From: a virus
Taxonomy: Duplodnaviria; Caudoviricetes
Length of the DNA stretch: 64,000 nucleotides
Virus record (IMG/VR): IMGVR_UViG_3300037067_009128
Span: 1-64,000 of that record
Reading direction: 5' to 3' (one strand)
Part shown: positions 1-64,000 of the stretch, one piece after another
Numbering within the stretch: position 1 is the first letter of the stretch
Layout: each line of letters starts with the position of its first letter
The notes under the pieces: generated by a model
The model's input: only the letters and a program-made list of their open reading frames with translations
Databases searched by the model: none
What the model was told of the DNA's origin: nothing
Position numbers and translations under genes: made by a program

Positions 1-11
1 TCTTCCGATCT
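1..11 (+). other. Illumina adapter remnant (assembly artefact at contig end)
   Basis: TCTTCCGATCT is the 3' end of the TruSeq adapter (GCTCTTCCGATCT) and sits at position 1. Confidence 0.8.
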
Positions 12-86
12 TAATAGAGTATTATCATACAGTTTACTTTGTACAACTTTAGTAATATTACTTGTTTATTACTTACAAATGAGTCA

Positions 87-584
87 ATGAAAAAGTTATT
101 ACTTTTAATACTATTCACATCTTTATCATTTCCACAATCAACTTCTGATAAAGGTATTTTACTGATCAAACATTATGAAGGTTTCAGATCTATTGCTTAT
201 AGATGTCCTGCTAATGTTTGGACTATAGGACATGGTCATACTAAAGGTGTTAAATCAGGTATGATTATTAATAAAATACAAGGAGAAATCTTTTTAAAAC
301 AAGATTTATTAAGATTTGAATCTCATATTAAAAAGAATGTATATAGAATATTGATTCAAAATCAATTTGATGCATTAGTCTCATTCACATTTAATGTAGG
401 ATATAGAATTCAAGGTGAACTTAAACAAGGAATCAATTCAGGGAATACTTCTTTAGTAATTTATAAGTTAAGTTTATACAATAAAGCAAAAGTAAAAGGA
501 ATTTATGTTATATTACCTGGATTAGATAAGAGAAGAAAGAGTGAGATAGAATTGTATAAAAATAATATTTTAATTTTAAGATAA
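87..584 (+). CDS. Endolysin, GH24 phage lysozyme with N-terminal signal peptide
   Basis: EGFRSIAYRCPANVWTIGHGHT (E-x8-C-x5-T triad) and QFDALVSFTFNVG; probable start ATG 87 gives MKKLLLLILFTSLSFPQ. Confidence 0.9.
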   Translation: MKKLLLLILFTSLSFPQSTSDKGILLIKHYEGFRSIAYRCPANVWTIGHGHTKGVKSGMIINKIQGEIFLKQDLLRFESHIKKNVYRILIQNQFDALVSFTFNVGYRIQGELKQGINSGNTSLVIYKLSLYNKAKVKGIYVILPGLDKRRKSEIELYKNNILILR

Positions 585-588
585 AACC

Positions 589-897
589 ATGATAAAGAAA
601 TATATTGAGTATACTCCCATAATTTTAACATTATTGATTATTGTTTATATAATTGTACTTAATGCTAAGATAGGAAGCTTAGAACAAAAATTAATAGATG
701 TTACTATACAAAATAAAAAAGAATTAATTCAAGAGATTGTGAAATCTGTAAAATCAAGAACTGATTCAGTTATAATAATAGAACATTCTATTAAATATTT
801 AGAATCTAAAAAACAAGAGATTAAAAATGAAGTTATTCATACTAATGATAATGACTCTCTTATTGCTTTGTATAAGAAGTATAGGTCAAATTTATAG
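589..897 (+). CDS. Putative inner-membrane spanin-like lysis protein
   Basis: N-terminal TM helix plus coiled coil; directly after endolysin; overlaps next gene. Confidence 0.5.
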   Translation: MIKKYIEYTPIILTLLIIVYIIVLNAKIGSLEQKLIDVTIQNKKELIQEIVKSVKSRTDSVIIIEHSIKYLESKKQEIKNEVIHTNDNDSLIALYKKYRSNL

Positions 898-1186
898 TTT
901 AGATTCTACTCACTTTGTTATTGAGAAAGAAGAATTTAAGCATATTATACAAATTAATATAGAGAAAAATTATCAAGATTCTACAATTCAAAAAAGATCA
1001 CTTGAGGTTGATATTTTAAGAAGAATTGTAATTGATAAAGATGGTATTATAAAACTTCAAGATGATACTATAAACATTCTTAAAACTCAACATGAAGAAT
1101 TAAAACCTCCTTTCTATGATCATTTCTATATAGGTGTTGGTACTACTATTCTAGTTTATCTTACTTACAAATTATTATCTAAATAA
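827..1186 (+). CDS. Putative spanin-like lysis protein (signal peptide, coiled coil, C-terminal TM)
   Basis: Hydrophobic N-terminus ending LLLLC..SIGQ; C-terminal FYIGVGTTILVYLTY; 71 bp overlap with upstream gene. Confidence 0.45.
   Translation: MKLFILMIMTLLLLCIRSIGQIYSLDSTHFVIEKEEFKHIIQINIEKNYQDSTIQKRSLEVDILRRIVIDKDGIIKLQDDTINILKTQHEELKPPFYDHFYIGVGTTILVYLTYKLLSK
1081..1109 (+). repeat. Dispersed 29-bp repeat, copy 1 (28/29 identical to 7851-7879)
   Basis: taaaactcaacatgaagaattaaaacctc. Confidence 0.85.
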
Positions 1187-1193
1187 GTGGAAT

Positions 1194-2390
1194 ATGGAAT
1201 GTCCTAGATGTGGATCTGTAAATTTGGTAAAATGGGGTAAACATAAATGGGGACAAAGATATAAATGTAAAGATTGTAAAAAATATCAAACATTTCAAGG
1301 TTCTGATCTTGAATTGCTTGAAGAGAATGTAAAATTAGCAAAAGCAAAACAAAGATACCAAGATACAAATAGGATTGAAAGAAAATCATTTAGGGAATAT
1401 GCAAGAATAGAGAATGCAATAACTGAGTATGATAAAGAAATCATTACATTACTAAAAGAAAAAGATTTTTCTAAAGAAGTACTTTCACATAACGTTGACA
1501 GTAAAGCTGCTGCTGTCTTCCACTCTTCTGATTTACATCTGAATGAGTTAGTAGAAATGGCTATAAACACATTTGATTTTGAAGTAGCTAGTAAAAGATT
1601 ACAAATGGATGTTGACATTTCAAGAAAGATTTATAAAGCATTTAATGTTAGTAATGTTTTAGTAGCATTAACAGGAGATATACTAAACAGTGATAGAAGA
1701 CTTGATGAGTTATTGAATCAAGCCACTAATAGAGCAAAAGCTTCAATTTTAGCAGTAGATTTGATAAAGTCTGTTATTTTAGACTTAAGTAAAGATTTTA
1801 ATGTTAGTGTTGCTTGTGTTACTGGTAATGAGTCTAGAATGAAAGATGAAATAGGTTGGAGTAATATTTCATTAACTGATAATTATGATTTTAATATATT
1901 TGCTATGTTAAAATATCTATTTAGTGGAAGTGATGTTATCTTTTCTGAATCTGGTGATTTTGGAGAACAAATCGTCAATGTAGGGGGTAAAAACTTTTTA
2001 CTTTTACATGGTAATGAGAATGCTTTACAAAGCAATGTTGAAAAAGGTATTATTCAAATTTGTGGTAAGATTTCTGCTAAAAGGGGTATTCAGATACATT
2101 ATGTTATTTTTGGTCATTTACATTATGCAAGAGTTGGTGATCATTTTGCAAGAGGTAGTTCTTTAGTGGGTGCTAACGCATATTCTGATGGAGCATTAGA
2201 ATTAATATCAAGAGCAAGTCAAAATAGTTATATAGTGACAGAAACTGGTCAAATACATTCAATTGTTGTAGATCTTCAAGATGCTTCAAAATACCCAGGA
2301 TATCCATTTGATAAATCTTTAGAAGCATATAATCCAAAGTCTGCTAGTAAGAATAAAGAAAGAAAAGTAATTTTTGAAGTAGTAATATGA
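1194..2390 (+). CDS. Zinc-ribbon plus calcineurin-like metallophosphoesterase
   Basis: CPRCGS...QRYKCKDC; SDLH, TGD, GNE, LHG, GHLH motifs. Confidence 0.8.
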   Translation: MECPRCGSVNLVKWGKHKWGQRYKCKDCKKYQTFQGSDLELLEENVKLAKAKQRYQDTNRIERKSFREYARIENAITEYDKEIITLLKEKDFSKEVLSHNVDSKAAAVFHSSDLHLNELVEMAINTFDFEVASKRLQMDVDISRKIYKAFNVSNVLVALTGDILNSDRRLDELLNQATNRAKASILAVDLIKSVILDLSKDFNVSVACVTGNESRMKDEIGWSNISLTDNYDFNIFAMLKYLFSGSDVIFSESGDFGEQIVNVGGKNFLLLHGNENALQSNVEKGIIQICGKISAKRGIQIHYVIFGHLHYARVGDHFARGSSLVGANAYSDGALELISRASQNSYIVTETGQIHSIVVDLQDASKYPGYPFDKSLEAYNPKSASKNKERKVIFEVVI

Positions 2391-2773
2391 AAAAAACATT
2401 ATTTCCAAACTGGGTTAAAATTGTTATAGTTGTTTTAAGTTTGATTCTAGAATTCACATTCTCAACTATACCCGTCTTAACTATATCATTATTTTTAATT
2501 ATTGCTTTTTGTCAAAATGTTGCTTTTAGTATAGTCTCAAGATCAAGAAATAGAGATAATATTGATTACCATATAATTTCTGCAATCTTTTCAAATGGTA
2601 TTTGGTTTTTAACTTTTAGACTATTAGTATTAAATGATATGAATATTGCTTTATTTATACCTTACTGTATCGGTACTGTTGCTGGAAGTGTTTGGGGAGT
2701 TAAAATTTCAATGAAGATAGAAACATTTCTCGGTGCAACTTCAGACTCACATATTAAAAAAGAAATCAAATAA
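2387..2773 (+). CDS. Multi-pass membrane protein, unknown function
   Basis: 3-4 hydrophobic segments; ATGA overlap with upstream gene. Confidence 0.6.
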   Translation: MKKTLFPNWVKIVIVVLSLILEFTFSTIPVLTISLFLIIAFCQNVAFSIVSRSRNRDNIDYHIISAIFSNGIWFLTFRLLVLNDMNIALFIPYCIGTVAGSVWGVKISMKIETFLGATSDSHIKKEIK

Positions 2774-2840
2774 AATCCTCTCGATAGAATTTTATTTGAT
2801 ACCATTTATTATACTTTTATAATTATAAAGAGCCTATTGA

Positions 2841-4067
2841 ATGAACAAAACAAAACAAAATGAAGTGAAAGATAAATCTTTTATTATAATTAATTCGATT
2901 TCAGTAATCAATTCTGAAGATTCTTCTTCAAAGAAAGCTGAAATTATTGCAATGATATCTGGGTGGAATGCTAATGGACTTTATTTTTCAAAAGATATAA
3001 TAAAAGAAGTAGCTAATGCTATAATGGAGAAACCTAAATTATTTGTTAGGCATGATCCATATGCTCCTTTTGGTAGAGACCCTTTAGAATGGGCTGCTAC
3101 TTTTGAATCTGCAGAATATGAAGAGATTAAAGGTATAGGTCAAATAAGATGTGTTATTAATTTCACAGATAATCCTAAGACTGCTTGGTTATTTACTGAA
3201 ATTCAAAAAGATCCAAAAAATGTTCATTTATCTACTCATTTAAGAGGTATTGGTGAAGAAGAAGGTGAAGCAGAAGGTAGAAAAGGATTTGTATTTAAAA
3301 TGTTAACTTCTTATCAATCTACTGATTTTGTATCATATGGAGCAGCAGGTGGAATTGCTATTAAAACATTAAATGCTTTAAGTGAGAATGTTGATTTACT
3401 TGAAGCAATCGAAAACGATCCAACAATACTCGAAAGTTTTAAAGACAAAAATTTTATTAAATCATTAAATAACTTAAAAGAAGGTCAAGGAGAAAACCCA
3501 ATGAAAATAGAAGATATAAAATCAATACTTGATTTTAAAACTGGATGTCCTGATATTTACAATGCATTAGTTACTGAAATAAAAAATTCATTTAATACTG
3601 ATGTTCAATTGACAGCTTTAAATACTAAAGTTACTGAATTGGATAAGAAGATTACTGAATTAACTACTGCAAATACTGAATTAACTACTGCAAATACTGG
3701 TCTTAAAACATCTGTTGATACTGTTAATGCTTCAAATGCAACTTTAAAAACAGAAAATGATGAATTGAAGAATAAAGTTGATGCATTTGAAGCTAAAGAG
3801 AAATTAGAAAATTGGAAGAAAGAAGTTGATACAGAAATCACAAATAGTAATATTCCTGCTCCTGTATTAACTGATCATTTTAAAGCTACTTTATATGGTA
3901 AAACTAAAATTGAAGATGTTAAAAAAGACATTGAAGATCGTTTAGCTATTTGCAATGCTATTGCTCCAACTGGTATTCAAGTTGGTGGAGCTCCAAAAGG
4001 CACAAACACAAATTCTAATACTACAAAGATTACTGATGATGAATTTGTTTCTAGTATGAAAGAGTAA
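2841..4067 (+). CDS. Prohead protease-scaffold fusion
   Basis: SGWNANGLYFS, FVRHD, STDFVSYGAAGG resemble prohead protease motifs; C-terminal coiled coil; upstream of capsid genes. Confidence 0.75.
   Translation: MNKTKQNEVKDKSFIIINSISVINSEDSSSKKAEIIAMISGWNANGLYFSKDIIKEVANAIMEKPKLFVRHDPYAPFGRDPLEWAATFESAEYEEIKGIGQIRCVINFTDNPKTAWLFTEIQKDPKNVHLSTHLRGIGEEEGEAEGRKGFVFKMLTSYQSTDFVSYGAAGGIAIKTLNALSENVDLLEAIENDPTILESFKDKNFIKSLNNLKEGQGENPMKIEDIKSILDFKTGCPDIYNALVTEIKNSFNTDVQLTALNTKVTELDKKITELTTANTELTTANTGLKTSVDTVNASNATLKTENDELKNKVDAFEAKEKLENWKKEVDTEITNSNIPAPVLTDHFKATLYGKTKIEDVKKDIEDRLAICNAIAPTGIQVGGAPKGTNTNSNTTKITDDEFVSSMKE
3501..4067 (+). CDS. Nested in-frame scaffold protein (internal start)
   Basis: AAGGAG RBS 8 nt upstream of in-frame ATG 3501 (MKIEDIKS), at the protease/coiled-coil boundary. 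Confidence 0.55.
   Translation: MKIEDIKSILDFKTGCPDIYNALVTEIKNSFNTDVQLTALNTKVTELDKKITELTTANTELTTANTGLKTSVDTVNASNATLKTENDELKNKVDAFEAKEKLENWKKEVDTEITNSNIPAPVLTDHFKATLYGKTKIEDVKKDIEDRLAICNAIAPTGIQVGGAPKGTNTNSNTTKITDDEFVSSMKE
3653..3699 (+). repeat. 21-bp tandem repeat (heptad TELTTAN x2)
   Basis: tactgaattaactactgcaaa x2 plus tactg. Confidence 0.9.
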
Positions 4068-4112
4068 ATTTTAAAGAATTAATTTAATAATAAAATAAAG
4101 AGGTAAAAATCA

Positions 4113-4538
4113 ATGATAGTAAAGGTAAGAAAAGATGGTAATCCACTTCTTGATTTAGCAGAGCTCCCTGGACAAACTGCTGGAGCTTGGGAAGTGGGTC
4201 AATTACTTTCTTATGAATCTGGTGATGCTGTAAAACTTGATGCTAATGCTGAAGATGCATCATTTTGCGGGATCTCACTTGATAAGAAGGTTGCTAATGT
4301 TACTTATCCAAATATTGTAGTTCTTACAAGATGTATTGCAGAGGCTGATGTTGCAAGTGCTGCTTACACATTTGGACAAGAGTTAATGTATGATGAAGAT
4401 AATGATGTTTTGGTTGCCGCAAATGGTACTTCTACTATTTGTTGGTCATGGCAAGACACAGATGGTGCAAGTGTTACCAAACTGAAAGTTAAGTTTGATG
4501 TAATGCAATTAGGTAAACTTTTCCCAGTATCAGCATAA
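4113..4538 (+). CDS. Head decoration / capsid cement protein
   Basis: 141 aa, Ala/Gly/Val-rich beta protein between scaffold and major capsid genes; GAGG RBS. Confidence 0.65.
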   Translation: MIVKVRKDGNPLLDLAELPGQTAGAWEVGQLLSYESGDAVKLDANAEDASFCGISLDKKVANVTYPNIVVLTRCIAEADVASAAYTFGQELMYDEDNDVLVAANGTSTICWSWQDTDGASVTKLKVKFDVMQLGKLFPVSA

Positions 4539-4550
4539 GGAGAACATAAA

Positions 4551-5786
4551 ATGAAAAAAGGTGTAATCGTTCAAATGTTTAATTCTCTTCTTGGTGAAGC
4601 TGGAAATGATGCAAAGAAAGCTGGTATTATGTTAGCAAAGAAAATTGAAGGATTCTTAAGTTCACCAGATTCTGATAAGAATCATCTTGAATCTAAAGAC
4701 TTTAATTTTGCTCAACTTGCTCATGAATTAATACCTAACCTTGAAGATTATAGAGGTGATCCCGATGCAGTAAATGTTACAAATGCTGTTAGATCATCTC
4801 AATTTCCTACAATTTCTAAAGTTGTCATTCACAATGAGATACTAAAAGCATATCAATTATATCAGGAAGGTCTTGATGATCTTGTTTCAGAAGGTAATGC
4901 TCAGAGAACTACTGAGGATACTATTGCAGGATTTACCGAACAAGAATCATTAGAGATGAGACTTGAAGGTATGGCTTACGAAGAGACTAACTTCGGTGAG
5001 AAGGATATCTCAGTTCGTATGGCAGATTTTGGTAGAATGATCAGTATTACCAGGGAAGCATTATATAATGATAGAACTGGTCAGTTGTTAAATAATGCAA
5101 AGAAAGTCGGTGAAAAAGGTGGTCAACACAGAGGTAAAATGATTGTTCAGACCATTGAATGTTTACCTCGTACAGCTTTTAAAGAAGCAACTGGTGGAAG
5201 TAAAGCTTTTGTTTATAAAGGTACAGCTTATCAGTATAGTGATTTTTATAATGCTTCTACTCACGTCACTATTGATGGAAGAGTAAATGCTAACTTAAAA
5301 ACATCTAATCCTTTAGGGAATTATACTAATATTCAAGCATCATTGTCTTTATTTGATAAAATGAAAGACTCACAAGGTGATGAGATAGTTATTGTACCTA
5401 ATACAATATTGGTTCCATCTGAACTTGAAGTTGCTGCATTCCAGATTCTTAATACTGCTAGTTATGTTCCAGTAGGTCCTACTACAACTGGATTAACTGA
5501 GTCAGGTAATTTGATTCCTGTTCATACTGCTAACCCTTATGGTCAAGGTGGATTAGCTTCATTTAAAGTTAAGAAGAGTAGATATATGTCAAGTACTTCT
5601 ACTTGGTATATGGGTGATTTTGCTAATCAGTTAATTTGGTTATGGGTTTATAAACCAGCAACAGCTGCTTTGGCTGCATCTGCTGAGAAAGCATTCACAA
5701 ATAATATAGTTTTGACATACAAATTCTCTTATCATGGTGGTTGTGGTCATAGTGATTATGTTAATATTGCAAAGAATACTGCATAA
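4551..5786 (+). CDS. Major capsid protein (HK97 fold, Mu gpT-like)
   Basis: FGRMISITREALYND, IVIVPNTILVPSELE and WYMGD motifs; AAGGAG RBS; followed by terminator. Confidence 0.9.
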   Translation: MKKGVIVQMFNSLLGEAGNDAKKAGIMLAKKIEGFLSSPDSDKNHLESKDFNFAQLAHELIPNLEDYRGDPDAVNVTNAVRSSQFPTISKVVIHNEILKAYQLYQEGLDDLVSEGNAQRTTEDTIAGFTEQESLEMRLEGMAYEETNFGEKDISVRMADFGRMISITREALYNDRTGQLLNNAKKVGEKGGQHRGKMIVQTIECLPRTAFKEATGGSKAFVYKGTAYQYSDFYNASTHVTIDGRVNANLKTSNPLGNYTNIQASLSLFDKMKDSQGDEIVIVPNTILVPSELEVAAFQILNTASYVPVGPTTTGLTESGNLIPVHTANPYGQGGLASFKVKKSRYMSSTSTWYMGDFANQLIWLWVYKPATAALAASAEKAFTNNIVLTYKFSYHGGCGHSDYVNIAKNTA

Positions 5787-5808
5787 GATCTTTTCATAGC
5801 TCCTCCTT

Positions 5809-5845
5809 AGAGGCCATTGAGGATAAAAACTCTCTGGCCTCTTTT
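5809..5845 (+). terminator. Rho-independent terminator after major capsid gene
   Basis: agaggcca-tt-gag-gataaaaa-ctc-tc-tggcctct stem followed by a T run. Confidence 0.75.
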
Positions 5846-5891
5846 AGCATCACAACTATATTTTACTAAACAATAAATCTTAAAATTCACT

Positions 5892-6608
5892 ATGAAAAAC
5901 CTAATAACTTCTTGGATTGACATAATCAACACAGTACCTCAATATTTTAATGCAAATACAGGTATTTTGTTAAACACCACTAAAGGTGATATTTTTTCAA
6001 TCATTCAAGAAGAAGAATCAATTGTTAGAAGTTTATTGGCTCCTTGTTATGGTACAACATTAGATGGAAACTCTTTAATAAAAACTAAATGTATTTCTAT
6101 AAATAAGTATCCAGATTTTCAATTTTTATTAAATAGTATCAATTTTAGTATCACTAATAAATCTACTCAAAATTATAGAATTGAGTTTACAGGTTTAACA
6201 ACATTTGAGATAACTTCTGATTATGACGGAATATTTACAGGTAATACTTTAAATAATTGTGTTATGACAGATATCACAATTAAGAAAGAGGCTTGGGGTA
6301 ATTATAATTTTAATCCTGGTGATATTTTATTTTTAACTACTTATTATTATGATCCAACTTTAATATCAATTGTAACAAAATTAGCATCTGCAAAATTATT
6401 AGAAACTTCTTATATTACAGGAAATCCAGGTTCTTCTCCTCATGCAGAAATTCTTAGGAAACAAGGTCAAGGTTTGATAAATAAACTTATTGATGATACT
6501 AATGGTCAAATGCTTTCAATCTCAAGAGTTTCAAGAGGTTCTAACTATCAAGCAGTTGATTATTCTATTGATAGTTATGGTAATGACATAACAGAATATT
6601 CGAATTAA
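5892..6608 (+). CDS. Putative head-tail adaptor (Mu gp36-like, with insertion)
   Basis: Position after capsid gene; IIQEEESIVRSLL...Y and LISIVTKLASAKLL...AEILRKQG helical pattern. Confidence 0.55.
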   Translation: MKNLITSWIDIINTVPQYFNANTGILLNTTKGDIFSIIQEEESIVRSLLAPCYGTTLDGNSLIKTKCISINKYPDFQFLLNSINFSITNKSTQNYRIEFTGLTTFEITSDYDGIFTGNTLNNCVMTDITIKKEAWGNYNFNPGDILFLTTYYYDPTLISIVTKLASAKLLETSYITGNPGSSPHAEILRKQGQGLINKLIDDTNGQMLSISRVSRGSNYQAVDYSIDSYGNDITEYSN

Positions 6609-6658
6609 ACCAAAGTATAATTTGGTCTTTTTATAATTTCTTTTAAACATAGTATAAT

Positions 6659-7609
6659 ATGTTATCTGAAAGTAACTTAACTTCTACTGCTGGATTATTA
6701 AAAGCTTTAGAATTTAACATCATCGAAAATAAAAAAAGTCAAAGAGAATTAAAAGATCTAGCATTGATAAATGTAGGTTTACCTAAAAATATAAATACTT
6801 ATCCTTACCTAACAATATTCCCTACAAAAGAAACTATAAGAAGAACGTATACTGGTGGAATTAGTGATGTAATAAGAACGTTTAGATTTTCTGTTACAAG
6901 TTATACTAATAATGCTAAAACATCTATAGGTCAATCATCTGGAATTGTGAACAACTTAAAGAATCTATTTGAAAAGAAAAGATCTTCTTATTTTTGGAAA
7001 ATCAAATCACTAAATACAGGTGAAACAATAATTTCTGATGTTGCTATAAAAGATATTGTTTCAAGTAATCCTATTAATCTAAAAGATAATTTCTTTATTA
7101 CTACTTACATAGATATTGATTTTTTAACTCATAGTAAAATCAATTCTATTAGTAATTTTCATCCATCTGAATTAACAGAAACTAATCCAAAAGAATTAAC
7201 TAAAATAACAAATGATATTTTAGAGAAATATAAAGATTCTGTTTTAAATGAAGTTAAAATGTTTAGGTATGGAATAATAGAACCATTAAATAATAGTAAA
7301 TTTCCATTAGTATCAACTGTAATGGGTAATTCAAATATTACTCAAGAGTTATCCAGTGTTGATACTTATAAAGCAAATTTAACTATTTTATTGTTCAATG
7401 AAACATTTAGTTTTCAGTATAGTATATACCAAAATTTAGATATTATTGATAAAATACGTTCTGTTATTTATGGAAATAGATATTTTTTAAATAAATGTTA
7501 TGATTATAAAATTGGAGATATAACTTATAATATTCATGAATGGAATGGTCAAATGTTATACGTATCTCAATTAGATATTGAAACAAAAAGTTATGAAAAA
7601 TTAGGATAA
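6659..7609 (+). CDS. Putative tail completion/terminator protein with two tandem domains
   Basis: Position before tail tube; two similar halves (YPYLTIF / FPLVSTV; SIGQSSGIVNNLK / SIYQNLDIIDKIR). Confidence 0.5.
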   Translation: MLSESNLTSTAGLLKALEFNIIENKKSQRELKDLALINVGLPKNINTYPYLTIFPTKETIRRTYTGGISDVIRTFRFSVTSYTNNAKTSIGQSSGIVNNLKNLFEKKRSSYFWKIKSLNTGETIISDVAIKDIVSSNPINLKDNFFITTYIDIDFLTHSKINSISNFHPSELTETNPKELTKITNDILEKYKDSVLNEVKMFRYGIIEPLNNSKFPLVSTVMGNSNITQELSSVDTYKANLTILLFNETFSFQYSIYQNLDIIDKIRSVIYGNRYFLNKCYDYKIGDITYNIHEWNGQMLYVSQLDIETKSYEKLG

Positions 7610-7614
7610 ATAAT

Positions 7615-7935
7615 ATGAAAGTTAAATTAATTAATGAAAGTACTGGTTTTGGATTTAATTCTGTTGTAGCAGAATGGTTAGCCCAGAACATTGAGAATGG
7701 TTTACTTATTAACAAAATTCCAACAGGTGAGATTATTGATATTCCAGATAAAATTGCTTTAAATTGTCATAATCTTGTTAATGTTGAAACTGGTGAAATT
7801 GCAAGTAAATTTTATTCTTTAACTATTAATTTAGAAGATTTAAAAAAATATAAAATTCAACATGAAGAATTAAAACCTCTTGAGAAATTAATAACATTAA
7901 AAAGAATTAATAAAAACAAAATAGGAGAAAAATAA
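7615..7935 (+). CDS. Hypothetical protein (virion module)
   Basis: AGGA RBS, abuts tail tube gene. Confidence 0.55.
   Translation: MKVKLINESTGFGFNSVVAEWLAQNIENGLLINKIPTGEIIDIPDKIALNCHNLVNVETGEIASKFYSLTINLEDLKKYKIQHEELKPLEKLITLKRINKNKIGEK
7851..7879 (+). repeat. Dispersed 29-bp repeat, copy 2
   Basis: taaaattcaacatgaagaattaaaacctc. Confidence 0.85.
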
Positions 7936-9081
7936 ATGAGAAATAATTGGGAAGATGTTTACGCTCTTGAGATATTCCCTTCAGGTACAACTTTAACACA
8001 GATTGTAGCTGGAGATCCAGTATTTGATGGAGTAACAACTAAAGGTGTTAGAGGTATTGTAGGCAATGCTTCTAAATGTATTTATAACTTAATTCCTGAA
8101 GGAGAACATCCTACAATAAAAGCTTCTACGGGGTTAGTTCAAAGTGATTTAGCAATAGGTAAATCATTAGATAATGTAGCATCATACACAGCTGTTACAA
8201 AAAAACCTGACAATCAAACATTTAATGTTTTGTATAATGCAAATAATTTATCTGCATTCTTTAAATTATTCTTTCAATCAGGAATTTCAATTGCAGCTGG
8301 GACTACTAATACTGCTCTTCAAATAATGACTTGTACTCCTTATCTCGATTCTGCACCAGTTCAGTATGGTAATTATATAAGATTTATGCAAAATTCTGGA
8401 GAAAGTGACGAAGTTGATGAAGTATTTAAAGGTATTATTGTTAAGAAAATAACTCTGAAAAGTGAAGAAGGTGGAATTGTTAATGGTGATGTTGAATTGA
8501 TGGGTGCTGGATTCGACCAAGGTTCATTTGCTGGAGCAGCAAGTACTGGTAAATTAGCAAAATGTCAACCATTTGATCCTATTATTCCTTTAAGATTTGA
8601 AGATTTAACAGTTGTATTAGGGACTTCTACAATTTCTATTCCTAAATTTGAATTAACATTTGAAAATAATGCTATTGCTCATTATTATAATGAAACAGCA
8701 GCAAAGATTATAGCATTAGGTAAACTCCAAGTTTCTGGCACAATGAGTATTCCTTGGAATGATACTTCAAGTGAAGGTAAGAATAAACAAATTACCGATT
8801 ATATTGCAAATCTTGACAAGAGCTTAAGACTCATTTGGGGTAATCCATTGGGTTCAGGTTCTTTAGAAGTTGATGTTTTAGCAGCTGATGCTAAGAATTT
8901 AATTTCTAATAATTATCTTGCAATAGATCTTAATATAAAAATTACTGATTATAATATGTCAGATATTGATGGCTTACCTATGATAGATATCACATTCAGT
9001 TCTGTACAAGATGAAGATGATACTAATGGTACTGTTACAGTTAGATTAGGTTATGCTATTGCTAATAATTCTTGGTCATAA
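7936..9081 (+). CDS. Major tail tube protein
   Basis: FKGIIVKKITLK, KFELTFENN, GKLQVSGTMSI beta pattern; precedes the chaperone and tape measure genes. Confidence 0.75.
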   Translation: MRNNWEDVYALEIFPSGTTLTQIVAGDPVFDGVTTKGVRGIVGNASKCIYNLIPEGEHPTIKASTGLVQSDLAIGKSLDNVASYTAVTKKPDNQTFNVLYNANNLSAFFKLFFQSGISIAAGTTNTALQIMTCTPYLDSAPVQYGNYIRFMQNSGESDEVDEVFKGIIVKKITLKSEEGGIVNGDVELMGAGFDQGSFAGAASTGKLAKCQPFDPIIPLRFEDLTVVLGTSTISIPKFELTFENNAIAHYYNETAAKIIALGKLQVSGTMSIPWNDTSSEGKNKQITDYIANLDKSLRLIWGNPLGSGSLEVDVLAADAKNLISNNYLAIDLNIKITDYNMSDIDGLPMIDITFSSVQDEDDTNGTVTVRLGYAIANNSWS

Positions 9082-9113
9082 AAACTTATAAACTATCTAA
9101 AAAGGAGATATAA

Positions 9114-9542
9114 ATGATAAAAGGTATAAATAAAAAATCTATTCAATATGTTTTAGAGGATGATAGAAATTCACCTCTAGATCAGCAAACTGTTTTTAGT
9201 ATAAGACCAAAAACAGGTCATGATTCAAATCAAACTCTACAAAGATATGCTGCAGCAGCTAAAGAAGGTAGAGGTGGAAAAAGAGAAATTAATGTTAATA
9301 AACTCGATTCTGCAGATGTTGAAGAGTTCTTAAATATTGTTGAGAAAGTTGAAAATTATGGATTCCCTGAAGGGAATAAATTCTATAATGATGGTCAACC
9401 TCAAACTTTTGAAGGGTCAGAAAAAGAAAAGATGATTGAAGTAGTCAATACTTTATCTTCTGATTATCTTCAAGAAGTCTTTGAGGCTGCTAATAATCTT
9501 AGTAGATTAAAGGAAGGCCAAAAAAAAGGCTTCAGCTCTTAA
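9114..9542 (+). CDS. Tail assembly chaperone (G)
   Basis: Between tail tube and tape measure; ends in slippery A AAA AAA. Confidence 0.8.
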   Translation: MIKGINKKSIQYVLEDDRNSPLDQQTVFSIRPKTGHDSNQTLQRYAAAAKEGRGGKREINVNKLDSADVEEFLNIVEKVENYGFPEGNKFYNDGQPQTFEGSEKEKMIEVVNTLSSDYLQEVFEAANNLSRLKEGQKKGFSS

Positions 9543-10099
9543 CATGGTTCTTTCTTTTTAAGAATGAGAAAAAAGAACTTAGAACTGGTTATGATTGTTC
9601 TTTATGTACAAATGAAAAAAATCAATGGTTTAAAAAGAGAGCATGTTTCCACCAAGATTATGGTCAAGAAATATACTCTCTTGAATTTCCAGTCATTGAT
9701 GAAGAAAGTAGAAGACCAACTGGGAGTGTTATTCAGGTTGTTAATTTAGAAGATGTTCTTGAATGGCTTTATGATTTAAATGAAAAATATTATCCTGATA
9801 CATCTCCTTTTGAACTTCTAAGAAGATTCTTCCCATCTGGAAAAAAAGAAATATGTCTTACAGCTTTTGTAACTTTCGATTTAGGTTCTTTGATAGATTT
9901 AGAAGATAGTTGTTTTAGTTATCATTGTTTACCTTATGAAGGCGGATTATTGGATCAGCCTTTATATTTAATAGAAGCTTTTAATGTTATACGTTCAGAA
10001 AAGAATAAATATGATAATAAAAAGTTTGAAGATGGATTAAAAGATATTAAAAGTAATACTGGAAATGTTCCAGTAATTACTCCACCAAAAAGAAGATAA
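9114..10099 (+). CDS. Tail assembly chaperone G-T fusion via programmed -1 frameshift at 9521-9527 (about 328 aa)
   Basis: The -1 frame is open from 9506 to 10099 (RLQLLTWFF...YDCSLC...LPYEGGLLDQP) and has no ATG start. Confidence 0.85.
9521..9527 (+). promoter_or_regulatory. -1 ribosomal slippery site A AAA AAA
   Basis: CAA AAA AAA GGC in frame of the 9114 ORF, inside the 9506-9542 two-frame overlap. Confidence 0.8.
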
Positions 10100-10974
10100 T
10101 GAATAAAAGAAAACTCATATTAAGGCTTAATTTTAAAAATGGAAATTATGAAGAATCTTCTAAAAAAGAATTAGAACAGATTTTTTCAAATATTAAACAA
10201 GAATTTGATAAAAAGCAACAATCTATTATAAATACAGTCTCAAACGGGCCAAGTTTAGATAAGACATTCAGAGTTTTTACAAATAATTTCATCAAAAAGG
10301 TAAAATCACGATTCTATAGGACTCCTATAGAATGGCCTGCATTAAAACCAATGACAATAAAAGAGAGAAAATATCAAAAAAATCCTGAATTGTTTGAAAG
10401 AGAAATTTATAAATTTTGGCCTAGATATAAGAAAGACGAATTCCCTTCAATGGGATTTCCTAATACAATGTTAGGAGCTGCAACAGATGTTACTCCATCT
10501 TTATTAAGATCTGGAGCACTTTCAAGATGTTTTAATATTTACTATGATAGGAAAAAAGCTCAAAAGAAAGTGACAGGGAATACTTTTGTTATTCAAAGAT
10601 ATAGAACTTTAAGAAGTGAAATTAAAAGATTTCCTTATGCTAGTTTACAATTCCTCGGTGGAATTGGAACTGTATTTGGGTTAAAAAAGACAACAAATAA
10701 AAGTGATGGGTCAGAAGGGAAACAGATTTACATTCCTATACCACATGCATTTTTAAACACTATTAAATCAAATAGAAAAGTATTAGAAGAAGGTGGATTT
10801 AGAATTGAAGAAAGTAAAGTGAATGTTCCTCCAAGAAATCCATTCTTTTTTGATAAAGATGATATTAATCTTTTTAATAATTTACTTGTAAGATTAAGTT
10901 CTGATATAAGTAATGACTTAAAAAGTTCAGTATCAGGTATGAATAATTCATCATCTGTAAATCTTCAAGTTTAA
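10099..10974 (+). CDS. Virion morphogenesis / tail completion protein (Mu gpG / P2 gpS-like)
   Basis: EWPALKPMTIKER, LLRSGALSR, PYASLQFLGG, VPPRNPFF. Confidence 0.7.
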   Translation: MNKRKLILRLNFKNGNYEESSKKELEQIFSNIKQEFDKKQQSIINTVSNGPSLDKTFRVFTNNFIKKVKSRFYRTPIEWPALKPMTIKERKYQKNPELFEREIYKFWPRYKKDEFPSMGFPNTMLGAATDVTPSLLRSGALSRCFNIYYDRKKAQKKVTGNTFVIQRYRTLRSEIKRFPYASLQFLGGIGTVFGLKKTTNKSDGSEGKQIYIPIPHAFLNTIKSNRKVLEEGGFRIEESKVNVPPRNPFFFDKDDINLFNNLLVRLSSDISNDLKSSVSGMNNSSSVNLQV

Positions 10975-10983
10975 GGTTTAGAA

Positions 10984-13900
10984 ATGACAACAAAAGAATC
11001 AATGAAATATGAATTCTTATTTGAAGGTAAAGGTAACTTTTCTGATGTATCAAAAAAGATAACTGACTTAAAAAATAAAATCAAACAAACTATTAATGAA
11101 AACTTTAAACTTGAGAAAATGGGTTCTAAAAGTGGAAGTCATTCTAGTACAAGTATGTTTCTTGGCTCATCAGAAAAATATAAGGATGATAAAGCAAAAC
11201 AAGATTATATATTAAAAACTGAACAAATGAGAGGTTCTACTACTGGATTTAGACATGAAGTTGGTAGTTTAAGAAATATATTATTATTGTATGCATTTGC
11301 ATTGGGGGGAGTTGTTTCTGCTTTTAAAGGATTTTTTGAGATTGTAGTGACAACAGATAATGCAATGAAGTCTTTAAGATCAGTTGCTGCTAATACAGGT
11401 TTAGCATTTGAAAGACTTCAAACATTAACTACAGGATTTGAAGATAAAGGCATAATGTCCATAGGTGGAAGTTCTGCTGCAGTAAAGAATCTTTCAGCGA
11501 CAAAACTTTCAATTTCTGAAACAACCGATGTATTGAATGCATTAACTGATGCAGCAGCATTCAATAGACAAGGTACTTTAGGTTGGGAAGAATCAGTTGT
11601 TGGTGCAACCCAAGGTATTAAAAACTTTAATTCCATTATGGTAGATAACGCAGGTATAACGAAGAACATTTCTGTGATGTCGAGAGAGTATGCTAATACT
11701 ATTGGTAAAACTGTTGGGAAATTATTAGAAACTGAGAAGAGGCAAGCATTAGTAAATGGAATTATTTCTGAAGCAGCAATTTTTGCAGGAGATGCACAAA
11801 GAGCAATGAGTTCTTATCAGGGACAAATTTCAAAGTTTAATATTGAAGTTTTGAAAATGAAAAGAGTCATGGGTAATATGATTGCTCCTGATATTGTTGA
11901 TATGATAGAACAAATCTTTAAATATTTAAATTCATTCGATCCTGAAAAAATAAGAACTGGATTAACAACTGTTTTAACTATAGCAAAGAATTTATTAGGA
12001 ATAGTTTTGTTATTATCCAATACGCTCATGAATTTCTTAAATATACTCAATTTTGTAGGTGGTTCATCAATAATTCCTTTATTAACTCAATTTGCCTTAT
12101 TTTTAACTATTGGGAAAAAATTAACTGGCTATTTTTCTGGTTTGAGAGAAAAGTTTAATTTCAAAGGTGCAGAAGCAAGTTTTATGAGTAATAAAGGTCA
12201 ATTATTATATCTTGCTACTACTCAAAAAGTTGTTTCAACTGAAAAACAAGGTCTTGATCTTGCAAGACAAAAATATACTATACAACAAGTGATGGGAAAT
12301 ATTTTAAAAAGAGATGCTGAGGTTCAAGGAACATCTAATGCATTTATAAAAGAAGGGATTAACTTAAGATTAAAAGAATTAAGTGTATTAGCTAAACAAG
12401 GTGATATGCAAGCTAAACTTGAAATTATGAGAATTAAAGAACAAGCTCGTTTATCGGGGTTTGGAATTGCTAAATCTAATTTTAGTGATAAGTCTGGTAC
12501 AAATTATAGAATAGTTGAACCTGGGGGTAAAGCTCCAGCAGGATTTTCAACTAAAGGTCAAAAAGGAATATTACCTTCAGAAGGAGTTTATGCTAATTTG
12601 GGATTAGGGCAAAAATTAGCAGTAAACTTTTCAAAGATTACATCTGAGATTAAAATAAGTGGTATCGCTTTTAAAGAATTTTGGAATAATACTCAAGGTT
12701 TACTTATTAAAGCTACAGGAAGAGTTGATAATTTTAGTAAAGCATGGGCATCTGCAAAAGTGGGAATGGTATCATTTGGTAATGCAGCTAAAATAGTTTT
12801 ATCAGGTGTATTTAGTATGATAACATCATTGTTATCATACATAATGGTTATTGTATTAGTTTATGAATTAATCTCCAGTGTATTCACAAAAATTAAAGAA
12901 AAAAATAAGGCTTTAGAAGAAGCTTATAAGAATTTAAAGATTGAACAGAAAAGTATTTATGAATTAAATAAAAAAACTTTACAATTAAGTAATCAAATGT
13001 TCAATTCTAATTTTACATTAGGGTATTTATATTCTAAAAATGGTGATGTATTATCAGTTGTACAAGATAAACTTGAAACTAACAATGAATCACTTAAAGA
13101 TGCTATTGCTTTATATGGTGAAATGATAAAGAAAGGTGAATCAGGTGAGATATTAACAAATCAATTAGACAGGATTACATCATTAAGAGAGAAAGAAAAT
13201 GAGTATATAAATGAAATACAAACAAGAATAGATAGTTTTAAAGAAAGCCTTTCCAACACAATAAGTATGTTTGCTGAATTAGCAAGTGAAGGAGCTGGAG
13301 CTTGGGGTTCAGTATTTACTTCATTAGATAAATTTTATGAACAAAAGAATGATTTATTAAGAGATAGTCAAAATATCAATGCTATGGGAGTTGAGAATTT
13401 ATATTTTAATGCTCAAAAATTATTAACTGAAAGATATTATAATGAAGTACAAAAAGTTACTTTAGAAGGTGAAAAGAAAATTTCTCAAATAATTGCTCAA
13501 TCTCAAGAACAAAGATTAAAAGGTCAAATAGATTCATTTGCTACTCAATTATTAAATATTAAACAGAGTTATGAAAATCAAAAAAGAGAAATTCAGTTTC
13601 AATTAAGAAGTTTAGCTCTTGAAAAAGCTAATTTATTAAACTCTATTAAAACAAAAGAAATAGAATTAACATTACGACAAATTGAATTAGAAGATCAATT
13701 AGGACAGACTAGAGCTCAAGCAGCAAGAAATCAGTTTGATGTATTAAGTTCTAAATCGGGGTTAACTAATGAAATATTCTCTAGAATGTTTTCAAAGAAT
13801 CAAGACTTCTTTGGTGGAACATTAATGAAAATTAATGTTGGAGATTCAAAGATTCCTCAATGGGTTGAAATTCAAGAAAAACAAGTAGATGAAGGATTTG

Positions 13901-15996
13901 ATAAGTTAAGAAGTACAATAGTTTCTAAAGGTATTGTTATACAAAAAGATCTTGATGCATTCTTAAAAAACTTTAAAGACTTCTCACTATCAGAAGAACA
14001 ATTAAATAATATGGCCCCTGAACAAATTATAGACCATATTTCTGAATTAAGTAAACAAAGATTCCAAAATTTAGATTTTATAAGTTCAAATAAAAATTGG
14101 TTTTTAAAAAGTTTTGATACAATTAAAGATTCCGATATTAGAAATAAGATTAAAGAAAAATATGCTCAAATATTTGATACTATGACTACAGAATTATCTG
14201 GAAAATTAAAATATTATCAAGATTTAACTAATCAGATTTTATCTATGAAAAATCTTAAAGATGTTAAGAATGAATTTGCTAAGATAAATAAAGAAGCTAT
14301 TGGATTAGCAAATGAAACTCAAGGTGCAACTAATAAACTTTTATCAGAGGTTAGTAAAGCAGAAGTCAAAGAATTGGCTATGATGTTCTACAACCTAAAT
14401 AATCTAAACAAAGAAACTATTACATATAATAAAAATATTGGAATTCTTCAAGGCTCAAATAGTGATTATAATGGAGTTTTAAAACAAGGAATAGATTTAA
14501 TTGATAAAGTAGCTGATTCATATTTAAATAGTAATATTGCTATTGAAGAGAATAGACGTACATTAAAAGACTCATTAACAGGACTATCTCAATCATTTGG
14601 TGGAGAGATTCCTCTTATGAAAGAATTTAATGGTATATTTAAAGAACTTGGTTTAAACATTGAATTGAAAAATATAGATGAGTTTGTTGATTATATTAGT
14701 AAAATTGAAGTTCAAAAATCTCAACTAAATGGATTAAACGTACTAACTTCTGAATTAATTAGAATTTCCAATGAGTTACCAGGTGTTTCAAGAGAATTAA
14801 GGATATTTGATTATTTAACAAAAGCTGGATTCAGTACCTCTGAGATTCAAAATTATACTGAATCCGTAATGCAACTTGATGATTTTTTAAAGAAATTAAA
14901 GTTTACTTATGATGAATTAGGTCCTAGTTCAAAAGGAGCAATAAAGATTTTAACTACAGATTTTGTTAATAAGATAAGAAAATCATCATCAGAAGTTATT
15001 ACTGAAACAGGTAAGATTGTTACAGAGGTTAAAGCTGCTCAAGCAGAATATTCTGGAAAATATGAATCATTCTTTGATAATATGTTTGGAGTTCCAAAAG
15101 ATAAGCTTAACTCAATCAAAGCTGAAATGTCTCAAGCTGTTAAAACTATTCAAGACCAAATTAATATTACAAAATCTAATAAACTTAGTTACGGGTATCT
15201 TACATTAAATTCAGCTGATCCTGAAGTATTAAAAGCATTTGATGATAAGATAAAAAACTTAACAGATCAGCAAAAATCTACATTAGATAAATTCATTGTT
15301 CAAGCAAAAACAGAATGGCAAGATTACTTTAATTGGATCTCTGAAAATTTTGAGAAAATGGGATATGATATAGGTGATACATTATTCAATCAATTACCCG
15401 AATTAGCTAGAGATAAAGAAGACTTTTTGAAAGAACAAGAAGATTTATTTAGAAAAGGTGAAATAGATGAAATGGAACATGGAAGAAGAGTATTAGAGAT
15501 TAACAAGTACTTTTCTGACCAAGTCAATAATGCTTGGAAAAAAGCAATGGGTTCAATTTTATCTAATTTTGCTCAAATGATTTCTCAAGTAATCCAACAA
15601 TCTGTTATTAATAATATTGTTAATAAAATAGGTGACAAAGGCTTATTCAGTGGTATTGGTAATTTATTTAGTTTAGATGCTTTAGGTGGAATGGCTTTAT
15701 CTGCAGGAATAGGATTTGGATTATCAGCTTTAGAAAATGCATTTGCATCACATGACGAAGCACCTACATTTGAGTCTCCAGAAAAAGATAAACTTGAGAA
15801 ATTTGGAGGTGGAATAAAAGCTGAAGATCTTGAGATTCACATCTCACCTACATTTATTATTGAGGGTGAACAAATTTTTATAGGGTCAGGATCTGTTGTT
15901 GAGTTTGTTGATGAGGCTACTAGTTTAATGAAAAATTCAATACAACAAGCTATTGATAATAGAGAAATTGATTTATCAGCAATTAAGAGAGTATAA
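10984..15996 (+). CDS. Tape measure protein
   Basis: 1670 aa, helical; DAAAFNRQG..EESVVGATQGIKN..MVDNAGITKN motif; central hydrophobic segments. Confidence 0.9.
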   Translation: MTTKESMKYEFLFEGKGNFSDVSKKITDLKNKIKQTINENFKLEKMGSKSGSHSSTSMFLGSSEKYKDDKAKQDYILKTEQMRGSTTGFRHEVGSLRNILLLYAFALGGVVSAFKGFFEIVVTTDNAMKSLRSVAANTGLAFERLQTLTTGFEDKGIMSIGGSSAAVKNLSATKLSISETTDVLNALTDAAAFNRQGTLGWEESVVGATQGIKNFNSIMVDNAGITKNISVMSREYANTIGKTVGKLLETEKRQALVNGIISEAAIFAGDAQRAMSSYQGQISKFNIEVLKMKRVMGNMIAPDIVDMIEQIFKYLNSFDPEKIRTGLTTVLTIAKNLLGIVLLLSNTLMNFLNILNFVGGSSIIPLLTQFALFLTIGKKLTGYFSGLREKFNFKGAEASFMSNKGQLLYLATTQKVVSTEKQGLDLARQKYTIQQVMGNILKRDAEVQGTSNAFIKEGINLRLKELSVLAKQGDMQAKLEIMRIKEQARLSGFGIAKSNFSDKSGTNYRIVEPGGKAPAGFSTKGQKGILPSEGVYANLGLGQKLAVNFSKITSEIKISGIAFKEFWNNTQGLLIKATGRVDNFSKAWASAKVGMVSFGNAAKIVLSGVFSMITSLLSYIMVIVLVYELISSVFTKIKEKNKALEEAYKNLKIEQKSIYELNKKTLQLSNQMFNSNFTLGYLYSKNGDVLSVVQDKLETNNESLKDAIALYGEMIKKGESGEILTNQLDRITSLREKENEYINEIQTRIDSFKESLSNTISMFAELASEGAGAWGSVFTSLDKFYEQKNDLLRDSQNINAMGVENLYFNAQKLLTERYYNEVQKVTLEGEKKISQIIAQSQEQRLKGQIDSFATQLLNIKQSYENQKREIQFQLRSLALEKANLLNSIKTKEIELTLRQIELEDQLGQTRAQAARNQFDVLSSKSGLTNEIFSRMFSKNQDFFGGTLMKINVGDSKIPQWVEIQEKQVDEGFDKLRSTIVSKGIVIQKDLDAFLKNFKDFSLSEEQLNNMAPEQIIDHISELSKQRFQNLDFISSNKNWFLKSFDTIKDSDIRNKIKEKYAQIFDTMTTELSGKLKYYQDLTNQILSMKNLKDVKNEFAKINKEAIGLANETQGATNKLLSEVSKAEVKELAMMFYNLNNLNKETITYNKNIGILQGSNSDYNGVLKQGIDLIDKVADSYLNSNIAIEENRRTLKDSLTGLSQSFGGEIPLMKEFNGIFKELGLNIELKNIDEFVDYISKIEVQKSQLNGLNVLTSELIRISNELPGVSRELRIFDYLTKAGFSTSEIQNYTESVMQLDDFLKKLKFTYDELGPSSKGAIKILTTDFVNKIRKSSSEVITETGKIVTEVKAAQAEYSGKYESFFDNMFGVPKDKLNSIKAEMSQAVKTIQDQINITKSNKLSYGYLTLNSADPEVLKAFDDKIKNLTDQQKSTLDKFIVQAKTEWQDYFNWISENFEKMGYDIGDTLFNQLPELARDKEDFLKEQEDLFRKGEIDEMEHGRRVLEINKYFSDQVNNAWKKAMGSILSNFAQMISQVIQQSVINNIVNKIGDKGLFSGIGNLFSLDALGGMALSAGIGFGLSALENAFASHDEAPTFESPEKDKLEKFGGGIKAEDLEIHISPTFIIEGEQIFIGSGSVVEFVDEATSLMKNSIQQAIDNREIDLSAIKRV

Positions 15997-15999
15997 TAT

Positions 16000-17505
16000 A
16001 TGAACCAAGGACATTCATTTCAACTTGGAGTTGCAGTACAATTAAGGAATAATCATTTTACATTAGGTAAAATTATAAAAGGTCAATTAACAGAGGGTTT
16101 AATACCTAATGCAATTCAAATGAAATATTCTAATGTTTTATATCCAGGATTTAATAATAATGTACAAGCAAGAGACTCTGTTCTTTTAGGGCCTTCAAGT
16201 CATTCATCTTCAGTAGGTGAAAGTGAACATGTTGAAGTTTCTGGAGTTGAACCTTGGAACTCTTCAGTATATAAAATTCAATTTAAATTCAAGAATAATA
16301 AATATACATATAATGTTGGTGATTTATTTACTGTTTATAGTACAGGATTAGCAGGAGGTTGGGAAATCCCATTAACTTCTATAGACTACATACAAGCTGA
16401 AGGTATTGTTACTGGTTTAGTTTCAGTTCAAGAAATAATGGGATTTAATTTAACAACAGGTACACTGGGAGTTAATCAATATAAAGCATATGGTTCAAAT
16501 CCATCAGGTTATTTTAGGTGTAAAGTAGATTCAAATAATTGGGCTTATGGAATAGATTTAATAAACTCTCAATTAGAGTATATTATTAATCCATTGAATA
16601 GTGGATTAATAGATTTTGCAGTAAAAGATGTAACTCAAACTTCTTCTACAATATATGTTCAAAAAGGAACTTGGCATAAAGGGGGATGGAGAAAAGAAAA
16701 TTCTCAAAGATTAAGAATTAAACTCTGGGAGAACATTCCAGATTTAACTTTATTAAAACAACCTATTCTGTCTCAAGGTACATACACATCAAGTGATTTA
16801 GCAAGAAAATCAATGTTAATTCCTTATCAGTATTATAGGATTGGTGGAAAAATCTTTTTACAAAATATTAATTCTTCTAAACAATATAACACTGATTATA
16901 ACTTACATTTGAAACTTTGTAATAATGAAAATTATAGAAGTACAGATGAAATAATATCTGTTGATATGTTAGATGGAAATCCTAATAACGTAGGCAAATG
17001 GTTTGAGTTCTCAACATTAAGTTTACTTAAATCAGGAGTTTCTAATACAAGTGCTCCATCTTTATTTGTTTCACTTGAAAATAAAATGAGTGGTTCTTCT
17101 TATGTAGGTGATGTTGTTTTATATATAGATGAGTTATGGGTTGAACATGCAGGAGGAATTAATAATGCTCAAACAGACGGTTGTTTAGATTTTGAAAGAT
17201 ATAGTGTTTGGCCTGAACAAGGAAGTTTAGAGTTTTCTAAAATACAATCATCAAATTCTCAAAATTTGTATTTCAATGATGAGAAAATCTTATTTAAAGC
17301 TAGATTGAATTATGTAAATCAAGCATTTTGGGATCAATTAGAAATACTTTTAGACTGGCAAAAAAGAGGATACTATTTAAACTTCCATTCTTACATAAAT
17401 GATATGCCTTATGTGATAACAGGAAAATTAAATATTAAAGATATTAAAAAAGATTCATGGGATTTAACTATTAGAAGTTTTACTATGGAATTTCAAGAGG
17501 TATAA
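16000..17505 (+). CDS. Distal tail-type protein with probable carbohydrate-binding insertions
   Basis: Directly after tape measure; beta-rich; VLYIDELWVE CBM-like end; C-terminal FTMEFQEV. Confidence 0.5.
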   Translation: MNQGHSFQLGVAVQLRNNHFTLGKIIKGQLTEGLIPNAIQMKYSNVLYPGFNNNVQARDSVLLGPSSHSSSVGESEHVEVSGVEPWNSSVYKIQFKFKNNKYTYNVGDLFTVYSTGLAGGWEIPLTSIDYIQAEGIVTGLVSVQEIMGFNLTTGTLGVNQYKAYGSNPSGYFRCKVDSNNWAYGIDLINSQLEYIINPLNSGLIDFAVKDVTQTSSTIYVQKGTWHKGGWRKENSQRLRIKLWENIPDLTLLKQPILSQGTYTSSDLARKSMLIPYQYYRIGGKIFLQNINSSKQYNTDYNLHLKLCNNENYRSTDEIISVDMLDGNPNNVGKWFEFSTLSLLKSGVSNTSAPSLFVSLENKMSGSSYVGDVVLYIDELWVEHAGGINNAQTDGCLDFERYSVWPEQGSLEFSKIQSSNSQNLYFNDEKILFKARLNYVNQAFWDQLEILLDWQKRGYYLNFHSYINDMPYVITGKLNIKDIKKDSWDLTIRSFTMEFQEV

Positions 17506-18474
17506 ATGGGTTCTACTGTTAGTATTCAACAATTTAGAGAAGCTATTCTTGATGTATTAGGTTATAATCCTAGAAAAGAAAGGTATACCCATGATCATCA
17601 ATCTGCAGGACTATTTAATGCTTCAGGTGAAAAAATTGCAAAAATTAATGTAAAATTTTTCATACAAGAAGATGGTGGATCTTGGGATGATTTAATTAAA
17701 CCTGAATTTATATGGGATTTTAAAAAAATAAATGCTGGATATGTTATTGATGATGGAAAAAATACTACTCATTTAGATTTAAAAGCAAATAGTGCAAAAG
17801 AAACTTCTGATGGGATTTATTTTATAGGCCATCAGCGTTCTTATTTAGAATCAAGATCACTTTTTAATTTTAATTCTTTGGATAGAACTTATATTTTATT
17901 TAATGCTTGGTTTACTCCACAATACAATACCCTATCTAATCCAGGTCAAATAATATCAATTCAAGATTCACTTGGTAATATTTATTTTAGTGTATCTCTT
18001 GTTAATAGAAGTACTACAGAATATATCATAGAATGTACTGATTATATAGGAAGTACAAAATCTATTAGAGATATAGGAGAAACTCTCTTATTTAACTTTA
18101 AACAAAATATCCAAATCTATTACTGTTCTAATACTATTAAAGTCTATTTAAATGGTAATTTAATATGTAATTTTAGTGGGGGTTTATTAAATTTTGAAAA
18201 TCCTTCTCTGGTTAATTTTGGTCAGTATTATAGAGGAGAGATAAGTTATATCACAATGAATTTTAACAGTACTGAGATTTTAACACCTATTATACAAAAA
18301 ATGTTTAAATTCAAATATCCATTACCTAGACAAAAAGAGTATGTAGATTTATCAGAAATATTCGAAACTAATGGTAAGAATCTTTTTATTGAAGCAAAAA
18401 GTATCTCAAAAGCTATTGAATCAATTAAAGGTCACTTATATATGAAAACTAATTCAATAAAATTAAGGAATTAA
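17506..18474 (+). CDS. Tail protein with LamG/ConA-like domain
   Basis: FNAWFTP, IKVYLNG, YYRGEISY LamG-type pattern. Confidence 0.55.
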   Translation: MGSTVSIQQFREAILDVLGYNPRKERYTHDHQSAGLFNASGEKIAKINVKFFIQEDGGSWDDLIKPEFIWDFKKINAGYVIDDGKNTTHLDLKANSAKETSDGIYFIGHQRSYLESRSLFNFNSLDRTYILFNAWFTPQYNTLSNPGQIISIQDSLGNIYFSVSLVNRSTTEYIIECTDYIGSTKSIRDIGETLLFNFKQNIQIYYCSNTIKVYLNGNLICNFSGGLLNFENPSLVNFGQYYRGEISYITMNFNSTEILTPIIQKMFKFKYPLPRQKEYVDLSEIFETNGKNLFIEAKSISKAIESIKGHLYMKTNSIKLRN

Positions 18475-18475
18475 A

Positions 18476-20107
18476 ATGTCAAAAACAGTTTTTATTTGTA
18501 GAGATGAATATGGTAATCCTATTATTGATACTATTTCTGTAACATTAGTATCTAATCCTGGTGGGGTTGTTTATACAAGTATTTTAAGTCCAGTTACAGG
18601 TAATAATAATGGGTTAAGAATTTTTACAGATGTTACTGCAGGGGATTATGATTTAAAATATGATGGTACAATACAACAGGATTTAAGTCCAGCTTATATT
18701 CCAGGACCAATAACTGCTACTCCTGATATAGATCCTGGAAGTATTGGGGCTACTGAATTAGCAAATAATGCTGTTACAGAAGATAAAATTGCTGATGATT
18801 CAATTTCTGATGGTAAACTTAAATCTGATTCAGTAACTGAGAACAAAATTTCTAATGCCGCAGTCACAGGTAATAAGATTGCTGATGGGGCAATCTTAAA
18901 AGTTAAATTAGGTAATAATGTATTTTCTTCAAGAATGACAGATTTAGGTAATGGTTTTGAAGTTAAAGTTGATGATTTAACAATATCATATAATGCTTCA
19001 AATGAGTTACAAATTAAACCAGGTTCAATCAGTACAGATAAAATTGCAGACTTAGGAATTACTTCAGATAAACTTGTTAATAATAGTGTTATAACAAATA
19101 AAATAAATAACTATGCAGTTACATCAATAAAGATAGGTACTTCAGCAATAATTGCTGAGAAAATTGCTAACCAAGCAGTAACAAGTGAAAAAATTCAAGA
19201 TTTATCAATAACTGCTGATAAAATGGATCCTGAATTAGTTGCCTCTTTAAGATTAGAAGTTAATAGATCACCGTTGAATTTTGCTTGGGTAAGTCCTACA
19301 TTTGCAGAAACAGGTGATGATCCATATTTTTCTGATTTGCAAAGTGCAATAAATTATTTACAAGGGTCAGAATACGGAGGTACTGGAGTTATTTATTTAT
19401 ACCCAGGGACTTACTTAGGTCCATTCACAATTTCTGGAGATATATCAATTATAGGTTTTGGAAGATCTAAGTCTATACTACAATTGACACCAACAACTAT
19501 CAATAAAACTCTTATAAATATGGATGAATCTTTTAATGTTAATTTGTCATTACAAAATTTAAGAGTACAAGTACTATCTGGATTTTCAGCATATGCAACT
19601 CCTATAAGTTTAATAAGAAAATTAGGTGATCTTGAGAGTACATTATCAATAGATAATTGTATATTAAGTGTAACAGGATATTCAGGAGGAAGTTCTGGTT
19701 TACATGCTTATTGTTTATATGCAAAAGATCTAAATGGTGAAATTACTAATAGTAGATTATTTGCTCAAGGAGGAACTGGAAGTTCTCAAGGGGGAAATGG
19801 AATTAATCTTTATGTGAGTCAACAATATCAAGAAACTATTTTAAATCTTACAAATTGTGATTTACAAGCATTAAAAGGGTCTCCTAATGGTAAAGGTTAT
19901 AATTATAAAAAAGATAATAAAGAAGTAAAGATTTATTTTAATGGTTGTCGATTAAGTAGTAGTGATAATAATTTAGAATCTGTTCAAACTGAAGTAACTC
20001 CTAATACTTCACTAATTAATACTATTTACTCAACAGGTATTAGTAGTAATATAATGAATACATATTTCCATAATTCAATTAAAACTAATGCTGCTATAGA
20101 GGATTAA
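18476..20107 (+). CDS. Tail fibre/spike: (S/A)VTxxKI repeats plus beta-helix head
   Basis: Many AVTEDKIADDS-type 10-aa repeats; LQSAINY..G..IYLYPGTY..ISIIGFG pectin-lyase-like start. Confidence 0.75.
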   Translation: MSKTVFICRDEYGNPIIDTISVTLVSNPGGVVYTSILSPVTGNNNGLRIFTDVTAGDYDLKYDGTIQQDLSPAYIPGPITATPDIDPGSIGATELANNAVTEDKIADDSISDGKLKSDSVTENKISNAAVTGNKIADGAILKVKLGNNVFSSRMTDLGNGFEVKVDDLTISYNASNELQIKPGSISTDKIADLGITSDKLVNNSVITNKINNYAVTSIKIGTSAIIAEKIANQAVTSEKIQDLSITADKMDPELVASLRLEVNRSPLNFAWVSPTFAETGDDPYFSDLQSAINYLQGSEYGGTGVIYLYPGTYLGPFTISGDISIIGFGRSKSILQLTPTTINKTLINMDESFNVNLSLQNLRVQVLSGFSAYATPISLIRKLGDLESTLSIDNCILSVTGYSGGSSGLHAYCLYAKDLNGEITNSRLFAQGGTGSSQGGNGINLYVSQQYQETILNLTNCDLQALKGSPNGKGYNYKKDNKEVKIYFNGCRLSSSDNNLESVQTEVTPNTSLINTIYSTGISSNIMNTYFHNSIKTNAAIED

Positions 20108-23100
20108 ATGAGAGAATTAGATGAAAGAATAATACCTTATAATGATGGAACTGCTAGTGAACTATTTAGAGGAATAGATAAAAGTAATATTTCTAATTTT
20201 TGGAATGAGCCTTTCCCAGAAGATTTAGTTACAGAAAATGGTAATATAGCTAATTTTAATAAAACTTATAATAAAAAACAAACTTCTTTATTTAATAGAA
20301 AGTGTTCAATAAAATTAGAAGTAGGATTATCTAATGGGAATATTGAAGAGCATAATATAGGTAATTTTATCATATCTGGTTTAGAAGATGATGATGATGA
20401 TTCAGTTCAATTAAAATTAGAAGATTTAGTTAAATCATTAACATCAATTTCTGCTGAAAAAGTTAAATCTGGTTATCAATGGTATAGAAATATTCCATTA
20501 AAGATTTTAGTTGAAGAGTTAATTAAAACTAAATACTTTGATGTAAGGAATGGTGAAATACCTCGAGATTTTATTATAGAAGGATCAAGATTAGCAAATT
20601 TCAATAGTGAATTAATTCTATCAACTCTAGGAAAACCTCCCGGATTTTCTAGATTGTATACATCATTTGAAAATCAATTAACAAAAACTAGAGTTATCTG
20701 TAAAGCTAATATTGATGGTAATGGTGAGAAATTATATCTAGGGATAGATAATCAATTATGGTATTATGATGAATTAGTAGGGATATATGTTCACATAGAT
20801 AATATATTTGGAAGTTTTCCAGAAAAAACATTTAATATAAAAAAATTATGGTTTAATAATGAGTCTGAGATTGTTGATAGAGCTATATATGGAATTGCTA
20901 TACCAGATGAAGAGCTTGTTAACAGTGAAATGGGAGATATAGATCTTAACATTCAATATAGTTGTCCTATAGGGAATGAGTTTATAATATTTAAAGCTAC
21001 AAATGATGCAATCACAGTATTATTTGATTCTTCTAATAATTCACATTTTAATAATACACCGGGATTTAAATCTAAATTATTTACAGGAGAATACCATATA
21101 GTTCCTCCATTTTTTAAAGGTGTAAAATCAACTTATGAGAAATGGAGAACTATTAATACTGCTATTGAAGTTAATGCATTGCAAGAAGTATTAAAAGAAA
21201 TAAGTCATCAAGCTATGTCTAATATTGGTATGTTTAATGGAATTGGGACAATCATGAGTGAAGCTGGAGTTACTTATTATCCAGGTTTTTCTGAAAATAT
21301 TACTATTCCATTTGTTCAAAGTGTTGGTTTTATTTGTAATAAAAATCCTATGTCTATTATGCCTACTTGGGGAGAAGGATTAAAATATAGTAGAGAGAGA
21401 TTAAAATTTGGTATTAATGAATATTGGGAAGAAGGTTCTTGGTTAAACAGTGATATTCTTTTATTACATTCAAGACCTAGAACTATTATTTATATGGATA
21501 AAACTTTAAACAAAATTAATCAAAAGTTTGATAGAGATAATTATGATTCTAAAGTTAATTTTATAATTTCAACTACATCATACACAAATAAACCTGATAG
21601 TGATAGATTATTTGATAGTTTATTCCCAGCAATTGATTATGATACTACAAATAAATTACTAAGATCTGATAACTTTGGTTATAAATTCCATCCAGGATAT
21701 TTTAGTTGGTATGATGAAAGTATAATATATAATAAGAATCCTTATTATACAACAAATGATTGGAAAAATATTGCTTGGCCTTGGTTAAAATATACTTCCG
21801 GTCAATCAGGGTGTAATGCTTATTTACCTAATTATGGTAATAAAGGTGGAATTTTCATGGTTATGTTTGATAAAACTGATAAAAATGGAAATTCAATTAG
21901 TTATGAGAAAAATCAAATTCCTTATGATTTTCATAGAAGATGTATTACTCAAGAAGATATCACAGATTATTCTTTAAGTAATGCAAATTTAACAGATGCT
22001 GATCCAAGAGAAATAAGATTTAGATACTTTGTATTTGATTTAGAAACATTAACTTTTGATGAAAAAACATCATTAAAAACATCACTAGTAAGAACTACAA
22101 ATTCTCAAATTTATCCTATGCAACCTACATGTATTGCTGTTGATATAGACAATAATGATATATATTTAGGATTGACAAGCTTTACTAATAAAAATAGTTA
22201 CTATGATGGATACCCTTTTCATTATTCTCATATAAATAAATTAACTATTACAAAATCAACCATAGCATCTACTAATATTTATACAACTGATGATGATATT
22301 TTTACAGAAATGCAGGTTATAAGTAATGGTACTACTAAAAGATTACTTATTTCTGGGTATAATAAATCTAAAGTAATAAAAGAGGAATCAGGTGGAGTTG
22401 TAATAGATAAATGTTTTTTTCTTGCTACACATGATTTAATAAATAACGCATTAAATTTATTAATAATTCAACAAAGTAATTACAGTTTATATCAATATAA
22501 AAATTTAACTAAAAGTTTAGATTTTAATAAAAGTTTATATGTATTAACACCTAAAGACAGAGATGAAAGAAGTAATGGTTGTGATTTATATAAATTAACA
22601 TTTAATGATTTATTTGAATGTGAATCTTTTGAATCTTTAGGTGACATTGAACAGATTGTTTCAAAAGACTCAAATGTATTATCTAATTTAGAATTAATCA
22701 AATATAATAATGCTCAAGAAACTATTTTTGGAACATCAAGTGGATATTATAATTCTCCTATCAATAAAATTGATAGTAAAAATCATTTATGGAAATATGA
22801 TGCATTTATTGCAGGTATTATAGAATTAGCCGATATGAGTGGATTAAAAGTCTGGGATGCAATATCAAGTTTAGCTGAAGGTTTTAATCATTTAACAGGA
22901 TTCTCTGGAGAATCATTTTTCTTTGTACCTAAATCAATATCAAGTGAACCTGATATTATTTTTGATTTAGATCTAGACACTGTAATTTCTTGTAAAAAAA
23001 CACAAGACTCAGAAGTTAAAAATATTTTAAGAGTAGTACCTAATAGAGTTTCAAAAGGTGATGTAACATGGGAAATTATTTTAGCTAATAACGAGGCTCC

Positions 23101-24376
23101 TGCTAATCCTTTAACTGGTGAGATTCTAGTTGATGAAGGAAGAGAAAATCTTGAACTTGATATGAAAGTTAGACAAGATGATGATTTAACAAAAGATATC
23201 ATACTACAAGTAATTGAGAAAGGTATCATACCTTATGGAAGTACATCTACTAATTTAAGAATGGGTTATTTAATCTACAACACAGTCATTGAAAGTAAAA
23301 CAGTAAAAAATATTGGTGAGTATGATACAGAAATTTATTTACCATCTTTTTTTGGAACTAATGTTGAGGAACAATTAGGGATAGGAGATGTAATTGCTGT
23401 TAGTATTGAAGATGATAATGAAGAACAAATAACTCAAATTTATAGAGAAATAAAAGAAGTAGACTTTTCAAGAAATATTGTTGTTATTAATGAAGCATTT
23501 CATAGAGAGATCGAAGCTTATACTCCTTTATCAATTTATAGATCATTTATTACAAATCCTTCTAGTCCTTTAAGAAATAATTCTTGGAGTAATCAGGGTG
23601 TTACTTATTTAATAGATGGAATTTTTAATACAGGAGAAGATGGAACATATGTTGAGGTTTCATCTATTCAACATTTAAGTGTAAATACTGTTGTTAAGTT
23701 TGGTAATTTAAATAGTGAATATAAAATCATAAACAAAAGAACAACTTCTGATCATAAAAATTATATATACATAGAATTTTATAATGGTTCAAATACATTT
23801 CCATCAGGTGATCTTGCGAACACTGTGGTAAGAGCGTTTTGGGTACCTATGGTTAATCAATTAAATGAAGTAGGTGGGTCTAAAGTTTTTGTTGGTTTCA
23901 CAGAAGAGAGTAGAGGATCATTTTGGGTAAATTCAAAAGGCTCAGATAAGATAGAAATAAAATGTCCTGGTTTAAAAGTGGAACAAGATTCAAAATCAAC
24001 ATTAACATTAGTAGATAATGATTCCTTGAATATATATGGAGAATTTGAAGATTCTATAGATGATAACAGATTTATTTCAATCAATTTATTAGAACATTTA
24101 ACTAGAACTCAGCTTAATTGGTCATCAAAACCTAAGTATTCATTTAAAATCACTGATGTTATTCAAGGTATGAATAGAGGAGGAGAATACTACAATATCC
24201 CTCAAATTTCTGTTATGAATACAAAAGATAGAAGATTATATAAGGTAAGACTTGTAAGCAAGAAGAGGTTTGCAAGATATCCAGGTTATTATGTAGATAC
24301 TTACATAACCTCTCATGATTTTAATTTATCAACATTTAGGCAGGATTTAAGTCTACGAGCTTTAGACCCATATTGA
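20108..24376 (+). CDS. Large tail tip / baseplate hub protein
   Basis: 1422 aa; IGNFIISGL..LKLEDL, VWDAISSLAE..FFFVPK and DNDSLNIYGE hub-like motifs. Confidence 0.65.
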   Translation: MRELDERIIPYNDGTASELFRGIDKSNISNFWNEPFPEDLVTENGNIANFNKTYNKKQTSLFNRKCSIKLEVGLSNGNIEEHNIGNFIISGLEDDDDDSVQLKLEDLVKSLTSISAEKVKSGYQWYRNIPLKILVEELIKTKYFDVRNGEIPRDFIIEGSRLANFNSELILSTLGKPPGFSRLYTSFENQLTKTRVICKANIDGNGEKLYLGIDNQLWYYDELVGIYVHIDNIFGSFPEKTFNIKKLWFNNESEIVDRAIYGIAIPDEELVNSEMGDIDLNIQYSCPIGNEFIIFKATNDAITVLFDSSNNSHFNNTPGFKSKLFTGEYHIVPPFFKGVKSTYEKWRTINTAIEVNALQEVLKEISHQAMSNIGMFNGIGTIMSEAGVTYYPGFSENITIPFVQSVGFICNKNPMSIMPTWGEGLKYSRERLKFGINEYWEEGSWLNSDILLLHSRPRTIIYMDKTLNKINQKFDRDNYDSKVNFIISTTSYTNKPDSDRLFDSLFPAIDYDTTNKLLRSDNFGYKFHPGYFSWYDESIIYNKNPYYTTNDWKNIAWPWLKYTSGQSGCNAYLPNYGNKGGIFMVMFDKTDKNGNSISYEKNQIPYDFHRRCITQEDITDYSLSNANLTDADPREIRFRYFVFDLETLTFDEKTSLKTSLVRTTNSQIYPMQPTCIAVDIDNNDIYLGLTSFTNKNSYYDGYPFHYSHINKLTITKSTIASTNIYTTDDDIFTEMQVISNGTTKRLLISGYNKSKVIKEESGGVVIDKCFFLATHDLINNALNLLIIQQSNYSLYQYKNLTKSLDFNKSLYVLTPKDRDERSNGCDLYKLTFNDLFECESFESLGDIEQIVSKDSNVLSNLELIKYNNAQETIFGTSSGYYNSPINKIDSKNHLWKYDAFIAGIIELADMSGLKVWDAISSLAEGFNHLTGFSGESFFFVPKSISSEPDIIFDLDLDTVISCKKTQDSEVKNILRVVPNRVSKGDVTWEIILANNEAPANPLTGEILVDEGRENLELDMKVRQDDDLTKDIILQVIEKGIIPYGSTSTNLRMGYLIYNTVIESKTVKNIGEYDTEIYLPSFFGTNVEEQLGIGDVIAVSIEDDNEEQITQIYREIKEVDFSRNIVVINEAFHREIEAYTPLSIYRSFITNPSSPLRNNSWSNQGVTYLIDGIFNTGEDGTYVEVSSIQHLSVNTVVKFGNLNSEYKIINKRTTSDHKNYIYIEFYNGSNTFPSGDLANTVVRAFWVPMVNQLNEVGGSKVFVGFTEESRGSFWVNSKGSDKIEIKCPGLKVEQDSKSTLTLVDNDSLNIYGEFEDSIDDNRFISINLLEHLTRTQLNWSSKPKYSFKITDVIQGMNRGGEYYNIPQISVMNTKDRRLYKVRLVSKKRFARYPGYYVDTYITSHDFNLSTFRQDLSLRALDPY

Positions 24377-25490
24377 TTTTATAATATTTATCTATCATAA
24401 AATCAACAGCTTTCATAACATGAAGAGCATTTATTTTTTCTAAACATGGTGATAATTGAGTTTTAGTTAATTGAGCTAAATTACAAGGCATAAATCCATG
24501 TTGAAAACAATTACCATTCTCATTCTTACTATAAGGGCAATTTGTTTGAGAATCTATCCCAATTGCTCTTTCATAATATTCCATTCTTAATACAGAAGGG
24601 AATGGCCCAAATAATCCTATTACTGGAATGCCATGATATCCTGCAAAATGTAAAATCCCTGAATCTGGGCCTATTAAGATATGAGGAGGTTTAATTTGTA
24701 ATAAATAATTCATTGTTTGATTTAAATCATTTGAAAGATAAGGATTGATTAAAAGATTTGGACTATATCTGTTAATCATAACACCAGTTTCTCTTATATC
24801 TTTCTCATCAGATTTAGTACCTAAAATAGTTAACTCATATTTATCAGGGTCAAGTCTTACCCCTATTTCCCACCAAAGATTTGGATGAATATTTCTTATT
24901 ATAGAACCTGAAGAGAATTGAATTACAATATGAAACTTTGTATTTCTATTTTGTTTAACAGGTAAATTCGAATATAAAACATCCCTTTTAATTCCATCAA
25001 AAAATGATTCTGCTATATCATAAGCATTGGTTATTTCTGCATCTAAATTATTCTCAATAAAATCTTCAAAGAAAATAATTCTATCATACTTACTTAATTC
25101 ACAAAGTTCTATAGGATCAGTAATTTTATGATCAATACAATCAGAAATATCTAAAATTGGGAGATTATGATTCATAGTACAAAATGTAATTTCAATACTT
25201 GGGTTTACTCTTTTAATAGCTGAAAGGTATGGTAATATGAAAAGTATATCACCTATTCCTCCAGGTCTATAGATTAAAAGACTCTTTGCTTCTATTAAAG
25301 GTTTTTGAATTTGATTAAGACTGTGAATTTTTTCTAATGATTTTATTTTAGGTTGATACATCGTCTTTAAGCTAACTGATATACTTTCATTAATCAAATA
25401 TTCTCTATCTTTTTTGATATTATAAATAAACCCAGTTCCGGGATTTTGTATAATAGTGTCTTCTGACACTACAATTGAATACATATTCAT
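24336..25490 (-). CDS. Glycosyltransferase family 9 (heptosyltransferase-like)
   Basis: RPGGIGDILF, IGPDSGILHFAG, PVIGLFGP motifs. Confidence 0.85.
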   Translation of the reverse strand: MNMYSIVVSEDTIIQNPGTGFIYNIKKDREYLINESISVSLKTMYQPKIKSLEKIHSLNQIQKPLIEAKSLLIYRPGGIGDILFILPYLSAIKRVNPSIEITFCTMNHNLPILDISDCIDHKITDPIELCELSKYDRIIFFEDFIENNLDAEITNAYDIAESFFDGIKRDVLYSNLPVKQNRNTKFHIVIQFSSGSIIRNIHPNLWWEIGVRLDPDKYELTILGTKSDEKDIRETGVMINRYSPNLLINPYLSNDLNQTMNYLLQIKPPHILIGPDSGILHFAGYHGIPVIGLFGPFPSVLRMEYYERAIGIDSQTNCPYSKNENGNCFQHGFMPCNLAQLTKTQLSPCLEKINALHVMKAVDFMIDKYYKINMGLKLVDLNPA

Positions 25491-25705
25491 ATTGATTGAA
25501 CTCCTTCTTCTTTAGAATAATGAGTAAATAAAATTTCAGATTCTTCAAGATTGACTTCATGTAATCTTTCAGTTACTAATTCATTGTATGTTGCTTTAGA
25601 TTTGTTAGGTAATAATTCAACTAATGTTTCAATCATTATTTGATTCTCCCAATTAGTATTACCTATTGGTTTGTTTACTAATTGTGGTTTTACAGATAGA
25701 CTCAT
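25487..25705 (-). CDS. Hypothetical protein
   Basis: ATGA-coupled on both sides; GGAG RBS. Confidence 0.55.
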   Translation of the reverse strand: MSLSVKPQLVNKPIGNTNWENQIMIETLVELLPNKSKATYNELVTERLHEVNLEESEILFTHYSKEEGVQSI

Positions 25706-26244
25706 AGTATCTCCTTAAAATAAGTTTCGGTTGCTTTATGTTTTTTCAAAATTCTTAATAACATTGAATTGTGAATCTTTATGAATGGTTTTTCCATCCC
25801 AGGTCTAGATTCAAGTATTCCCCAGATATTGGATTTAGTTCCTTGATATAAAATCATTCTATAACCTGTTTGAATAGATTTAATACCTTTTCTTAAACAT
25901 TCAAGATCATTTAAACAAAGTTTTATATCTTTAAAAAAATCATCAGTAAAAATTGGACTTCCAATATTATCTCTTTCTACAAATTCTTCTTTTTGTTCTG
26001 GTTTTACAAATAAACCATGTTCTAATTTAATTTGAGTAGAATCAGCAATTTTAATATCAGTTACAATATCATTATTTACTTCTAATATACCAGTTATATC
26101 TTTTTCATTGCCTACATCAACAAGATTCTCACTTTTTATAGTATTGTTGATAATAGCTTCAGGTTTAACAATTTTAGATTCTTTAATTTTTGAAGCTTTC
26201 TTTTCCTCTTTATTCTTTTTTATTAACATTGGTGATGATAACAT
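25702..26244 (-). CDS. Hypothetical protein
   Basis: AAGGAG RBS; 180 aa ORF. Confidence 0.6.
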   Translation of the reverse strand: MLSSPMLIKKNKEEKKASKIKESKIVKPEAIINNTIKSENLVDVGNEKDITGILEVNNDIVTDIKIADSTQIKLEHGLFVKPEQKEEFVERDNIGSPIFTDDFFKDIKLCLNDLECLRKGIKSIQTGYRMILYQGTKSNIWGILESRPGMEKPFIKIHNSMLLRILKKHKATETYFKEIL

Positions 26245-26355
26245 TTAATTCTCCTTATGAATTTGTAGTTTTTAAATTTGGAATTTATCAATTACAATCA
26301 TAAAAACTCTTGTGTAAAATCTTAAGATTCTCTATGATTTAAATTTTTATCAATT

Positions 26356-28548
26356 TTATTGTATCAACTTGATTGTTGAATTATTGTTTTTTCTTATAAC
26401 TTTTATTATATACTCAAATGAGTTCATAAGATCATTATTGTGAGAAATAACAAATTTCAATCCAGTAATTGATTTTAGTAAATTAAACAACATTTCTACG
26501 CCAGAAGCATCTAACCCATCTAAAACCTCATCCCATAGAGTAAATCCTATGTTGATATTAGAATCTAAAGCTATATCTCTTAATGCTAATCCGGCAGCAA
26601 TACCTATTCTTGTTGATTGACCTTGACTAAATAACTTTAATGGGAATGTTTCCCCTGAATCCTCTGTTATATTTAAACTCAAACCATTGGAATCTACATT
26701 TACTTTATATTCAACATTAATATTAGTTCCCATTTTTTCAAGGTTATCATTAGTAGCAAATTCTAATTGAGGTTCTATGTCTAATAATTCAGTATTTTTA
26801 ATCTTTTTATAACCCTTAGACCAGTAATCATACAATTCTTTTTTAGACTTTAATTCATCTAAAGTTTTTTCATAATTCTTTATTTGGTTTAAGTAATCAT
26901 TTTGATTTTTGATAGTATTGTTATAGTTAGTTATCATAAATTTATAAGAATTTATGTCAGAGTATATGGATTCCAAATCTTCATCGATTAAAGGATTATT
27001 ATCAACTTGTTTCTCTAATTTATGTAAAACATCTTGTATCTCAAGAAATTCTTTCAATACTGTAGAATATTCTTCAAAATTATCATAAAATACACAATCA
27101 CCTTCATCTCCTGCAATTTGTATATCTTTTATAATATAATATAAGCCATCTTCATTTAAATATAAATAACTAAAATTCTCATTCTCTAATTTAAGTTTTA
27201 AATCATTTTGTTTATTTTTTAACGTTGTTTGTAAACTTGTTAATTCTAATTGCTTAGTATACATTTTTTGTTTTTCATCTTTAAGCTTTCGTTTATCTTC
27301 ATTTATCTTAGTTATTTCTTTATCAAGTAAATCTTTTTCACCTATTAATTTTTTATATTTATTTTGTTTAGTTTTTATTTCTTTATCAGATAACTTCTTA
27401 TTATGAGGTATCAATAGATTATTATTTAGTGTTAATTCAGCTTTACAACATGGGCATTCTAAAGTAGATGTTAACTCTAATTGTTCAATTGAAAAAGTTA
27501 AAGACTCAAGATCAGAATTAATTTTATTAAGAGTTTTATTAATCTCATCTGCTTTAGTCTCTAAAACTTGAATTTCTAAATCTTTTTTAGAAATATCTAA
27601 AACTTCAAAATTATTTATTTTTTCTTGAACAGTTTTAATTTCACAATTTAAAGTATTAATACTTTCTGTAAATGATTCTAAACTTTCAATAAATGAATCT
27701 ATAGTTGTTTTGATATTTTCAAGTTCTTTTTCTTTTAATTTATACTCAGAATCTTTAGAATTATACTCATTCTTTAATTCTAAGAATGCAGAAATTTGTT
27801 TAACTTTTTCTTCTAATTCTTTTATTTTAATAGAACATTCTTCATTCTTTTTCAGTAATAATTTTTCATCAAATGTTTCATCTACAAATTGTTTTGTAGC
27901 TTCTATTTGAGAATTTGTCTTTTCAATATCTTCTTTAGTAGTTTTTAAATCTTTTGAAGTTTCATCTACTGCTCCATCCCATATTTCTAATTTTTTGAAT
28001 CTAGAAACTATTTCCATTCTTTTAGAATCAGAACAATTTTTAGATGCAAACTCTTTTGTTAACTCTCCTGAAAAATAAAAACTGTTTAAGAAATCATTAA
28101 AATAAACTTTCTTTTTCCCACCAATTCCTATTAATGAAAAGAATTTATCCTTTTTTACAGAATCTGTATTTCCTTTATATTCATTATCATTAATCCATAA
28201 ATTGAATGATTTTGAAGATTTAGTTTTGATATTTTGGATTCTAACTTTTTCACCTGTATTTAGTGTTACTTGTCCTTCTACAAATGCACGTTTACACTTT
28301 CTGTTTATAACATCATCTTTTGATACTTCTGATCCTTCAACCTGAACAGGAATCATATCAAAAAATAACCATGCAAGTATATTAAGGAAACTTGATTTTC
28401 CCGATGCATTTGAAACATATCCACCATTAGAATCTAAGTTTTCACCAAGAACACCAACAAGGGCATCTTCTGGTAATTGAGAAAGATCTATCTCTTGTCT
28501 ATCTCTAAATAATAAAAATCCTTCTACTATTAGTTTTGTTAATTTCAT
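26356..28548 (-). CDS. sbcC: Rad50/SbcC-like ATPase (gp46-like)
   Basis: SNASGKSS Walker A, CPCC zinc hook in coiled coil, FSQGQ signature, WDEVLDGLD, ISH. Confidence 0.9.
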   Translation of the reverse strand: MKLTKLIVEGFLLFRDRQEIDLSQLPEDALVGVLGENLDSNGGYVSNASGKSSFLNILAWLFFDMIPVQVEGSEVSKDDVINRKCKRAFVEGQVTLNTGEKVRIQNIKTKSSKSFNLWINDNEYKGNTDSVKKDKFFSLIGIGGKKKVYFNDFLNSFYFSGELTKEFASKNCSDSKRMEIVSRFKKLEIWDGAVDETSKDLKTTKEDIEKTNSQIEATKQFVDETFDEKLLLKKNEECSIKIKELEEKVKQISAFLELKNEYNSKDSEYKLKEKELENIKTTIDSFIESLESFTESINTLNCEIKTVQEKINNFEVLDISKKDLEIQVLETKADEINKTLNKINSDLESLTFSIEQLELTSTLECPCCKAELTLNNNLLIPHNKKLSDKEIKTKQNKYKKLIGEKDLLDKEITKINEDKRKLKDEKQKMYTKQLELTSLQTTLKNKQNDLKLKLENENFSYLYLNEDGLYYIIKDIQIAGDEGDCVFYDNFEEYSTVLKEFLEIQDVLHKLEKQVDNNPLIDEDLESIYSDINSYKFMITNYNNTIKNQNDYLNQIKNYEKTLDELKSKKELYDYWSKGYKKIKNTELLDIEPQLEFATNDNLEKMGTNINVEYKVNVDSNGLSLNITEDSGETFPLKLFSQGQSTRIGIAAGLALRDIALDSNINIGFTLWDEVLDGLDASGVEMLFNLLKSITGLKFVISHNNDLMNSFEYIIKVIRKNNNSTIKLIQ

Positions 28549-28961
28549 AATATTGTATTTCTTATTTCCATTAAAATTTCACCTAATTTATTTTTTCCAA
28601 CTCCGTGTGACATTCCCCAATAAGTATCACCCCACCAATTACCTTCAATTAAAATTGAATTACCTGTTTTTAGTAGTAATTCCTTTAGTTCTTTATTTCT
28701 AGTGAATTTATCTTTGCAAATTACAAACATAATTTGATCTTTTATTACTTCCCAATCATCTCTTAAATATAAGCTTCTACCTAATGCTTTAGCATTACTG
28801 GGTTTCATTAAAGTAAATGGTGTTCTTAAAATCATATTTTTAGTTTTAGCAGATTGAAATGCTGCTTCATTATTAGTATATAATAGTCCTTCATACATAA
28901 CAGGAGCTAAATAAAAATTACTCAAGAATCTATAAGGTCCTTCAAATCTATCTATTATCAT
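28545..28961 (-). CDS. NADAR family (YbiA-like) hydrolase
   Basis: FLSNFY, EAAFQSAK, AKALGR, LRDDW, KF, LLKTG..LIEGNWWGDTYWG, GKNKLGEILM. Confidence 0.9.
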   Translation of the reverse strand: MIIDRFEGPYRFLSNFYLAPVMYEGLLYTNNEAAFQSAKTKNMILRTPFTLMKPSNAKALGRSLYLRDDWEVIKDQIMFVICKDKFTRNKELKELLLKTGNSILIEGNWWGDTYWGMSHGVGKNKLGEILMEIRNTIL

Positions 28962-29182
28962 TACATCTCTTTAATTTTAAGAATATCAATATTAAATTTT
29001 TCCATTATTTGAACTGCAGTATAGTAATTATTTTTACCTAAATTAAATTGTTCATAAGCATCTTCATATACTATTATATATAAATCTTCAAATCCAGTTT
29101 TAATTATATGTATAAGTTCAGGACAAAATTCCCCTTCACAGAATTGAAATGTTCTACAATTACTTTTTATTTCAGTTAACAT
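28961..29182 (-). CDS. Hypothetical protein
   Basis: Translationally coupled ORF with GGAG RBS. Confidence 0.55.
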   Translation of the reverse strand: MLTEIKSNCRTFQFCEGEFCPELIHIIKTGFEDLYIIVYEDAYEQFNLGKNNYYTAVQIMEKFNIDILKIKEM

Positions 29183-29183
29183 T

Positions 29184-30254
29184 TTACATCTCCAAGAATT
29201 TTTGTTCTACTCGTTTATAAATTTGAATACCATAATCTATATATCCTTGAGGTTTTCCATTAGCAAATTCTTTTATCTTTTCATATCTATTAGTATGGGA
29301 TTTTATATACTCAATATTACTCGTTTCATCTTTGACAATTTCTGTTTTAGGTATGATCTTTAAAGGTTTGTATTCTTTGAATACATCAATAATAGTAGAT
29401 TTATTATCTACAAGCCAATTCTTAGAACCTTTGATTCTAAGTTTAAATACTGATCCTTCAGGTATTGTATTCTTCTCTAAATATTCTCCAACTTCTTCAA
29501 CAGTATCTTCATTAATATTAAACTCATAAAATGATCTTTTTTCAAGTGTATGAAATATTAATTTATTTTTGGTATAATCATAAATTCCAAATCCTTTTTC
29601 TATACCTATTTCAGAAAAGTCTTTGATTGCAGGTGAACCTATATACCATATATTCTTCTTTATTTTTTGATATTTGTGGTAATGAGAAAGTCCTACAAAT
29701 CTATATTTAGAAAATATTATTGGAGATAATCCTTTTCCTGTAATATGTTCAGTTGATGTTACTGCTCCATTAATTTCAAGATGTCCAAGTACAATTAAAT
29801 TCTCATCAGCATTTTCAGTAATCAATTCTGTTAATCCTTCAATATCATTATTCCAAGGAATAAATAAGATCTTATCTTTATATATCATTGGTTCATCTGC
29901 AATTATAAGTTCTTTATATTCTAATTGATTAAGTATAGCCTGTTCTGTTAAAAATGAATGAGAAACTTGTATGCCATCATGGTTTCCAGGAATAATAATA
30001 ATTGGGAAGTATTTAAGATAAGGTAATAATACTTCATAGAAATGTGATTTTAATTTCTCATTAGGATTCATCTTATCAAATATATCACCAAGGAATGCAA
30101 ATAAATCAACACCTTCTAATTTTGATATAGACAATGCTTCTTTGATACCATCAAACTTATCAAGAGTCCTAATTGAGAACCCAGTGGATGAGTCGAGATT
30201 GGAATATGGATCTTGAACTTGAAGATGTATATCACCTATAAATCCTATTTTCAT
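29184..30254 (-). CDS. sbcD: Mre11/SbcD-like nuclease (gp47-like)
   Basis: GDIH, GDIFD, GNHD, GH, SHYH, YIGSP motifs. Confidence 0.9.
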   Translation of the reverse strand: MKIGFIGDIHLQVQDPYSNLDSSTGFSIRTLDKFDGIKEALSISKLEGVDLFAFLGDIFDKMNPNEKLKSHFYEVLLPYLKYFPIIIIPGNHDGIQVSHSFLTEQAILNQLEYKELIIADEPMIYKDKILFIPWNNDIEGLTELITENADENLIVLGHLEINGAVTSTEHITGKGLSPIIFSKYRFVGLSHYHKYQKIKKNIWYIGSPAIKDFSEIGIEKGFGIYDYTKNKLIFHTLEKRSFYEFNINEDTVEEVGEYLEKNTIPEGSVFKLRIKGSKNWLVDNKSTIIDVFKEYKPLKIIPKTEIVKDETSNIEYIKSHTNRYEKIKEFANGKPQGYIDYGIQIYKRVEQKFLEM

Positions 30255-30649
30255 TGTCCATTCTCAAATTGTCTAACATAATCTCTTGCTGCTATCAAAT
30301 AAGAATTATGAGATCCTATGGGTAAATCTTGTTCAGTTGGATAAAGTTCTTTTATATATTCTCTTGCAATCTTTACAGCATCTATTACTCTTTTCTGTTT
30401 TACTAATTTTTTTATTTCTTCGTTAATAATACCCTCTTTTATGACTTTTTCAACTTTATCTGCATAAGGTTCATCTGATTTGCAAATGAAATAAAGATTC
30501 TGTTCTATTACAGGAGTAAGAGCTGTTACAGCATCTTCAAGTTTAATAACTTCAGATTCTAAATTTAATTCTCTTATTTTTTCATTATTATAAAGATCTT
30601 TTCTTGGAATAACTAAATACTTATCTTTTTGATTAAAAAGTTTACTCAT
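30251..30649 (-). CDS. Hypothetical protein
   Basis: Probable start ATG 30649 after GAGG. Confidence 0.55.
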   Translation of the reverse strand: MSKLFNQKDKYLVIPRKDLYNNEKIRELNLESEVIKLEDAVTALTPVIEQNLYFICKSDEPYADKVEKVIKEGIINEEIKKLVKQKRVIDAVKIAREYIKELYPTEQDLPIGSHNSYLIAARDYVRQFENGQ

Positions 30650-30848
30650 GGTTTTCTTCCTCAATTTTTTGAATTAATTTACTTCCAGCTTTTAAAGGGT
30701 CTTTTTTTACAAATGGGTGGCATTTATCACAAATAATACTATTATGGATAATATCTGCTGTTTTTTCAAAACCACAAAATGAACATTTATATAAACCTGC
30801 CTCATCTGTTATATCTTTTATTTTCACCATATATGCAATAGTCGTCAT
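30642..30848 (-). CDS. Small zinc-finger protein
   Basis: CSFCG...ICDKC, ClpX-type C4 finger pattern. Confidence 0.6.
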   Translation of the reverse strand: MTTIAYMVKIKDITDEAGLYKCSFCGFEKTADIIHNSIICDKCHPFVKKDPLKAGSKLIQKIEEENHE

Positions 30849-31525
30849 ATTACTTTTGTCCTTCTTTTCTTACGTTTAAGTCCTTTTTCTTTTAATCTTT
30901 TTTCTTTCATTTCAAATCTTTGTTTTACATATTCTTGCCCCATTTGCATTATTTTAATTTGAGCACATCCTAAACATATAGCATCAGCTGTATTTTCATC
31001 TTTAGGTTTCAATTCTAAATTGAATGTTTCATTGACATAAAATATAGTAACATGCTTTATGTTAATTAACCCTTTTTCTTTTTTTCTCTTTAATCTTTTA
31101 TTATAAGCTTTTACTTCATCATCAACTTTAATATTTAGTAACTTTCTCCATTCAGAAGTATCAATATATTTAATTGGTAAACGATTATTTATAAGTTGTG
31201 TACATAATGAGAAATGTAACCATTCAAGTATTTTTTGAGTAGCTCTATTCATAGAACGATTAGTTTGTTCTATAATAATTAATGTCTCAATCATTGGATT
31301 AATTTCTAACAAAATCTGTTTCATTAATTTATTAATAAAACTTATTACTTTATAATACATATCATACGGATGGTCATTCCCAAGAGGATCATTTTGTTTG
31401 AGTTTATCAGTTTTCTCTTTTCCAAAAATAGTATAATAATGTATGAGTTTATATTGATTTGTTTCATCAATATCAAAAACTGCAATTCCTGTGTTTAAAC
31501 TTAAATCAATAGAAATTAATCTCAT
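30845..31525 (-). CDS. ruvC: RuvC-like Holliday junction resolvase
   Basis: ISIDLSLNTGIAVFD, IIIEQ, SEWRK, DENTADAICLG. Confidence 0.8.
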   Translation of the reverse strand: MRLISIDLSLNTGIAVFDIDETNQYKLIHYYTIFGKEKTDKLKQNDPLGNDHPYDMYYKVISFINKLMKQILLEINPMIETLIIIEQTNRSMNRATQKILEWLHFSLCTQLINNRLPIKYIDTSEWRKLLNIKVDDEVKAYNKRLKRKKEKGLINIKHVTIFYVNETFNLELKPKDENTADAICLGCAQIKIMQMGQEYVKQRFEMKEKRLKEKGLKRKKRRTKVI

Positions 31526-31890
31526 TTTAATAAATACTCCCAATTTTGAGGTATTTCATGAGGATCAATACAATATTCAGGATATTTAATTTTTTCTTTT
31601 ACTTCAGTAGATTTTTCTCTTTTTCTTCCTTTTCTCTTGAATTGTATACGATTTTTATGGATCATATTTCCAGTAGTGATCACTTTATACTTCCCAAATA
31701 AGATTTTATTAGTATCTGCATATTGTGATATAATTGCACCACCTAAACTTCTATAATTTTTATTTTCAGTTAATCCTAAATTAATTAAATATTTAGCAAC
31801 ATCATAAGAAGAACCCACAAAAGGTTCTTCTTCGTTGTTGATGTCCATTAATTTAATTTCTTTACTATCTTTATTGTTTATATAAATCAT
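31522..31890 (-). CDS. Hypothetical protein (possible small DNA-binding domain)
   Basis: ATGA-coupled; SSYDVAKYL helix, basic C-terminus. Confidence 0.5.
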   Translation of the reverse strand: MIYINNKDSKEIKLMDINNEEEPFVGSSYDVAKYLINLGLTENKNYRSLGGAIISQYADTNKILFGKYKVITTGNMIHKNRIQFKRKGRKREKSTEVKEKIKYPEYCIDPHEIPQNWEYLLK

Positions 31891-32900
31891 TTCTTTTTGA
31901 ATTTAACTCCTTTAACAGTGTTAGAATCTATTTCTTGTCCAGAGATATCTTCAACTTCTTTTTCACTACCATCAAGTTCTACAATCAAACCAGAACGTAG
32001 CATTTTAAATTCAGCAGATCTTCCAGGAGGAGCAACTTTATTTTTATCAGCTTTAATACTTATTATTTTAAAATCAGGACTACCAAATGCATCTTTCTTT
32101 TGAGATTGTTTTTTATAAGTCATTCTTAACCTAATTGATGCATCAAATTTTCCAGCTTCACCTCCCGATACAGATGTAGCATCACCCCATGTCACACCTG
32201 GTTTTATTTTCATATGATTTATCATCAAAAGAGTTGTACATTTATCTTGAAGTTTATGTAAATGTTCTTCAAGTACTCCCCCAATTTTATAGATTTTATC
32301 AGATCTTATTAAATCTCCCTTATTGTAATCACCATTCTTTTTCATTGTTCCTGGAGGTCCAATATAATAACCAGAACGTAATCTTTTGTAAAAGTCTGTT
32401 AACATTTTTGCTTGTGCATAATTTTCATATTGTGAAAAATTTGCTTGATCATATCCTACTGTAGCTGCAGTATCAGGTAATATAGCAGCTTGTGAATCTA
32501 TTACATACAAATCAACAATATTTAAAGCAAAAGTTAACATTGCTTGATACAAAGCATCATCTCCTGATGCTGTATCCATCATATTTAACATTTTTCTATC
32601 TAAATTCATACTATCCGTATATTCAGGTCCAGGAAATGTTCCTTCTCTATCATCCCAATTAGTTATCAAACCTTCTCTCTGGTAATCACCTACAATATTA
32701 ATAGCTAATGTTGTTTTACCAACTGATGGAGGAGCATATAATTCAATAGTTCTACCTCTTGGTATTCCTCCACAACCAAGAACTATATCATTTAAACTTG
32801 GCAAATGAGTAGGAACTATTTCTACAGGAGCTATTTCATCTGCAGTTTTTATACCCGGAAAATATTTCTTTATATCACTATTATCAGTGTAGTCATTCAT
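31887..32900 (-). CDS. recA: RecA/UvsX recombinase
   Basis: GGIPRGRTIELY, PSVGKTT, VIDS, SGGEAGKFDASIRL, KNKVAPP. Confidence 0.9.
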   Translation of the reverse strand: MNDYTDNSDIKKYFPGIKTADEIAPVEIVPTHLPSLNDIVLGCGGIPRGRTIELYAPPSVGKTTLAINIVGDYQREGLITNWDDREGTFPGPEYTDSMNLDRKMLNMMDTASGDDALYQAMLTFALNIVDLYVIDSQAAILPDTAATVGYDQANFSQYENYAQAKMLTDFYKRLRSGYYIGPPGTMKKNGDYNKGDLIRSDKIYKIGGVLEEHLHKLQDKCTTLLMINHMKIKPGVTWGDATSVSGGEAGKFDASIRLRMTYKKQSQKKDAFGSPDFKIISIKADKNKVAPPGRSAEFKMLRSGLIVELDGSEKEVEDISGQEIDSNTVKGVKFKKK

Positions 32901-32902
32901 TA

Positions 32903-34051
32903 TTAGAACCTCTTAACTTTTAATTTTGATAAACCACTTTTTCCAGGTACTGGAGTTTCTTTAACAGTAGTTTTAACTTCTTCTTTCGGTTCTTCTGAAG
33001 TTGTGGTTTCTTCTTGTTCTTCAGTTACTTTTTGTTCTTCAACTTTCTTTTTACCGAATGTAACACTTGATTTTACTCCAGGAGTTTGAGCAGCCTGTCT
33101 TGGTTCATTTACTTCACCATTTGCAGAAAAATGAACAGTCTTTAACCCAAGTTCATGAAGACCTTGCTCAAATTGAGGAGTCTGTGGGAACTTATAAGCT
33201 CCTGTAGAAGGAGTAATTGCAGAAAGATTAATTGGATATTTAACTAACTTTTCAATGATTTCAGTTTCAGATAATGGTTTAATTACTTCTTCTAAATCAA
33301 TTGTGCATTCATCAATTGCATCAATTAATTCTTGAGGAAATACCATTTCTCTACCTGATTGCATTAAAGTAGCATATAATTCAGGATTATTTTTAATTTG
33401 ATTAAGATCTTCAGGTAATTCGTCATCACTTGATGCAATACCAAGTTGTAAGATTATAGATTCAAAATCGAGATTTAACCATTCAGCAGGAATTTTAGCT
33501 CTAAATTGATTATCACCATAAGCAGTAGCTTCATATTTAGTTCCAAATCTTGCAGGTTTTCCCTTTTCAACAGTCTTTTCAATGTTAATATCATACATCC
33601 ACATTAAACCGTTTTCAAGACATTCTGGGTCTTTTAAATCTAATTTAGTTTCTAATTTAATGATACTTTTTTTAACACTAGTTGGGGCTTTTAAAGGTTT
33701 AATTTTAAAATCACTTTTACCTAAAACATTAGAAGCAAGATAAATCCAATTTGTTTGAGGTTTAAAACCACAATCAGGTTTTTCTTCACCGAGGTCAATT
33801 CTTGTTTTTAATTCAAAATTATAAAGTGATTCAACAATACCTGTACTTTCAAGAATATTTAATGCTACAAAAGATGCTTTTTGTTTCTTTTGTTCATCTT
33901 CGACAATAACAGGTACAAAGACAACTATTTGTTTTTGAGGACCTTGAAGAATCCTAAAAAGATTAGGACCTTCTTTCAATTCATGCATATCTTCCATAAC
34001 ATTGGTTGATTGCATTGCTTTTCTTTGACTATCACTAGTTCCGACTTTCAT
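32903..34051 (-). CDS. Single-stranded DNA-binding protein (gp32-like)
   Basis: LKEGPNLFRIL, YDINIEK..G...GTKYE; low-complexity tail; adjacent to RecA. Confidence 0.6.
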   Translation of the reverse strand: MKVGTSDSQRKAMQSTNVMEDMHELKEGPNLFRILQGPQKQIVVFVPVIVEDEQKKQKASFVALNILESTGIVESLYNFELKTRIDLGEEKPDCGFKPQTNWIYLASNVLGKSDFKIKPLKAPTSVKKSIIKLETKLDLKDPECLENGLMWMYDINIEKTVEKGKPARFGTKYEATAYGDNQFRAKIPAEWLNLDFESIILQLGIASSDDELPEDLNQIKNNPELYATLMQSGREMVFPQELIDAIDECTIDLEEVIKPLSETEIIEKLVKYPINLSAITPSTGAYKFPQTPQFEQGLHELGLKTVHFSANGEVNEPRQAAQTPGVKSSVTFGKKKVEEQKVTEEQEETTTSEEPKEEVKTTVKETPVPGKSGLSKLKVKRF

Positions 34052-34063
34052 TGTTTTCTCCTT

Positions 34064-34366
34064 TTAAGTGTTTAAAACATCTTTGATTAAATTCCAACAT
34101 TCTTCTTTATGATCCCATTTATATAATTTATGATCAGTTCCATCTTGTTTATGAATGAATATATAAATATTATTTATGTTTATATCTATTCTTTCCATTT
34201 CTTCTAACAAAATTTCAGGATCTTGTTGTAATAAACTTTCTAAATCTTTTGTAGGACCGTCAAGACCACTAAATTCATTAATTTCTCTACAAACTGCTAT
34301 TGAAAAAGTTTTTTCTCTAATAATAGGCCCTATTCCAGGTTTATATTTTCCAGGATACACTCCCAT
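34064..34366 (-). CDS. Hypothetical protein
   Basis: Coupled ORF. Confidence 0.5.
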   Translation of the reverse strand: MGVYPGKYKPGIGPIIREKTFSIAVCREINEFSGLDGPTKDLESLLQQDPEILLEEMERIDININNIYIFIHKQDGTDHKLYKWDHKEECWNLIKDVLNT

Positions 34367-34659
34367 TATTTCTTCCTTTTATAAAATGGACAAGAATTAC
34401 AACTAACTAATTTTGCCCCAGTTGCTGCATATTGAGTAATATATTCATCTTCATTGCAATAAAAAATTTCAGTATTTTCACCTTTTAATTTATCAACAAA
34501 CATATGAATACAGTCTTTATTTAATTTTGTAGCAGAAATATAAAAAGGAACAGCTACAGTTTCATTACATTTTTCAATAAAATTAAAATATCTTTCAATA
34601 TTAAACAAGATTTTAAATCTTTCAACTCTTTCAAGATCTTTGATTAAATCATATGGCAT
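34366..34659 (-). CDS. Hypothetical Cys-containing protein
   Basis: C..H, YC, CNSCPFY; coupled ORF. Confidence 0.5.
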   Translation of the reverse strand: MPYDLIKDLERVERFKILFNIERYFNFIEKCNETVAVPFYISATKLNKDCIHMFVDKLKGENTEIFYCNEDEYITQYAATGAKLVSCNSCPFYKRKK

Positions 34660-35191
34660 TTTCGTATCCTTTATTACCTTTAACTTGTTGTCTTCTATCT
34701 AACCATGCTTTTAATATCCAAATTCTTTGCGATAATATCTCATCAAATTCTTTTAAAAACTCTGTTTGTAAACTTAACTCATTAATATAATCTGTTTTTT
34801 CAGTATACATTTGCATATTTTTTGATATAACTTTATTAAATATATCTTTTTCTTTTAAAGCTGGAAATTGTCTTCTTATTTCATCAGATTGATTTGATAT
34901 AAATACTTTTAATTTTGTTTCTTCAAACCTCTTAGTTTTTTCTAAATCAATTCTTGTTGACAAGAATGTTGTTCTATATGCTGAACCATCAACTAATGAA
35001 TCATTAATATCTTTATCACTTAATTCATCAATTGGTTTATTAAATTTAACTAAAGGCTCTAAATCAAGTTTATACTGTCTTGAACCTATATACAACATAC
35101 GTTCAAATATATTCTCAGAGGCCCATAAATTTTCTATACTTATTGAGCTTTCTTCATCATTATTGTTATTATTTATTCTTCCAATTTTCAT
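34649..35191 (-). CDS. Possible UvsY-like recombination mediator
   Basis: Long helical protein upstream of SSB and RecA. Confidence 0.4.
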   Translation of the reverse strand: MKIGRINNNNNDEESSISIENLWASENIFERMLYIGSRQYKLDLEPLVKFNKPIDELSDKDINDSLVDGSAYRTTFLSTRIDLEKTKRFEETKLKVFISNQSDEIRRQFPALKEKDIFNKVISKNMQMYTEKTDYINELSLQTEFLKEFDEILSQRIWILKAWLDRRQQVKGNKGYENAI

Positions 35192-35212
35192 AAATTCAAT
35201 TTTTATTGTTTA

Positions 35213-35228
35213 CAAATATAGTACTTCA
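35213..35228 (-). promoter_or_regulatory. Putative promoter -7 element TAnnTTTG
   Basis: Minus strand tgaagtacTATATTTGtaa in an intergenic gap. Confidence 0.55.
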
Positions 35229-35244
35229 TTTATTTCTTATATGT

Positions 35245-36276
35245 CTATTTGATTAGTTTTAGCCAATGTTTAAAAAGTTGAGGACCTAGAAAGTTATTAA
35301 CAAAGTATCCTATCTTTTTATATTTTTTAATACTTGGTTTTTTAACTACAATAAATTCTCTTTTTCCATCTGCATCATTACTAAATGTATACCATAGCAT
35401 ACTGTTTAAATCAAATAAAAGAAATGGGATTTTATAAACTCTACAATATTCTAAAAACCACATATCAGGAGAAACTAAATCACCTATATCAGAATTACAA
35501 GAAGATAAACAAACACCTACTTCTGACTCTCTTAAAACCATAGCAATTCTTCTAATAATTGAGTTTCTTACTTCATTGATAGATGGGAAATTATCACAAG
35601 TTATTTGAATTGATGACATTACTTGATTAACTGAACCCATGTCCAAAGGGCTCACAATCCTTTTCTCTACTGATGGTATATCTTTAACTGTTTGGTTAGC
35701 ATCAATGATTTGTATAAGTTTGACATCTTTTTTCTCTTCAATGAAATCAAAGAATTTATTATCAAAGTAAGTGTTATTTGTACAAGTTAAATATTGAGTA
35801 CCTAAGAATAGATTATTATAAATTCTAAACTCATTAGCTGTAACAGTTACCATCTCTTCAAGTTTTTTATCAATCCCATAATTTATAAGAACATCAGTTC
35901 CAGTAATATCACACCCAATTAATAATAATCTTATATTGTTAATTATATCATTGTAGAATAAAGATTCATGCTTTTTATTAATGCTTTCAAGTTTATCAGC
36001 ATTTTCTTTTGATGAGAAGAAAATATTAATAATCATAGGTCGTTGAGATTCTTTAGCAATATCATTGTAAATATTTAATGCTAATATCTCTAATTCAAAT
36101 TCAGAATTAAAAGTATGATACGTTCTGAATGTTTGATATTTTGATGTAGATTTGTCTTTTATCATTATACCATAAGCACCTCTTTTTTCAAAGTCTTTTG
36201 ATATAACTCCTTGAACATAAATATTGATATTTGATAAGTCTAGATTACTTAAATCATACATGGTTTTAACCTTCAA
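35245..36276 (-). CDS. Degenerate RNase H-like N-domain plus unknown Rossmann-like C-domain
   Basis: NIYVQG..GAYGIMI..ELEILAL..IFFSS mirrors RNase HI IYTDG..E..DS but without the Asp residues. Confidence 0.4.
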   Translation of the reverse strand: MKVKTMYDLSNLDLSNINIYVQGVISKDFEKRGAYGIMIKDKSTSKYQTFRTYHTFNSEFELEILALNIYNDIAKESQRPMIINIFFSSKENADKLESINKKHESLFYNDIINNIRLLLIGCDITGTDVLINYGIDKKLEEMVTVTANEFRIYNNLFLGTQYLTCTNNTYFDNKFFDFIEEKKDVKLIQIIDANQTVKDIPSVEKRIVSPLDMGSVNQVMSSIQITCDNFPSINEVRNSIIRRIAMVLRESEVGVCLSSCNSDIGDLVSPDMWFLEYCRVYKIPFLLFDLNSMLWYTFSNDADGKREFIVVKKPSIKKYKKIGYFVNNFLGPQLFKHWLKLIK

Positions 36277-36580
36277 TTAAAGGAATTTCTGGATGATTAA
36301 CTCTGTATGAGTTTAAGACTGTATCAACAATCCATTCTTCAAAATAACCATGGTCATCATTTTGAGCAAGATTAAACATTTCAAGTCTTGTTCCTTTCTT
36401 GAAATATTTTATAAATCGTCCATCTTTATATTCTTCAACTTTATTATCTTTAACCCATTGTTTTAAAGGTTCTAATTCATATGCTATTGCAACAACATTA
36501 GGTATTTTCTTACTAGTATTAGCCATGTGATTTAATCTTAAACTATAAATCTTTATTTGAGTTACTTGTCTTGTTTCCAT
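36266..36580 (-). CDS. Hypothetical protein
   Basis: GAGG RBS. Confidence 0.55.
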   Translation of the reverse strand: METRQVTQIKIYSLRLNHMANTSKKIPNVVAIAYELEPLKQWVKDNKVEEYKDGRFIKYFKKGTRLEMFNLAQNDDHGYFEEWIVDTVLNSYRVNHPEIPLIEG

Positions 36581-36582
36581 GT

Positions 36583-36846
36583 TTAATCCTCATAAGCTTC
36601 TTTTTGTAATTCTTCAATATTTTCTTTAATATAATCAGATAATCCTTGAAATCCTTCATCTTCAAACTTATTATCAAATCCTCTGAATTTTACTCTAGCT
36701 GGATACGTATTTATTATATGTCCATCTTCATCAGTGTTACATATTATAGCCCATCCAAATAAATGAAGTGATCTATTAACCCACCATAATAATTTTGATT
36801 CTCTGAATTCTTCCCATGATTTTTCAAAAACCATTCGTTCTGACAT
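36583..36846 (-). CDS. Hypothetical protein
   Basis: AAGGAG RBS. Confidence 0.6.
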   Translation of the reverse strand: MSERMVFEKSWEEFRESKLLWWVNRSLHLFGWAIICNTDEDGHIINTYPARVKFRGFDNKFEDEGFQGLSDYIKENIEELQKEAYED

Positions 36847-36859
36847 TTTATATCTCCTT

Positions 36860-37102
36860 TTATGTGTTTAATTCTTTATTATAAAACCAATTAGCTACCC
36901 ACAAATTTCCTATAGTATCAAGTCTACACTTTGATTTAGGTATCCATTTTTCATCATAATTCCATTTTATTTGAATAGCCAATTCTGTTTCAAATAAAAC
37001 TATTGATGTATTATCTAAAATCTTTTTATAATTAAAAACATCATGAGGTAATATATCAATATTCAAGTTTACAACTGGTACATTTGGAATTTTATTAGCC
37101 AT
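36860..37102 (-). CDS. Hypothetical protein
   Basis: ETELAIQI..EKWIPKS, small beta protein directly after PolA. Confidence 0.55.
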   Translation of the reverse strand: MANKIPNVPVVNLNIDILPHDVFNYKKILDNTSIVLFETELAIQIKWNYDEKWIPKSKCRLDTIGNLWVANWFYNKELNT

Positions 37103-39835
37103 TTAATTACCCCACCTTTCTTTGAATACTTCAAATTCGGAATCAATTTTAACTTTTATTATATTAGAAATATCTATCTTTCTTTCAATACCATCGGGAT
37201 GAATTGAGAATGTTTTAGATGTCATTAGTTTAGGCGTAATTTCTTTTATCAATTCTAATTCATGTTCAGGTGATTCACCGTCAGCTTCATCATGTACTGT
37301 TATCAGGGGCCAACTTTCAAGATTATTATCCCTACAATAATCATATATTTTGATAAAACCCCATTGAGCAATATCGCTTGCTGTACCTTGTATTTGAGCG
37401 TTAATTCCGGCTCTTACAGCTTCTTCTCTAAAATATTTTTTATCACTAAATGCATCTGGTAGAATTCTACGTCTTCCAAATTTAGAATCTATCCAACCAT
37501 TACAAAGAATATGTTCTTTCATCTCAAGTTGATATTCTTTAGTTCTTTCAAATTCTGACCAAAACCATTCAGAATGTCTTTGTGCATCTTGCATTGTTAT
37601 TTTAGGTTCATCCCTTTCTAATTTCTCATTTACCTTTTCTACCTTAGTCTGATCACTCCCCAGATACATCCCTCCAAAATTACATAATTTAGTTAATTTT
37701 CTGTTTCTTTTCATTTGAAAATCAGTAGGATCATATTCAAGTTCTTTACCATTATAAAATACTTCTTTACAACCTCTCCAATGGATATCAATATTATTAT
37801 CTATATAATAAAGCATTATGGGGTCTTGTGCATAATCTGCCATGATTCTCATTTCAACTTGACTTTCATCACAACTCCAGAATCTCCAACCAGGTCTTGC
37901 TGTAAATACTCCACGTATGTTAGCAGTTTTAGTTTTTTTAGGCATATTTTGCAAATTAGGCCTTGAAGACAACCTTCCACTGACTGCTCCATGTAAGAGA
38001 TAACTCGTATGAACAAAACCATCTGGGTCCATTCTTGAATGCATTTTCTTACCTCTAAGGTAAGTAGAAATCATTTTTTGTTTTTTCTTATAATCTAATA
38101 ATGCAGCTATTAAATCTAATTCGCCTTTAAATTTATCTGGATGTTTTTCAAATTCTTCTCGTAGTCTTTTAATATGGTCTTGATCAGTACTTGCATAATC
38201 TGATGTTTGAGGTTGACCTTTTTCTTTTGTTTTAAATATAGGCCAACCAAGCTCAACAAACAATAATTCTTGTAATTGAACTGGGGAATTGAGATTGATT
38301 GTTCTTTGAAAAGTACTAAAGAACTCTTCTTCAATCTCTCTTAATTCTTTAGTATACTCATTAGCAATCTTTTCAGCATATTCTCTATCAAAGTATACCC
38401 CTCTTAATTCTGCCATTGTATAAACATGTTGTAATGGCATATAAAGATTATCCAATAAGAATTTGTTATCCAAGTAACAATTCTTTGCTCCTTGATAATT
38501 CTTTTTCTCTTCTTCAATCTCAGTAGCTAAATCTTCCCATAATCTAAGTGTTGCATCAGTATCTTTAGGGCCATATATACTCAATGTTGAAAGAGGAATG
38601 TCTGCATAATTTTCTACATCTTTTTTATCTTTTGTTAATAATCCATAAACAGATTGTTTATAACCTCTTAAATCAGGATATCTAACATCTGAGTTATATT
38701 CCAAACTATTTGGTACATTTTCATTTAATAGATAACTCATCAACATTGTGTCAGCAACAATATTATTAGGATGTATATCTAATTGCTTTATTAAGAACTG
38801 ATTATCGAATTTAACATTTTGATTACATTTCTCAATTTCTGGATTTTCTAACAATGTTTTCATTCTACCAACAACATATTCAGTAGCTGTAGGTCCTAAC
38901 CAGAAATAAAATTCATCTTTATCAAATGTTCCTAAATTATTAGTTTGTAAATATGATTCCCATTCTTTTTTTCTTTCATCATCAAAATCTTTTCCTTTAA
39001 CCCATAGAGGTAAGTAAATACCTGTATTTCTTTCACAAGAAAAACTAATACCTATGATTATATCCTCTCTCCATTCTTCAAAGATTACTTTTTTACCAAG
39101 TCTTTTCCTTTCAATTATTTCTTTCATCATTTGATATTTATTACCAGTAGTCTCAATATCATATACAAGTTTTTTACCTTGCATCAGATAATCAATGACA
39201 CCGTCAAATTCTTCAATAGTTTCTATTAAAATATAATCATTTTCTTTTTTAATATTTGTAGGTGAGTAATTTTTAATAAACTCTAAATCTTGTTCGAAAG
39301 GTAATATTAATTCTTCATTATTATATAAAGCACCTGGATGATAAGTTACAAAAATATCACAAGGATATTTTGTCATTGAATGTACTTGATTTCTTAATGA
39401 ATCTATTTTATCTTTTTTACCAAACATAGCTTCTACAACAGTTTTACCAAGAAGTATTATCTTTGGAGGTTTTACTTTAAAAAGTTCATTTGTTTTTAAG
39501 ATAGACTGAAGTATTAACTCAAGATTATCTGAACAACATTTAATATCTTTTTTATTAGGTGTCTTGTTTTCAGAATTTCTACAGAGTGTGATTGCTGTAT
39601 AAAAGAAATTAGTAATTCCTGTTTTTTCAATCTTTTCAAGAAATGTTTTTGAATCTCTTCCCCCAAGAATATTCTGATAATCTGTTCCTTTATCAGAAAT
39701 AAAAATATATTCTATGTATTTATCCCATTGACCTTCTGACACATCTTTAAACTTACCTTCATATATAAATTCTGGATTATAACAACTACAATTTATACAA
39801 TTATTATAAACTAGGTCAATCCCAAGTTTATCCAT
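37103..39835 (-). CDS. polA: Family A DNA polymerase with N-terminal UDG-like (Fe-S) domain and 3'-5' exonuclease
   Basis: CxxC..LCR..TP..CC..ILLG..TYHP (UDG family 4-like); YDIETTG, NVKFD, YGPKD exonuclease; SGRLSS.PNLQN, DESQVEMR, KLCNFGGMY, VHDE. Confidence 0.92.
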   Translation of the reverse strand: MDKLGIDLVYNNCINCSCYNPEFIYEGKFKDVSEGQWDKYIEYIFISDKGTDYQNILGGRDSKTFLEKIEKTGITNFFYTAITLCRNSENKTPNKKDIKCCSDNLELILQSILKTNELFKVKPPKIILLGKTVVEAMFGKKDKIDSLRNQVHSMTKYPCDIFVTYHPGALYNNEELILPFEQDLEFIKNYSPTNIKKENDYILIETIEEFDGVIDYLMQGKKLVYDIETTGNKYQMMKEIIERKRLGKKVIFEEWREDIIIGISFSCERNTGIYLPLWVKGKDFDDERKKEWESYLQTNNLGTFDKDEFYFWLGPTATEYVVGRMKTLLENPEIEKCNQNVKFDNQFLIKQLDIHPNNIVADTMLMSYLLNENVPNSLEYNSDVRYPDLRGYKQSVYGLLTKDKKDVENYADIPLSTLSIYGPKDTDATLRLWEDLATEIEEEKKNYQGAKNCYLDNKFLLDNLYMPLQHVYTMAELRGVYFDREYAEKIANEYTKELREIEEEFFSTFQRTINLNSPVQLQELLFVELGWPIFKTKEKGQPQTSDYASTDQDHIKRLREEFEKHPDKFKGELDLIAALLDYKKKQKMISTYLRGKKMHSRMDPDGFVHTSYLLHGAVSGRLSSRPNLQNMPKKTKTANIRGVFTARPGWRFWSCDESQVEMRIMADYAQDPIMLYYIDNNIDIHWRGCKEVFYNGKELEYDPTDFQMKRNRKLTKLCNFGGMYLGSDQTKVEKVNEKLERDEPKITMQDAQRHSEWFWSEFERTKEYQLEMKEHILCNGWIDSKFGRRRILPDAFSDKKYFREEAVRAGINAQIQGTASDIAQWGFIKIYDYCRDNNLESWPLITVHDEADGESPEHELELIKEITPKLMTSKTFSIHPDGIERKIDISNIIKVKIDSEFEVFKERWGN

Positions 39836-39866
39836 GAAACTCCTAAATTATTTTAAATTTGATTTG

Positions 39867-39882
39867 CAAATATAATACATCT
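39867..39882 (-). promoter_or_regulatory. Putative promoter -7 element TAnnTTTG upstream of polA
   Basis: Minus strand agatgtatTATATTTGcaa. Confidence 0.55.
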
Positions 39883-39893
39883 AATATTTTGTA

Positions 39894-40580
39894 TTATAGA
39901 GGTAGTCCGAAATTTATTGCTTTTCTTTGTTTGAATAGTTCTCCATCTTTGTCAAAAAATCTCATATTCTTTTGATGAAGATCATCTCCTGGAACACCAA
40001 GATGAGCATGGAAATCATGTCTAATTAAACAAGTTCCAAAAAATGTTTGTTTTTTAAGTTTATTTGCTACTTCCATAAATTCATTGTCACACCAAAACCC
40101 TTTGTATTCTGGGTAATAAATGTAACCAAATCTATCAAAGTATTTTCTACCTATAATCGGTAATGTATTAAGATCAGTTCTGAATCCATCAAAGTACCAC
40201 AAAACTCCATCAGTATCAGGATAAAAATGTTGCATATCACTTCTAATTTGCTCATCATAGCCAATGTATACTGGAGTCATATCATCAGATGCTAATAAAA
40301 CAATATCAAAATCTTTATAAAAAACTCCAGCATTCATAGCATTAATCTTACAAGTATTATTATAAAATTGGATATCACAATAACTACCAAATTCACTAAT
40401 ATATCTAATTTTATTAATGATATCACTGTTATTCATTGTTTTATCATCAATATCACAAATAATATGAAATGATGTGTTTTTGTGGTCTTGGATTAAATCT
40501 TGATATTTTTGTAACATTTTTAAGAATTTTTCAGGTCTTTCTCTTGTGGGGAATTGAATTAAGACTTTTAATTTTGACAT
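39894..40580 (-). CDS. GT-A fold glycosyltransferase (GT2-like)
   Basis: FPTRERP, KINAMN, ASDDM, FWCDNEF, IRH. Confidence 0.8.
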   Translation of the reverse strand: MSKLKVLIQFPTRERPEKFLKMLQKYQDLIQDHKNTSFHIICDIDDKTMNNSDIINKIRYISEFGSYCDIQFYNNTCKINAMNAGVFYKDFDIVLLASDDMTPVYIGYDEQIRSDMQHFYPDTDGVLWYFDGFRTDLNTLPIIGRKYFDRFGYIYYPEYKGFWCDNEFMEVANKLKKQTFFGTCLIRHDFHAHLGVPGDDLHQKNMRFFDKDGELFKQRKAINFGLPL

Positions 40581-41425
40581 TGTAATACCTCTTCTAATAA
40601 AAATTTCATTCTTTTATAATAAGTATGTTGTTTTGAAAAATTATAACCATTATTAGCTACCTCATATATATAATCAAGATGATTCTTACAATAATTAAGT
40701 TTTTCCATAAGATCATTTTTTGATTCATAACTTAAATAATCTATTTCATCTCTGAATCCTAATTCTTGATATTGTTTATCATAATTAGTTAATAAAACAG
40801 TACTGCATCCCAATGTTTCAAAACTTCTATAATTAATATCATTTGAGATATTTTTATTAAAATGAATACGATAAGAATTTATAGCTCTTACCATGTCTTT
40901 TCCTAATACCCATATATCTTTTTTTAATAAATATTTCGACTCTATTACATTGAACCATTCTTCTCTATTTAATACACTACCACAAAATCCTATAAAATAC
41001 CCTTTGATATTCATAGGATAAATCAATTCATCATCAAAACAATTTGGAAACCAAATTGTACGTATAGAATTCGAAGTTATACAATAATTTTTATTAGCTT
41101 GTAACATTGTGTGATATTTTCCACGTTTAAATTCTTGATTATAAATTTCAATTCCTCTCACATGTGCATCAATACACCATAATAATTTAATAGGTTTGGA
41201 ATATTGACTTAAATCTGGTACCCATCCAGAGTCGTAATTTTCAAGATTTATAATAACATCATAACTATTAAAATTGGGAATCTGGTTAAAATTATGATGA
41301 CCTTTACCCCAAACATCACAACTTTGTCCTAATTTAATTAATGCTCTTTGTGCAGAGAAACATTCTCTAAATTCCCTATTTGAATCATGAATCCCATTCT
41401 CTTGAATAATTAAAAATTTAAGCAT
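40568..41425 (-). CDS. GT-B glycosyltransferase (Glyco_trans_1_2 / CgeB-like)
   Basis: IGFCGS, INYRSFETLGC..LLT, HTYYKRM; probable start ATG 41425 after GAGG. Confidence 0.8.
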   Translation of the reverse strand: MLKFLIIQENGIHDSNREFRECFSAQRALIKLGQSCDVWGKGHHNFNQIPNFNSYDVIINLENYDSGWVPDLSQYSKPIKLLWCIDAHVRGIEIYNQEFKRGKYHTMLQANKNYCITSNSIRTIWFPNCFDDELIYPMNIKGYFIGFCGSVLNREEWFNVIESKYLLKKDIWVLGKDMVRAINSYRIHFNKNISNDINYRSFETLGCSTVLLTNYDKQYQELGFRDEIDYLSYESKNDLMEKLNYCKNHLDYIYEVANNGYNFSKQHTYYKRMKFLLEEVLQCQN

Positions 41426-41927
41426 ATTGGTCCTCTGTATAAGCTGAAAAAGTATTCTCATTTTCATTTTTATGAATAGCAATATCATACCCATAACGTG
41501 CAAACATTTCAGGATTTAAAACTGAAATATGTTCTTCAAATGGGTTACCGTCTAGCGAACCTTGTGGATGTTCTCCTATAGGCATTTGATATATTACTAT
41601 TTTTTTAGCTTTTCTTTCAATGTCACCATTGATATTTAAAAAATCAAACCAAGTAATATGTTCTGGACCATGTAACCAAATAACAGCATCATAGTTAAAT
41701 TCTATCAGATCAATATTTTTAACATCTATATGGTGTACAGTTTTCACAAATTTAAAGATATCTCTACAATTATCTCCCCAAACTTCTAATACAGAAAATT
41801 CTCCCCCAATACTTTCTATATAATTTTGAATACTTCTGTCAGAATCGTGTCTGTACCCAATATTGAGTACAGACTTTACCTCCAATTCTTTAAATTTATC
41901 AATAACGAACTTTATTTGTTCAAGCAT
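41418..41927 (-). CDS. Small class I SAM-methyltransferase-fold protein
   Basis: SVLNIG, VLEVW, YDAVIWLHGPEHI, GNPFEEHIS. Confidence 0.6.
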   Translation of the reverse strand: MLEQIKFVIDKFKELEVKSVLNIGYRHDSDRSIQNYIESIGGEFSVLEVWGDNCRDIFKFVKTVHHIDVKNIDLIEFNYDAVIWLHGPEHITWFDFLNINGDIERKAKKIVIYQMPIGEHPQGSLDGNPFEEHISVLNPEMFARYGYDIAIHKNENENTFSAYTEDQYA

Positions 41928-41946
41928 TTTACTCCTAAGATTTTTT

Positions 41947-42945
41947 TTAATTTTTAACTATAGCACTTTTACCAAAATATTGAAAGTTTAATGTTTTATT
42001 GTCATATATCACATTATCATAAACAAACTTTGAAGGGAAAACTGTAATATTAAAACAAGGAGCTCCAAGATACCCAATTCTCATATGTGTTTGAGGAGAA
42101 TCTTTATACCCCTCAAAATAATCAAAATCGATCTTAATATCATAACTATAATCATTGATTTCTAATCCTAATCCACAACCTTCAATCATTCCTCTAAAAC
42201 TTGATCCTTGAGTTTTAGTTGCTGAAATACCGATAGGACATTTTTCAATGTCAAGATTAGCTCTCATTGCATTAAGCATATGTCCTTTAAAACCTATTTT
42301 ACAATCTTTTATAAATGCTTTCACATTAGATACTTGTCCTTTTAAATCCATTCCAGTTTCTGCTCCTGAAATGTATATATTTTCAAAATTAAATCTATGA
42401 TACCCATTAGGACGATTAACGGGATTAGATTTGATACCCGTAAAAACAGCTTTTGAATCACTTTTTATAATAGCAAAATTTCTAATATTCCAGTATTCTC
42501 CAGCATTCTTATCATATTTTATAGGATCTGTATTAGGTATAACTAAATCAGTAGCAATATGTTCTATTACTGGACTTCCATCAGTTATCCCTTTAACTTG
42601 CAATACAGTTCCATAATCCCAACCAGCATCTTCACCTATTATAGGAACTTCTGTTTTTATACCACCTTTAATTATTGGGTATTTACCATTAAACAATTTT
42701 ACTATTTGATGATCTTCTCTTGCTTTATAGCAAGCATCTTGTATTAAACTAGAACAATCACCATTCCTTGGTCTAACCCAGTATACAGAGTCTTCTGGAA
42801 TATCTGGAATACTCTCTTTCAATTCTTGTAGTGATTTTGCAATGTTAGTAAAATCAGTTTCATAACCTTGAACTTTTTCTTGAAATTCTTTTATAGAATT
42901 GTCTATTTGTTCAAACTTATTATTGAGATCTTCTCCTAGTGACAT
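41947..42945 (-). CDS. Coiled-coil plus parallel beta-helix (pectate-lyase-like) protein
   Basis: DCSSLIQDAC..VKLFNGKY..IIGE..GTVL start; repeating CKIG/CPIG/CGLG rungs. Confidence 0.6.
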   Translation of the reverse strand: MSLGEDLNNKFEQIDNSIKEFQEKVQGYETDFTNIAKSLQELKESIPDIPEDSVYWVRPRNGDCSSLIQDACYKAREDHQIVKLFNGKYPIIKGGIKTEVPIIGEDAGWDYGTVLQVKGITDGSPVIEHIATDLVIPNTDPIKYDKNAGEYWNIRNFAIIKSDSKAVFTGIKSNPVNRPNGYHRFNFENIYISGAETGMDLKGQVSNVKAFIKDCKIGFKGHMLNAMRANLDIEKCPIGISATKTQGSSFRGMIEGCGLGLEINDYSYDIKIDFDYFEGYKDSPQTHMRIGYLGAPCFNITVFPSKFVYDNVIYDNKTLNFQYFGKSAIVKN

Positions 42946-42956
42946 AATATTTCCCT

Positions 42957-43670
42957 TTATAATAATTTATAATTAAGTACTTGTCTATAATTCTTTACAT
43001 CGTTACAAAATTTTGCATATAACTCCTTCCAATTTGGTTTTTGAATATCAAATATCCAGTGTAATGTTTTTATATGTGGATCATTTAAATTAATTTTATT
43101 AACATCATGGTAAGATTTTTGAAATGTAGATATTATTGGTTTAATATTGCCATAAACTAACTTATCATAATTATAAGCATTATATTCTTTATCACAAGTA
43201 TGAATCCAATTAAATTCAAATGCATTTAAAGCATCTAATGCGTCTTGTGTATAAGTATTAAAAGCAGGAATAAAATGGTCTCTATTGAATTTATTGACTT
43301 TAGACATTATATTAAAACTATGCTCAATTCTATGTTCTATTTCATGTTGAGATAAATCTTCAAATTCACCTCCATTAGGCCAAGTATTGATTATATCATC
43401 CCATCCAAATGCATGATCAAATTTATGATTAAATCCATGCATAACAATTTGTCCAACTTTAACTATTGAATTAAATAACTCTATATCTAATTCGTCTATT
43501 AATAATGGACTTACTCCTAGTAAATAAGGAACTTGATTTGATTCAAATATACTTAAAACTTCTGTAATTCTTTCTCTACACCAATTATGATTATAACCAG
43601 GATACCCATAAGGATAATCATCAATTCTAATAACCTGTATTCCTTCACGAACAAAATTATTTACTTCCAT
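42957..43670 (-). CDS. Polysaccharide deacetylase (DUF2334-like)
   Basis: IRIDDYP, LGVSP, MHGFNH, FIPAFN, TLHW. Confidence 0.75.
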   Translation of the reverse strand: MEVNNFVREGIQVIRIDDYPYGYPGYNHNWCRERITEVLSIFESNQVPYLLGVSPLLIDELDIELFNSIVKVGQIVMHGFNHKFDHAFGWDDIINTWPNGGEFEDLSQHEIEHRIEHSFNIMSKVNKFNRDHFIPAFNTYTQDALDALNAFEFNWIHTCDKEYNAYNYDKLVYGNIKPIISTFQKSYHDVNKINLNDPHIKTLHWIFDIQKPNWKELYAKFCNDVKNYRQVLNYKLL

Positions 43671-43678
43671 TTAATTCC

Positions 43679-44233
43679 TTATAAAAATTTAAAAAATTGC
43701 ATTATATGTAATAGTCCACCACGTTCGCCATTTATGTCATAAGATTGATATCTATCTTCTTCATATATAAGTTTAGATGAAAATTCTCCAAAATCTATAA
43801 TTTTAAGCTTTCTATCTGTCATGTTATATAATATATTACTTTCATTCAAATCACCATGAACTATATTTCTTGAAAGTAAATCAATAATCATCTTACTTAG
43901 TTCAGAAATTATCCATAATTTATCTATAAGAGACAATACATATCCACAACTTTCTAAAGAAATATAACTATCTGGTATTAATTCTGTAAATATTTCAATA
44001 TGGTTATAAAAATCAGAGGCTTCTAAGAATTTAGGTACATAATCAATACCTTTTAATTCTTTTAAAAAATCTATTTCTTTATAACCTCTTAAACGATCAT
44101 TATCTACTTTACAAAATGCTTGTCTTTTTTCAGATTTATAATATTTACGATCTTTATTTATAGTTGTTGTATTAGGTATAAACTCAATAAATAAAGGATC
44201 ATTTTTAACACTTATCATTGATTTTTTCTCCAT
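43679..44233 (-). CDS. Protein-kinase-like fold kinase (Kdo/RIO/WbdD-type)
   Basis: FCK, EIDFLKEL, VPK, HGDLNESNIL, IIDFG. Confidence 0.8.
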   Translation of the reverse strand: MEKKSMISVKNDPLFIEFIPNTTTINKDRKYYKSEKRQAFCKVDNDRLRGYKEIDFLKELKGIDYVPKFLEASDFYNHIEIFTELIPDSYISLESCGYVLSLIDKLWIISELSKMIIDLLSRNIVHGDLNESNILYNMTDRKLKIIDFGEFSSKLIYEEDRYQSYDINGERGGLLHIMQFFKFL

Positions 44234-44886
44234 AATCTTAATACATTGTGGTATACACCATTTAATTCATGTACATTAGGTCTATTATTAGCTATAATCT
44301 GAGTATAATCTTTTAAAATTTTAGAATTCCATTGTTCATAATGATCATGCATACTTATATAAGGTACTTCATATTCTGCAGCAAGACCTAATTCAAAATT
44401 CATACAATCACTTGAATGGTCTGAATCATGAAAAAACAAATCAACTTGGTCATCTTTATAGATTTCATCAAAAACATCATATAAAACATTAAAGGTATAA
44501 TCTTTGATAAGTGTCCATCTATCTTTTAAAACTTTAAAAACTCTTTCTCCAGGTTCACCTATTGTTAGTTTATGAGACCCATCTGTAGAATTTTTACCAG
44601 AATCTATTGTTATAAGTTTACCTTTATTATTACGAAACATTCCATATAAAATTGCTTGAGTAGAAGCTCCATTTTGACATCCAGTTTCAATTACTATTTT
44701 AGGTTTTATTAATCTTGTTAATACATATAAAGGAAGATTATAAAATGAAAAAGAATCTCCAGGTCTTAACTCTTTACAAAATAATACTCCTTTATCTATT
44801 TCTTCATTGATAATATCAGAAGCTCCCAATTTTATAACTTCTTCAATAAAATCAGGCTGTAAATAATCTTTTATAATATCTTCCAT
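44215..44886 (-). CDS. Class I SAM-dependent methyltransferase (Methyltransf_24-like)
   Basis: KPKIVIETGCQNGAST, GKLITID, DLFFHDSDHS, MHD. Confidence 0.8.
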   Translation of the reverse strand: MEDIIKDYLQPDFIEEVIKLGASDIINEEIDKGVLFCKELRPGDSFSFYNLPLYVLTRLIKPKIVIETGCQNGASTQAILYGMFRNNKGKLITIDSGKNSTDGSHKLTIGEPGERVFKVLKDRWTLIKDYTFNVLYDVFDEIYKDDQVDLFFHDSDHSSDCMNFELGLAAEYEVPYISMHDHYEQWNSKILKDYTQIIANNRPNVHELNGVYHNVLRLWRKNQ

Positions 44887-45008
44887 TATACCCTCTTTTT
44901 AATTAATACTATTAAAATAATAATAAAAAGTTAATGTAATTATGATACCGAATGCAATCAGTATAAGTCCTCTTAAAAACCAATTATCTTCCATTATATC
45001 CTCTTTTT
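44877..45008. repeat. 24-bp direct repeat (44877-44900 and 44985-45008) flanking a mini-gene
   Basis: tatcttccattata(c/t)cctcttttt, 23/24 identical; contains RBS and start codon on the minus strand. Confidence 0.85.
44899..44994 (-). CDS. 31-aa single-TM protein (not in ORF track)
   Basis: MEDNWFLRGLILIAFGIIITLTFYYYFNSIN; GAGG RBS; TAATG coupling. Confidence 0.6.
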   Translation of the reverse strand: MEDNWFLRGLILIAFGIIITLTFYYYFNSIN

Positions 45009-47057
45009 TGAATATTCTTCATTAGTAAAACAAATCCATAAAGGTCTTCCAATTCTATCTGGGGCATTTATTCCTGGATCAGTGTTTTCTAGACGTTCAA
45101 CTTTATAAAATACATCTTTAAGTAAAGATTCATAAAATACATCTTTTCCATTTCTAATATCATCTGAATGTCCTTCAACTATTACAACACCATCCGTTAT
45201 TTCATTAATTTCTTTTAATATTAATTTTTGATTATTAAAATTTTCAATAATTGACAATAATAATACTACATTAAATCTAACATTATGAAAAACTTCTTTT
45301 GTCGATATATGATTAATATCTACATTCATAAAATTATATCTTAATTGAGGATATAATTCTTTTGACAATTCAATATAATCTTTATCAGAATCTATTCCGT
45401 AAACATTTTTGAATCCTAAAATATATTGATTAACAAAACAACCAAGATTACTTCCTATATCAATTAAGATATTATTAGGGATATTATAAGTATTGATTAC
45501 ATTATTAATTAAATTAATTCTACTTTGTGAATCTCTTAACCCTTCAAATACTATCCCTTCTATTTTAATTGTTTGATAAGGCATATAAAACTTCTTATTT
45601 TTGTATTCAAAAGTTTTGTTATCTACCCATCTTCCTTGTAATTTAGAAAGTATGTTTATTATCTTATTATCTATCATAACTAAAGCATCCTTTAATGGTT
45701 GAATAAAATTCTTTTCTCTATTGTTATTTTCATCAAAAATATCACCTACAAACTCAAAGTCTCTCCTTTCTGTAGGAAAGGGTTTTGGATTAGAGTTGTA
45801 AAAATCAAAATCACTATGTTCAATAGTTTCATCTTTAATAGATGCATATAAATTAGAAAGTAAATCCTGGTCAGCTTGTTTATAATCTTCCTTCTTTGCA
45901 TTTATAAAAAATTTTATATATTTATACAAAGCTCCATTTTTAACTCCCCACATCCCGGCCATTATCAAAGCCGTATGCCAAGGGTGGTCTCTCATTATAT
46001 GGAAATCTTTATCAGATTTTAACCATTCATCAACAGCAGCTTTTTCTCTTAAAGAAAGTCTTGAATCTGTGTCTCTAAAAATAACAATTTCTGCTTCATG
46101 TTTAAATGCAGCATTAAATCTCCATATTGTTGATGACCAATTTCCTAATTCTTCCATTTCAATAACATCAACATTATCAAAAGATTTTAACTCATCAATT
46201 ACATGTTTATAAATTTCTCCAACATAAAATAAACATCTCCAATCGGGGTATATCTCTTTAGCTAATTTAGCATTTTCGATAGCACCTTGTGTGTATTTTT
46301 TATCTATTCCCCACAAAGAGAAACTTATTACTTTTTCTTTGTATGCTATATAGTTAAGATTTAAATATTTATTATATTGTAAATAATCAATAATTCGTTT
46401 TTTTAGAAAAAAGAGAGCACCTGTTGGATTTAATGCCCAATCACCATTTTCATGAAGATTGCAATGCATTCCTCCATAACCGTAATGATCAACATAACTA
46501 GTTCTACTAATAATAACTTTATTATTATATAATTCTCCTACTCGCCAATCAAATCCCCCGTGTTTAGCTATTAACTTTCCACCATGTGTATTTGAGTCAT
46601 CAAGCACTCTTTTTACCATTTCTCTGTCAAGAAATATAGAAATTCCGGGAAGATACTCTCTTATAACTTCAAATTGTTCAGTATCATCAACTGTGAAATG
46701 AGTATGACAATTACTGTTATATAAACTTATTGGAACGTTCCACTTATCATGTAATAAGATTGCCATGTCTTCCCAGTTTGTATCATGGAAAGCATCATTA
46801 TCAGTTAAATAAAGAAACTCATATTCTGAATTATAAAAATCTTTAAAATGTTGTAATCTTTGTTCTTCAATTCCTTTATTTTTACTAATACTTACATGAT
46901 CAGAAAATTGTTTTAACCAAGTTTCATCATATTCAGTAGATCCATCATCATAAATAAAGATATCACTTTCATTTGATACTTGTTTTAATTGATTCAAACA
47001 AAGTTCTGTAATTTTCTTTCTATTGTAAGTTGTTACTGCAATATAAATCTTTTTCAA
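44994..47057 (-). CDS. Three-domain fusion: GT2 + second GT-A-like domain + SAM methyltransferase
   Basis: AVTTYNR..YDDGS..TDND; VISFSLWG..WRF..FRDTDSRL..HIMRDHPWH; YQTI..RD..R..LIDIGSNLG. Confidence 0.8.
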   Translation of the reverse strand: MKKIYIAVTTYNRKKITELCLNQLKQVSNESDIFIYDDGSTEYDETWLKQFSDHVSISKNKGIEEQRLQHFKDFYNSEYEFLYLTDNDAFHDTNWEDMAILLHDKWNVPISLYNSNCHTHFTVDDTEQFEVIREYLPGISIFLDREMVKRVLDDSNTHGGKLIAKHGGFDWRVGELYNNKVIISRTSYVDHYGYGGMHCNLHENGDWALNPTGALFFLKKRIIDYLQYNKYLNLNYIAYKEKVISFSLWGIDKKYTQGAIENAKLAKEIYPDWRCLFYVGEIYKHVIDELKSFDNVDVIEMEELGNWSSTIWRFNAAFKHEAEIVIFRDTDSRLSLREKAAVDEWLKSDKDFHIMRDHPWHTALIMAGMWGVKNGALYKYIKFFINAKKEDYKQADQDLLSNLYASIKDETIEHSDFDFYNSNPKPFPTERRDFEFVGDIFDENNNREKNFIQPLKDALVMIDNKIINILSKLQGRWVDNKTFEYKNKKFYMPYQTIKIEGIVFEGLRDSQSRINLINNVINTYNIPNNILIDIGSNLGCFVNQYILGFKNVYGIDSDKDYIELSKELYPQLRYNFMNVDINHISTKEVFHNVRFNVVLLLSIIENFNNQKLILKEINEITDGVVIVEGHSDDIRNGKDVFYESLLKDVFYKVERLENTDPGINAPDRIGRPLWICFTNEEYSKKRI

Positions 47058-47231
47058 TTATTTTCCTTTTCTTTTTATTTTAGTAGCTCTTATACCTTTA
47101 TTTTTTGCTTTATCCCATAATGGTTTAAATGTTTTATTTGATAAATGAATAAGTCCAGACTCTCTTCCTTCTTGAATTAGCATTACATTAGTTAATTCTT
47201 TTATAATAGATTTCAATTCTGATTTCTTCAT
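47058..47231 (-). CDS. 57-aa basic protein (not in ORF track)
   Basis: MKKSELKSIIKELTNVMLIQEGRESG...KRKGK; AAGGA RBS; fills the gap exactly. Confidence 0.6.
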   Translation of the reverse strand: MKKSELKSIIKELTNVMLIQEGRESGLIHLSNKTFKPLWDKAKNKGIRATKIKRKGK

Positions 47232-47240
47232 TTTTTATCC

Positions 47241-47672
47241 TTATATTTGAATCATGGGAACTTGGACTTCCATCATAAGCTTATCTCTTGCTTCATCTTT
47301 TATATATTTATTCAAATAAAATATTTTCTTAACATTAAATGTTATTAAAAGTTTATAACAATTAATACATGGTGGATGAGTTATATAACAAGTTAAAGAA
47401 TCATATTTTCTTTGAAGATTAGAAACAGCTGCAACTTCACCATGAGCACATCTTATACAATGATTATCATGCATTAAACAACCAACATCATCACAATGTT
47501 GAGTTTTTGAGGCAGATGAATTATAACCTATAGCTGCTATTCGATTTTTATCATCAACAAGAACACAACCTACTTTTAATCTAATACAAGTTGCACGTTG
47601 TGAAGCTAATGTTGCTATTCCCATAAATAATTCTTCTCTAGAAATACGTTTATTAACTTTCTTTTTAGGCAT
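47241..47672 (-). CDS. dCMP deaminase (ComEB-like)
   Basis: RATCIRLKVGCVL, IGYN, AHGE, PCINC. Confidence 0.9.
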   Translation of the reverse strand: MPKKKVNKRISREELFMGIATLASQRATCIRLKVGCVLVDDKNRIAAIGYNSSASKTQHCDDVGCLMHDNHCIRCAHGEVAAVSNLQRKYDSLTCYITHPPCINCYKLLITFNVKKIFYLNKYIKDEARDKLMMEVQVPMIQI

Positions 47673-49042
47673 TATATCTCCAATAATTTATTAAAAACTT
47701 CTTCAGGTAATTTTACTTTTTTGTAATAATTATTCATTTTAAAATTTAAATACTCAGAATTACTGTATACATCTTCAATTAAATCTAAATCATTTTCATT
47801 TAATTTATTCTTAAAATCAGGAAAAACTTCACAAAATAAAGCAAGTTGAGTTTCTCTTGAAAATGCAACAAATTTCTTACTTACATTTTTATTTTTTACC
47901 TTTTTATATAATGTGTCAATATTGATTTTAAAATGATTCAATAGGTTTTTATCTAAACAATCAGGTGATTCAGATTGTTTGATTATTTCAATAATTTCTT
48001 CTCTTGTATAAATCTCTTTGATAACAGTGAATCCATCATAATTCTCTAAGTCATTCAAATCACCATCTTTTTTTAAATAAGAATCTGGGTCTTCTCCGTC
48101 AGGTAATAATAATACTTCAAATGGTAATCCTATTTTAATAAATTCTTTTGCATTTCTTTTTATAGCAATTAAGCCTGCATTATCACCATCATACATCATT
48201 AACCATAATGGTGCTAAACTTTTAAGTTTCAATACTTGTTCTTGTTTTAAACTCAATCCAATAGACCCTACAGAATTTTTAAAATCATAACAATGCATAG
48301 TTATTATGTCAAATTGACCTTCAATTAAAAATCCATATCCTTTTTCTTTTATTGACTTTGAAGCTTTATTTAATCCAAAAAGATATCTACTTTTAGAAAA
48401 ATAGAAATTGTCTTGAGTATTAACATATTTAGGATTAAACTCTTTATAAATAGTTCTACCGCTAAAACCTATAGTCCCGATAAGATCATTAAGGGGAATT
48501 GTTACTCTATCAAACAATGAACTCATATAAGTTTCAACAGGAGTATTTTTATTCATTATTTGAAGTAATCCAAGTTCAACTAATTCATTTTTATAATGTT
48601 GAAACTCTTTATATAAATCAAATGAACCACCAGAATAACCTAATTCCCAAAAATCAACTATTTCTTTATTATAACCTCTTTGATTAAATAAATAATCTGA
48701 TGATTCATCTACTCTTGATACAAAATACTCTTTGATATTTTGAAGGATGTTTAAATATGTTTCACCTTCAAGATGAATACCTAATTTTTTAGCAAGATAT
48801 CTAACTGCTTCATCCTTTGTAAGATTATGCATTTTTGCTATAAAATCAAATACATCTCCTTTAAAATCACAACCAAAGCATTTAAAATATTGTTCTTTTG
48901 TATTCACTAAAAAAGAAGGATCTTTGTCAATATGTACGGGACAAACACCTTTGAGATTATCATCATTCTTAAAAGATAAATTAACATATTCAGATATTAT
49001 ATCTTCTATCTTAATTTGATTTTTAATTTCTAATAGATTCAT
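47672..49042 (-). CDS. dnaG: DNA primase
   Basis: CPVH..PSF..CFGC zinc finger; GFSGR, KYVN, EGQFD, YDGDNAG, DPD. Confidence 0.92.
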   Translation of the reverse strand: MNLLEIKNQIKIEDIISEYVNLSFKNDDNLKGVCPVHIDKDPSFLVNTKEQYFKCFGCDFKGDVFDFIAKMHNLTKDEAVRYLAKKLGIHLEGETYLNILQNIKEYFVSRVDESSDYLFNQRGYNKEIVDFWELGYSGGSFDLYKEFQHYKNELVELGLLQIMNKNTPVETYMSSLFDRVTIPLNDLIGTIGFSGRTIYKEFNPKYVNTQDNFYFSKSRYLFGLNKASKSIKEKGYGFLIEGQFDIITMHCYDFKNSVGSIGLSLKQEQVLKLKSLAPLWLMMYDGDNAGLIAIKRNAKEFIKIGLPFEVLLLPDGEDPDSYLKKDGDLNDLENYDGFTVIKEIYTREEIIEIIKQSESPDCLDKNLLNHFKINIDTLYKKVKNKNVSKKFVAFSRETQLALFCEVFPDFKNKLNENDLDLIEDVYSNSEYLNFKMNNYYKKVKLPEEVFNKLLEI

Positions 49043-49044
49043 AT

Positions 49045-49233
49045 TTATGAAAGTTCACCTTTAATAGCTTCTTGTAATTCTTCATTATCTCTTACTGCAG
49101 TAAACAATTCAGAAATCGTTATAAAACTTCCAATTTCTTTAAACCATTTTTCATTTATGAAGATATCTACTGTATATAAATCACACTTTGCTATATCATG
49201 ATAATATGGTTTAATTTTTAATGTTATTTCCAT
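49045..49233 (-). CDS. Hypothetical protein
   Basis: 62 aa ORF downstream of a promoter-like motif. Confidence 0.5.
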   Translation of the reverse strand: MEITLKIKPYYHDIAKCDLYTVDIFINEKWFKEIGSFITISELFTAVRDNEELQEAIKGELS

Positions 49234-49264
49234 TTTTTATACTTATTTTAATTTTTTAATATTA

Positions 49265-49280
49265 CAAATATAAATCTTCA
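49265..49280 (-). promoter_or_regulatory. Putative promoter -7 element TAnnTTTG
   Basis: Minus strand tgaagattTATATTTGtaa. Confidence 0.55.
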
Positions 49281-49281
49281 T

Positions 49282-49398
49282 TTAATAAATATGGATAAAA
49301 GAAACTAACCATTTTATAAATTCATACCCAAGTATAGAAATAATTGCTATTACAATTATAATTATGATTAAGTCGATGAGTTTAAATTCCGGAAACAT
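49282..49398 (-). CDS. 38-aa single-TM protein (not in ORF track)
   Basis: MFPEFKLIDLIIIIIVIAIISILGYEFIKWLVSFIHIY; AAGGAG RBS; TAATG coupling. Confidence 0.65.
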   Translation of the reverse strand: MFPEFKLIDLIIIIIVIAIISILGYEFIKWLVSFIHIY

Positions 49399-49808
49399 TA
49401 TTTCTCCTTATTTTTAGATTTACAATGTATACCATCATCAGTAGGCCCAAAATGAGCATTTGAGTGATTTGATACTTCAAATTCTATCATACAAAGATTT
49501 GCAACATCTACCAAATATTCTAAATTTCCTGTTTTTTGAAAATTTTCAAGTCTTTCAATACATGAACCTATTCTATCCCATTTCATTCCTTGATTTATAC
49601 GCCAATCATTATATCTTAATGTTCCCATAATCACACGATTAGTCATTAACTCAATAAATCTTTTACTCATTAGAGTTTCTTTTAAAACTGGAGCATCAGG
49701 CATAAACTCTCTTTTCTCTTCTTCTTGTTCACATTTCCATAACCATAAATTATGTAAAAAGAATGCCTCATTACCCAAAGGTTTCTTTAAGCAATTTTTA
49801 TTTTCCAT
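49398..49808 (-). CDS. Putative MazG-like/DUF5664-like dNTP diphosphohydrolase
   Basis: MGTLRY..W, GNLEYLVDVANLCMIEF, all-alpha NTP-PPase-like pattern. Confidence 0.45.
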   Translation of the reverse strand: MENKNCLKKPLGNEAFFLHNLWLWKCEQEEEKREFMPDAPVLKETLMSKRFIELMTNRVIMGTLRYNDWRINQGMKWDRIGSCIERLENFQKTGNLEYLVDVANLCMIEFEVSNHSNAHFGPTDDGIHCKSKNKEK

Positions 49809-49820
49809 TTTTACTCCGAT

Positions 49821-50822
49821 TTATTCAGAAAGTAATTGATGTTTGTCTACTGATTGTAAGTATTCTTTGGCTTGTTTTAATATATATTCTCCTACTTGAG
49901 GAACAATACTTTTACCTATTTGATCTGCTACTCCATTTTCACTCCCAAAGAATTGAAAATCAAGTGGATACCCCATTAAGCAAGCATTTTCTCTATTAGT
50001 AAGAGTTCTATTTTCTGTTGGATGAATATATCTTGTAGAACTTCCCATTATTACTGGAGCAGGTTTATCAAGTGCAAGTCTTCTTTGTTGAGAACCGGAA
50101 TACATTGATTCTCCAGTTCTTAATCTTGACATCTTTTCAATTTGTTCATCAGAATGTTTTGGGAATTTATCATTATATAAAACACAACCTTCACTCCTAA
50201 CTTTTTCTAACATTTCAAATGCAGATCTGATAGTTAATTGACCTCGTTTGTCTTCTAAAGGTGGTTTTAAAAAGAATCTGAATGGGTATAAACTACCAAT
50301 AACAAATAATCTATCTCGTACTTGAGCAATTCCAACTTCAGTAGGGTTAATTCTGTGTTCTTCAATATAATAATCAGGAAGTTCAATTTCTTTCTTACTT
50401 ATCATATGTTTTAAAACTGTTCCACCTGCAGTGGCTTCAAATCTTAAATAATTTCTGACACTTGGTAAGTTTTCTAATATAAATATTATAGGTTTTCTAT
50501 CTATAATTTCTTGTACAAATTGAACATATTCAAATTCATCAAAGTCTTTAGTTTGAACATTAACAACATTTTTACTACTTCTACCTGCAGAACTAATTTC
50601 ACCACAAGATGGACTTCCCCAAACAATATCAGCTTTCATATTGTAGAACGCTTTCAATTGTTGAGACCACATAGTATCTGGGAAATTAAAACGATGTGTC
50701 TTAATATTAAAGTATTTTCTAGGTTCAATTGCCCATAAAGTTTTTAAACCTACATTTCTTGCTGCTAATAAAGAGGCTCCCGCTCCGCCAAAAATTACTC
50801 CAAATGTTATGATCTTTTCCAT
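49821..50822 (-). CDS. C5-cytosine DNA methyltransferase-fold enzyme A (motif X GKS)
   Basis: FGGAG, GSPSC, LENL, QVRDR, RTLTNRENACLMGYP, QIGKSI. Confidence 0.85.
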   Translation of the reverse strand: MEKIITFGVIFGGAGASLLAARNVGLKTLWAIEPRKYFNIKTHRFNFPDTMWSQQLKAFYNMKADIVWGSPSCGEISSAGRSSKNVVNVQTKDFDEFEYVQFVQEIIDRKPIIFILENLPSVRNYLRFEATAGGTVLKHMISKKEIELPDYYIEEHRINPTEVGIAQVRDRLFVIGSLYPFRFFLKPPLEDKRGQLTIRSAFEMLEKVRSEGCVLYNDKFPKHSDEQIEKMSRLRTGESMYSGSQQRRLALDKPAPVIMGSSTRYIHPTENRTLTNRENACLMGYPLDFQFFGSENGVADQIGKSIVPQVGEYILKQAKEYLQSVDKHQLLSE

Positions 50823-51136
50823 TATTTATAATCGTATTCTAATGAGTTGTGTAAAAAGTTAATTTCAGGAATAGATAATTCATAATTAATATTTGAACTG
50901 ATATAAAATTCTATGACTTCAAGAAATGCAATCGATTGTTCTATCAATAAAATTTCTTCTTTGATTTTATTTCTTACTTCTTCTTTTAATTCTTTACTTA
51001 AATTTCCTTTTTCAGTATCAATTATAAGATTTTCCTTTCTATCAATACTTGCTTTTAATTTTCCTATTTTTGAAGTTGAAAGAGATTGAATTTGACTACC
51101 AGAAATATTGATTTTTAATGATTCAAACATAAACAC
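50822..51136 (-). CDS. Hypothetical coiled-coil protein between the two MTase paralogues
   Basis: Coupled ORF, GAGG RBS. Confidence 0.5.
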   Translation of the reverse strand: MFMFESLKINISGSQIQSLSTSKIGKLKASIDRKENLIIDTEKGNLSKELKEEVRNKIKEEILLIEQSIAFLEVIEFYISSNINYELSIPEINFLHNSLEYDYK

Positions 51137-52089
51137 CTCATTATTTGTTTTCCTAATTCTTCAGCAACTGGAGGAGAAATACTTTTGCCTATTAAATCTA
51201 AAGAATCATTTTCTTTTCCTATAAATTCAAAATCTAAAGGAAATCCTTGAAAAGTTGCACATTCTCTTACATTTAAGACTCTTGGTTCAAATGGATGTAC
51301 ATATCTTGTACAATGAGAAGTAATTGTAGGGCATACTTTTTGAGGGTTTAATTTCCTATTATTCTGACCACCATAAAACGATTCACCATATTTTAAATTT
51401 TTGAAACCTTCCATTCTTTCTTTTGAATGGTGTGGATTTTCATCATTATATAATGGAGGTTTAAAATTTAAATCTCTTATTTCTCTTTCATTATCCAAAG
51501 TTTCTAATACTTCATTTACACTTTTAACATGGTAGTTAATAGGCATCTTAAAAGTAAAATTATATTTCTTCTTATATAAAATTACGTAAATCCTGTTTCT
51601 TTGTTGTGGAACTCCAAAAAAATAACTATTGAGATTTAAAAATTCAGAATTGTATTCTCCATATTCAATAAATGCTTCAGTAGGTAAATGGATTACTCTA
51701 TCTTTTTGAAACGAAAAGAATTTTTCTATTTTTGTTAGATATTCAATAATTATAAACTCAGCATTTCTTGATAATAATTTTCTTAAAGATTTAATAAAAT
51801 CAAAATCATCAATTGTAAAGGTTTTCAATTCACTACGATCTTCTCGTTTCATTCCTAATGATGATAGCTGTGCACAAGACGGAGAAGAAATCAAAACATC
51901 AATTTTCATATTATCAAATTCATCAAAATCATCTGAGATATTTATGTTAGGAAAATGGTATTCCCAAGTTTTAATATTTTTATAGAAAAAATCTCTATCA
52001 TCTAATATAAATGAAGGTTCAAATCCAGCTTGTTTCAATCCAAGAATATTACCTATACCAGAAGAAATTCCACCACAAGTTTTATTCAT
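51115..52089 (-). CDS. C5-cytosine DNA methyltransferase-fold enzyme B (motif X GKS)
   Basis: SSGIG, SSPSC, IEYL, GVPQQRNR, RVLNVRECATFQGFP, LIGKSI. Confidence 0.8.
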   Translation of the reverse strand: MNKTCGGISSGIGNILGLKQAGFEPSFILDDRDFFYKNIKTWEYHFPNINISDDFDEFDNMKIDVLISSPSCAQLSSLGMKREDRSELKTFTIDDFDFIKSLRKLLSRNAEFIIIEYLTKIEKFFSFQKDRVIHLPTEAFIEYGEYNSEFLNLNSYFFGVPQQRNRIYVILYKKKYNFTFKMPINYHVKSVNEVLETLDNEREIRDLNFKPPLYNDENPHHSKERMEGFKNLKYGESFYGGQNNRKLNPQKVCPTITSHCTRYVHPFEPRVLNVRECATFQGFPLDFEFIGKENDSLDLIGKSISPPVAEELGKQIMRCLCLNH

Positions 52090-52661
52090 TTAATTCCTCT
52101 CATACATTCAGTTTTATCAATTTTAGCTTGAGTTAAAACCTTTTTAACATAATCTTGTGTTAAAACAGTTTTAGTATCTATTTTAATTATAGGTGCTTCA
52201 TTCATAATTAAATAATCAACTGTTTTCATATAAATCTTTTGAATTTCTAATATTTCTTCAAATGTAAATAATCTTTCACCTCTAGTTTCAAATCTTGATT
52301 TTAAAACATTTTCATCTGAACAATAAGTAATAAAAACTTGAACATCTTTATTTAATTCTTTATTGAAAAGGTATTTATAAACATAATCAATATCTGTATC
52401 TCTATTAAAGAATTTAGAATAAACCAAAGATGAAATTAATCCTCTATCTAGTACAAAATCATATTGTTTAGCTAAAGGAAATATTGAATCAAAGAAAAAT
52501 CTTGTGATCACTTCAATTTGATTCTCATTTAATTTCTCACGTTTATCTAATTTTAAGATATCTAATCTTTTTTTAATAACAGGGATACATTTAATATCAG
52601 AAATCATTTTTGCTAAAGTTGATTTCCCCGATAAATCAACTCCGTCTACTATTATTAACAT
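52086..52661 (-). CDS. dNMP (thymidylate-type) kinase
   Basis: IIVDGVDLSGKST, LDRGLISSLVY, RFETRGE. Confidence 0.85.
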   Translation of the reverse strand: MLIIVDGVDLSGKSTLAKMISDIKCIPVIKKRLDILKLDKREKLNENQIEVITRFFFDSIFPLAKQYDFVLDRGLISSLVYSKFFNRDTDIDYVYKYLFNKELNKDVQVFITYCSDENVLKSRFETRGERLFTFEEILEIQKIYMKTVDYLIMNEAPIIKIDTKTVLTQDYVKKVLTQAKIDKTECMRGIK

Positions 52662-53052
52662 TCTTTTTTTCTCCTACTTCTGTTGAAAAATCTTTAATAA
52701 AAATAATTGAATCATTTGTAATTTTAAACCAATCTTTCAAATCTGGGTATTCATCATCCATTATTGATTTAATTATTTTTAACATATTACTTCTACCAAT
52801 TTGATTATGTCCTTGAAAATGGTCATAAACACATATACATCCATTAGGATTCCTTATAGCCATTTCAATAAATGTTATAGCTAATAATTTGGATCTTCCT
52901 TCTCCTATATGTTCAGTAGGATCTAATAACCATCTTATTGATTGTATATGTTGTTTTTGAGTTAATGTTAATTTATCCGGGTCTTTATCAATAGATAATA
53001 TCTCATTAATATCATTTAATTTTCGAACTAATGTATTTGAATTTATAGACAT
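52636..53052 (-). CDS. Hypothetical protein
   Basis: AAGGAG RBS; GEGRSKLLA resembles a degenerate P-loop. Confidence 0.5.
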   Translation of the reverse strand: MSINSNTLVRKLNDINEILSIDKDPDKLTLTQKQHIQSIRWLLDPTEHIGEGRSKLLAITFIEMAIRNPNGCICVYDHFQGHNQIGRSNMLKIIKSIMDDEYPDLKDWFKITNDSIIFIKDFSTEVGEKKNVNNSRRS

Positions 53053-53099
53053 AAAATACTCCTTTTATTTTAAAAACATTATATTAAATATAATACTAC

Positions 53100-54035
53100 T
53101 TATAATTTAATAACATTAAAATCTAATAAATTTTTTGAGTTTATCGACCAGTCATCTAAAAGTTTATCCTTTTTTAGGTATGCATGTAGTATTGCAAAAT
53201 AATAACTTTTAGCAAAATTACTACTAAATTCTTTATCATTTATACCTAGTTCACTAACTTCATAATTAGGTACTTCGCACAAATCAATTAGGTCATCTAT
53301 CAACTCAACATCTTTTTTAGTAAATGATCCATCATCTTCAAAAAATATCCAATCTTGTTTTATTAGTTTTGTGATAGTATTCTTTACTGAACCGGTAACA
53401 TCTCTTTTCTTTTGATAGTATATTTCAGGTACAAAATGAAAATAACTACCTAATTTTAAATTAGTTTCTGAAGCAACATATCTTTGTAATAATGTATGGT
53501 GAAAAACATCATAAGGTAATAAATTCATAACATCATTAACTCTCATATTAACATACACATCAAGTTCACCATTTCTGTTCATAAACTGTATTGTTAGTGT
53601 ACAAGGTCTTCTTGGATAAAGATCTCTAGTCATAAGATATTTATCATCCCATATATTTAGAATACATTCAGAATATCCTTTTTTAAGACGTTTTATAATA
53701 ACAGGTAATTGAGAATTATAAACATCTCCATAACTATAACAAAATCCTTCAAAATCTTCTTCTTCATTTTTTAATTTTTTTGCCCAATTAGGTCTAAATT
53801 GATAAGCTGTTCCTGGATTATTTCTACTTTCTTTTTGAGAAAGACGATTAACTCCTTCTACAAAACACCAAGACCAATTCTTTCTAATAGATATTAAAGA
53901 ATTACAAGGATTTGTTAATTCAAAAAATACTCCTGGGTAACTCTTAAATTTTCCTACAATTTGTCCTGTTGATTCAAGAGTTTCTAAGATTTTTAAATAT
54001 ATATTATAAAAATTATTTTCTTTAAGAATTAACAT
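53100..54035 (-). CDS. Thymidylate synthase homologue, dCMP-modifying type (hydroxymethylase-like), divergent
   Basis: RPCTLTIQF, MRVND, PYDV (Asp at the TS Asn position), LGSYFH; probable start ATG 54035. Confidence 0.75.
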   Translation of the reverse strand: MLILKENNFYNIYLKILETLESTGQIVGKFKSYPGVFFELTNPCNSLISIRKNWSWCFVEGVNRLSQKESRNNPGTAYQFRPNWAKKLKNEEEDFEGFCYSYGDVYNSQLPVIIKRLKKGYSECILNIWDDKYLMTRDLYPRRPCTLTIQFMNRNGELDVYVNMRVNDVMNLLPYDVFHHTLLQRYVASETNLKLGSYFHFVPEIYYQKKRDVTGSVKNTITKLIKQDWIFFEDDGSFTKKDVELIDDLIDLCEVPNYEVSELGINDKEFSSNFAKSYYFAILHAYLKKDKLLDDWSINSKNLLDFNVIKL

Positions 54036-55071
54036 AATCAACCCAATTTGGATACATTTTTTGAAATTCTTCATGTAAAGGAATCATCAATTCCCTCATT
54101 TGAGGATGTGCAGCATTAGATGTTCTCATATAAAAAATCCATTGCCATTCTTTCAGATTAGTAGTAACAACAATTTCCGTTTTTATATGGTGACTCAATT
54201 TACCTCTAGCTTGTTGAGGTTGAAGACCATAATTTATAGCATTTAAATATCTTGATTCATTAATTGCACAATCAAAGAAGAATTCTTTATCAATATCAGA
54301 ACTAAACTCAAAATTTCTTTTTTCACCTTCATGATATTCATGTTCAGATATGTTAACCCAAGGAGGTATTATATAAGTTAATTGATTTCCAAATTTATCT
54401 TTACTATAATTACAATATCTTGTACTTTCTTGTGAGAATGCAATATTGTTACGATGTCTTACAAGTTCATGAGTAACTCCTCTATCACAAACAAAATTAA
54501 CAGAAACACATTCATGAATTAACTTCTCATCAAATGTTAAAAGTTCAGTATTGTTGAGTTCAAAGAATAAGGTTTGATTATCTTTTTCATATGTATGTTT
54601 AATTACCGGAAAAGGTTCTTTGTTTATTAAATCTTTAAAAAATAATGAGTATTTATTAATTAAATAATAATACAATTCTAAAAACATAAAATTATCTTCT
54701 ATGTCATTTACTTGTTTAATATAATTAAAAACATCAATAATTAAATTTCTAAATGCTCTTACATTTCCTGAGACAAAACATCTATGATAACTATGGGCTT
54801 TATCTCTTGAGAGTTTTAAATATTTTGTTGACATTCCATCATTGAATGTAATAAACCATTTATAGAATGCTGAATTAGTTATTGCAAAAATAAGATTATG
54901 ATGTTCAAGAACTGAATAATGATTTCTTTCTTTTATTTTACTTATAAACTTAATATAACTATCATCAGTAATTAAACATTCAGATTGATAACAAACCCTT
55001 CCGCAATTTTCTATTTTTTTATAAGGGTTATCTTCTTTTATAATTTCAAAATAAGGTTTTATTAATCTCAT
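54022..55071 (-). CDS. thyX: Flavin-dependent thymidylate synthase
   Basis: GRVCY, HYSVLEH, DRGVTHELVRHR..FSQESTRY, AHPQMR. Confidence 0.92.
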   Translation of the reverse strand: MRLIKPYFEIIKEDNPYKKIENCGRVCYQSECLITDDSYIKFISKIKERNHYSVLEHHNLIFAITNSAFYKWFITFNDGMSTKYLKLSRDKAHSYHRCFVSGNVRAFRNLIIDVFNYIKQVNDIEDNFMFLELYYYLINKYSLFFKDLINKEPFPVIKHTYEKDNQTLFFELNNTELLTFDEKLIHECVSVNFVCDRGVTHELVRHRNNIAFSQESTRYCNYSKDKFGNQLTYIIPPWVNISEHEYHEGEKRNFEFSSDIDKEFFFDCAINESRYLNAINYGLQPQQARGKLSHHIKTEIVVTTNLKEWQWIFYMRTSNAAHPQMRELMIPLHEEFQKMYPNWVDYVNS

Positions 55072-55073
55072 GT

Positions 55074-55301
55074 TTATTCCTCATCATTTTCATCTTCTTC
55101 ATCTTGAACTAAATATTCTGGCCATTTACCAGAACTTTCATATTCTCTGACACAATCAATTGCATACTGTTCTATTTGTTTTTTCAAATCTCCTGCAGGT
55201 ATGAGTTTAGATGAATTTACATTAAAACTAGCATTAGTATTGATCTTTTTATTGTCTAAAGACTCAGATGTTATTATAATTGATATTAAACATTTATCCA
55301 T
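55074..55301 (-). CDS. Hypothetical protein with acidic tail
   Basis: AAGGAG RBS. Confidence 0.55.
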   Translation of the reverse strand: MDKCLISIIITSESLDNKKINTNASFNVNSSKLIPAGDLKKQIEQYAIDCVREYESSGKWPEYLVQDEEDENDEE

Positions 55302-55320
55302 TAAATTAGCTCCTTTTTAA

Positions 55321-55956
55321 TTAATAATTACTTTCTTGTCGAAATTGATTTACTCTTGATTTTTGATAATACATATTAAGAATTTCAATAGGTTTCATTT
55401 TTAAAAATAAGATGTTAAGATATTTAATAAAAGCTTTTGATAAAAACGATTGATACTTGACAATATCTGTTGAAACATGAGTACATTTCCATGGTTTTAT
55501 TTTTAAACAATTCATAGTTTTACCAAGGATTTTTATAAAATCTCTCAATTCTATATCAAGAGTTTCATCATCTAATAATTGAGCATCAAGATATTTATCA
55601 TAAGGTTTAAAATCACAAAAAACTTCAGCATCTATACTTGATAATAAACAAAGTTCAACAATAAAATGTAAACCGTCCATCATTTCTTCTTTATAGTGTA
55701 CTTCATCATGAAAATCATCTAAAGCTTCTAAAGCCTCACCAATTTCTTCAACAATTCTCCAAGCAAAATTCTTCAATAAATTCTGATCTTTACCATTATC
55801 TATATTACAAAATAAATTCTCTGGATAATAAAATCCATTTTTAACTTCAATAGGTGCATATTTTATCGCTAATTCATGTTGACGTTTAAAGATCAGAGGA
55901 ATTAGATCGATGGTATCTTTTTCAGAAAATTCTGTGGTATAATCATTAATATTCAT
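55321..55956 (-). CDS. Dimeric all-alpha dUTPase/dCTPase-like dNTP pyrophosphatase
   Basis: EEIGEALE, EEMMDGLHF, KPWK, YYQKSRVNQFRQESNY. Confidence 0.8.
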   Translation of the reverse strand: MNINDYTTEFSEKDTIDLIPLIFKRQHELAIKYAPIEVKNGFYYPENLFCNIDNGKDQNLLKNFAWRIVEEIGEALEALDDFHDEVHYKEEMMDGLHFIVELCLLSSIDAEVFCDFKPYDKYLDAQLLDDETLDIELRDFIKILGKTMNCLKIKPWKCTHVSTDIVKYQSFLSKAFIKYLNILFLKMKPIEILNMYYQKSRVNQFRQESNY

Positions 55957-55970
55957 TTAGTTTATTCCTT

Positions 55971-56879
55971 TTATAAAATTGTTTGAAGTTTACTGGGAAT
56001 CATTGTAGATTTTAATGAGTGCAATGATGATATAAATCCGTCATTTCTTAAACTATCTATTAAATCTTTACTATTAATAGCTTTAATTTCATATTCAAAA
56101 AGTTTATTATTAAGTAAATACAAATTAGGTTTTGGTAGAATTAATTCATCGTCTTCAATAGATTTAATTCTATTATCATGATTTTTTAAATCAATCAGTC
56201 TTATATTTCTTTTAACATTTTCAATTTCAGTAGGATACATTGATTCTAATGTTTTTAATGGTTCAATTTCACCATTGATGAATCTACATGTTTTAACTTC
56301 ACCAAATCCTTTTATTCCTTTAATATTATCTGATGTGTCACCTAATATAGATAAGTACAAAATAAACTGTTCTTTTGAAACTCCATATTTAGTTTTAATC
56401 ATATCTTCATCATACTTAATTAAACCATCTTTTGGATGGGGTCTTAAAACTTTTATATTATTTTCATCAGAAATTAGTTGTAATAGATCTTTATCATTTG
56501 ATATAATTGTAATATCTTTTTGAAATCGTCTTACAAGATACTCAATACAATCATCAGCTTCATATTCATCCTTTCTTATTTGAGGTATTCCAATTAAAGT
56601 ACATAAATCTTTTACATTATGAAAACACTCAATCATTTCTTCATTAATTTCTTTTCGCTTTTCTTTGTATTGGGGGTATTCTTTTCTTCTCCAATTTTTA
56701 TCTTTACTACCTTCCCAAGCAATTATGAATTTATCTGTAACTCTTGCATAAGAAATTAACATATTAAAAAATCCATAAATACCACCTGTGTGTATTCCTT
56801 TTGAAGATTTGAATTTTGAGAATACGTGATACGCTCTATATGCTAAATTAGCACCATCTATAAGACAAATATTAGACAT
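55971..56879 (-). CDS. 5'-3' exonuclease / flap endonuclease
   Basis: LIDGANLAYR, YK..R, EADD, SNDKDLLQL, GDTSDNIKGIKGFGEVK. Confidence 0.92.
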   Translation of the reverse strand: MSNICLIDGANLAYRAYHVFSKFKSSKGIHTGGIYGFFNMLISYARVTDKFIIAWEGSKDKNWRRKEYPQYKEKRKEINEEMIECFHNVKDLCTLIGIPQIRKDEYEADDCIEYLVRRFQKDITIISNDKDLLQLISDENNIKVLRPHPKDGLIKYDEDMIKTKYGVSKEQFILYLSILGDTSDNIKGIKGFGEVKTCRFINGEIEPLKTLESMYPTEIENVKRNIRLIDLKNHDNRIKSIEDDELILPKPNLYLLNNKLFEYEIKAINSKDLIDSLRNDGFISSLHSLKSTMIPSKLQTIL

Positions 56880-57314
56880 TTATTTCCATATTATTGTGTT
56901 AGATTCATTAAGTATAACTTTATTATTTTGAACGAGTTCTTTAACAACATTTTTAACTCGTATTCGAGATGATTTTCCTACTTCAGAATAGCCAAATTCT
57001 TTATCTACAGCTTCTATAACAGTTTTTGTAGTTATTGGGGATTTTTGTTGAATATAATTTATTATCCAATCTTTTCTAGATTCTTTTGAAGTTTTCTTTT
57101 TATATTTTTTAATCTTATAATCTTCAGTTATTTTATATTCTTCCATTGTTTTCATGTACTGATCATATGTAATTTCTAGTAATTCTTCTCTAGATTCAAT
57201 ATCATTTGGAATTGTCATTCCAAATTCTTCTTTTACTAATTGTTTTACTTCTTCTAATGAAGCATCAGATTCTACTAAAACCTTTCTAAAACTCTCTTTT
57301 GGTATAATATTCAT
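56880..57314 (-). CDS. Putative winged-helix DNA-binding protein
   Basis: C-terminal IINYIQQKSPITTK..VKELVQNNKVI pattern. Confidence 0.45.
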   Translation of the reverse strand: MNIIPKESFRKVLVESDASLEEVKQLVKEEFGMTIPNDIESREELLEITYDQYMKTMEEYKITEDYKIKKYKKKTSKESRKDWIINYIQQKSPITTKTVIEAVDKEFGYSEVGKSSRIRVKNVVKELVQNNKVILNESNTIIWK

Positions 57315-57321
57315 ATTTAGT

Positions 57322-57360
57322 CAAAATTAGTGGGAAAAAATTTTATACAAAAATAAATCA
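57322..57360 (-). promoter_or_regulatory. Two TAnnTTTG elements in an intergenic gap
   Basis: TATTTTTG at 57348-57355 and TAATTTTG at 57322-57329 (minus strand). Confidence 0.45.
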
Positions 57361-57696
57361 TCATTGAATTAATTTCTCTTGTTCTCTTTGTTTCTCATAT
57401 TGTACTTCTTTTATATCTAAGTATACATCTTTAGCTAAATTCCAATTTGGATCATCAGATTCTTCAAGTCTTTCAACTTCTCTTTCTATTAAAGTCATTA
57501 ACCATTTAGTAAATGATTTAAAATTTATAAATTTAATATATATTGTAAAAGTTTGAAACATATCAATATGTTGATTTGATATGTATGCTTTAACTGAAGC
57601 ATTTCTTCCATGTTTATAAAAGATATTACTTCCAGGAATCCTAGTATCTTTTATACCATATCTTTTCATTACATCTTTATATTTATACTCTCTCAT
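57361..57696 (-). CDS. Hypothetical protein (possible ribbon-helix-helix)
   Basis: SVKAYIS..SFTKWLMTLIEREV; probable start 57696. Confidence 0.45.
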   Translation of the reverse strand: MREYKYKDVMKRYGIKDTRIPGSNIFYKHGRNASVKAYISNQHIDMFQTFTIYIKFINFKSFTKWLMTLIEREVERLEESDDPNWNLAKDVYLDIKEVQYEKQREQEKLIQ

Positions 57697-58018
57697 ATTT
57701 ATCCATTCTTTTAATACCATTACTATTAGGACTACCTTCATTAAAATTTATATAAAACCATCCAGTTTTTACTAATAATTTATGATACCATCTAATTATA
57801 TATCTTCCATCATATCTAGGACCTAAATGTATATAATTTTTATCAAGTTTCATAACATTGTAATTCGGATCTACATTTGTTAAAATTTTACATTGATTAG
57901 TAGATAAACGATTTAACTGTATTATTCTCAAACCTGGGAAATACTCTTCTTTCATACTTGAATCAAATAAGTATCCTGGATGGATCATATAAATCTTTTT
58001 ATGTTTCTTTTTAACCAT
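57683..58018 (-). CDS. Hypothetical protein
   Basis: GAGG RBS. Confidence 0.5.
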   Translation of the reverse strand: MVKKKHKKIYMIHPGYLFDSSMKEEYFPGLRIIQLNRLSTNQCKILTNVDPNYNVMKLDKNYIHLGPRYDGRYIIRWYHKLLVKTGWFYINFNEGSPNSNGIKRMDKYERV

Positions 58019-59531
58019 TTAAAACCTCTTCTAGTTTATTTTTTATTGATACTAAATTATTTACCATAAAGATTTCTGAATGTTTAACTGATTGATAAAT
58101 TTTTAACCTTTCTTTTGATTGTTTTCTAAAATATCCTACTTTTGTTTTCCATTGATCTGTGATATTATCTTTAAATTTATGTATACCGTCATCATCATAA
58201 AAATCAAATATAAAAAGTTTATTTTTTCCTGTGGAATAGTCTATTCTTTTTCCTCGTCCAGTCTCTTGTTTAATTCTACCTTCAGCTTTTATACCTCCAG
58301 CTCTTATAACACAATCAATATTAGGGATATCTACACCTTCTTTAGAAACTGTTGTAAGTAATACTTTAATCTTACCAGATTTTAAATCATTATAAATTTT
58401 TTCTCTTTGATTATCTGATTTAGTTCTTTTAGTATCACCTGTAATAAACTGATAACCAGAATTTGAAAATAGAGTCTTTAATTGAATTTGTTTACTATCC
58501 ATCATTACAAGTGTTGAAAGATTTAATTCTTCAAATATTTTAGCTACTTTAAGGATTATATCATTTCTTTCACAATTTTCTAATAATCCTTGAAATCCTT
58601 CATGATAATCAGAATTGTATTTGTGGTTTAATTGATATAAAAATATATAACTTTTACTTAATCTTCCTTTTGAAATTAAAGTATCTTCTTTAATTTCATC
58701 AATCATATTACCTGTTATAGCTCTTAAGATTAATTCATTATCACCTGGTGTAGCTGTAAATCCATATCTATAGTATGCATTACAATTCATAGCTACTTTA
58801 AAGTAACCATTTGGTGTGTATAGTTTAGAAGTTTTATCTTGTTTAATACCAGCATGATGTCCTTCATCTAAAAATAAATTATCAAATTGATTAAACCAGT
58901 AATTTTGTTTTAACCTATCAAAATTAGTATTCAAAGTACTAATACTTGCAACAAAAATAAAATGATCTTTATCAACATTAACAATACTTTGGTTTCCTAC
59001 AATTTCAATAACTTTTTGATTTGTAGCTTTTTGAATCTCTTTTGAAACTTGAGAAACTAAATCAATTGATGGTTCTATTATTAGAGATGATCCACCTAAT
59101 TCACCTAGTAAACTTATTAAAATAGCAGTTTTTCCAGCCCCAGTAGCAGCTTTGAAATATCCTCTTTCACATTCTAATCCTTTAAGAATCACTCTTACTT
59201 GGTCAGAATCTAAATCAAATGTAAATCCATAATCAATCCCTTCACTTTCTGGTTTTATTCTTTTGTCTTCAACTTCAATGTCATCTTCATTTATAAAATT
59301 AAGTTTGTCAAGTATATTCCAAAGTAAACCTGTTGGAAAATGATTTGAATTATACAATGCATATTCTTTATTAACAGCATGAGAAGCTCCTGCATATCTT
59401 TGAAATGTTAAGAACTTATGAAGACATTCATGGTTTATTACTTGAATTATCCTTGAGGCTTCTCCAACTCCACATTTATTTGAAAATTCAAAATTAGTAT
59501 AATAATTATATAAAACGAATTTGATTTTCAT
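58011..59531 (-). CDS. Superfamily 2 helicase (UvsW-like)
   Basis: ATGAGKT, DEGHH, GFTATP, EGVDIP, QETGRGKR. Confidence 0.88.
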   Translation of the reverse strand: MKIKFVLYNYYTNFEFSNKCGVGEASRIIQVINHECLHKFLTFQRYAGASHAVNKEYALYNSNHFPTGLLWNILDKLNFINEDDIEVEDKRIKPESEGIDYGFTFDLDSDQVRVILKGLECERGYFKAATGAGKTAILISLLGELGGSSLIIEPSIDLVSQVSKEIQKATNQKVIEIVGNQSIVNVDKDHFIFVASISTLNTNFDRLKQNYWFNQFDNLFLDEGHHAGIKQDKTSKLYTPNGYFKVAMNCNAYYRYGFTATPGDNELILRAITGNMIDEIKEDTLISKGRLSKSYIFLYQLNHKYNSDYHEGFQGLLENCERNDIILKVAKIFEELNLSTLVMMDSKQIQLKTLFSNSGYQFITGDTKRTKSDNQREKIYNDLKSGKIKVLLTTVSKEGVDIPNIDCVIRAGGIKAEGRIKQETGRGKRIDYSTGKNKLFIFDFYDDDGIHKFKDNITDQWKTKVGYFRKQSKERLKIYQSVKHSEIFMVNNLVSIKNKLEEVLNG

Positions 59532-59917
59532 TATGCTTTAATACAAAGTAATGGTAGTAATCCAGTTAATGACCACCAAGAACCACTGCTAATAAAAAAT
59601 ACACTTGTTAATAAAACTGCTCCTACAATTAAACAAATGTCAATAAGTTTATATAATTCTTCTTTACCAGAAATGTTGTGGTGATAAATATGAATCATTT
59701 CTTCATCATTTGTTTCATTAAGATTACTATCAATCAACTTACCTGTATTATTGACAGGTTCTCCTCCTAAAAATTCTTCCATAGAATCTGCAAAAGTTTT
59801 TTCTCTTTGTTGATTTTTATCCATTATACCTCCTTGGATTTTAGCATTTCTAATTATAACACCGTCTTCAGATGGCTTTTTAAAAAATGTATCATCAACT
59901 TCAATATCTTTTTCCAT
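59531..59917 (-). CDS. Hypothetical protein with C-terminal membrane hairpin
   Basis: ICLIVGAVLLTSVFFISSGSWWSLTGLLPLL. Confidence 0.55.
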   Translation of the reverse strand: MEKDIEVDDTFFKKPSEDGVIIRNAKIQGGIMDKNQQREKTFADSMEEFLGGEPVNNTGKLIDSNLNETNDEEMIHIYHHNISGKEELYKLIDICLIVGAVLLTSVFFISSGSWWSLTGLLPLLCIKA

Positions 59918-59950
59918 TTTATACCTTTATTTAATGTTTAAAAATTATTA

Positions 59951-59966
59951 CAAAATTAATACTTCT
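59951..59966 (-). promoter_or_regulatory. Putative promoter -7 element TAnnTTTG
   Basis: Minus strand agaagtatTAATTTTGtaa. Confidence 0.5.
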
Positions 59967-60590
59967 TTAATCCTTAAATAAGGCATCTAGGATTTCTTTA
60001 TCAAGTTTATTATTTGACACTGTTTTGATTATTTTAACTAATTTTGCAATACCATTTCTACGTTTAGCTCCTAATATTTTAGCAATAGTTGTTCTTGAAG
60101 CATCGGGGAATGCTAATCTAAGTTGAAAAGTTTTTCCAGCTCTTTTACTTACACTAAAAATTATATCATGTAATCTGTGTATATCTTCTATAAATCTTTC
60201 ATCAATTTTAATTTCACCACTGTCGAAAACATATTCTTCAAGATTCTCAATTTCTAAATTAGGATCCATTCTTGAATTACAAGTATTTTTTCCTTCTTTA
60301 TCTGTTTTATTTATCTCTCTTATTACTCCTTGTTTAACTATGTGGTATACCCAACCTAAAGCATTGTCCCATCTATTCTGGTCGAATTTGAGTATAGCTT
60401 TCCAGAATGATTCAAATGCTATAATTTCAATATCACTTTCTTCAAATACTCCATGTTTATCATGAAAGTTTTTCAATCCAAAATATTTTTTTATCTTTTT
60501 AAAATAAAACTGTAATTCACAATCACTTGGGGATTTTTTATAATTCTCAATAAAAAGTAATAAATCTTCATTAGTTATTAGGTTTTTCAT
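59967..60590 (-). CDS. Phage sigma70-family factor
   Basis: SDIEIIAFESFWKAILKFD (region 2); SRTTIAKILG (region 4 HTH). Confidence 0.65.
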   Translation of the reverse strand: MKNLITNEDLLLFIENYKKSPSDCELQFYFKKIKKYFGLKNFHDKHGVFEESDIEIIAFESFWKAILKFDQNRWDNALGWVYHIVKQGVIREINKTDKEGKNTCNSRMDPNLEIENLEEYVFDSGEIKIDERFIEDIHRLHDIIFSVSKRAGKTFQLRLAFPDASRTTIAKILGAKRRNGIAKLVKIIKTVSNNKLDKEILDALFKD

Positions 60591-62301
60591 CTTTCTTTAC
60601 CTTTTTAAACTCAACTTGTCTCATTTGAGTATTGATAATTTTTAAACATTGTGGATTGATATTTAATGCAACGTTTACTTGAGGCCCGTTACTTTGCTTT
60701 GCTATGTTAACTTCTATTGCATAATTTAATAATGTAGTATCATAAAAATTTGGATAATGTAATAACATTACTATTCTAGCAAATTCTTCATAAGCTCCAG
60801 AATCTTTTAATTCCCATAATGATGGACGAGGATCTTTTTTCTTTTCACTATTTCTGTTAATTTGTACTAATAAACAATAATGTTGTTTAAACTCTTTTGC
60901 CATTGTTAAATACCTAACAAGAGTTGCACTTACTTTTTGTGCTTTAAATTCTGGAGAATCACCTACTCCTTTTAATCTATCAAATAAATCAAAGAATACA
61001 ACTTTTACTCCCTTTTTAGCTAACATCCTCAATTCGTTTCTCATTTGATTTTCAGATTTATTTGTACCTTCAAGTAAATGGTAATTCCATTTAGATTGAA
61101 TCTCCCAAGCATTTTTTAACTTTTCTAAACGGTTATCAGATTTTAACCAAGAATGACTACCAACAATTTCTTTTATAGGAATACCAGAAATGATTGAATC
61201 AATACGGTCCGATTCTACTTCCATAGTTTGTTCAAGAGCATAACTTGCAACACCAGTTCCGAGGTTACACATATTAGTAATTAGATTCCCTTTAACAAGT
61301 GAATTATGAACTAATATATTATTAGCAATGAAATTTGAATTTTTTAATAATGTTAAATCATATGTATCATCAATATCAGTTAAATCTATAGATTTAATAG
61401 GTAAAAATATAAAATCAGATTCTATTAATGCTATTAAATCTTCATTAATACTTAAATCTTTTAAAGATTTCCAACCTGTTTTAGTTAAAAATAAATGATT
61501 ATTAGATGCTTCTATTTGATATCCTATCTTAGATAAAACTATTTTATACAATTGTTTTTTTCCAGAATCAATCTTATCAATTACTCTATCTAATTCAAGT
61601 TTATCATCATTGTTTTTAGTCCAAATTAAATCTCCTACTTTAATATTTCTCAATTCAATTAATCCATGATTTGTATTGATTAATGAATTCCCTTTTAAAC
61701 ATTTCCCGTTACTTGGACGGCCAGCAACAATTGATATTTCACCTTCTTCAAATTTATAAGTAAGATTATCATCAATCTCTTTAATTCCACAATAAATTGA
61801 AGTTTTTGATTTCCTATCTTCTAAAGTCTTTATCCTGAAATCAGTATAAGTATCACCCGTAATATATTTTTCATCTAAAATTGATGATGAATTCTCTAAT
61901 TTGAAATCTTTTATTAATTGTTGGTAAGGATCTGGGTCATTTTTTAATTTTTTGATAAGAGATTGGCATTCATCTATTGTTTTTCTTCTATCATGCCTAT
62001 CAATAAGAAGTTCAATAAGACTGTCAAGTTTTTCTGGTATGAAATATTTATCTTCAATTGATATAATCTCATCTAAAGATAATACATCCCCTATTAGTGA
62101 TAATTCACTTTTAACAGTATAAGCATTAACATCTAAATTCTTTTCAACTAAATTAGAAATTGCAATAAAACAAGTTCTAAAATCAGGTTGACTAAAATGA
62201 TCATCTGTTAATTGAGAGAGTATTTTTTGTCTAGCTTCATCAAAAGATATACTTAAACCTATAACTAATTGCTCATTTATTCTATCATTACTTATATTCA
62301 A
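60571..62301 (-). CDS. dnaB: Replicative DnaB-like helicase containing a mini-intein
   Basis: DnaB N-domain; AGRPSNGK|S; ALEQ; QINR..RPSLWELKDSGAYEE; IAKQSNGP. Confidence 0.9.
   Translation of the reverse strand: MNISNDRINEQLVIGLSISFDEARQKILSQLTDDHFSQPDFRTCFIAISNLVEKNLDVNAYTVKSELSLIGDVLSLDEIISIEDKYFIPEKLDSLIELLIDRHDRRKTIDECQSLIKKLKNDPDPYQQLIKDFKLENSSSILDEKYITGDTYTDFRIKTLEDRKSKTSIYCGIKEIDDNLTYKFEEGEISIVAGRPSNGKCLKGNSLINTNHGLIELRNIKVGDLIWTKNNDDKLELDRVIDKIDSGKKQLYKIVLSKIGYQIEASNNHLFLTKTGWKSLKDLSINEDLIALIESDFIFLPIKSIDLTDIDDTYDLTLLKNSNFIANNILVHNSLVKGNLITNMCNLGTGVASYALEQTMEVESDRIDSIISGIPIKEIVGSHSWLKSDNRLEKLKNAWEIQSKWNYHLLEGTNKSENQMRNELRMLAKKGVKVVFFDLFDRLKGVGDSPEFKAQKVSATLVRYLTMAKEFKQHYCLLVQINRNSEKKKDPRPSLWELKDSGAYEEFARIVMLLHYPNFYDTTLLNYAIEVNIAKQSNGPQVNVALNINPQCLKIINTQMRQVEFKKVKKDEKPNN
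61303..61701 (-). mobile_element. 133-aa mini-intein in DnaB Walker A (no homing endonuclease)
   Basis: Starts CLKGNSLI, block B ASNNHLF, ends YDL..NFIANNILVHN followed by Ser. Confidence 0.92.
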
Positions 62302-62305
62302 ACGT

Positions 62306-62803
62306 TTATTTCCTCAAACTTATCATTAATGTATTATATTCTAAGAAGTTTTTTATAATAACTGGGGCTAATTTGATTGATTCTTTATAAGATATATTAA
62401 TAATAATGAGTTTAGTTCTCATTGATAACGTATCTAATAAATAAATAAACTCTCTCTTCTGATCATCTGTAAATAAACCAAAATCAACATAATCTAATAA
62501 AACAATATCTATATCAGTAAATGATTTTAGTAAATTAAAATCTTTAATACAAGAAATTCTTAATGCTCTTGTATTAATTTTATTATTCTCTATTAATTCA
62601 GAAACTAAAATGTTAAACAAACAATTACCTTGAACTATATTACCTTCAATTCCTATTACTTTATAGTTTTGATTAGGAAATTCATCCACAACTATACTGA
62701 GTTTATCTATTGCTTGTTGTGATATTAAATCTGGATTAAATTCTATATCGCAATATTTCATTCCCCATTGATTAAACCTAAATGTTAATTCTTCTTTTGT
62801 CAT
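62306..62803 (-). CDS. Degenerate DnaC-like helicase loader
   Basis: Between initiator and DnaB; IGIEG..QGNCL (eroded Walker A), DIVLLDYV, LLDT..RTKLIIIN. Confidence 0.45.
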   Translation of the reverse strand: MTKEELTFRFNQWGMKYCDIEFNPDLISQQAIDKLSIVVDEFPNQNYKVIGIEGNIVQGNCLFNILVSELIENNKINTRALRISCIKDFNLLKSFTDIDIVLLDYVDFGLFTDDQKREFIYLLDTLSMRTKLIIINISYKESIKLAPVIIKNFLEYNTLMISLRK

Positions 62804-63564
62804 ATAAATTTGATACCTTGTTCTTCTTTTGATTCAAGTGTTATATTATTATTTGTAAGGTATTTAATAAAATGTCTATTTAAAGCACCTATATTAGTTA
62901 CATACTTTTTCCAATATCCGTCATTAAGTAACCAATCAATTCCTGACTTTATTACTTCCATATTATAATCACCGTATGATTTAACAAAACTTAAAGCATT
63001 ATTATCTTCATATTTACGTTGTCTAGAGTTTAATACAGTACCGTATAAACTATTCATAACAGAATAGAAATATTCTAATACAGATTGTGCTTTTCTCCTA
63101 TCTTTCTGTCTTTGTAATTTTTTGTTGATTTGTTCTTCGGATAAAACCTGTTTTGGCGGGATTAATATTTGTTTGTTAATGTTTGTATTATAATTCATAC
63201 AATCTCCATCATATAAACCTAACGGAGTATACAATTCAACTATTAATATATCTATAATTTCTTGGTCACAAATAAGATGTGAATTAAGTAGTCTTATTGA
63301 AGTTTTTGATAAATCTGTAATGTTCATATTAAAAGATTTACTATTGAAACTTATAAATATATCTGATTCTTTTAAATAAGATACATCTATAATTTCTAAA
63401 TCCCATAAGATCTTAAGTGATGTATATATTTCTTGATCAGAAATTGATAACAAAGATTTCATTTTATCAAAACTAAACTTAAGATTCTTAAGAGATAAAA
63501 CAAATAAATAATTTAGGATTTTGTGGTCATTTGTTGATAACTTTGACAATAAAGATACATTCAT
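62800..63564 (-). CDS. Putative replication initiator (wHTH plus DnaD-like C-terminus)
   Basis: LSTNDHKILNYL..LLSISDQEIYTSLKIL..IID; IDWLLNDGYWKK..LNRHF; probable start ATG 63564. Confidence 0.55.
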   Translation of the reverse strand: MNVSLLSKLSTNDHKILNYLFVLSLKNLKFSFDKMKSLLSISDQEIYTSLKILWDLEIIDVSYLKESDIFISFNSKSFNMNITDLSKTSIRLLNSHLICDQEIIDILIVELYTPLGLYDGDCMNYNTNINKQILIPPKQVLSEEQINKKLQRQKDRRKAQSVLEYFYSVMNSLYGTVLNSRQRKYEDNNALSFVKSYGDYNMEVIKSGIDWLLNDGYWKKYVTNIGALNRHFIKYLTNNNITLESKEEQGIKFI

Positions 63565-63599
63565 TTTTATTTTTTTGTTAAATGGATAAAATTGATTTG

Positions 63600-63615
63600 C
63601 AAAATTAAACAATCA
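63600..63615 (-). promoter_or_regulatory. Putative promoter -7 element at the head of the replication arm
   Basis: Minus strand tgattgttTAATTTTGcaaatcaa; same downstream context as the polA element. Confidence 0.5.
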
Positions 63616-63630
63616 GTATACCATCAAACT

Positions 63631-63792
63631 ATGAATGAAGAAGAAGTTAAAAAGATCTTAGAAGAATTAAATTTTGAATTAAATACCCCAAAATTCTTAA
63701 ATTGGCTTTATGAGACAGGTAATATAAAAGTCTTGAAAGATTCAGTAGAAAATTTATTGTATTTATTAATTAGTTATAAGGAAAACAAATAA
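63631..63792 (+). CDS. Hypothetical protein
   Basis: MNEEEVKKILEE...; divergent from the replication arm. Confidence 0.5.
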   Translation: MNEEEVKKILEELNFELNTPKFLNWLYETGNIKVLKDSVENLLYLLISYKENK

Positions 63793-64000
63793 GTGGAAAA
63801 AGAAATAAAGATCAGTTCTAATGGTGGAAAAACTCCAGAAGATTTGCTTAAAGAATGGTCTGCTAACCAAACAGAATTAGTAGTAAATACTTTTGTGAAT
63901 AATACCAATGGTTTATGTGGATTATTCATAAGCAAAAAAGGTGATATGAATCAGATCATCGATATTTATATTAAGAACGATCCTCCACAACTGCCATCAC
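63793..64000 (+). CDS. Hypothetical protein, truncated by window end
   Basis: GTG start after AAGGA; frame open to the end. Confidence 0.45.
   Translation, partial: MEKEIKISSNGGKTPEDLLKEWSANQTELVVNTFVNNTNGLCGLFISKKGDMNQIIDIYIKNDPPQLPS

Follow-up and report, generated by a model that had tools for sequence, protein, structure and literature searches.

An uncultured phage operon linking probable synthesis of C5-modified cytosine nucleotides with two atypical methyltransferase-like enzymes

Our analysis reveals a phage operon that links the predicted synthesis of C5-modified cytosine nucleotides with two atypical methyltransferase-like enzymes, an arrangement that is kept across relatives. The virion DNA probably carries a previously undescribed combination of base modifications. 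We tentatively propose that, in this uncultured lineage of phages, the operon may be the part of the replication module devoted to nucleotide modification, made up of two coupled halves. The first half, nucleotide supply, is based on homology and residue signatures, and the part played by the second, the methyltransferase pair, is one that we infer. The source record is that of an uncultured groundwater phage (117 kb, 27% GC, genome 95% complete) and holds the 64-kb window, that is, the whole stretch of DNA analysed here. Every gene named in a preliminary description of this window was found, on the minus strand and in the order that it gave. Family matches come from Pfam and PHROG profiles, and the lone named gene without one is the "MazG-like" ORF at 49398-49808. 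The features are as follows.

55321-55956, minus: dUTPase_2-family all-alpha NTP pyrophosphatase, 211 aa (PF08761, E 8e-7; phrog_12184 nucleotide pyrophosphohydrolase, E 3e-21)
55074-55301, minus: conserved 75-aa protein, no family match; weak orthologues (29-32% identity) in the same place in 4 relatives
54022-55071, minus: ThyX flavin-dependent thymidylate synthase (PF02511, Thy1, E 1e-34)
53100-54074, minus: TS1, cytosine-nucleotide-type thymidylate synthase (TS) homologue with a MilA-like fold (PF00303, E 3e-9)
52636-53052, minus: phage-specific 138-aa ORF, no family match and no orthologue in relatives
52086-52661, minus: Tmk-like dNMP kinase (PF02223, weak, E 7e-6; phrog_761, E 2e-12)
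51115-52089, minus: methyltransferase B, atypical DNA C5-methyltransferase fold (PF00145, E 3e-32)
50822-51136, minus: conserved 104-aa helical protein between the methyltransferase genes, no family match; orthologues likewise placed
49821-50822, minus: methyltransferase A, second atypical paralogue of the C5-methyltransferase fold (PF00145, E 1e-25)
49398-49808, minus: phage-specific 136-aa ORF, no Pfam match and no orthologue in relatives
47672-49042, minus: DnaG-type primase (Zn_ribbon_DnaG, DNAG_N, and Toprim_2 domains)
47241-47672, minus: dCMP-deaminase-family enzyme (PF00383, E 9e-19)
39894-47057, minus: phage-specific glycan island of 8 genes
37103-39835, minus: family A DNA polymerase (DNA_pol_A, E 1.5e-68) with an N-terminal UDG-like domain (weak, E 1.6e-4)

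Comparison with relatives narrows the membership of the system that had been described. The NTPase, TS, kinase, methyltransferases, and deaminase are kept in relatives, unlike the glycan island, ThyX, and the "MazG-like" ORF, which are phage-specific. ThyX, for which no counterpart was found in related contigs, the island, and three small ORFs are present in this phage alone. The name "MazG-like" did not survive either: even a search at E 5 brought no Pfam match for the ORF, and a language-model atlas pointed only weakly to PRA-PH/MazG clusters (score 0.81-0.84). Among the conserved genes, the NTPase, from its sequence a candidate dCTPase/dUTPase, has orthologues of 43-48% identity in the same place in 4 related contigs, and the orthologues of the kinase and the deaminase show 48-51% and 50-56% identity, respectively.

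The case for a cytosine nucleotide is carried by the TS homologues. Compared with E. coli ThyA, TS1 retains Cys146, Arg166, and Asp169, whereas Asn177 is replaced by Asp, His147 by Thr, Leu143 by Arg, and Glu58 by Asn. The Asp belongs to a "PYD" motif and, as had been claimed, aligns with ThyA Asn177 and with the Asp of T4 gp42, so that TS1 should act on a cytosine nucleotide. To this copy in the window must be added a second Asp177 homologue, TS2, which lies outside it at 73195-74022 of the genome. All copies of TS1 and TS2 have Asp in place of Asn177 and Thr or Ser in place of His147, and all retain Cys146 and Arg166; Asp169 is retained in every copy but one (Ser in TS2 of relative L020). 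Asp177 paired with a residue other than His147 is associated with cytosine-modified contigs (PMC8670742), and a preprint likewise ties Asp177 without His147 to cytosine-modified phage DNA and places 70% of the deaminase genes of cytosine-modified contigs at most 3 kb from a TS gene, vs 6% of those of unmodified contigs (bioRxiv 10.1101/2024.12.05.627091). The residues support the earlier reading of the TS, kinase, NTPase, and deaminase genes as a set for base modification. As for the product, the AlphaFold2 model of TS1 (pLDDT 85.7) has the CMP hydroxymethylase MilA as its top solved match (TM 0.72-0.74), over the full length and including a C-terminal helical extension, and the best PDB sequence match is to 5-hydroxy-dCMP synthases (9iqc, 9iqu; E 8e-8). 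Position 143 is Arg in TS1 and TS2, where methylases have Leu and T4-type hydroxymethylases have Asp/Glu (PMC13326640). Because TS1 is MilA-like and retains the folate-side Asp169, it would most likely add a hydroxymethyl group.

Methyltransferases A and B are 33% identical. Both retain the catalytic Cys, Glu, and Arg and lack the motif IV Gln (SPSCGE, ENL, QxRxR, and GKS in A; SPSCAQ, EYL, QxRxR, and GKS in B). The Lys of "GKS" does align with the motif X Asn of HaeIII, DNMT1, and 3g7u, as first described. The model of B (AlphaFold2, pLDDT 91.5) has the fold of these three proteins, and a Foldseek search with it placed CmoX (8yf3) at rank 26. Near homologues of B number only 15 and all read G[KR] at motif X, with Lys and Arg exchanged for one another across the family; the A lineage has Lys or Arg wherever the motif is readable, and its distant members read SPPCSS[YF]S..GK. 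In the first paralogue of distant relatives, motif X is Cys or Ala and a Lys-Arg is shifted to just after the catalytic Cys, so a carboxylate clamp at that site is not universal in the clade. The catalytic Cys does not vary across the clade, nor do the Glu of motif VI and QxRxR, and the glycines of motif I and the acidic residue of motif II are retained. The motif IV Gln and motif X Asn, which in canonical enzymes sit on either side of the C5 pocket, are lost throughout, even from members without a basic motif X. Canonical enzymes among the 150 best profile matches read PPCQG..GNAVPP almost without exception. These active sites suggest that A and B transfer a group other than methyl. In all close relatives, an orthologue of the 104-aa protein lies between the two genes.

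A basic motif X has a published precedent in CmoX, a natural C5-transferase that makes 5-carboxymethylcytosine. Its Arg350, in place of Asn, is in contact with the carboxymethyl moiety of carboxy-SAM and restricts the enzyme to this cofactor, for which E. coli's own CmoA suffices when CmoX is expressed alone (PMC12783734). Similarly, engineered M.MpeI N374K is a carboxymethyltransferase that uses carboxy-SAM from host CmoA (cited in PMC12783734). A and B have Lys at this very site, and CmoX, which reads SPPCSAFS..GR, has likewise lost the motif IV Gln. The preliminary description could not match the system to a pathway known to it. With CmoX published, this no longer applies to the natural change from Asn to a basic residue; what stands is the separate clade, the Lys, and a phage in which neither CmoA nor a CmoY-type ligase was found. 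A quick tree keeps the clade apart from CmoX, and phmmer at E 1e-3 did not reach 8yf3. CmoA (TIGR00740) was detected neither in the 95%-complete phage genome nor in 4 related virus records, no related locus held an ORF like E. coli CmoA, and a CmoY-type (Asn-synthase-type) ligase was neither found in this phage nor recognised in related contigs. Among published CmoX contigs, about three quarters have CmoA (PMC12783734). Carboxy-SAM supplied by host CmoA is an assumption here.

The same residues bear on whether A and B are simply a SAM-dependent 5mC anti-restriction pair, with a tolerated change of Asn to Lys, beside a standard nucleotide-supply module. Their Pfam and PHROG class is that of DNA cytosine methylases, the full set of catalytic motifs is present, and TS, kinase, dUTPase, and deaminase genes are frequent in phage replication modules. 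Yet the clade lacks the canonical Gln and Asn and has kept a basic residue through deep divergence, the equivalent CmoX residue dictates the cofactor (PMC12783734), and TS enzymes with Asp177 fall outside the standard dTMP synthases (PMC8670742; PMC13326640), which makes this explanation rather improbable.

The reading that we prefer, while judging it plausible rather than probable, combines a pre-replicative supply of C5-substituted pyrimidine with the transfer, in the manner of CmoX, of an anionic alkyl group from host carboxy-SAM. Conservation of the module in all 12 distinct contigs that extend far enough upstream speaks for it. The dUTPase_2-type NTPase would convert dCTP and dUTP to monophosphates, TS1 and TS2 would alkylate the cytosine nucleotide at C5, with TS1 most likely hydroxymethylating it, and the Tmk-like kinase would rephosphorylate the product. 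The deaminase-family enzyme may shunt some of the (modified) dC nucleotides toward dT/dU, and ThyX, in this phage only, would be an additional source of dTMP. In A and B, presumably ancient duplicates, the conserved Cys would attack C6 of cytosine in DNA and an anionic alkyl group would be transferred in place of methyl, most likely carboxymethyl from carboxy-SAM made by host CmoA, with the motif X Lys/Arg at the site that holds the carboxylate in CmoX (Arg350) and M.MpeI N374K. Virion DNA would then bear two C5 marks, the first built in at replication and the second added later at unsubstituted cytosines, and the glycosyltransferase island of this phage alone may decorate the hydroxyl handle. 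If, as in T4 or Xp12, the NTPase and TS enzymes brought about complete replacement of cytosine, the methyltransferases would be left without a C5-H substrate.

Alternatively, the pair could act on the premodified base. Under full replacement by hmC via the TS enzymes, C6 of hmC in DNA would be attacked, the hydroxyl (or an activated form) expelled, and a nucleophile joined to the exocyclic methylene to give a new 5-substituted methylcytosine, with Lys/Arg as a general acid or binding an anionic leaving group or nucleophile. In vitro, C5-methyltransferases reportedly couple thiols to hmC and both attach and release aldehydes (Liutkeviciute, Klimasauskas, and colleagues), which favors such chemistry. 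So does gene order. Our survey took in about 25 related contigs, of which 12 distinct ones had enough upstream DNA to be counted; the methyltransferase clade directly follows Asp177 TS paralogues in all 12, in some as TS1-TS2-MT-x-MT. A lack of such co-occurrence in other genomes was part of what the preliminary description named as refuting its proposal, and the survey shows the two kinds of gene together instead. Read directly in the sequence, the kinase stop also overlaps the start of methyltransferase B in the ATGA proposed earlier, and the clade-wide loss of both pocket residues, even where motif X is not basic, and the failure to find a phage CmoA fit as well. But synteny across the lineage extends to the whole replication module, which leaves adjacency little weight as a sign of functional coupling. 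No natural precedent was found in the literature searched, the retained AdoMet-binding motifs would go unexplained if no SAM-type cofactor were used, and the Lys/Arg site has a specific experimental meaning in CmoX (PMC12783734). We regard action on hmC as somewhat unlikely.

The polymerase raises a thymine-side possibility, which the preliminary description had not considered. Here the Asp177 TS enzymes would yield 5-methyl- and/or 5-hydroxymethyl-dCMP, and, once these are phosphorylated, the deaminase would carry them on to dTTP and/or 5hm-dUTP. The genome would be T-supplied or T-modified (hmU, perhaps glycosylated by the island), leaving unsubstituted cytosines as an ordinary methyltransferase substrate, so that C5 substitution and C5 transfer would no longer conflict. 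In the preprint, dCMP-deaminase-family enzymes beside Asp177 TS genes convert 5mdCTP to dTTP and 5hmdCTP to 5hmdUTP (bioRxiv 10.1101/2024.12.05.627091); the enzyme described here is a candidate for such conversions. Most relatives lack ThyX or ThyA despite about 73% A+T, but ThyX in this phage and the canonical ThyA (LPPCH) of relative L024 would be needless if 5mdCTP supplied dTTP. Similarly, the nearest cultured relatives of PolA are the polymerases of SPO1, Shanette, and CP-51, whose UDG-PolA group belongs to hmU phages (PMC13697223), but identity is only 24-25% (24% with SPO1), motif A is divergent, and some relatives have PolA without the UDG domain. The island and UDG-PolA reported earlier are both present, the UDG match being weak. 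The island encodes a GT2 and class I methyltransferase fusion, Methyltransf_24, a small kinase-like protein, DUF2334, two unknowns, Glyco_trans_1_2, and a phrog_14945 glycosyltransferase, amounting to three glycosyltransferase-like genes and two class I methyltransferase domains. All eight lack counterparts in the related contigs, in which PolA comes directly after the deaminase or is separated from it by one small ORF. As originally reported, the genome gave no match to Tet_JBP or T4 beta-glucosyltransferase, which is weak evidence of absence because control genomes were silent for both families too. Overall, we consider the thymine-side explanation improbable.

The substrate conflict would also be settled, with full replacement retained, if C5-substituted phage DNA were immune and the pair modified only host cytosines, for shut-off, phage-nuclease targeting, or as a decoy for modification-dependent restriction. 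This idea, highly improbable in our judgment, fits the location of the pair in the replication module, but no observation supports it and no modification-dependent nuclease was recognised in the part of the genome scanned.

With its two-mark reading, the operon can be set beside several known systems. The hmC set of T4 comprises gp56 dCTPase, gp42 dCMP hydroxymethylase, gp1 kinase, Cd deaminase, and glucosyltransferases, and it shares with our phage an NTPase, an Asp177 TS homologue, a kinase, a dCMP deaminase, and glycosyltransferases, here in the island. Unlike T4, which has no C5-methyltransferase, the phage has two TS paralogues of differing architecture, TS1 carries Arg143 instead of Asp/Glu and Asn58 instead of Glu, the kinase is Tmk-like instead of gp1-like, and a T4-type glucosyltransferase match is absent. 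We know of no C5-methyltransferase described for Xp12. In the available part of the preprint, which makes no mention of an associated C5-methyltransferase, Xp12-type 5mC phages have, as here, an Asp177 TS a few kb from a dCMP-deaminase-family gene, but unlike this lineage they have one TS homologue (bioRxiv 10.1101/2024.12.05.627091); most relatives of our phage have no thymidylate synthase beyond the Asp177 type. MilA of mildiomycin biosynthesis (PDB 5jnh, 5b6d) has Asp177 in common with TS1, but identity is only 16-18%, and MilA serves antibiotic production in Streptomyces and favors the ribonucleotide. The 5-hydroxy-dCMP synthases of RB69, DLP3, and HY126 (PMC13326640; PDB 9iqc, 9iqu) share the TS fold and Asp177, but their diagnostic change of Asp169 to Asn is missing from TS1 and TS2, which retain Asp169. 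M.MpeI N374K shows the same change of Asn to Lys in motif X, though it is a single point mutation engineered into a canonical CpG methylase (cited in PMC12783734), whereas here the change is natural and clade-wide, with the motif IV Gln also lost. Finally, the CmoX/CmoA/CmoY system of Synechococcus phage S-B43 makes 5-carboxymethylcytosine and its glycine amide (PMC12783734; PDB 8yf3). Like CmoX, A and B have a C5-methyltransferase fold, Ser-Pro-x-Cys without Gln after the Cys, and a basic motif X, and they are phage-encoded and, as proposed here, post-replicative. They differ in having Lys instead of Arg, in their separate clade, and in a setting without CmoA in this phage and 4 relatives and without a CmoY-type ligase in this phage. 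Unlike CmoX, they always come as two paralogues, and the pair invariably shares its locus with Asp177 TS paralogues, an NTPase, a kinase, and a deaminase.

Phage DNA modifications govern escape from restriction, CRISPR, and modification-dependent defenses, and they are also a source of epigenome-sequencing tools. Our analysis describes a phage gene module that unites two known routes to cytosine C5 modification that are seemingly mutually exclusive, a thymidylate-synthase (TS) type acting before replication and a methyltransferase type acting after it. Judging from their motifs, the paired methyltransferase-fold paralogs A and B would be anionic-alkyl transferases, with carboxymethyl taken from host carboxy-SAM as the likeliest group. 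The module lies in the window, positions 1-64,000 of an IMG/VR virus record 117,325 bp long, estimated to be ~95% complete, with a G+C content of ~27%.

Genes of the module and its surroundings in the window, assigned by profile search
55321-55956, minus strand: dUTPase_2-family NTPase
54022-55071, minus strand: ThyX
53100-54074, minus strand: TS homolog TS1
52086-52661, minus strand: Tmk-like kinase
51115-52089, minus strand: PF00145 protein B (profile E 3e-32)
49821-50822, minus strand: PF00145 protein A (profile E 1e-25)
47672-49042, minus strand: DnaG primase
47241-47672, minus strand: dCMP deaminase
39894-47057, minus strand: sugar-handling gene block (glycan island)
37103-39835, minus strand: PolA, with a weakly UDG-like N-terminus

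All ORFs named in the preliminary description are present, head to tail on the minus strand, and profile searches back their families with one exception. The 136-aa ORF at 49398-49808, called MazG-like in that description, had no MazG/PRA-PH profile match in Pfam, even at E 5, and gave a weak language-model atlas lead (0.81-0.84) to PRA-PH/MazG clusters. The proposed coupling of the kinase to B can be read directly in the sequence, where the kinase stop overlaps the B start as ATGA. Tet_JBP and T4 beta-glucosyltransferase were unmatched, which agrees with the earlier failure to recognize either enzyme type, although weakly, as the controls for both were silent. Within the glycan island, a 184-aa protein-kinase/RIO/Kdo-kinase-like protein (43679-44233, minus strand) could phosphorylate a sugar or hydroxyl handle. 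Elsewhere in the window, the DnaB-type replicative helicase (60571-62301, minus strand) contains an intein: its Intein_splicing match falls between those to DnaB and DnaB_C. In relatives, DnaB, PolA, RecA, and one TS gene contain inteins or LAGLIDADG genes. A 207-aa protein (59967-60590, minus strand), kept in all relatives between DnaB and an SF2 helicase, has a weak match to sigma-70 region 2 and is possibly a phage sigma factor. Beyond the window, a 364-aa radical SAM protein, possibly an activase for anaerobic RNR or an enzyme of base modification, immediately precedes an ATP-dependent DNA ligase (genome 67560-70015, or L001:4560-7015 in our handle for that stretch).

The catalytic motifs Pro-Cys (IV), Glu (VI), and QxRxR (VIII) place A and B, which share 33% identity, in the DNA cytosine-5 methyltransferase superfamily (PF00145). 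Family-wide, Cys72, Glu116, Gln162, Arg164, and Arg166 are invariant, and both proteins also retain the motif I glycines and the motif II acid. The cofactor side departs from the canonical residues (PCQ, and GN at motif X): the pair reads SPSCAQ / SPSCGE and GKS, with Ala or Gly replacing the post-Cys Gln, where canonical matches in the same search read PPCQG..GNAVPP. The Lys of GKS aligns with the motif X Asn of HaeIII, DNMT1, and 3g7u. Furthermore, a confident AlphaFold2 model of B (pLDDT 91.5) predicts a DNA C5-methyltransferase fold matching 3g7u, HaeIII, DNMT1, and HhaI.

Near homologs of B number only 15 among 5.8 billion proteins, and all 15 carry G[KR] at motif X. In a wider survey, in which 1.8 billion representatives were searched by profile and the matches were motif-typed, the ~50 best matches formed an atypical clade lacking both the Gln and the Asn, and matches under ~170 bits were almost uniformly PPCQG..GNAVPP. 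The clade holds two old paralog lineages. In the second, A-like lineage, motif X is Lys or Arg in every readable case, with distant members reading SPPCSS[YF]S..GK; the first, B-like lineage reads either PSCAQ with G[KR] or PPCK[RS] with G[CA]. In nearly all members in which both motifs are readable, one position or the other is basic; the exceptions are a few from the first lineage. The metagenome scan was queried with the A-lineage alignment, a broad 32-sequence alignment being too diverse.

CmoX, a natural carboxymethyltransferase, has Arg350 at the motif X position, where it contacts the carboxymethyl group of carboxy-SAM (PMC12783734). The enzyme takes carboxy-SAM only, and supply by E. 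coli's own CmoA is possible (PMC12783734). Like A and B, CmoX (SPPCSAFS..GR) is without the post-Cys Gln, and the engineered M.MpeI N374K carries the identical Lys at motif X. We favor anionic-alkyl transfer because this residue match to CmoX and N374K is both specific and experimentally backed. Yet A and B differ from CmoX in several respects. Where CmoX has Arg (SpCmoX Arg350, HhaI Asn304), both have Lys, leaving the position basic; Arg is found there in some family members (proteins P0008, P0012, P0017, and P0018). The catalytic motif points both ways, the pair reading SPSC and distant members of the clade reading the SPPC of CmoX. A phmmer search missed the SpCmoX structure (8yf3) at E 1e-3, and in a quick tree the true CmoX relatives (such as P0161, E 5e-60 to 8yf3) fell outside the A/B clade.

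Carboxymethyl transfer must also be weighed against the absence of CmoA, since phage CmoA, often with a CmoY ligase, is the usual context of CmoX. TIGR00740 was unmatched in the phage's own genome and in four related virus records, and no E. coli CmoA-like ORF was found in ~25 related loci. Likewise, PF00733, the Asn-synthase-type ligase, was unmatched, and the scanned parts of the remaining genome held no relevant gene. Class I methyltransferases adjoining the module in two related contigs (L004 6736-7344 and L006 5931-6566) were rejected as CmoA analogs, as they matched UbiE/MenG-type models only and not TIGR00740. Between the two methyltransferase genes of one relative (L004:11565-12957) are an AdoMet decarboxylase homolog (PF02675; TIGR03330, E 7e-7) and a DUF3326 protein. 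We discounted these as a cofactor clue and treat them as an insertion, given that they occur in one relative only and that the same site holds homing endonucleases or Pyr_excise genes in others. The variability of motif X in the first lineage is a further point against carboxymethyl transfer.

The other half of the module centers on TS homologs. Aligned with E. coli ThyA and T4 gp42 (ThyA numbering), TS1 keeps Cys146, Arg166, Asp169, Trp80, and Tyr94 and has Asp in place of Asn177, Thr in place of His147, Arg in place of Leu143, and Asn in place of Glu58. Its description as a dCMP-type homolog was borne out, with Cys146 and Asp177 present in TS1, in a second homolog (TS2), and in all orthologs. 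Of the positions linked to cytosine-modified viral contigs, Asp177 and a non-His residue at 147 show the strongest association (PMC8670742). TS1 and TS2 differ from T4-type dCMP hydroxymethylases, which have an acidic residue at 143 and Glu58/Glu60, in carrying Arg143 and Asn58, and TS1 keeps the Asp169 that is changed to Asn in 5-hydroxy-dCMP synthases (PMC13326640). The methylase rule calls for Leu at 143 and the T4 hydroxymethylase rule for Asp/Glu; Arg143 satisfies neither, so the residues do not fix the TS products. An AlphaFold2 model of TS1 (pLDDT 85.7) best matched the CMP hydroxymethylase MilA over its full length (TM 0.72-0.74), compared with ~0.5 for ordinary TS. TS2 (genome 73195-74022; L001:10195-11022, plus strand; 275 aa) lies outside the window in the early region, ~20 kb from TS1. 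It is the shorter of the two and has Asp177; its phosphate clamp is the canonical Arg-Arg, and a His-x-Tyr motif is present. Loss of the clamp is not a general trait of TS1, as orthologs keep Arg126 and Ser occurs in this copy only. Two or three TS paralogs per phage were also found in related contigs L019, L020, L023, L024, L117, and L119.

Substitution at C5 before replication is in apparent conflict with carboxymethyl transfer by A and B. Partial replacement would resolve this conflict by leaving two marks on the DNA, one TS-made and one A/B-made, and we consider it the best reading. Methyltransferases show side reactions on hmC in vitro. Alternatively, A and B could represent a dedicated C5-methyltransferase-fold clade that acts on hmC already in the phage DNA, exchanging the hydroxyl for another group via covalent C6 catalysis. 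We think this less likely than partial replacement; if true, it would be the natural counterpart of those side reactions, a cytosine analog of the post-replicative hmU hypermodification pathways, and a new enzyme chemistry on DNA. Less likely again, the deaminase could divert what the TS enzymes make toward thymine, in which case both pyrimidines would be modified in this phage. A preprint demonstrates deamination of 5mdCTP and 5hmdCTP (bioRxiv 10.1101/2024.12.05.627091), and such a shift agrees with the SPO1-like polymerase (PMC13697223), but ThyX fits it badly.

Gene neighborhoods bear on whether the two halves belong together. We typed ~25 related contigs from four collections with our own profiles. 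In each of the 12 distinct contigs with enough upstream DNA (12/12), the order was NTPase, Asp177 TS1 (sometimes with TS2 or a third TS), kinase, first methyltransferase, small ORF, second methyltransferase, primase, deaminase, PolA. Atypical methyltransferases and TS homologs thus do co-occur, as the preliminary description anticipated. We read this as one old event rather than many independent ones, because the whole replication module is syntenic across the lineage. Relatives share the core order but have no counterpart of ThyX, of the ORFs of 138, 136, and 62 aa, or of any part of the glycan island. In other members, sugar-related genes sit at different points of the module: L024 has CTP_transf_3, L019 a sulfotransferase, and Clostridium phage CPAS-15 a glycosyltransferase. 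In L024, a distant relative (L024:3060-3932 and 8531-9274), there are three consecutive TS genes, of which the second encodes a canonical ThyA (LPPCH), and the CTP_transf_3 cytidylyltransferase gene is flanked by those for the second methyltransferase and the primase. In CPAS-15 (L021; MN417334.1 12445-15216), the NTPase adjoins a P-loop kinase, the glycosyltransferase, and a TS2-like Asp177 TS homolog, directly before PolA; this block looks like an hmC-glycosylation-type module in a cultured isolate. The NTPase of cultured C. perfringens phages has 36-37% identity, and a tblastn search with the kinase against phages gave no match.

The record originates from a groundwater metagenome. A sequencing-run search returned two DNA matches, groundwater and a landfill metagenome sharing slightly more than half of the words sampled, with no RNA runs among the matches listed. 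None of 50,697 phage records matched the region in a DNA search at near identity, so there is no cultured close relative at that level. The genome has no tRNA genes, and therefore no host clue from that source. The closest genome-collection copies are on contigs binned as Nanoarchaeia and Pacearchaeota MAGs (L026, DATDSF010000038.1, 121 kb; L027, NZDU01000050.1). An archaeal host was set aside, as the bins probably reflect mis-binning of low-GC phage contigs by composition, given that the replication genes are bacterial-type (sigma-70-like, DnaB, DnaG, PolA, RecA). The bins are still a host hint worth attention, because the samples are groundwater.

Our findings indicate that the module has been kept in an uncultured phage lineage whose members have diverged deeply. 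If A and B are natural Lys-type carboxymethyltransferases that use host carboxy-SAM, then the CmoX concept would reach a second, independent clade, one that the published Arg-only search criterion overlooked. Because the genes are short and self-contained, the question is directly testable in E. coli. In the literature, we found no description of natural Lys-type enzymes or of their link to TS homologs. Compared with known systems, the methyltransferase half would act like CmoX, yet it stands apart in its motif X residue, its sequence clustering, and its CmoA context. The half made up of the NTPase, TS, kinase, and deaminase would act like the T4 and Xp12 pathways, but with two TS paralogs.

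Follow-up and report, generated by a model that had tools for sequence, protein, structure and literature searches.

Lys-Type Variants of the C5-Methyltransferase Fold beside Thymidylate Synthase Homologs in an Uncultured Phage from a Groundwater Metagenome

A natural carboxymethyltransferase, CmoX (Arg350) of phage S-B43, was published in 2025 together with CmoA and CmoY (PMC12783734). CmoX uses carboxy-SAM (Cx-SAM) made by the phage CmoA and does not accept SAM, CmoY adds glycine, and CmoX also works in Escherichia coli on host CmoA alone (PMC12783734). The published census, which took SPPC and Arg350 as its criteria, counted 4257 CmoA for 5615 CmoX, most on the same contig (PMC12783734). 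For thymidylate synthase (TS) homologs, Asp177 (ThyA numbering) denotes dCMP as substrate, an acidic residue 143 denotes hydroxymethyl, and Asn169 denotes hydroxy (PMC13326640), and modified cytosine is indicated in phages that have both a deaminase and an Asp-type TS (bioRxiv 2024.12.05.627091). Here, we report two phage enzymes, A and B, which are a conserved variant of the C5-methyltransferase (C5-MTase) fold within a TS-linked cytosine pathway not described before and which probably help to build a cytosine modification.

The source record was an uncultured phage of 117,325 bp (G+C content, 27%; 95% complete by CheckV) from a groundwater metagenome, and the window, meaning the whole stretch of DNA that was analyzed, was its first 64 kb. 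In the replication arm, genes A and B are flanked by primase/dCMP deaminase genes on one side and by those for a kinase, TS1, ThyX, and a dUTPase_2 pyrophosphatase on the other. Features are listed by window position unless stated otherwise.

39894-47057: glycan-type island (glycosyltransferases, class I methyltransferase domains, kinase, DUF2334)
47241..47672, minus strand: dCMP-deaminase-family protein, conserved with the TS module
49821..50822, minus strand: Lys-type C5-MTase-fold enzyme A (333 aa; PF00145, E 1e-25)
49911..49913, minus strand: Lys304 codon of A (AAA), at the HhaI Asn304/CmoX Arg350 position
50822..51136, minus strand: 104-aa ORF, directly after B in phages with both A and B (no Pfam or PHROG match)
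51115..52089, minus strand: Lys-type C5-MTase-fold enzyme B (324 aa; PF00145, E 3e-32)
51184..51186, minus strand: Lys302 codon of B (AAA on this strand)
52086..52661, minus strand: P-loop dNMP-kinase-like protein (PF02223, phrog_761, and TIGR00041, all weak)
53100..54074, minus strand: TS1, dCMP-type TS homolog (Asp at ThyA 177, Asp 169, Arg 143, His207 lost)
54022..55071, minus strand: ThyX (dTMP supply), absent from three near-complete relatives
55321..55956, minus strand: MazG/dUTPase_2 pyrophosphatase, dCTPase candidate (PF08761; phrog_12184, phrog_173)
Genome 73195-74022 (L001:10195-11022), plus strand, outside the window: TS2, second dCMP-type TS homolog (Arg at ThyA-143)

Elsewhere in the window, a DnaB helicase (60571-62301) carries an intein-like insert, and a family A polymerase (37103-39835) has a Cys-rich N-terminal region, with a UDG-like domain annotated in relatives. 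The glycan-type island was rejected as a pathway partner because relatives do not share it. A small ORF flanking A (49398-49808) had no family match and was not found in relatives; the 104-aa ORF was kept in four relative loci (L004, L008, L013, and L016). In one of these (L004:8616-10008), the B and A genes are separated by an inserted AdoMet decarboxylase-like gene and DUF3326.

Judged by their catalytic Cys, Glu, and QxRxR, A and B are intact C5-MTase-fold enzymes, and the AlphaFold model of A (pLDDT 94) has the C5-MTase fold. Key residues of A are F11, G13, G15, E33-P-R35, C73, E117-N118, Q167, R169, R171, D300, and K304; those of B are D30-D-R32, C72, E116-Y117, and K302, with the motif I Phe lost. 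Both retain the Gly-x-Gly/glycine loop and the motif II acid, and in both the motif I Asp is replaced by Val/Gly, the canonical motif I D-L-F being absent. A sequence-only reading of this stretch had assigned each protein a Lys in place of the motif X Asn, an SPSC catalytic Cys, a motif VI Glu, QxRxR, and a motif II Arg. All five assignments held: the family profile aligns the Lys (AAA codons, K304 and K302) with HhaI Asn304 and with CmoX Arg350, the SPSC Cys (C73/C72), Glu (ENL in A, EYL in B), and QxRxR are present, and the motif II Arg is R35 in A and R32 in B. A contig from an independent 2018 landfill sample was identical over 50874-51504, B's Lys codon included.

The clade containing A and B (SH-aLRT 99) was defined by homolog searches, and its 43 aligned members were compared with 137 aligned non-clade domains. 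The Cys, the motif VI Glu, and the motif VIII QxRxR were invariant in 43/43. Motif X was Lys in 32 members, Arg in 4, Cys in 5, Ala in 1, and Ser in 1, and all seven members without Lys or Arg at that position had Lys at Cys+1; a positive charge near C5 was thus present in all 43. The motif II Arg (Arg35 in A), which replaces the Asp, Glu, or Asn of canonical enzymes, was invariant (43/43), and the motif I Asp that canonical enzymes keep was lost throughout (43/43). Outside the clade, motif X was Asn in 119 of the 137 domains and Lys or Arg in none. The 43-member alignment indicates that the conserved trait is a positive charge near C5 with a reshaped cofactor pocket, not a lone Asn-to-Lys swap. 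Because Lys or Arg occurs in 36/43 members and 0/137 non-clade domains, and because the landfill contig is identical, the Lys is neither chance nor a sequencing error. Some non-clade C5-MTase-like domains (P0037, P0065, and others) had an acidic residue in place of the motif X Asn, either Asp (12 rows) or Glu (3 rows); one 2643-aa protein carries several domains of this kind.

The 80 best loci retrieved from 185,579 prokaryote genomes (best identity, 22 to 33%) included no clade member, no cultured phage with a clade member was found, and the nearest Atlas clusters were viral. As far as sequence comparison can tell, the clade is a virus-only family with a remodelled pocket. A link to the T-hypermodified SP-15/phiLo phages was discarded because the SP-15/phiLo and JC221 matches were canonical Asn enzymes. 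A and B share 33 to 34% identity and fall into separate subfamilies (each SH-aLRT 100), making their duplication old; the similarity in the target recognition region from which a duplication had been proposed is genuine but common to the whole clade. The order B-small ORF-A recurs in four other phage groups, and many relatives have one gene.

All clade loci with enough flank had TS1 and/or TS2, usually with the kinase and deaminase, and a TS neighbor was seen at 1/60 canonical-MTase viral loci. TS1 lay on contigs with a Lys-type enzyme at 11 of 12 loci, the 12th contig ending just after TS2. TS2 was more widespread than TS1, occurring with kinase and MazG in 24 other viral records and in phages CPD4 and Muddy; the 24 records and CPD4, when searched, contained neither TS1 nor a Lys-type enzyme. 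TS2 carriers often have a degenerate third TS-fold gene, which was looked for and not found in this genome; in many relatives its product (L005:6740-7507, L037:2230-3009, and L098:5208-5957) had no Pfam or PHROG match where tested. Lys-type carriers with enough comparable sequence formed one phage lineage, with capsid, tail, and replication genes in common, so the co-occurrence is a core-gene pattern and not independent evidence of coupling. Apart from the genes for TS, kinase, MazG, and deaminase, the lineage showed no conserved donor synthase. Three near-complete relatives (G004, G005, and G006; records of L033, L035, and L037) had neither ThyX nor canonical ThyA, which would fit dTTP supply via deamination of a 5-methyl-dC nucleotide, as in Xp12, or host dTMP; the likeness of the deaminase to the Xp12 enzyme is only weak. 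In G006, the TS2 match is split inside a 694-aa frame, probably by an intein.

Both TS1 and TS2 have Asp177, which predicts dCMP as substrate, and Asp169, but Arg at ThyA-143, a position held by Leu in ThyA, Asn in Xp12 and PaMx74, Asp in T4, SPO1, ViI, and VPE25, and Glu in RB69. They depart from the published signatures of two known activities: that of a T4-type dCMP hydroxymethylase, as Asp177 is present but Arg stands where Asp/Glu143 is required, and that of a 5-hydroxy-dCMP synthase (RB69 gp48 type), as ThyA-169 is Asp, not Asn. Given the failed acidic-143 diagnostic, a hydroxymethylcytosine-phage label would be a guess. TS1 and TS2 grouped with none of the characterized TS types in the tree, and the TS1 fold was closest to MilA.

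Across the whole phage genome, CpG odds were 0.27, and GGCC was 2.3-fold above Markov expectation, whereas GCC/GGC was depleted; the GGCC excess was confined to this genome, relatives being without it. Several C-containing palindromes were still avoided (GAATTC, 0.37; GATC, 0.64). A target-site motif sought by sequence bias gave no signature common to carriers of the Lys-type enzyme.

As a tentative best explanation, we propose that A and B perform post-replicative covalent-C6 chemistry on pre-modified cytosine in a phage modification pathway. The TS homologs would place a C5 substituent on dCMP, and the kinase and phage polymerase would carry the C5-substituted nucleotide into DNA. A and B would then flip the modified base at their recognition sites and attack C6 with the catalytic Cys, after which the group at C5 would be exchanged, extended, or removed; the motif X Lys (or the Lys after Cys) would stabilize an anionic substituent, leaving group, or donor. 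The pathway might serve to shield the phage from host restriction. The basic residues gained beside C5 in both enzyme classes suggest an anionic C5 group at some step, and the retained Gly-x-Gly and motif II acid indicate that A and B probably still use the adenosyl cofactor site. Most likely, A and B work as separate enzymes that differ in site or step. Through a Cys-C6 adduct, canonical C5-MTases can take the hydroxymethyl group off 5hmC and the carboxyl group off 5caC (PMC11347137), which makes a dedicated enzyme for exchange or elaboration of a C5 substituent chemically plausible. This explanation is favored by the charge near C5, with compensation, and the motif II Arg with motif I Asp loss (each 43/43), by the absence of the clade from the best 80 prokaryote loci, by the tie between TS1 and the Lys-type enzyme, by the rarity of TS neighbors at canonical-MTase loci (1/60), by Asp177 in a deaminase context, and by the lack of any other conserved donor synthase in the lineage. 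Against it stand the single lineage of carriers, the persisting palindrome avoidance, and an Arg at ThyA-143 that fits no characterized enzyme compared; moreover, if the TS product were 5-methyl-dCMP and replaced all cytosine, A and B would have no productive reaction at C5. The more specific proposal, that the Arg-143 TS homologs make an undescribed C5-modified cytosine whose substituent the C5-MTase fold exchanges or elaborates on DNA via Cys-C6 rather than by methylation, is possible, though we hold it loosely. We know of no natural enzyme of this exchange kind, and none was met in the literature searched; if A and B act so, they would provide the first natural example of a type of reaction previously observed only as an in vitro side activity.

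The sequence-only reading took A and B for natural enzymes with an anionic cofactor such as Cx-SAM, and we judge its inference of non-standard chemistry near C5 to be right. A CmoX-like activity, turning unmodified C into 5-carboxymethylcytosine with Cx-SAM from host CmoA, is favored by the exact register with CmoX Arg350 and by the Cx-SAM use that a cationic residue at this site confers on engineered M.MpeI and M.CviPI (PMC13288465); host CmoA alone suffices for CmoX in E. coli, and CmoX as sister of the clade was not rejected (p-AU 0.27). We nevertheless regard this as rather unlikely. CmoA, searched with three profiles and the S-B43 CmoA query, was absent from the phage's own genome and 12 relative records (4 at least 90% complete), extending an absence first reported for the window, and the same search recovered S-B43 CmoA at E 2.5e-34 as a positive control. 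A CmoY-type amide ligase was found neither in this genome nor in complete relatives, and the class I methyltransferase domains of the glycan island, once suggested for checking, were not CmoA-like. Published CmoX usually has CmoA on its contig, A and B are 21 to 22% identical to CmoX, which falls outside the SH-aLRT 99 clade, and motif X is Cys, Ala, or Ser in 7/43 members, the cationic residue shifting to Cys+1. The neighborhood points to cytosine modified before replication, and a TS-made C5-substituted cytosine would block the site. Cx-SAM as the specific cofactor therefore lacks support, and because natural carboxymethylation is already published (PMC12783734), the novelty of the claim is lowered; the claim is not of a new kind, and another reading has better support. 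Transfer of a new anionic group onto unmodified C from a non-Cx-SAM adenosyl-type donor (a host metabolite or TS1 product) would suit the changed ligand suggested by the invariant motif II Arg and motif I Asp loss, and TS1, tied to the Lys-type enzyme, has lost His207; with no candidate donor or synthase found in the lineage, it is improbable.

The motif X residue of DNMT3A is Arg, and M.MpeI N374K retains the use of SAM. A and B could likewise be ordinary SAM-dependent enzymes with a tolerated Lys, making 5-methylcytosine on remaining unmodified C, the paralogues being two specificities: catalytic residues, glycine loop, and motif II acid are all kept, CpG is low in this genome, and working methylases do not always have Asn there, M.CviPI having Tyr (PMC13288465). 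This is unlikely, as the whole clade has three coordinated changes fixed in the pocket, CmoX with Arg at the position does not accept SAM, and the genes are core genes next to the TS module; in CPD4, which has no Lys-type enzyme, CpG is as low (0.15), and no carrier-wide motif signature was found. A non-catalytic role for B (or for both proteins), whether as a partner in an A-B heterodimer or as an inactive relic, is very improbable. In B, the motif I Phe is missing and Tyr replaces the motif VI Asn, and B-types accompany A-types in every locus long enough to tell, but 15 B-types at 39 to 53% identity have invariant Cys, Glu, and QxRxR, as well as an invariant motif VI E-Y. The heterodimer proposed earlier gained no support, since single-gene relatives are common and the pair is not required; an A-B complex prediction (score, 0.00) counts neither way.

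If cytosine is pre-modified as we propose, the pathway would add to the known DNA bases and to the reactions that the C5-MTase fold carries out in nature, and it might be used to label or read modified cytosines. If Cx-SAM chemistry applied instead, it would be a second, Lys-based, CmoA-free route missed by the SPPC and Arg census and a natural CxMTase source for methylation sequencing. The Arg-143 TS module is also present in cultured phages, CPD4 and Muddy.

Compared with the T4 hydroxymethylcytosine pathway (gp42, gp1, and gp56) and its RB69 5-hydroxycytosine and Xp12 5-methylcytosine variants (PMC13326640), this module likewise combines a dCMP-type TS homolog, a dNMP kinase, a dUTPase_2 pyrophosphatase, and a deaminase. 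Unlike those systems, the lineage has two or three TS-fold genes with Arg at ThyA-143 and no conserved DNA glycosyltransferase, its conserved DNA-acting enzyme being a C5-MTase fold. With SpCmoX (S-B43, PDB 8YF3; PMC12783734), A and B share a phage C5-MTase fold, a catalytic Cys, and a cationic residue at the HhaI Asn304 position, but they have Lys, not Arg, and SPSC, not SPPC, which places them outside the published CmoX definition (SPPC and Arg350). Their invariant motif II Arg replaces the adenine-stacking Phe of CmoX, and their phage has dCMP-type TS neighbors and no CmoA or CmoY. The engineered CxMTases M.MpeI N374K and M.CviPI Y205K (PMC13288465) have Lys at the same structural position as A and B; being single laboratory substitutions with supplied Cx-SAM, they speak to possibility and not to natural function. 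Canonical C5-MTases (M.HhaI, M.HaeIII, and 3G7U of E. coli prophage CP-933R; PF00145) match A and B in fold, motif order, Cys, Glu, QxRxR, and glycine loop, whereas A and B differ in their motif X Lys for Asn, lost motif I Asp, gained motif II Arg, an Asp four residues before the Lys, and their status as virus-only core genes.

Follow-up and report, generated by a model that had tools for sequence, protein, structure and literature searches.

The question raised by this locus is which reaction is catalysed by a protein of the thymidylate synthase (TS) fold that does not have the phosphate and 3'-OH clamp of ThyA. The gene, which we call A-type, lies in a window of 64,000 nucleotides (the whole stretch of DNA that was analysed) from the 117-kb genome of an uncultured phage. 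Its open reading frame spans 53100-54074 on the minus strand; we took the second ATG, at 54035, as the start because 27 relatives point to it, as does the public gene call, and the A-type protein is therefore 311 amino acids long (Table 1). It matches PF00303 in profile searches (E 3.4e-9, exceeding the cut-off) and four PHROG families named 'thymidylate synthase', which is also its automatic name in public databases; ESM Atlas and BFVD returned generic names of the same kind only, and the names of A-type sequence clusters held no functional information. The 27 relatives share 40-53% identity with it. Decay of the gene was considered and excluded, since the phage's copy deviates at only 6 strongly conserved columns of its family.

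Table 1. Features of the A-type gene and its surroundings (positions in the window, except for the last row)
Feature	Position	Strand	Basis or remark
dCMP-deaminase-family gene	47241..47672	(-)	PF00383 E 9e-19; in 5 related loci
dNMP/dTMP-kinase-like gene	52086..52661	(-)	PF02223 E 7e-6, 26.3 bits, slightly below the 27-bit cut-off; phrog_761; TIGR00041 (weak)
A-type gene	53100..54035	(-)	311 aa plus stop
C-terminal helical domain of A	53103..53390	(-)	residues 216-311; matches MilA helices alpha9-13; model secondary structure and VIA-align
Y206-Y207-Q208-K209-K210-R211	53403..53420	(-)	alignment, codons
Asp176 at Asn177 position, within L173-P174-Y175-D176	53508..53510 (Asp codon)	(-)	28/28 invariant
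R165-V166-N167-D168 (RSxD equivalent)	53532..53543	(-)	alignment, codons
R142-R143-P144-C145 (catalytic Cys146 equivalent)	53601..53612	(-)	28/28 invariant; codons
S122-E123 at Arg126'/Arg127' positions	53667..53672	(-)	alignment, codons
ThyX, flavin-dependent thymidylate synthase	54022..55071	(-)	PF02511 E 1e-34; RHR...S motif
All-alpha NTP pyrophosphohydrolase (dUTPase_2/MazG-like)	55321..55956	(-)	PF08761, phrog_12184
B-type paralogue, same phage	73195-74022 of genome record	opposite to A	19 kb from A, outside window

A preliminary description of the locus had proposed a structural comparison with T4 gp42 and ThyA. The AlphaFold model of the A-type protein (pLDDT 90, pTM 0.91) confirmed the TS fold and moved the nearest known enzyme away from T4 gp42, since over the full length MilA is nearer (VIA-align Z 28.0, rmsd 2.6 Å, 291/311 residues aligned, with residues 4..311 of the model set against 4..323 of MilA). 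The next matches were the flavin dCMP hydroxylase (Z 20.4) and ThyA (Z ~19), and Foldseek TM values against MilA/BcmA type structures ranged from 0.69 to 0.76. The protein has the MilA/BcmA architecture of a TS core followed by a C-terminal five-helix domain, which in the phage's A copy is acidic (pI 4.6).

For the active site, residue equivalents are given in E. coli ThyA numbering, with C-3 for the third residue N-terminal to the catalytic Cys, and the codons of all key A-type residues were checked in the nucleotide sequence. The alignment to E. coli ThyA is free of gaps from Arg166 to His207 (spacings of 11 and 30 in both proteins). C145, R165 and Y102 (Cys146, Arg166 and Tyr94) are invariant in the 28 sequences of the family, as are the folate contacts Asp168 and Trp84 (Asp169 and Trp80). 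In regions of ambiguous alignment Glu60 is probably the equivalent of Glu58, and we infer that K29 stands for Arg21. The catalytic Pro-Cys pair was rightly recognised in the preliminary description (P144-C145), and so was the Asp that replaces Asn in the PYD motif, which proved to be common to all 28 sequences. Asp at position 177 specifies cytosine (PMC13326640; PMC8670742; PMC5175136), and this residue supports the earlier proposal that the enzyme is built for a cytosine nucleotide.

The clamp is a different matter: in place of Arg126', Arg127', Ser167, His207 and Tyr209 of ThyA the A-type protein has Ser122, Glu123, Val166, Tyr206 and Gln208. The reported loss of the HxY motif was borne out (I205-Y206-Y207-Q208), and the Tyr206/Gln208 replacement, followed by an invariant basic KKR, extends to the whole family, while Glu123 is invariant across the A clade. 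The change of RS to RV, also reported, holds for this copy (R165-V166), which retains Arg166 and Asp169, but is not shared by the family: 22 relatives have Thr at this position and 5 have Ser, and Val occurs there in 1 of 166 sequences surveyed. Ser122 is equally private to this phage, Arg being present in 27/27 relatives. Its codon, TCT, is at least two changes from any Arg codon, and the codons of both Val166 and Ser122 are identical in contigs from an independent landfill metagenome, which excludes assembly error at either site. The two privately changed positions are those that set the preference for ribose or deoxyribose in MilA. With Ser in place of Arg126' and Val in place of Ser167, this copy should bind a plain 5'-monophosphate less tightly. 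Several invariant basic residues are new to the A family, namely K87 (at the Trp83 position), R142, R143 and K209-K210-R211, so that the hydrophobic seal formed by Trp83 and Leu143 has become Lys87/Arg142. At C-3, where hydroxymethylases carry Asp or Glu, Arg142 is present in 28/28 (the comparison set being T4, RB69, Xp12 and E. coli), and Tyr100 sits two residues before the catalytic Tyr, also in 28/28.

None of the known cytosine enzymes compared here matches the pattern in full. MilA, the CMP 5-hydroxymethylase of mildiomycin biosynthesis (PDB 5b6d, 5jnh, 5jp9, 5b6e), whose C-terminal helices and ribose-preference positions have been described (PMC5175136), is only 19% identical but has the C-terminal helical domain, the catalytic Cys, Asp at the Asn177 position and RxxD with Asp169, and, like the phage's A copy, a residue other than Ser after Arg166. 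It differs in having Asp at C-3, His216/Tyr218, Lys133' and Ala176 where A has Arg142, Tyr206/Gln208, Ser122' (Arg in the family) and Val166 (Thr/Ser in the family), and it comes from a Streptomyces antibiotic cluster, whereas A is viral with a basic core. T4 gp42 resembles A as a phage enzyme with the catalytic Cys, the Asp (Asp179), a dCTPase/dNMP-kinase pathway logic and no closing tail of the ThyA type; its Asp145 and Ser94, Arg123'/Arg124', Ser169 and His216/Tyr218 are all missing from A, and with 246 amino acids it lacks the C-terminal domain that A has. The hydroxymethylase signature is Asp/Glu at C-3 with Ser/Thr two before the catalytic Tyr, and D145N abolishes the dCH activity of the T4 enzyme (PMC6400193). 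By sequence, the best PDB match to A was the 5-hydroxy-dCMP synthase (E 8e-8 with a single sequence, 1.5e-14 with a profile), represented by RB69 gp48 and by AfhB of phage HY126 (PDB 9iqu/9iqc) and identified through Foldseek titles and tblastn to RB69. It shares with A the Asp at 177 and a Thr after the catalytic Cys, but is a flavin- and O2-dependent enzyme of ~235 amino acids with Glu at C-3 and Asn for Asp169. The D169N change is diagnostic of the flavin 5-hydroxylase (PMC13326640), and the retention of Asp168 in 28/28 sequences excludes this function for A. Finally, the dCMP methylase of Xanthomonas phage Xp12 (QNN97214) shares with A the Asp at 177 and the LPYDV motif, and its genome, like that of the phage studied here, encodes a dCMP-deaminase-family protein; but it combines Asn at C-3 with RS, HxY, Arg126/127 and a C-terminus of the ThyA kind, and a DHFR gene lies next to it.

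The A-type enzyme adds a variant to the known TS-fold cytosine enzymes, and its clade is previously undescribed. The clade is rare and virus-only, with about 44 representative clusters, and is marked by the signature Arg(C-3)/Asp169/Asp177/Tyr207/Gln-Pro-His209 together with a basic catalytic core. The 3'-OH clamp His207/Tyr209 is Tyr/Gln-Pro-His in 44/44 members, and the pI of the catalytic core exceeds 8 in 44/44 (median 9.2, compared with 6.0 for B-type and 6.9 for Asp-type sequences). Cellular genomes gave a single A-type match, on a contig of 121 kb that had been assigned to a Nanoarchaeia MAG but is probably viral. In the tree, A stands apart from Xp12 and from sequences with Asn(C-3), and is sister (support 86) to a second clade, B, the clades themselves having supports of 100 and 99.

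The phage carries a member of each. B-type proteins (~240-275 amino acids) lack the C-terminal domain and share with A the Arg at C-3, the Tyr two before the catalytic Tyr, an NPGxA(Y/W) motif and Asp169/Asp177. They retain RS, His207-x-Tyr/Phe and Arg126', have Phe at the Trp83 position, and their core is acidic to neutral. A and B occur together in 11 of 13 records, including all three that are at least 92% complete. B-type alone is found in cultured Clostridium phages, with relatives of B in Clostridium perfringens phages (CPD4 and others), while no near-complete record had A-type without B. As B keeps the canonical clamp and A has it rebuilt, the two are unlikely, judging from their residues, to be redundant. 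The phage's B copy has Arg at both the 126' and 127' positions and its A copy at neither; that the Arg pair of B compensates for Ser122 of A was excluded by the closest relative, L001, in which B has the same pair while A keeps Arg126'. The clade-wide replacement of His207/Tyr209, the invariant Glu for Arg127', the basic core and the presence of a sister paralogue with a canonical clamp in the same genomes suggest, as had been proposed, that the substrate of A is possibly something other than plain dCMP. The private Arg126'-to-Ser change, the MilA-like full-length fold, Arg at C-3 and the B paralogue had all been overlooked in the preliminary description.

We also considered the genes around A. 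The complete ThyX directly upstream, as described earlier, overlaps the A start with its stop by 14 nt, yet no ThyX was found in the 12 related loci, and it is not a conserved neighbour. The NTP pyrophosphohydrolase, a candidate dCTPase/dUTPase supplying monophosphate, has a homologue at most 6 kb from A in 6/12 related loci, and the dNMP-kinase-like gene also adjoins A in L001, L004 and L005; these three loci and the phage have the order NTP pyrophosphohydrolase/(ThyX)/A/dNMP kinase. Two genes similar to C5 cytosine methylases lie in the operon of A, and such genes are found in 11/12 related loci. Searches of the phage's own genome (95% complete) revealed no DHFR (PF00186, profile search), a function that the host's enzyme may serve, no large subunit of ribonucleotide reductase and no CTP_transf_3 cytidylyltransferase. 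A megablast search with 20 kb of phage DNA gave no match to cultured phages.

The reading we prefer, and to which we give an even chance, is that A would be an active, folate-dependent one-carbon transferase acting at C5 of the pyrimidine in a cytosine mononucleotide, not dUMP; its product would most likely be the 5-hydroxymethyl derivative. In such a reaction, modelled on ThyA, T4 gp42 and MilA, Cys145 would add to C6 of the cytosine ring while Asp176 orients and protonates the ring, methylene-tetrahydrofolate would presumably donate the one-carbon unit, and the exocyclic methylene would be quenched by water to 5-hydroxymethyl instead of being reduced to methyl. A water quench is made likelier than reduction by the MilA-type C-terminal helical domain, which replaces the closing tail of ThyA. 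If gene order and the T4 paradigm are a guide, the NTP pyrophosphohydrolase encoded nearby would supply the monophosphate, and the adjoining dNMP-kinase-like enzyme would phosphorylate the product again for the phage polymerase to use. A and B are two ancient sister paralogues, B with a canonical deoxyribose/phosphate clamp and A with a rebuilt one (Tyr206, Gln208, Glu123', the KKR stretch and a basic core); this phage's A has further lost Arg126' and the hydroxyl at residue 167. The catalytic residues are invariant in all 28 sequences, ThyX and the dCMP deaminase provide a separate route to dTMP, and the lack of DHFR counts for a hydroxymethyl product, since a methylase makes dihydrofolate and would favour DHFR. 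Against the preferred reading, the hydroxymethylase signature is missing (Arg142 at C-3, and Tyr100 for Ser/Thr), His207/Tyr209, conserved even in MilA, are replaced, and this copy has Ser for Arg126', important in ThyA, and Val for Ser167. The two putative C5 cytosine methylases of the operon also count against it; such enzymes act only where C5 in DNA is free, which speaks against complete replacement of cytosine.

The same departures invite other explanations. A somewhat unlikely one is that A-type proteins form a new, virus-only class of the TS superfamily, always found beside a canonical dCMP-type enzyme, in which the rebuilt sugar/3'-OH clamp, the cationic site (Lys87/Arg142/Arg143, KKR) and the basic core would reflect an unseen substrate (a ribo- or 3'-substituted cytidine nucleotide, or cytosine in nucleic acid), an anionic nucleophile in place of water, or an obligate A:B heterodimer. 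More narrowly, and unlikely in our view, A might take ribo-CMP, a 3'-substituted or higher-phosphorylated cytidine nucleotide or cytosine in nucleic acid and leave plain dCMP to B. Over its full length A is structurally nearest to a CMP hydroxymethylase, the 3'-OH clamp and Arg127' are changed throughout, the basic residues are new and the core basic while B in the same genomes retains RS, HxY and Arg126', and both positions that decide between ribose and deoxyribose in MilA are altered in this phage. Yet the A family keeps the deoxy-type Thr/Ser167 and Arg126' (Ala and Lys in MilA and BcmA), and Val, as bulky as Thr, does not open the space created by Ala176 in MilA. The invariant Arg166 implies that a 5'-phosphate is still bound; the order of genes from dCTPase to dNMP kinase is typical of dNTP precursor pathways, and for conversion of a ribo product the phage lacks the large subunit of ribonucleotide reductase. 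No TS-fold enzyme is known to act on a polymer, which counts against nucleic acid as the substrate. We regard it as quite unlikely that A is a dCMP methylase making 5-methyl-dCMP like the enzymes of Xp12 and several metaviromes, even though 5/7 tested Asp177-type enzymes encoded near a dCMP-deaminase-family gene and an NTP pyrophosphohydrolase gave 5mdCMP (bioRxiv 10.1101/2024.12.05.627091), A is without the C-3 Asp/Glu required by hydroxymethylases, and its LPYDV motif resembles that of Xp12. The C-terminus of Xp12 is of the ThyA type, while that of A is MilA-like and has no tail that would shut the active site during hydride transfer; moreover the Trp83/Leu143 seal is replaced by Lys87/Arg142, DHFR is missing from the phage genome, and A does not group with Xp12 or the Asn(C-3) sequences.

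Explanations that make A depend on B are less likely still. It is very unlikely that A does not stand alone but forms an A:B heterodimer with shared interface sites, or serves B as a scaffold or regulator. Enzymes of the TS fold are obligate dimers, each site drawing on Arg126'/127' of the other chain, and the distribution of the paralogues, together in most records, B at times on its own but A in no near-complete record without B, fits such a dependence, as does a phage in which B has both of these Arg residues and A neither; but the catalytic residues of A are all invariant, which is unexpected in a scaffold, L001 combines the Arg pair of B with Arg126' in A, and the two genes are 19 kb apart on opposite strands. 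Highly improbable, and wholly speculative, is a sequential scheme in which A acts on the product of B, its Cys adding to C6 of 5-hydroxymethyl-dCMP to regenerate the exocyclic methylene; an anionic nucleophile bound in the Arg/Lys cluster would then trap this group. The apparent dependence of A on co-occurrence with B and the cationic pair Lys87/Arg142 at the one-carbon site are compatible with it, and methyltransferase-directed exchange at 5hmC is a chemical precedent, whereas the still invariant folate contacts Asp168 and Trp84 and the Arg at C-3 of B are not what it predicts. That A is an ordinary thymidylate synthase making dTMP, as the PF00303 match and the automatic names imply, has next to no probability: Asp instead of Asn is found at 177 in 28/28, the best NCBIfam equivalog score is 32.6 bits against cut-offs of 108-405, ThyX adjoins A, a dCMP deaminase is encoded as well, and the C-terminus is unlike that of ThyA. 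The earlier claim that A is not needed for dTMP therefore stands.

Base modifications of phage DNA defeat restriction and CRISPR and have repeatedly yielded tools for epigenetic sequencing. Present rules predict the product from three positions, 177 (Asn for uracil, Asp for cytosine), 169 (Asn for 5-hydroxylation) and C-3 (Leu for methyl, Asp/Glu for hydroxymethyl), and the A clade, with Arg at C-3 and no HxY clamp, falls outside them. Arg at C-3 was found in 68 of the 166 sequences surveyed, the A family included, and for these the product is not predictable by current rules. If the new-class reading were true, the clade would stand for a hitherto undescribed cytosine modification or enzyme organisation, and the A/B pair offers a natural experiment in the subfunctionalisation of an obligate dimeric enzyme. 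A possible UDG-PolA link to T-modified SP15-like phages was raised by a UDG match, but this match is weak and N4-like polymerases likewise carry a UDG-type domain.

The open reading frame of A, the gene studied here (53100-54074, minus strand), overlaps the end of the ThyX gene, and the ThyX described beside it is indeed present. The second ATG (54035), used by the public gene call and by 27/27 relatives, was taken as the start, so that the protein has 311 aa and its gene overlaps the ThyX stop by 14 nt. The window is AT-rich (GC ∼26%) and forms the first 64 kb of a virus record of 117,325 bp, rated 95% complete. PF00303 matched above cut-off (E 3.4e-9) over the core only, four thymidylate-synthase (TS) PHROG families also matched, and an AlphaFold model from a 28-sequence alignment had a mean pLDDT of 90 and a pTM of 0.91. 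Codon checks agreed with the preliminary description on the catalytic Pro-Cys (P144-C145), on RSxD read as RV (R165-V166-N167-D168), on Asp at the position of E. coli ThyA Asn177 (D176), and on the replaced HxY (Y206-Y207-Q208 where ThyA has His207-x-Tyr209). This mapping is robust: between Arg166 and His207 the alignment is gapless and has the E. coli spacings. The Ser122 and Val166 codons are real, because contigs of an independent landfill metagenome (2018) match 53485-53832, the region of both codons, letter for letter, and the Ser122 codon TCT is at least two changes from any Arg codon. Letter-identical fragments of the phage (53000-54200) occur in the 2018 landfill metagenome and also in a groundwater metagenome of 2022, which is the probable source.

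In collections of 5.8 billion and 1.84 billion proteins the family is small: 27 relatives share 40-53% identity with A, 28 representative clusters score E < 1e-30, and ∼16 more distant clusters have the same active-site signature. Its members come from uncultured viral contigs, from which twelve IMG/VR loci were retrieved. Among 185,579 species genomes there was a single match, on a contig of 121 kb assigned to a Nanoarchaeia MAG, and cultured phages had no relative above 30% identity. Invariant residues include R142, P144, C145, T146, R165, D168, N171, P174, Y175, D176 and H179, as well as Y100, Y102, W84, E123, Y206, K209 and R211. In our phage, only six strongly conserved columns are altered and A is therefore under constraint: it is a TS-fold protein with all core catalytic residues present. 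Over its full length the model is closest among solved structures to MilA, the CMP 5-hydroxymethylase of mildiomycin biosynthesis, whose extra helical domain is set apart from the active site, whereas the ThyA tail closes over the folate (PMC5175136). VIA-align gave Z 28.0 (rmsd 2.6 Å, 291 residues) for MilA, 20.4 for the flavin-dependent dCMP 5-hydroxylase (9iqc/9iqu) and ∼19 for ThyA structures. Because model residues 4..311 align on MilA 4..323, the C-terminal 95 residues correspond to the MilA extra domain, and the modelled architecture is MilA-type.

The base pocket is of the cytosine type, Asn177->Asp being the established cytosine determinant (PMC13326640; PMC8670742; PMC5175136). RB69 gp48, the best PDB sequence match of A, is one of the flavin-using 5-hydroxy-dCMP synthases, all of which have Asp169->Asn (2026 NAR paper, PMC13326640). 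A, in contrast, retains Asp169 and was ruled out as such a synthase for this reason. The ThyA site is sealed by Trp83 and Leu143. A has Lys87 at the former position and, at the latter (C-3, three before the catalytic Cys), an invariant Arg142 followed by Arg143, whereas T4 dCMP hydroxymethylase (dCH, gp42) has Asp145; Ser94, the partner of Asp145 in T4, is Tyr100 in A. Asp or Glu occupies C-3 in T4 dCH, MilA and RB69, Asp145 of T4 dCH activates water, and D145N kills that enzyme; A does not carry the published hydroxymethylase signature (PMC6400193). The catalytic core is basic in 44/44 members of the A clade (median pI 9.2); medians are 6.0 for B, the second PF00303 gene type, and 6.9 for the Asp-type, with E. 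coli ThyA, T4 gp42 and RB69 gp48 at 5.6-5.8. His207 and Tyr209 form the deoxyribose 3'-OH clamp, a pair conserved in MilA but represented by Tyr206 and Gln208 in A. Across the clade the Tyr209 position holds Gln, Pro or His, followed by invariant Lys-Lys-Arg, and the position of partner-chain Arg127' holds invariant Glu123. Clade-wide, then, the sugar subsite is rebuilt and the one-carbon site cationic.

Two changes are peculiar to our phage. The Ser167 position is Thr in 22 relatives and Ser in 5, and Val here alone (1/166 surveyed sequences), while the Arg126' position, Arg in 27/27 relatives, is Ser122. Val, an isostere of Thr, does not make the room that Ala gives. In MilA, ribose versus deoxyribose preference is set by Ser->Ala176 and Arg->Lys133', and the double mutant A176S/K133R loses all CMP use (PMC5175136). 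The changes in our phage fall at exactly these two positions; since a Thr-sized Val opens no Ala-like space, the analogy is positional, not chemical.

Coordinates of A, its neighbours and related features (window positions unless a record is named)
Feature	Coordinates	Strand	Remarks
DnaB with intein	60571-62301	-	Intein_splicing between DnaB N and C domains; first in order
Sigma-like gene, DEAD/ResIII helicase, 5'-3' exonuclease		-	In this order after DnaB
All-alpha NTP pyrophosphohydrolase (dUTPase_2), small ORF, ThyX		-	Next, in this order, then A
A	53100-54035	-	TS-fold
138-aa ORF	52636-53052	-	After A; then dNMP-kinase-like gene
Two C5 cytosine-methylase-like paralogues	49821-52089	-	PF00145; after kinase-like gene, before primase
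136-aa ORF	49398-49808	-	Inside nucleotide operon
Primase, then dCMP deaminase		-	After C5-methylase-like pair
Glycosyltransferase/methyltransferase/small-kinase block	39894-47057	-	Between primase/deaminase and PolA
PolA, family-A DNA polymerase	37103-39835	-	Weak N-terminal UDG match (PF03167, E 1.6e-4)
B	G000 (full record) 73195-74022 (L016:9195-10022)	+	275 aa; 19 kb past A, outside the window
Cytidylyltransferase, CMP-sugar type	L002:9292-10014		CTP_transf_3, E 5e-43; directly upstream of A and overlapping it
B with intein	L012:12040-13986		LAGLIDADG-bearing; inserted exactly at catalytic Pro-Cys

A and B are the only PF00303 genes of the genome. The motifs of B are RVPC, RSSD, IND, SLHAY and SRR; like A it carries Arg at C-3 together with Asp at 177, and unlike A it keeps canonical Ser167, His207/Tyr209 and Arg126/127 and is without the C-terminal domain. 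B-type genes accompany A in 11 of the 13 A-bearing records (our own, L001-L003 and L006-L012), the two records without one being only 63-65% complete, and each of the three records at least 92% complete has exactly one of each: the pairing of A with a canonical paralogue is conserved. A single 195-aa ORF separates the two in L006, and the intein-bearing B belongs to a 105-kb virus. In a FastTree analysis of 176 sequences, a quick method with long reference branches that make branching among the reference enzymes unsafe, the A clade (43 rows, support 100) and B clade (30 rows, support 99) are sisters (support 86), nested among ∼300-aa homologues with an Asp(C-3)/His/Tyr signature. Clostridium perfringens phages, CPD4 among them, have a B-type gene of uncharacterised function as their sole TS-fold gene.

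In most related loci DnaB immediately precedes the A-type gene, and the order NTP pyrophosphohydrolase, A, kinase recurs in three of them (L001, L004, L005); ThyX was found in 0/12 loci. Neither the 136-aa nor the 138-aa ORF, both of them within the nucleotide operon, matched Pfam, PHROG or NCBIfam, and the latter, between A and the kinase, had no homologue in the 12 loci. The sugar/methyl block (a GT1-like gene, DUF2334, a 184-aa protein-kinase/Kdo-kinase-like protein, Methyltransf_24 and a 687-aa GT2-methyltransferase fusion) may serve to decorate a hydroxymethyl base or an unrelated target; relatives also have glycosyltransferases. The cytidylyltransferase lies in a 69-kb relative, 100% complete; our own genome (95% complete) yielded no RNR large subunit, DHFR or cytidylyltransferase. 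Uracil-DNA-glycosylase-PolA fusions are described from N4-like phages and from SP15-like phages with T-modified DNA.

The explanation we favour, at about even confidence, is that A would use CH2-THF to place a one-carbon unit on C5 of a cytosine mononucleotide. On this reading the product would most likely be hydroxymethyl, in view of the open MilA-like C-terminus, the polar lip and the lack of DHFR, and would reach phage DNA by way of the neighbouring kinase. One main doubt is that C-3 lacks Asp/Glu; a methylase is a rival that we consider improbable. Further main doubts are the replaced HxY clamp and, in our phage, the lost Arg126'; a substrate other than dCMP is the least unlikely alternative. 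The co-resident C5-methylase-like genes, needing unsubstituted cytosine in DNA, are likewise a main doubt: one lies within ∼10 kb of A in 11/12 related loci, and if these enzymes act on DNA cytosine, cytosine cannot be fully replaced at C5.

The pairing with B bears on two more proposals. That A serves in an A:B heterodimer or as a partner of B we consider quite unlikely, A having its full catalytic core, and that it acts on the product of B more unlikely again. Plain ThyA activity, which the PF00303 match might suggest, is hardly credible with a cytosine-type pocket.

Phage TS homologues that modify a pyrimidine nucleotide are a known kind of enzyme. Our literature search found no paper on Arg(C-3) clades, the Tyr/Gln clamp variant or A/B pairing, and present residue rules for product prediction do not cover these. 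Among structural neighbours of A in the ESM Atlas is a viral cluster of 51 members (444 aa, TM 0.81) in which a dCMP-deaminase domain is fused to a TS homologue that shares this long architecture.
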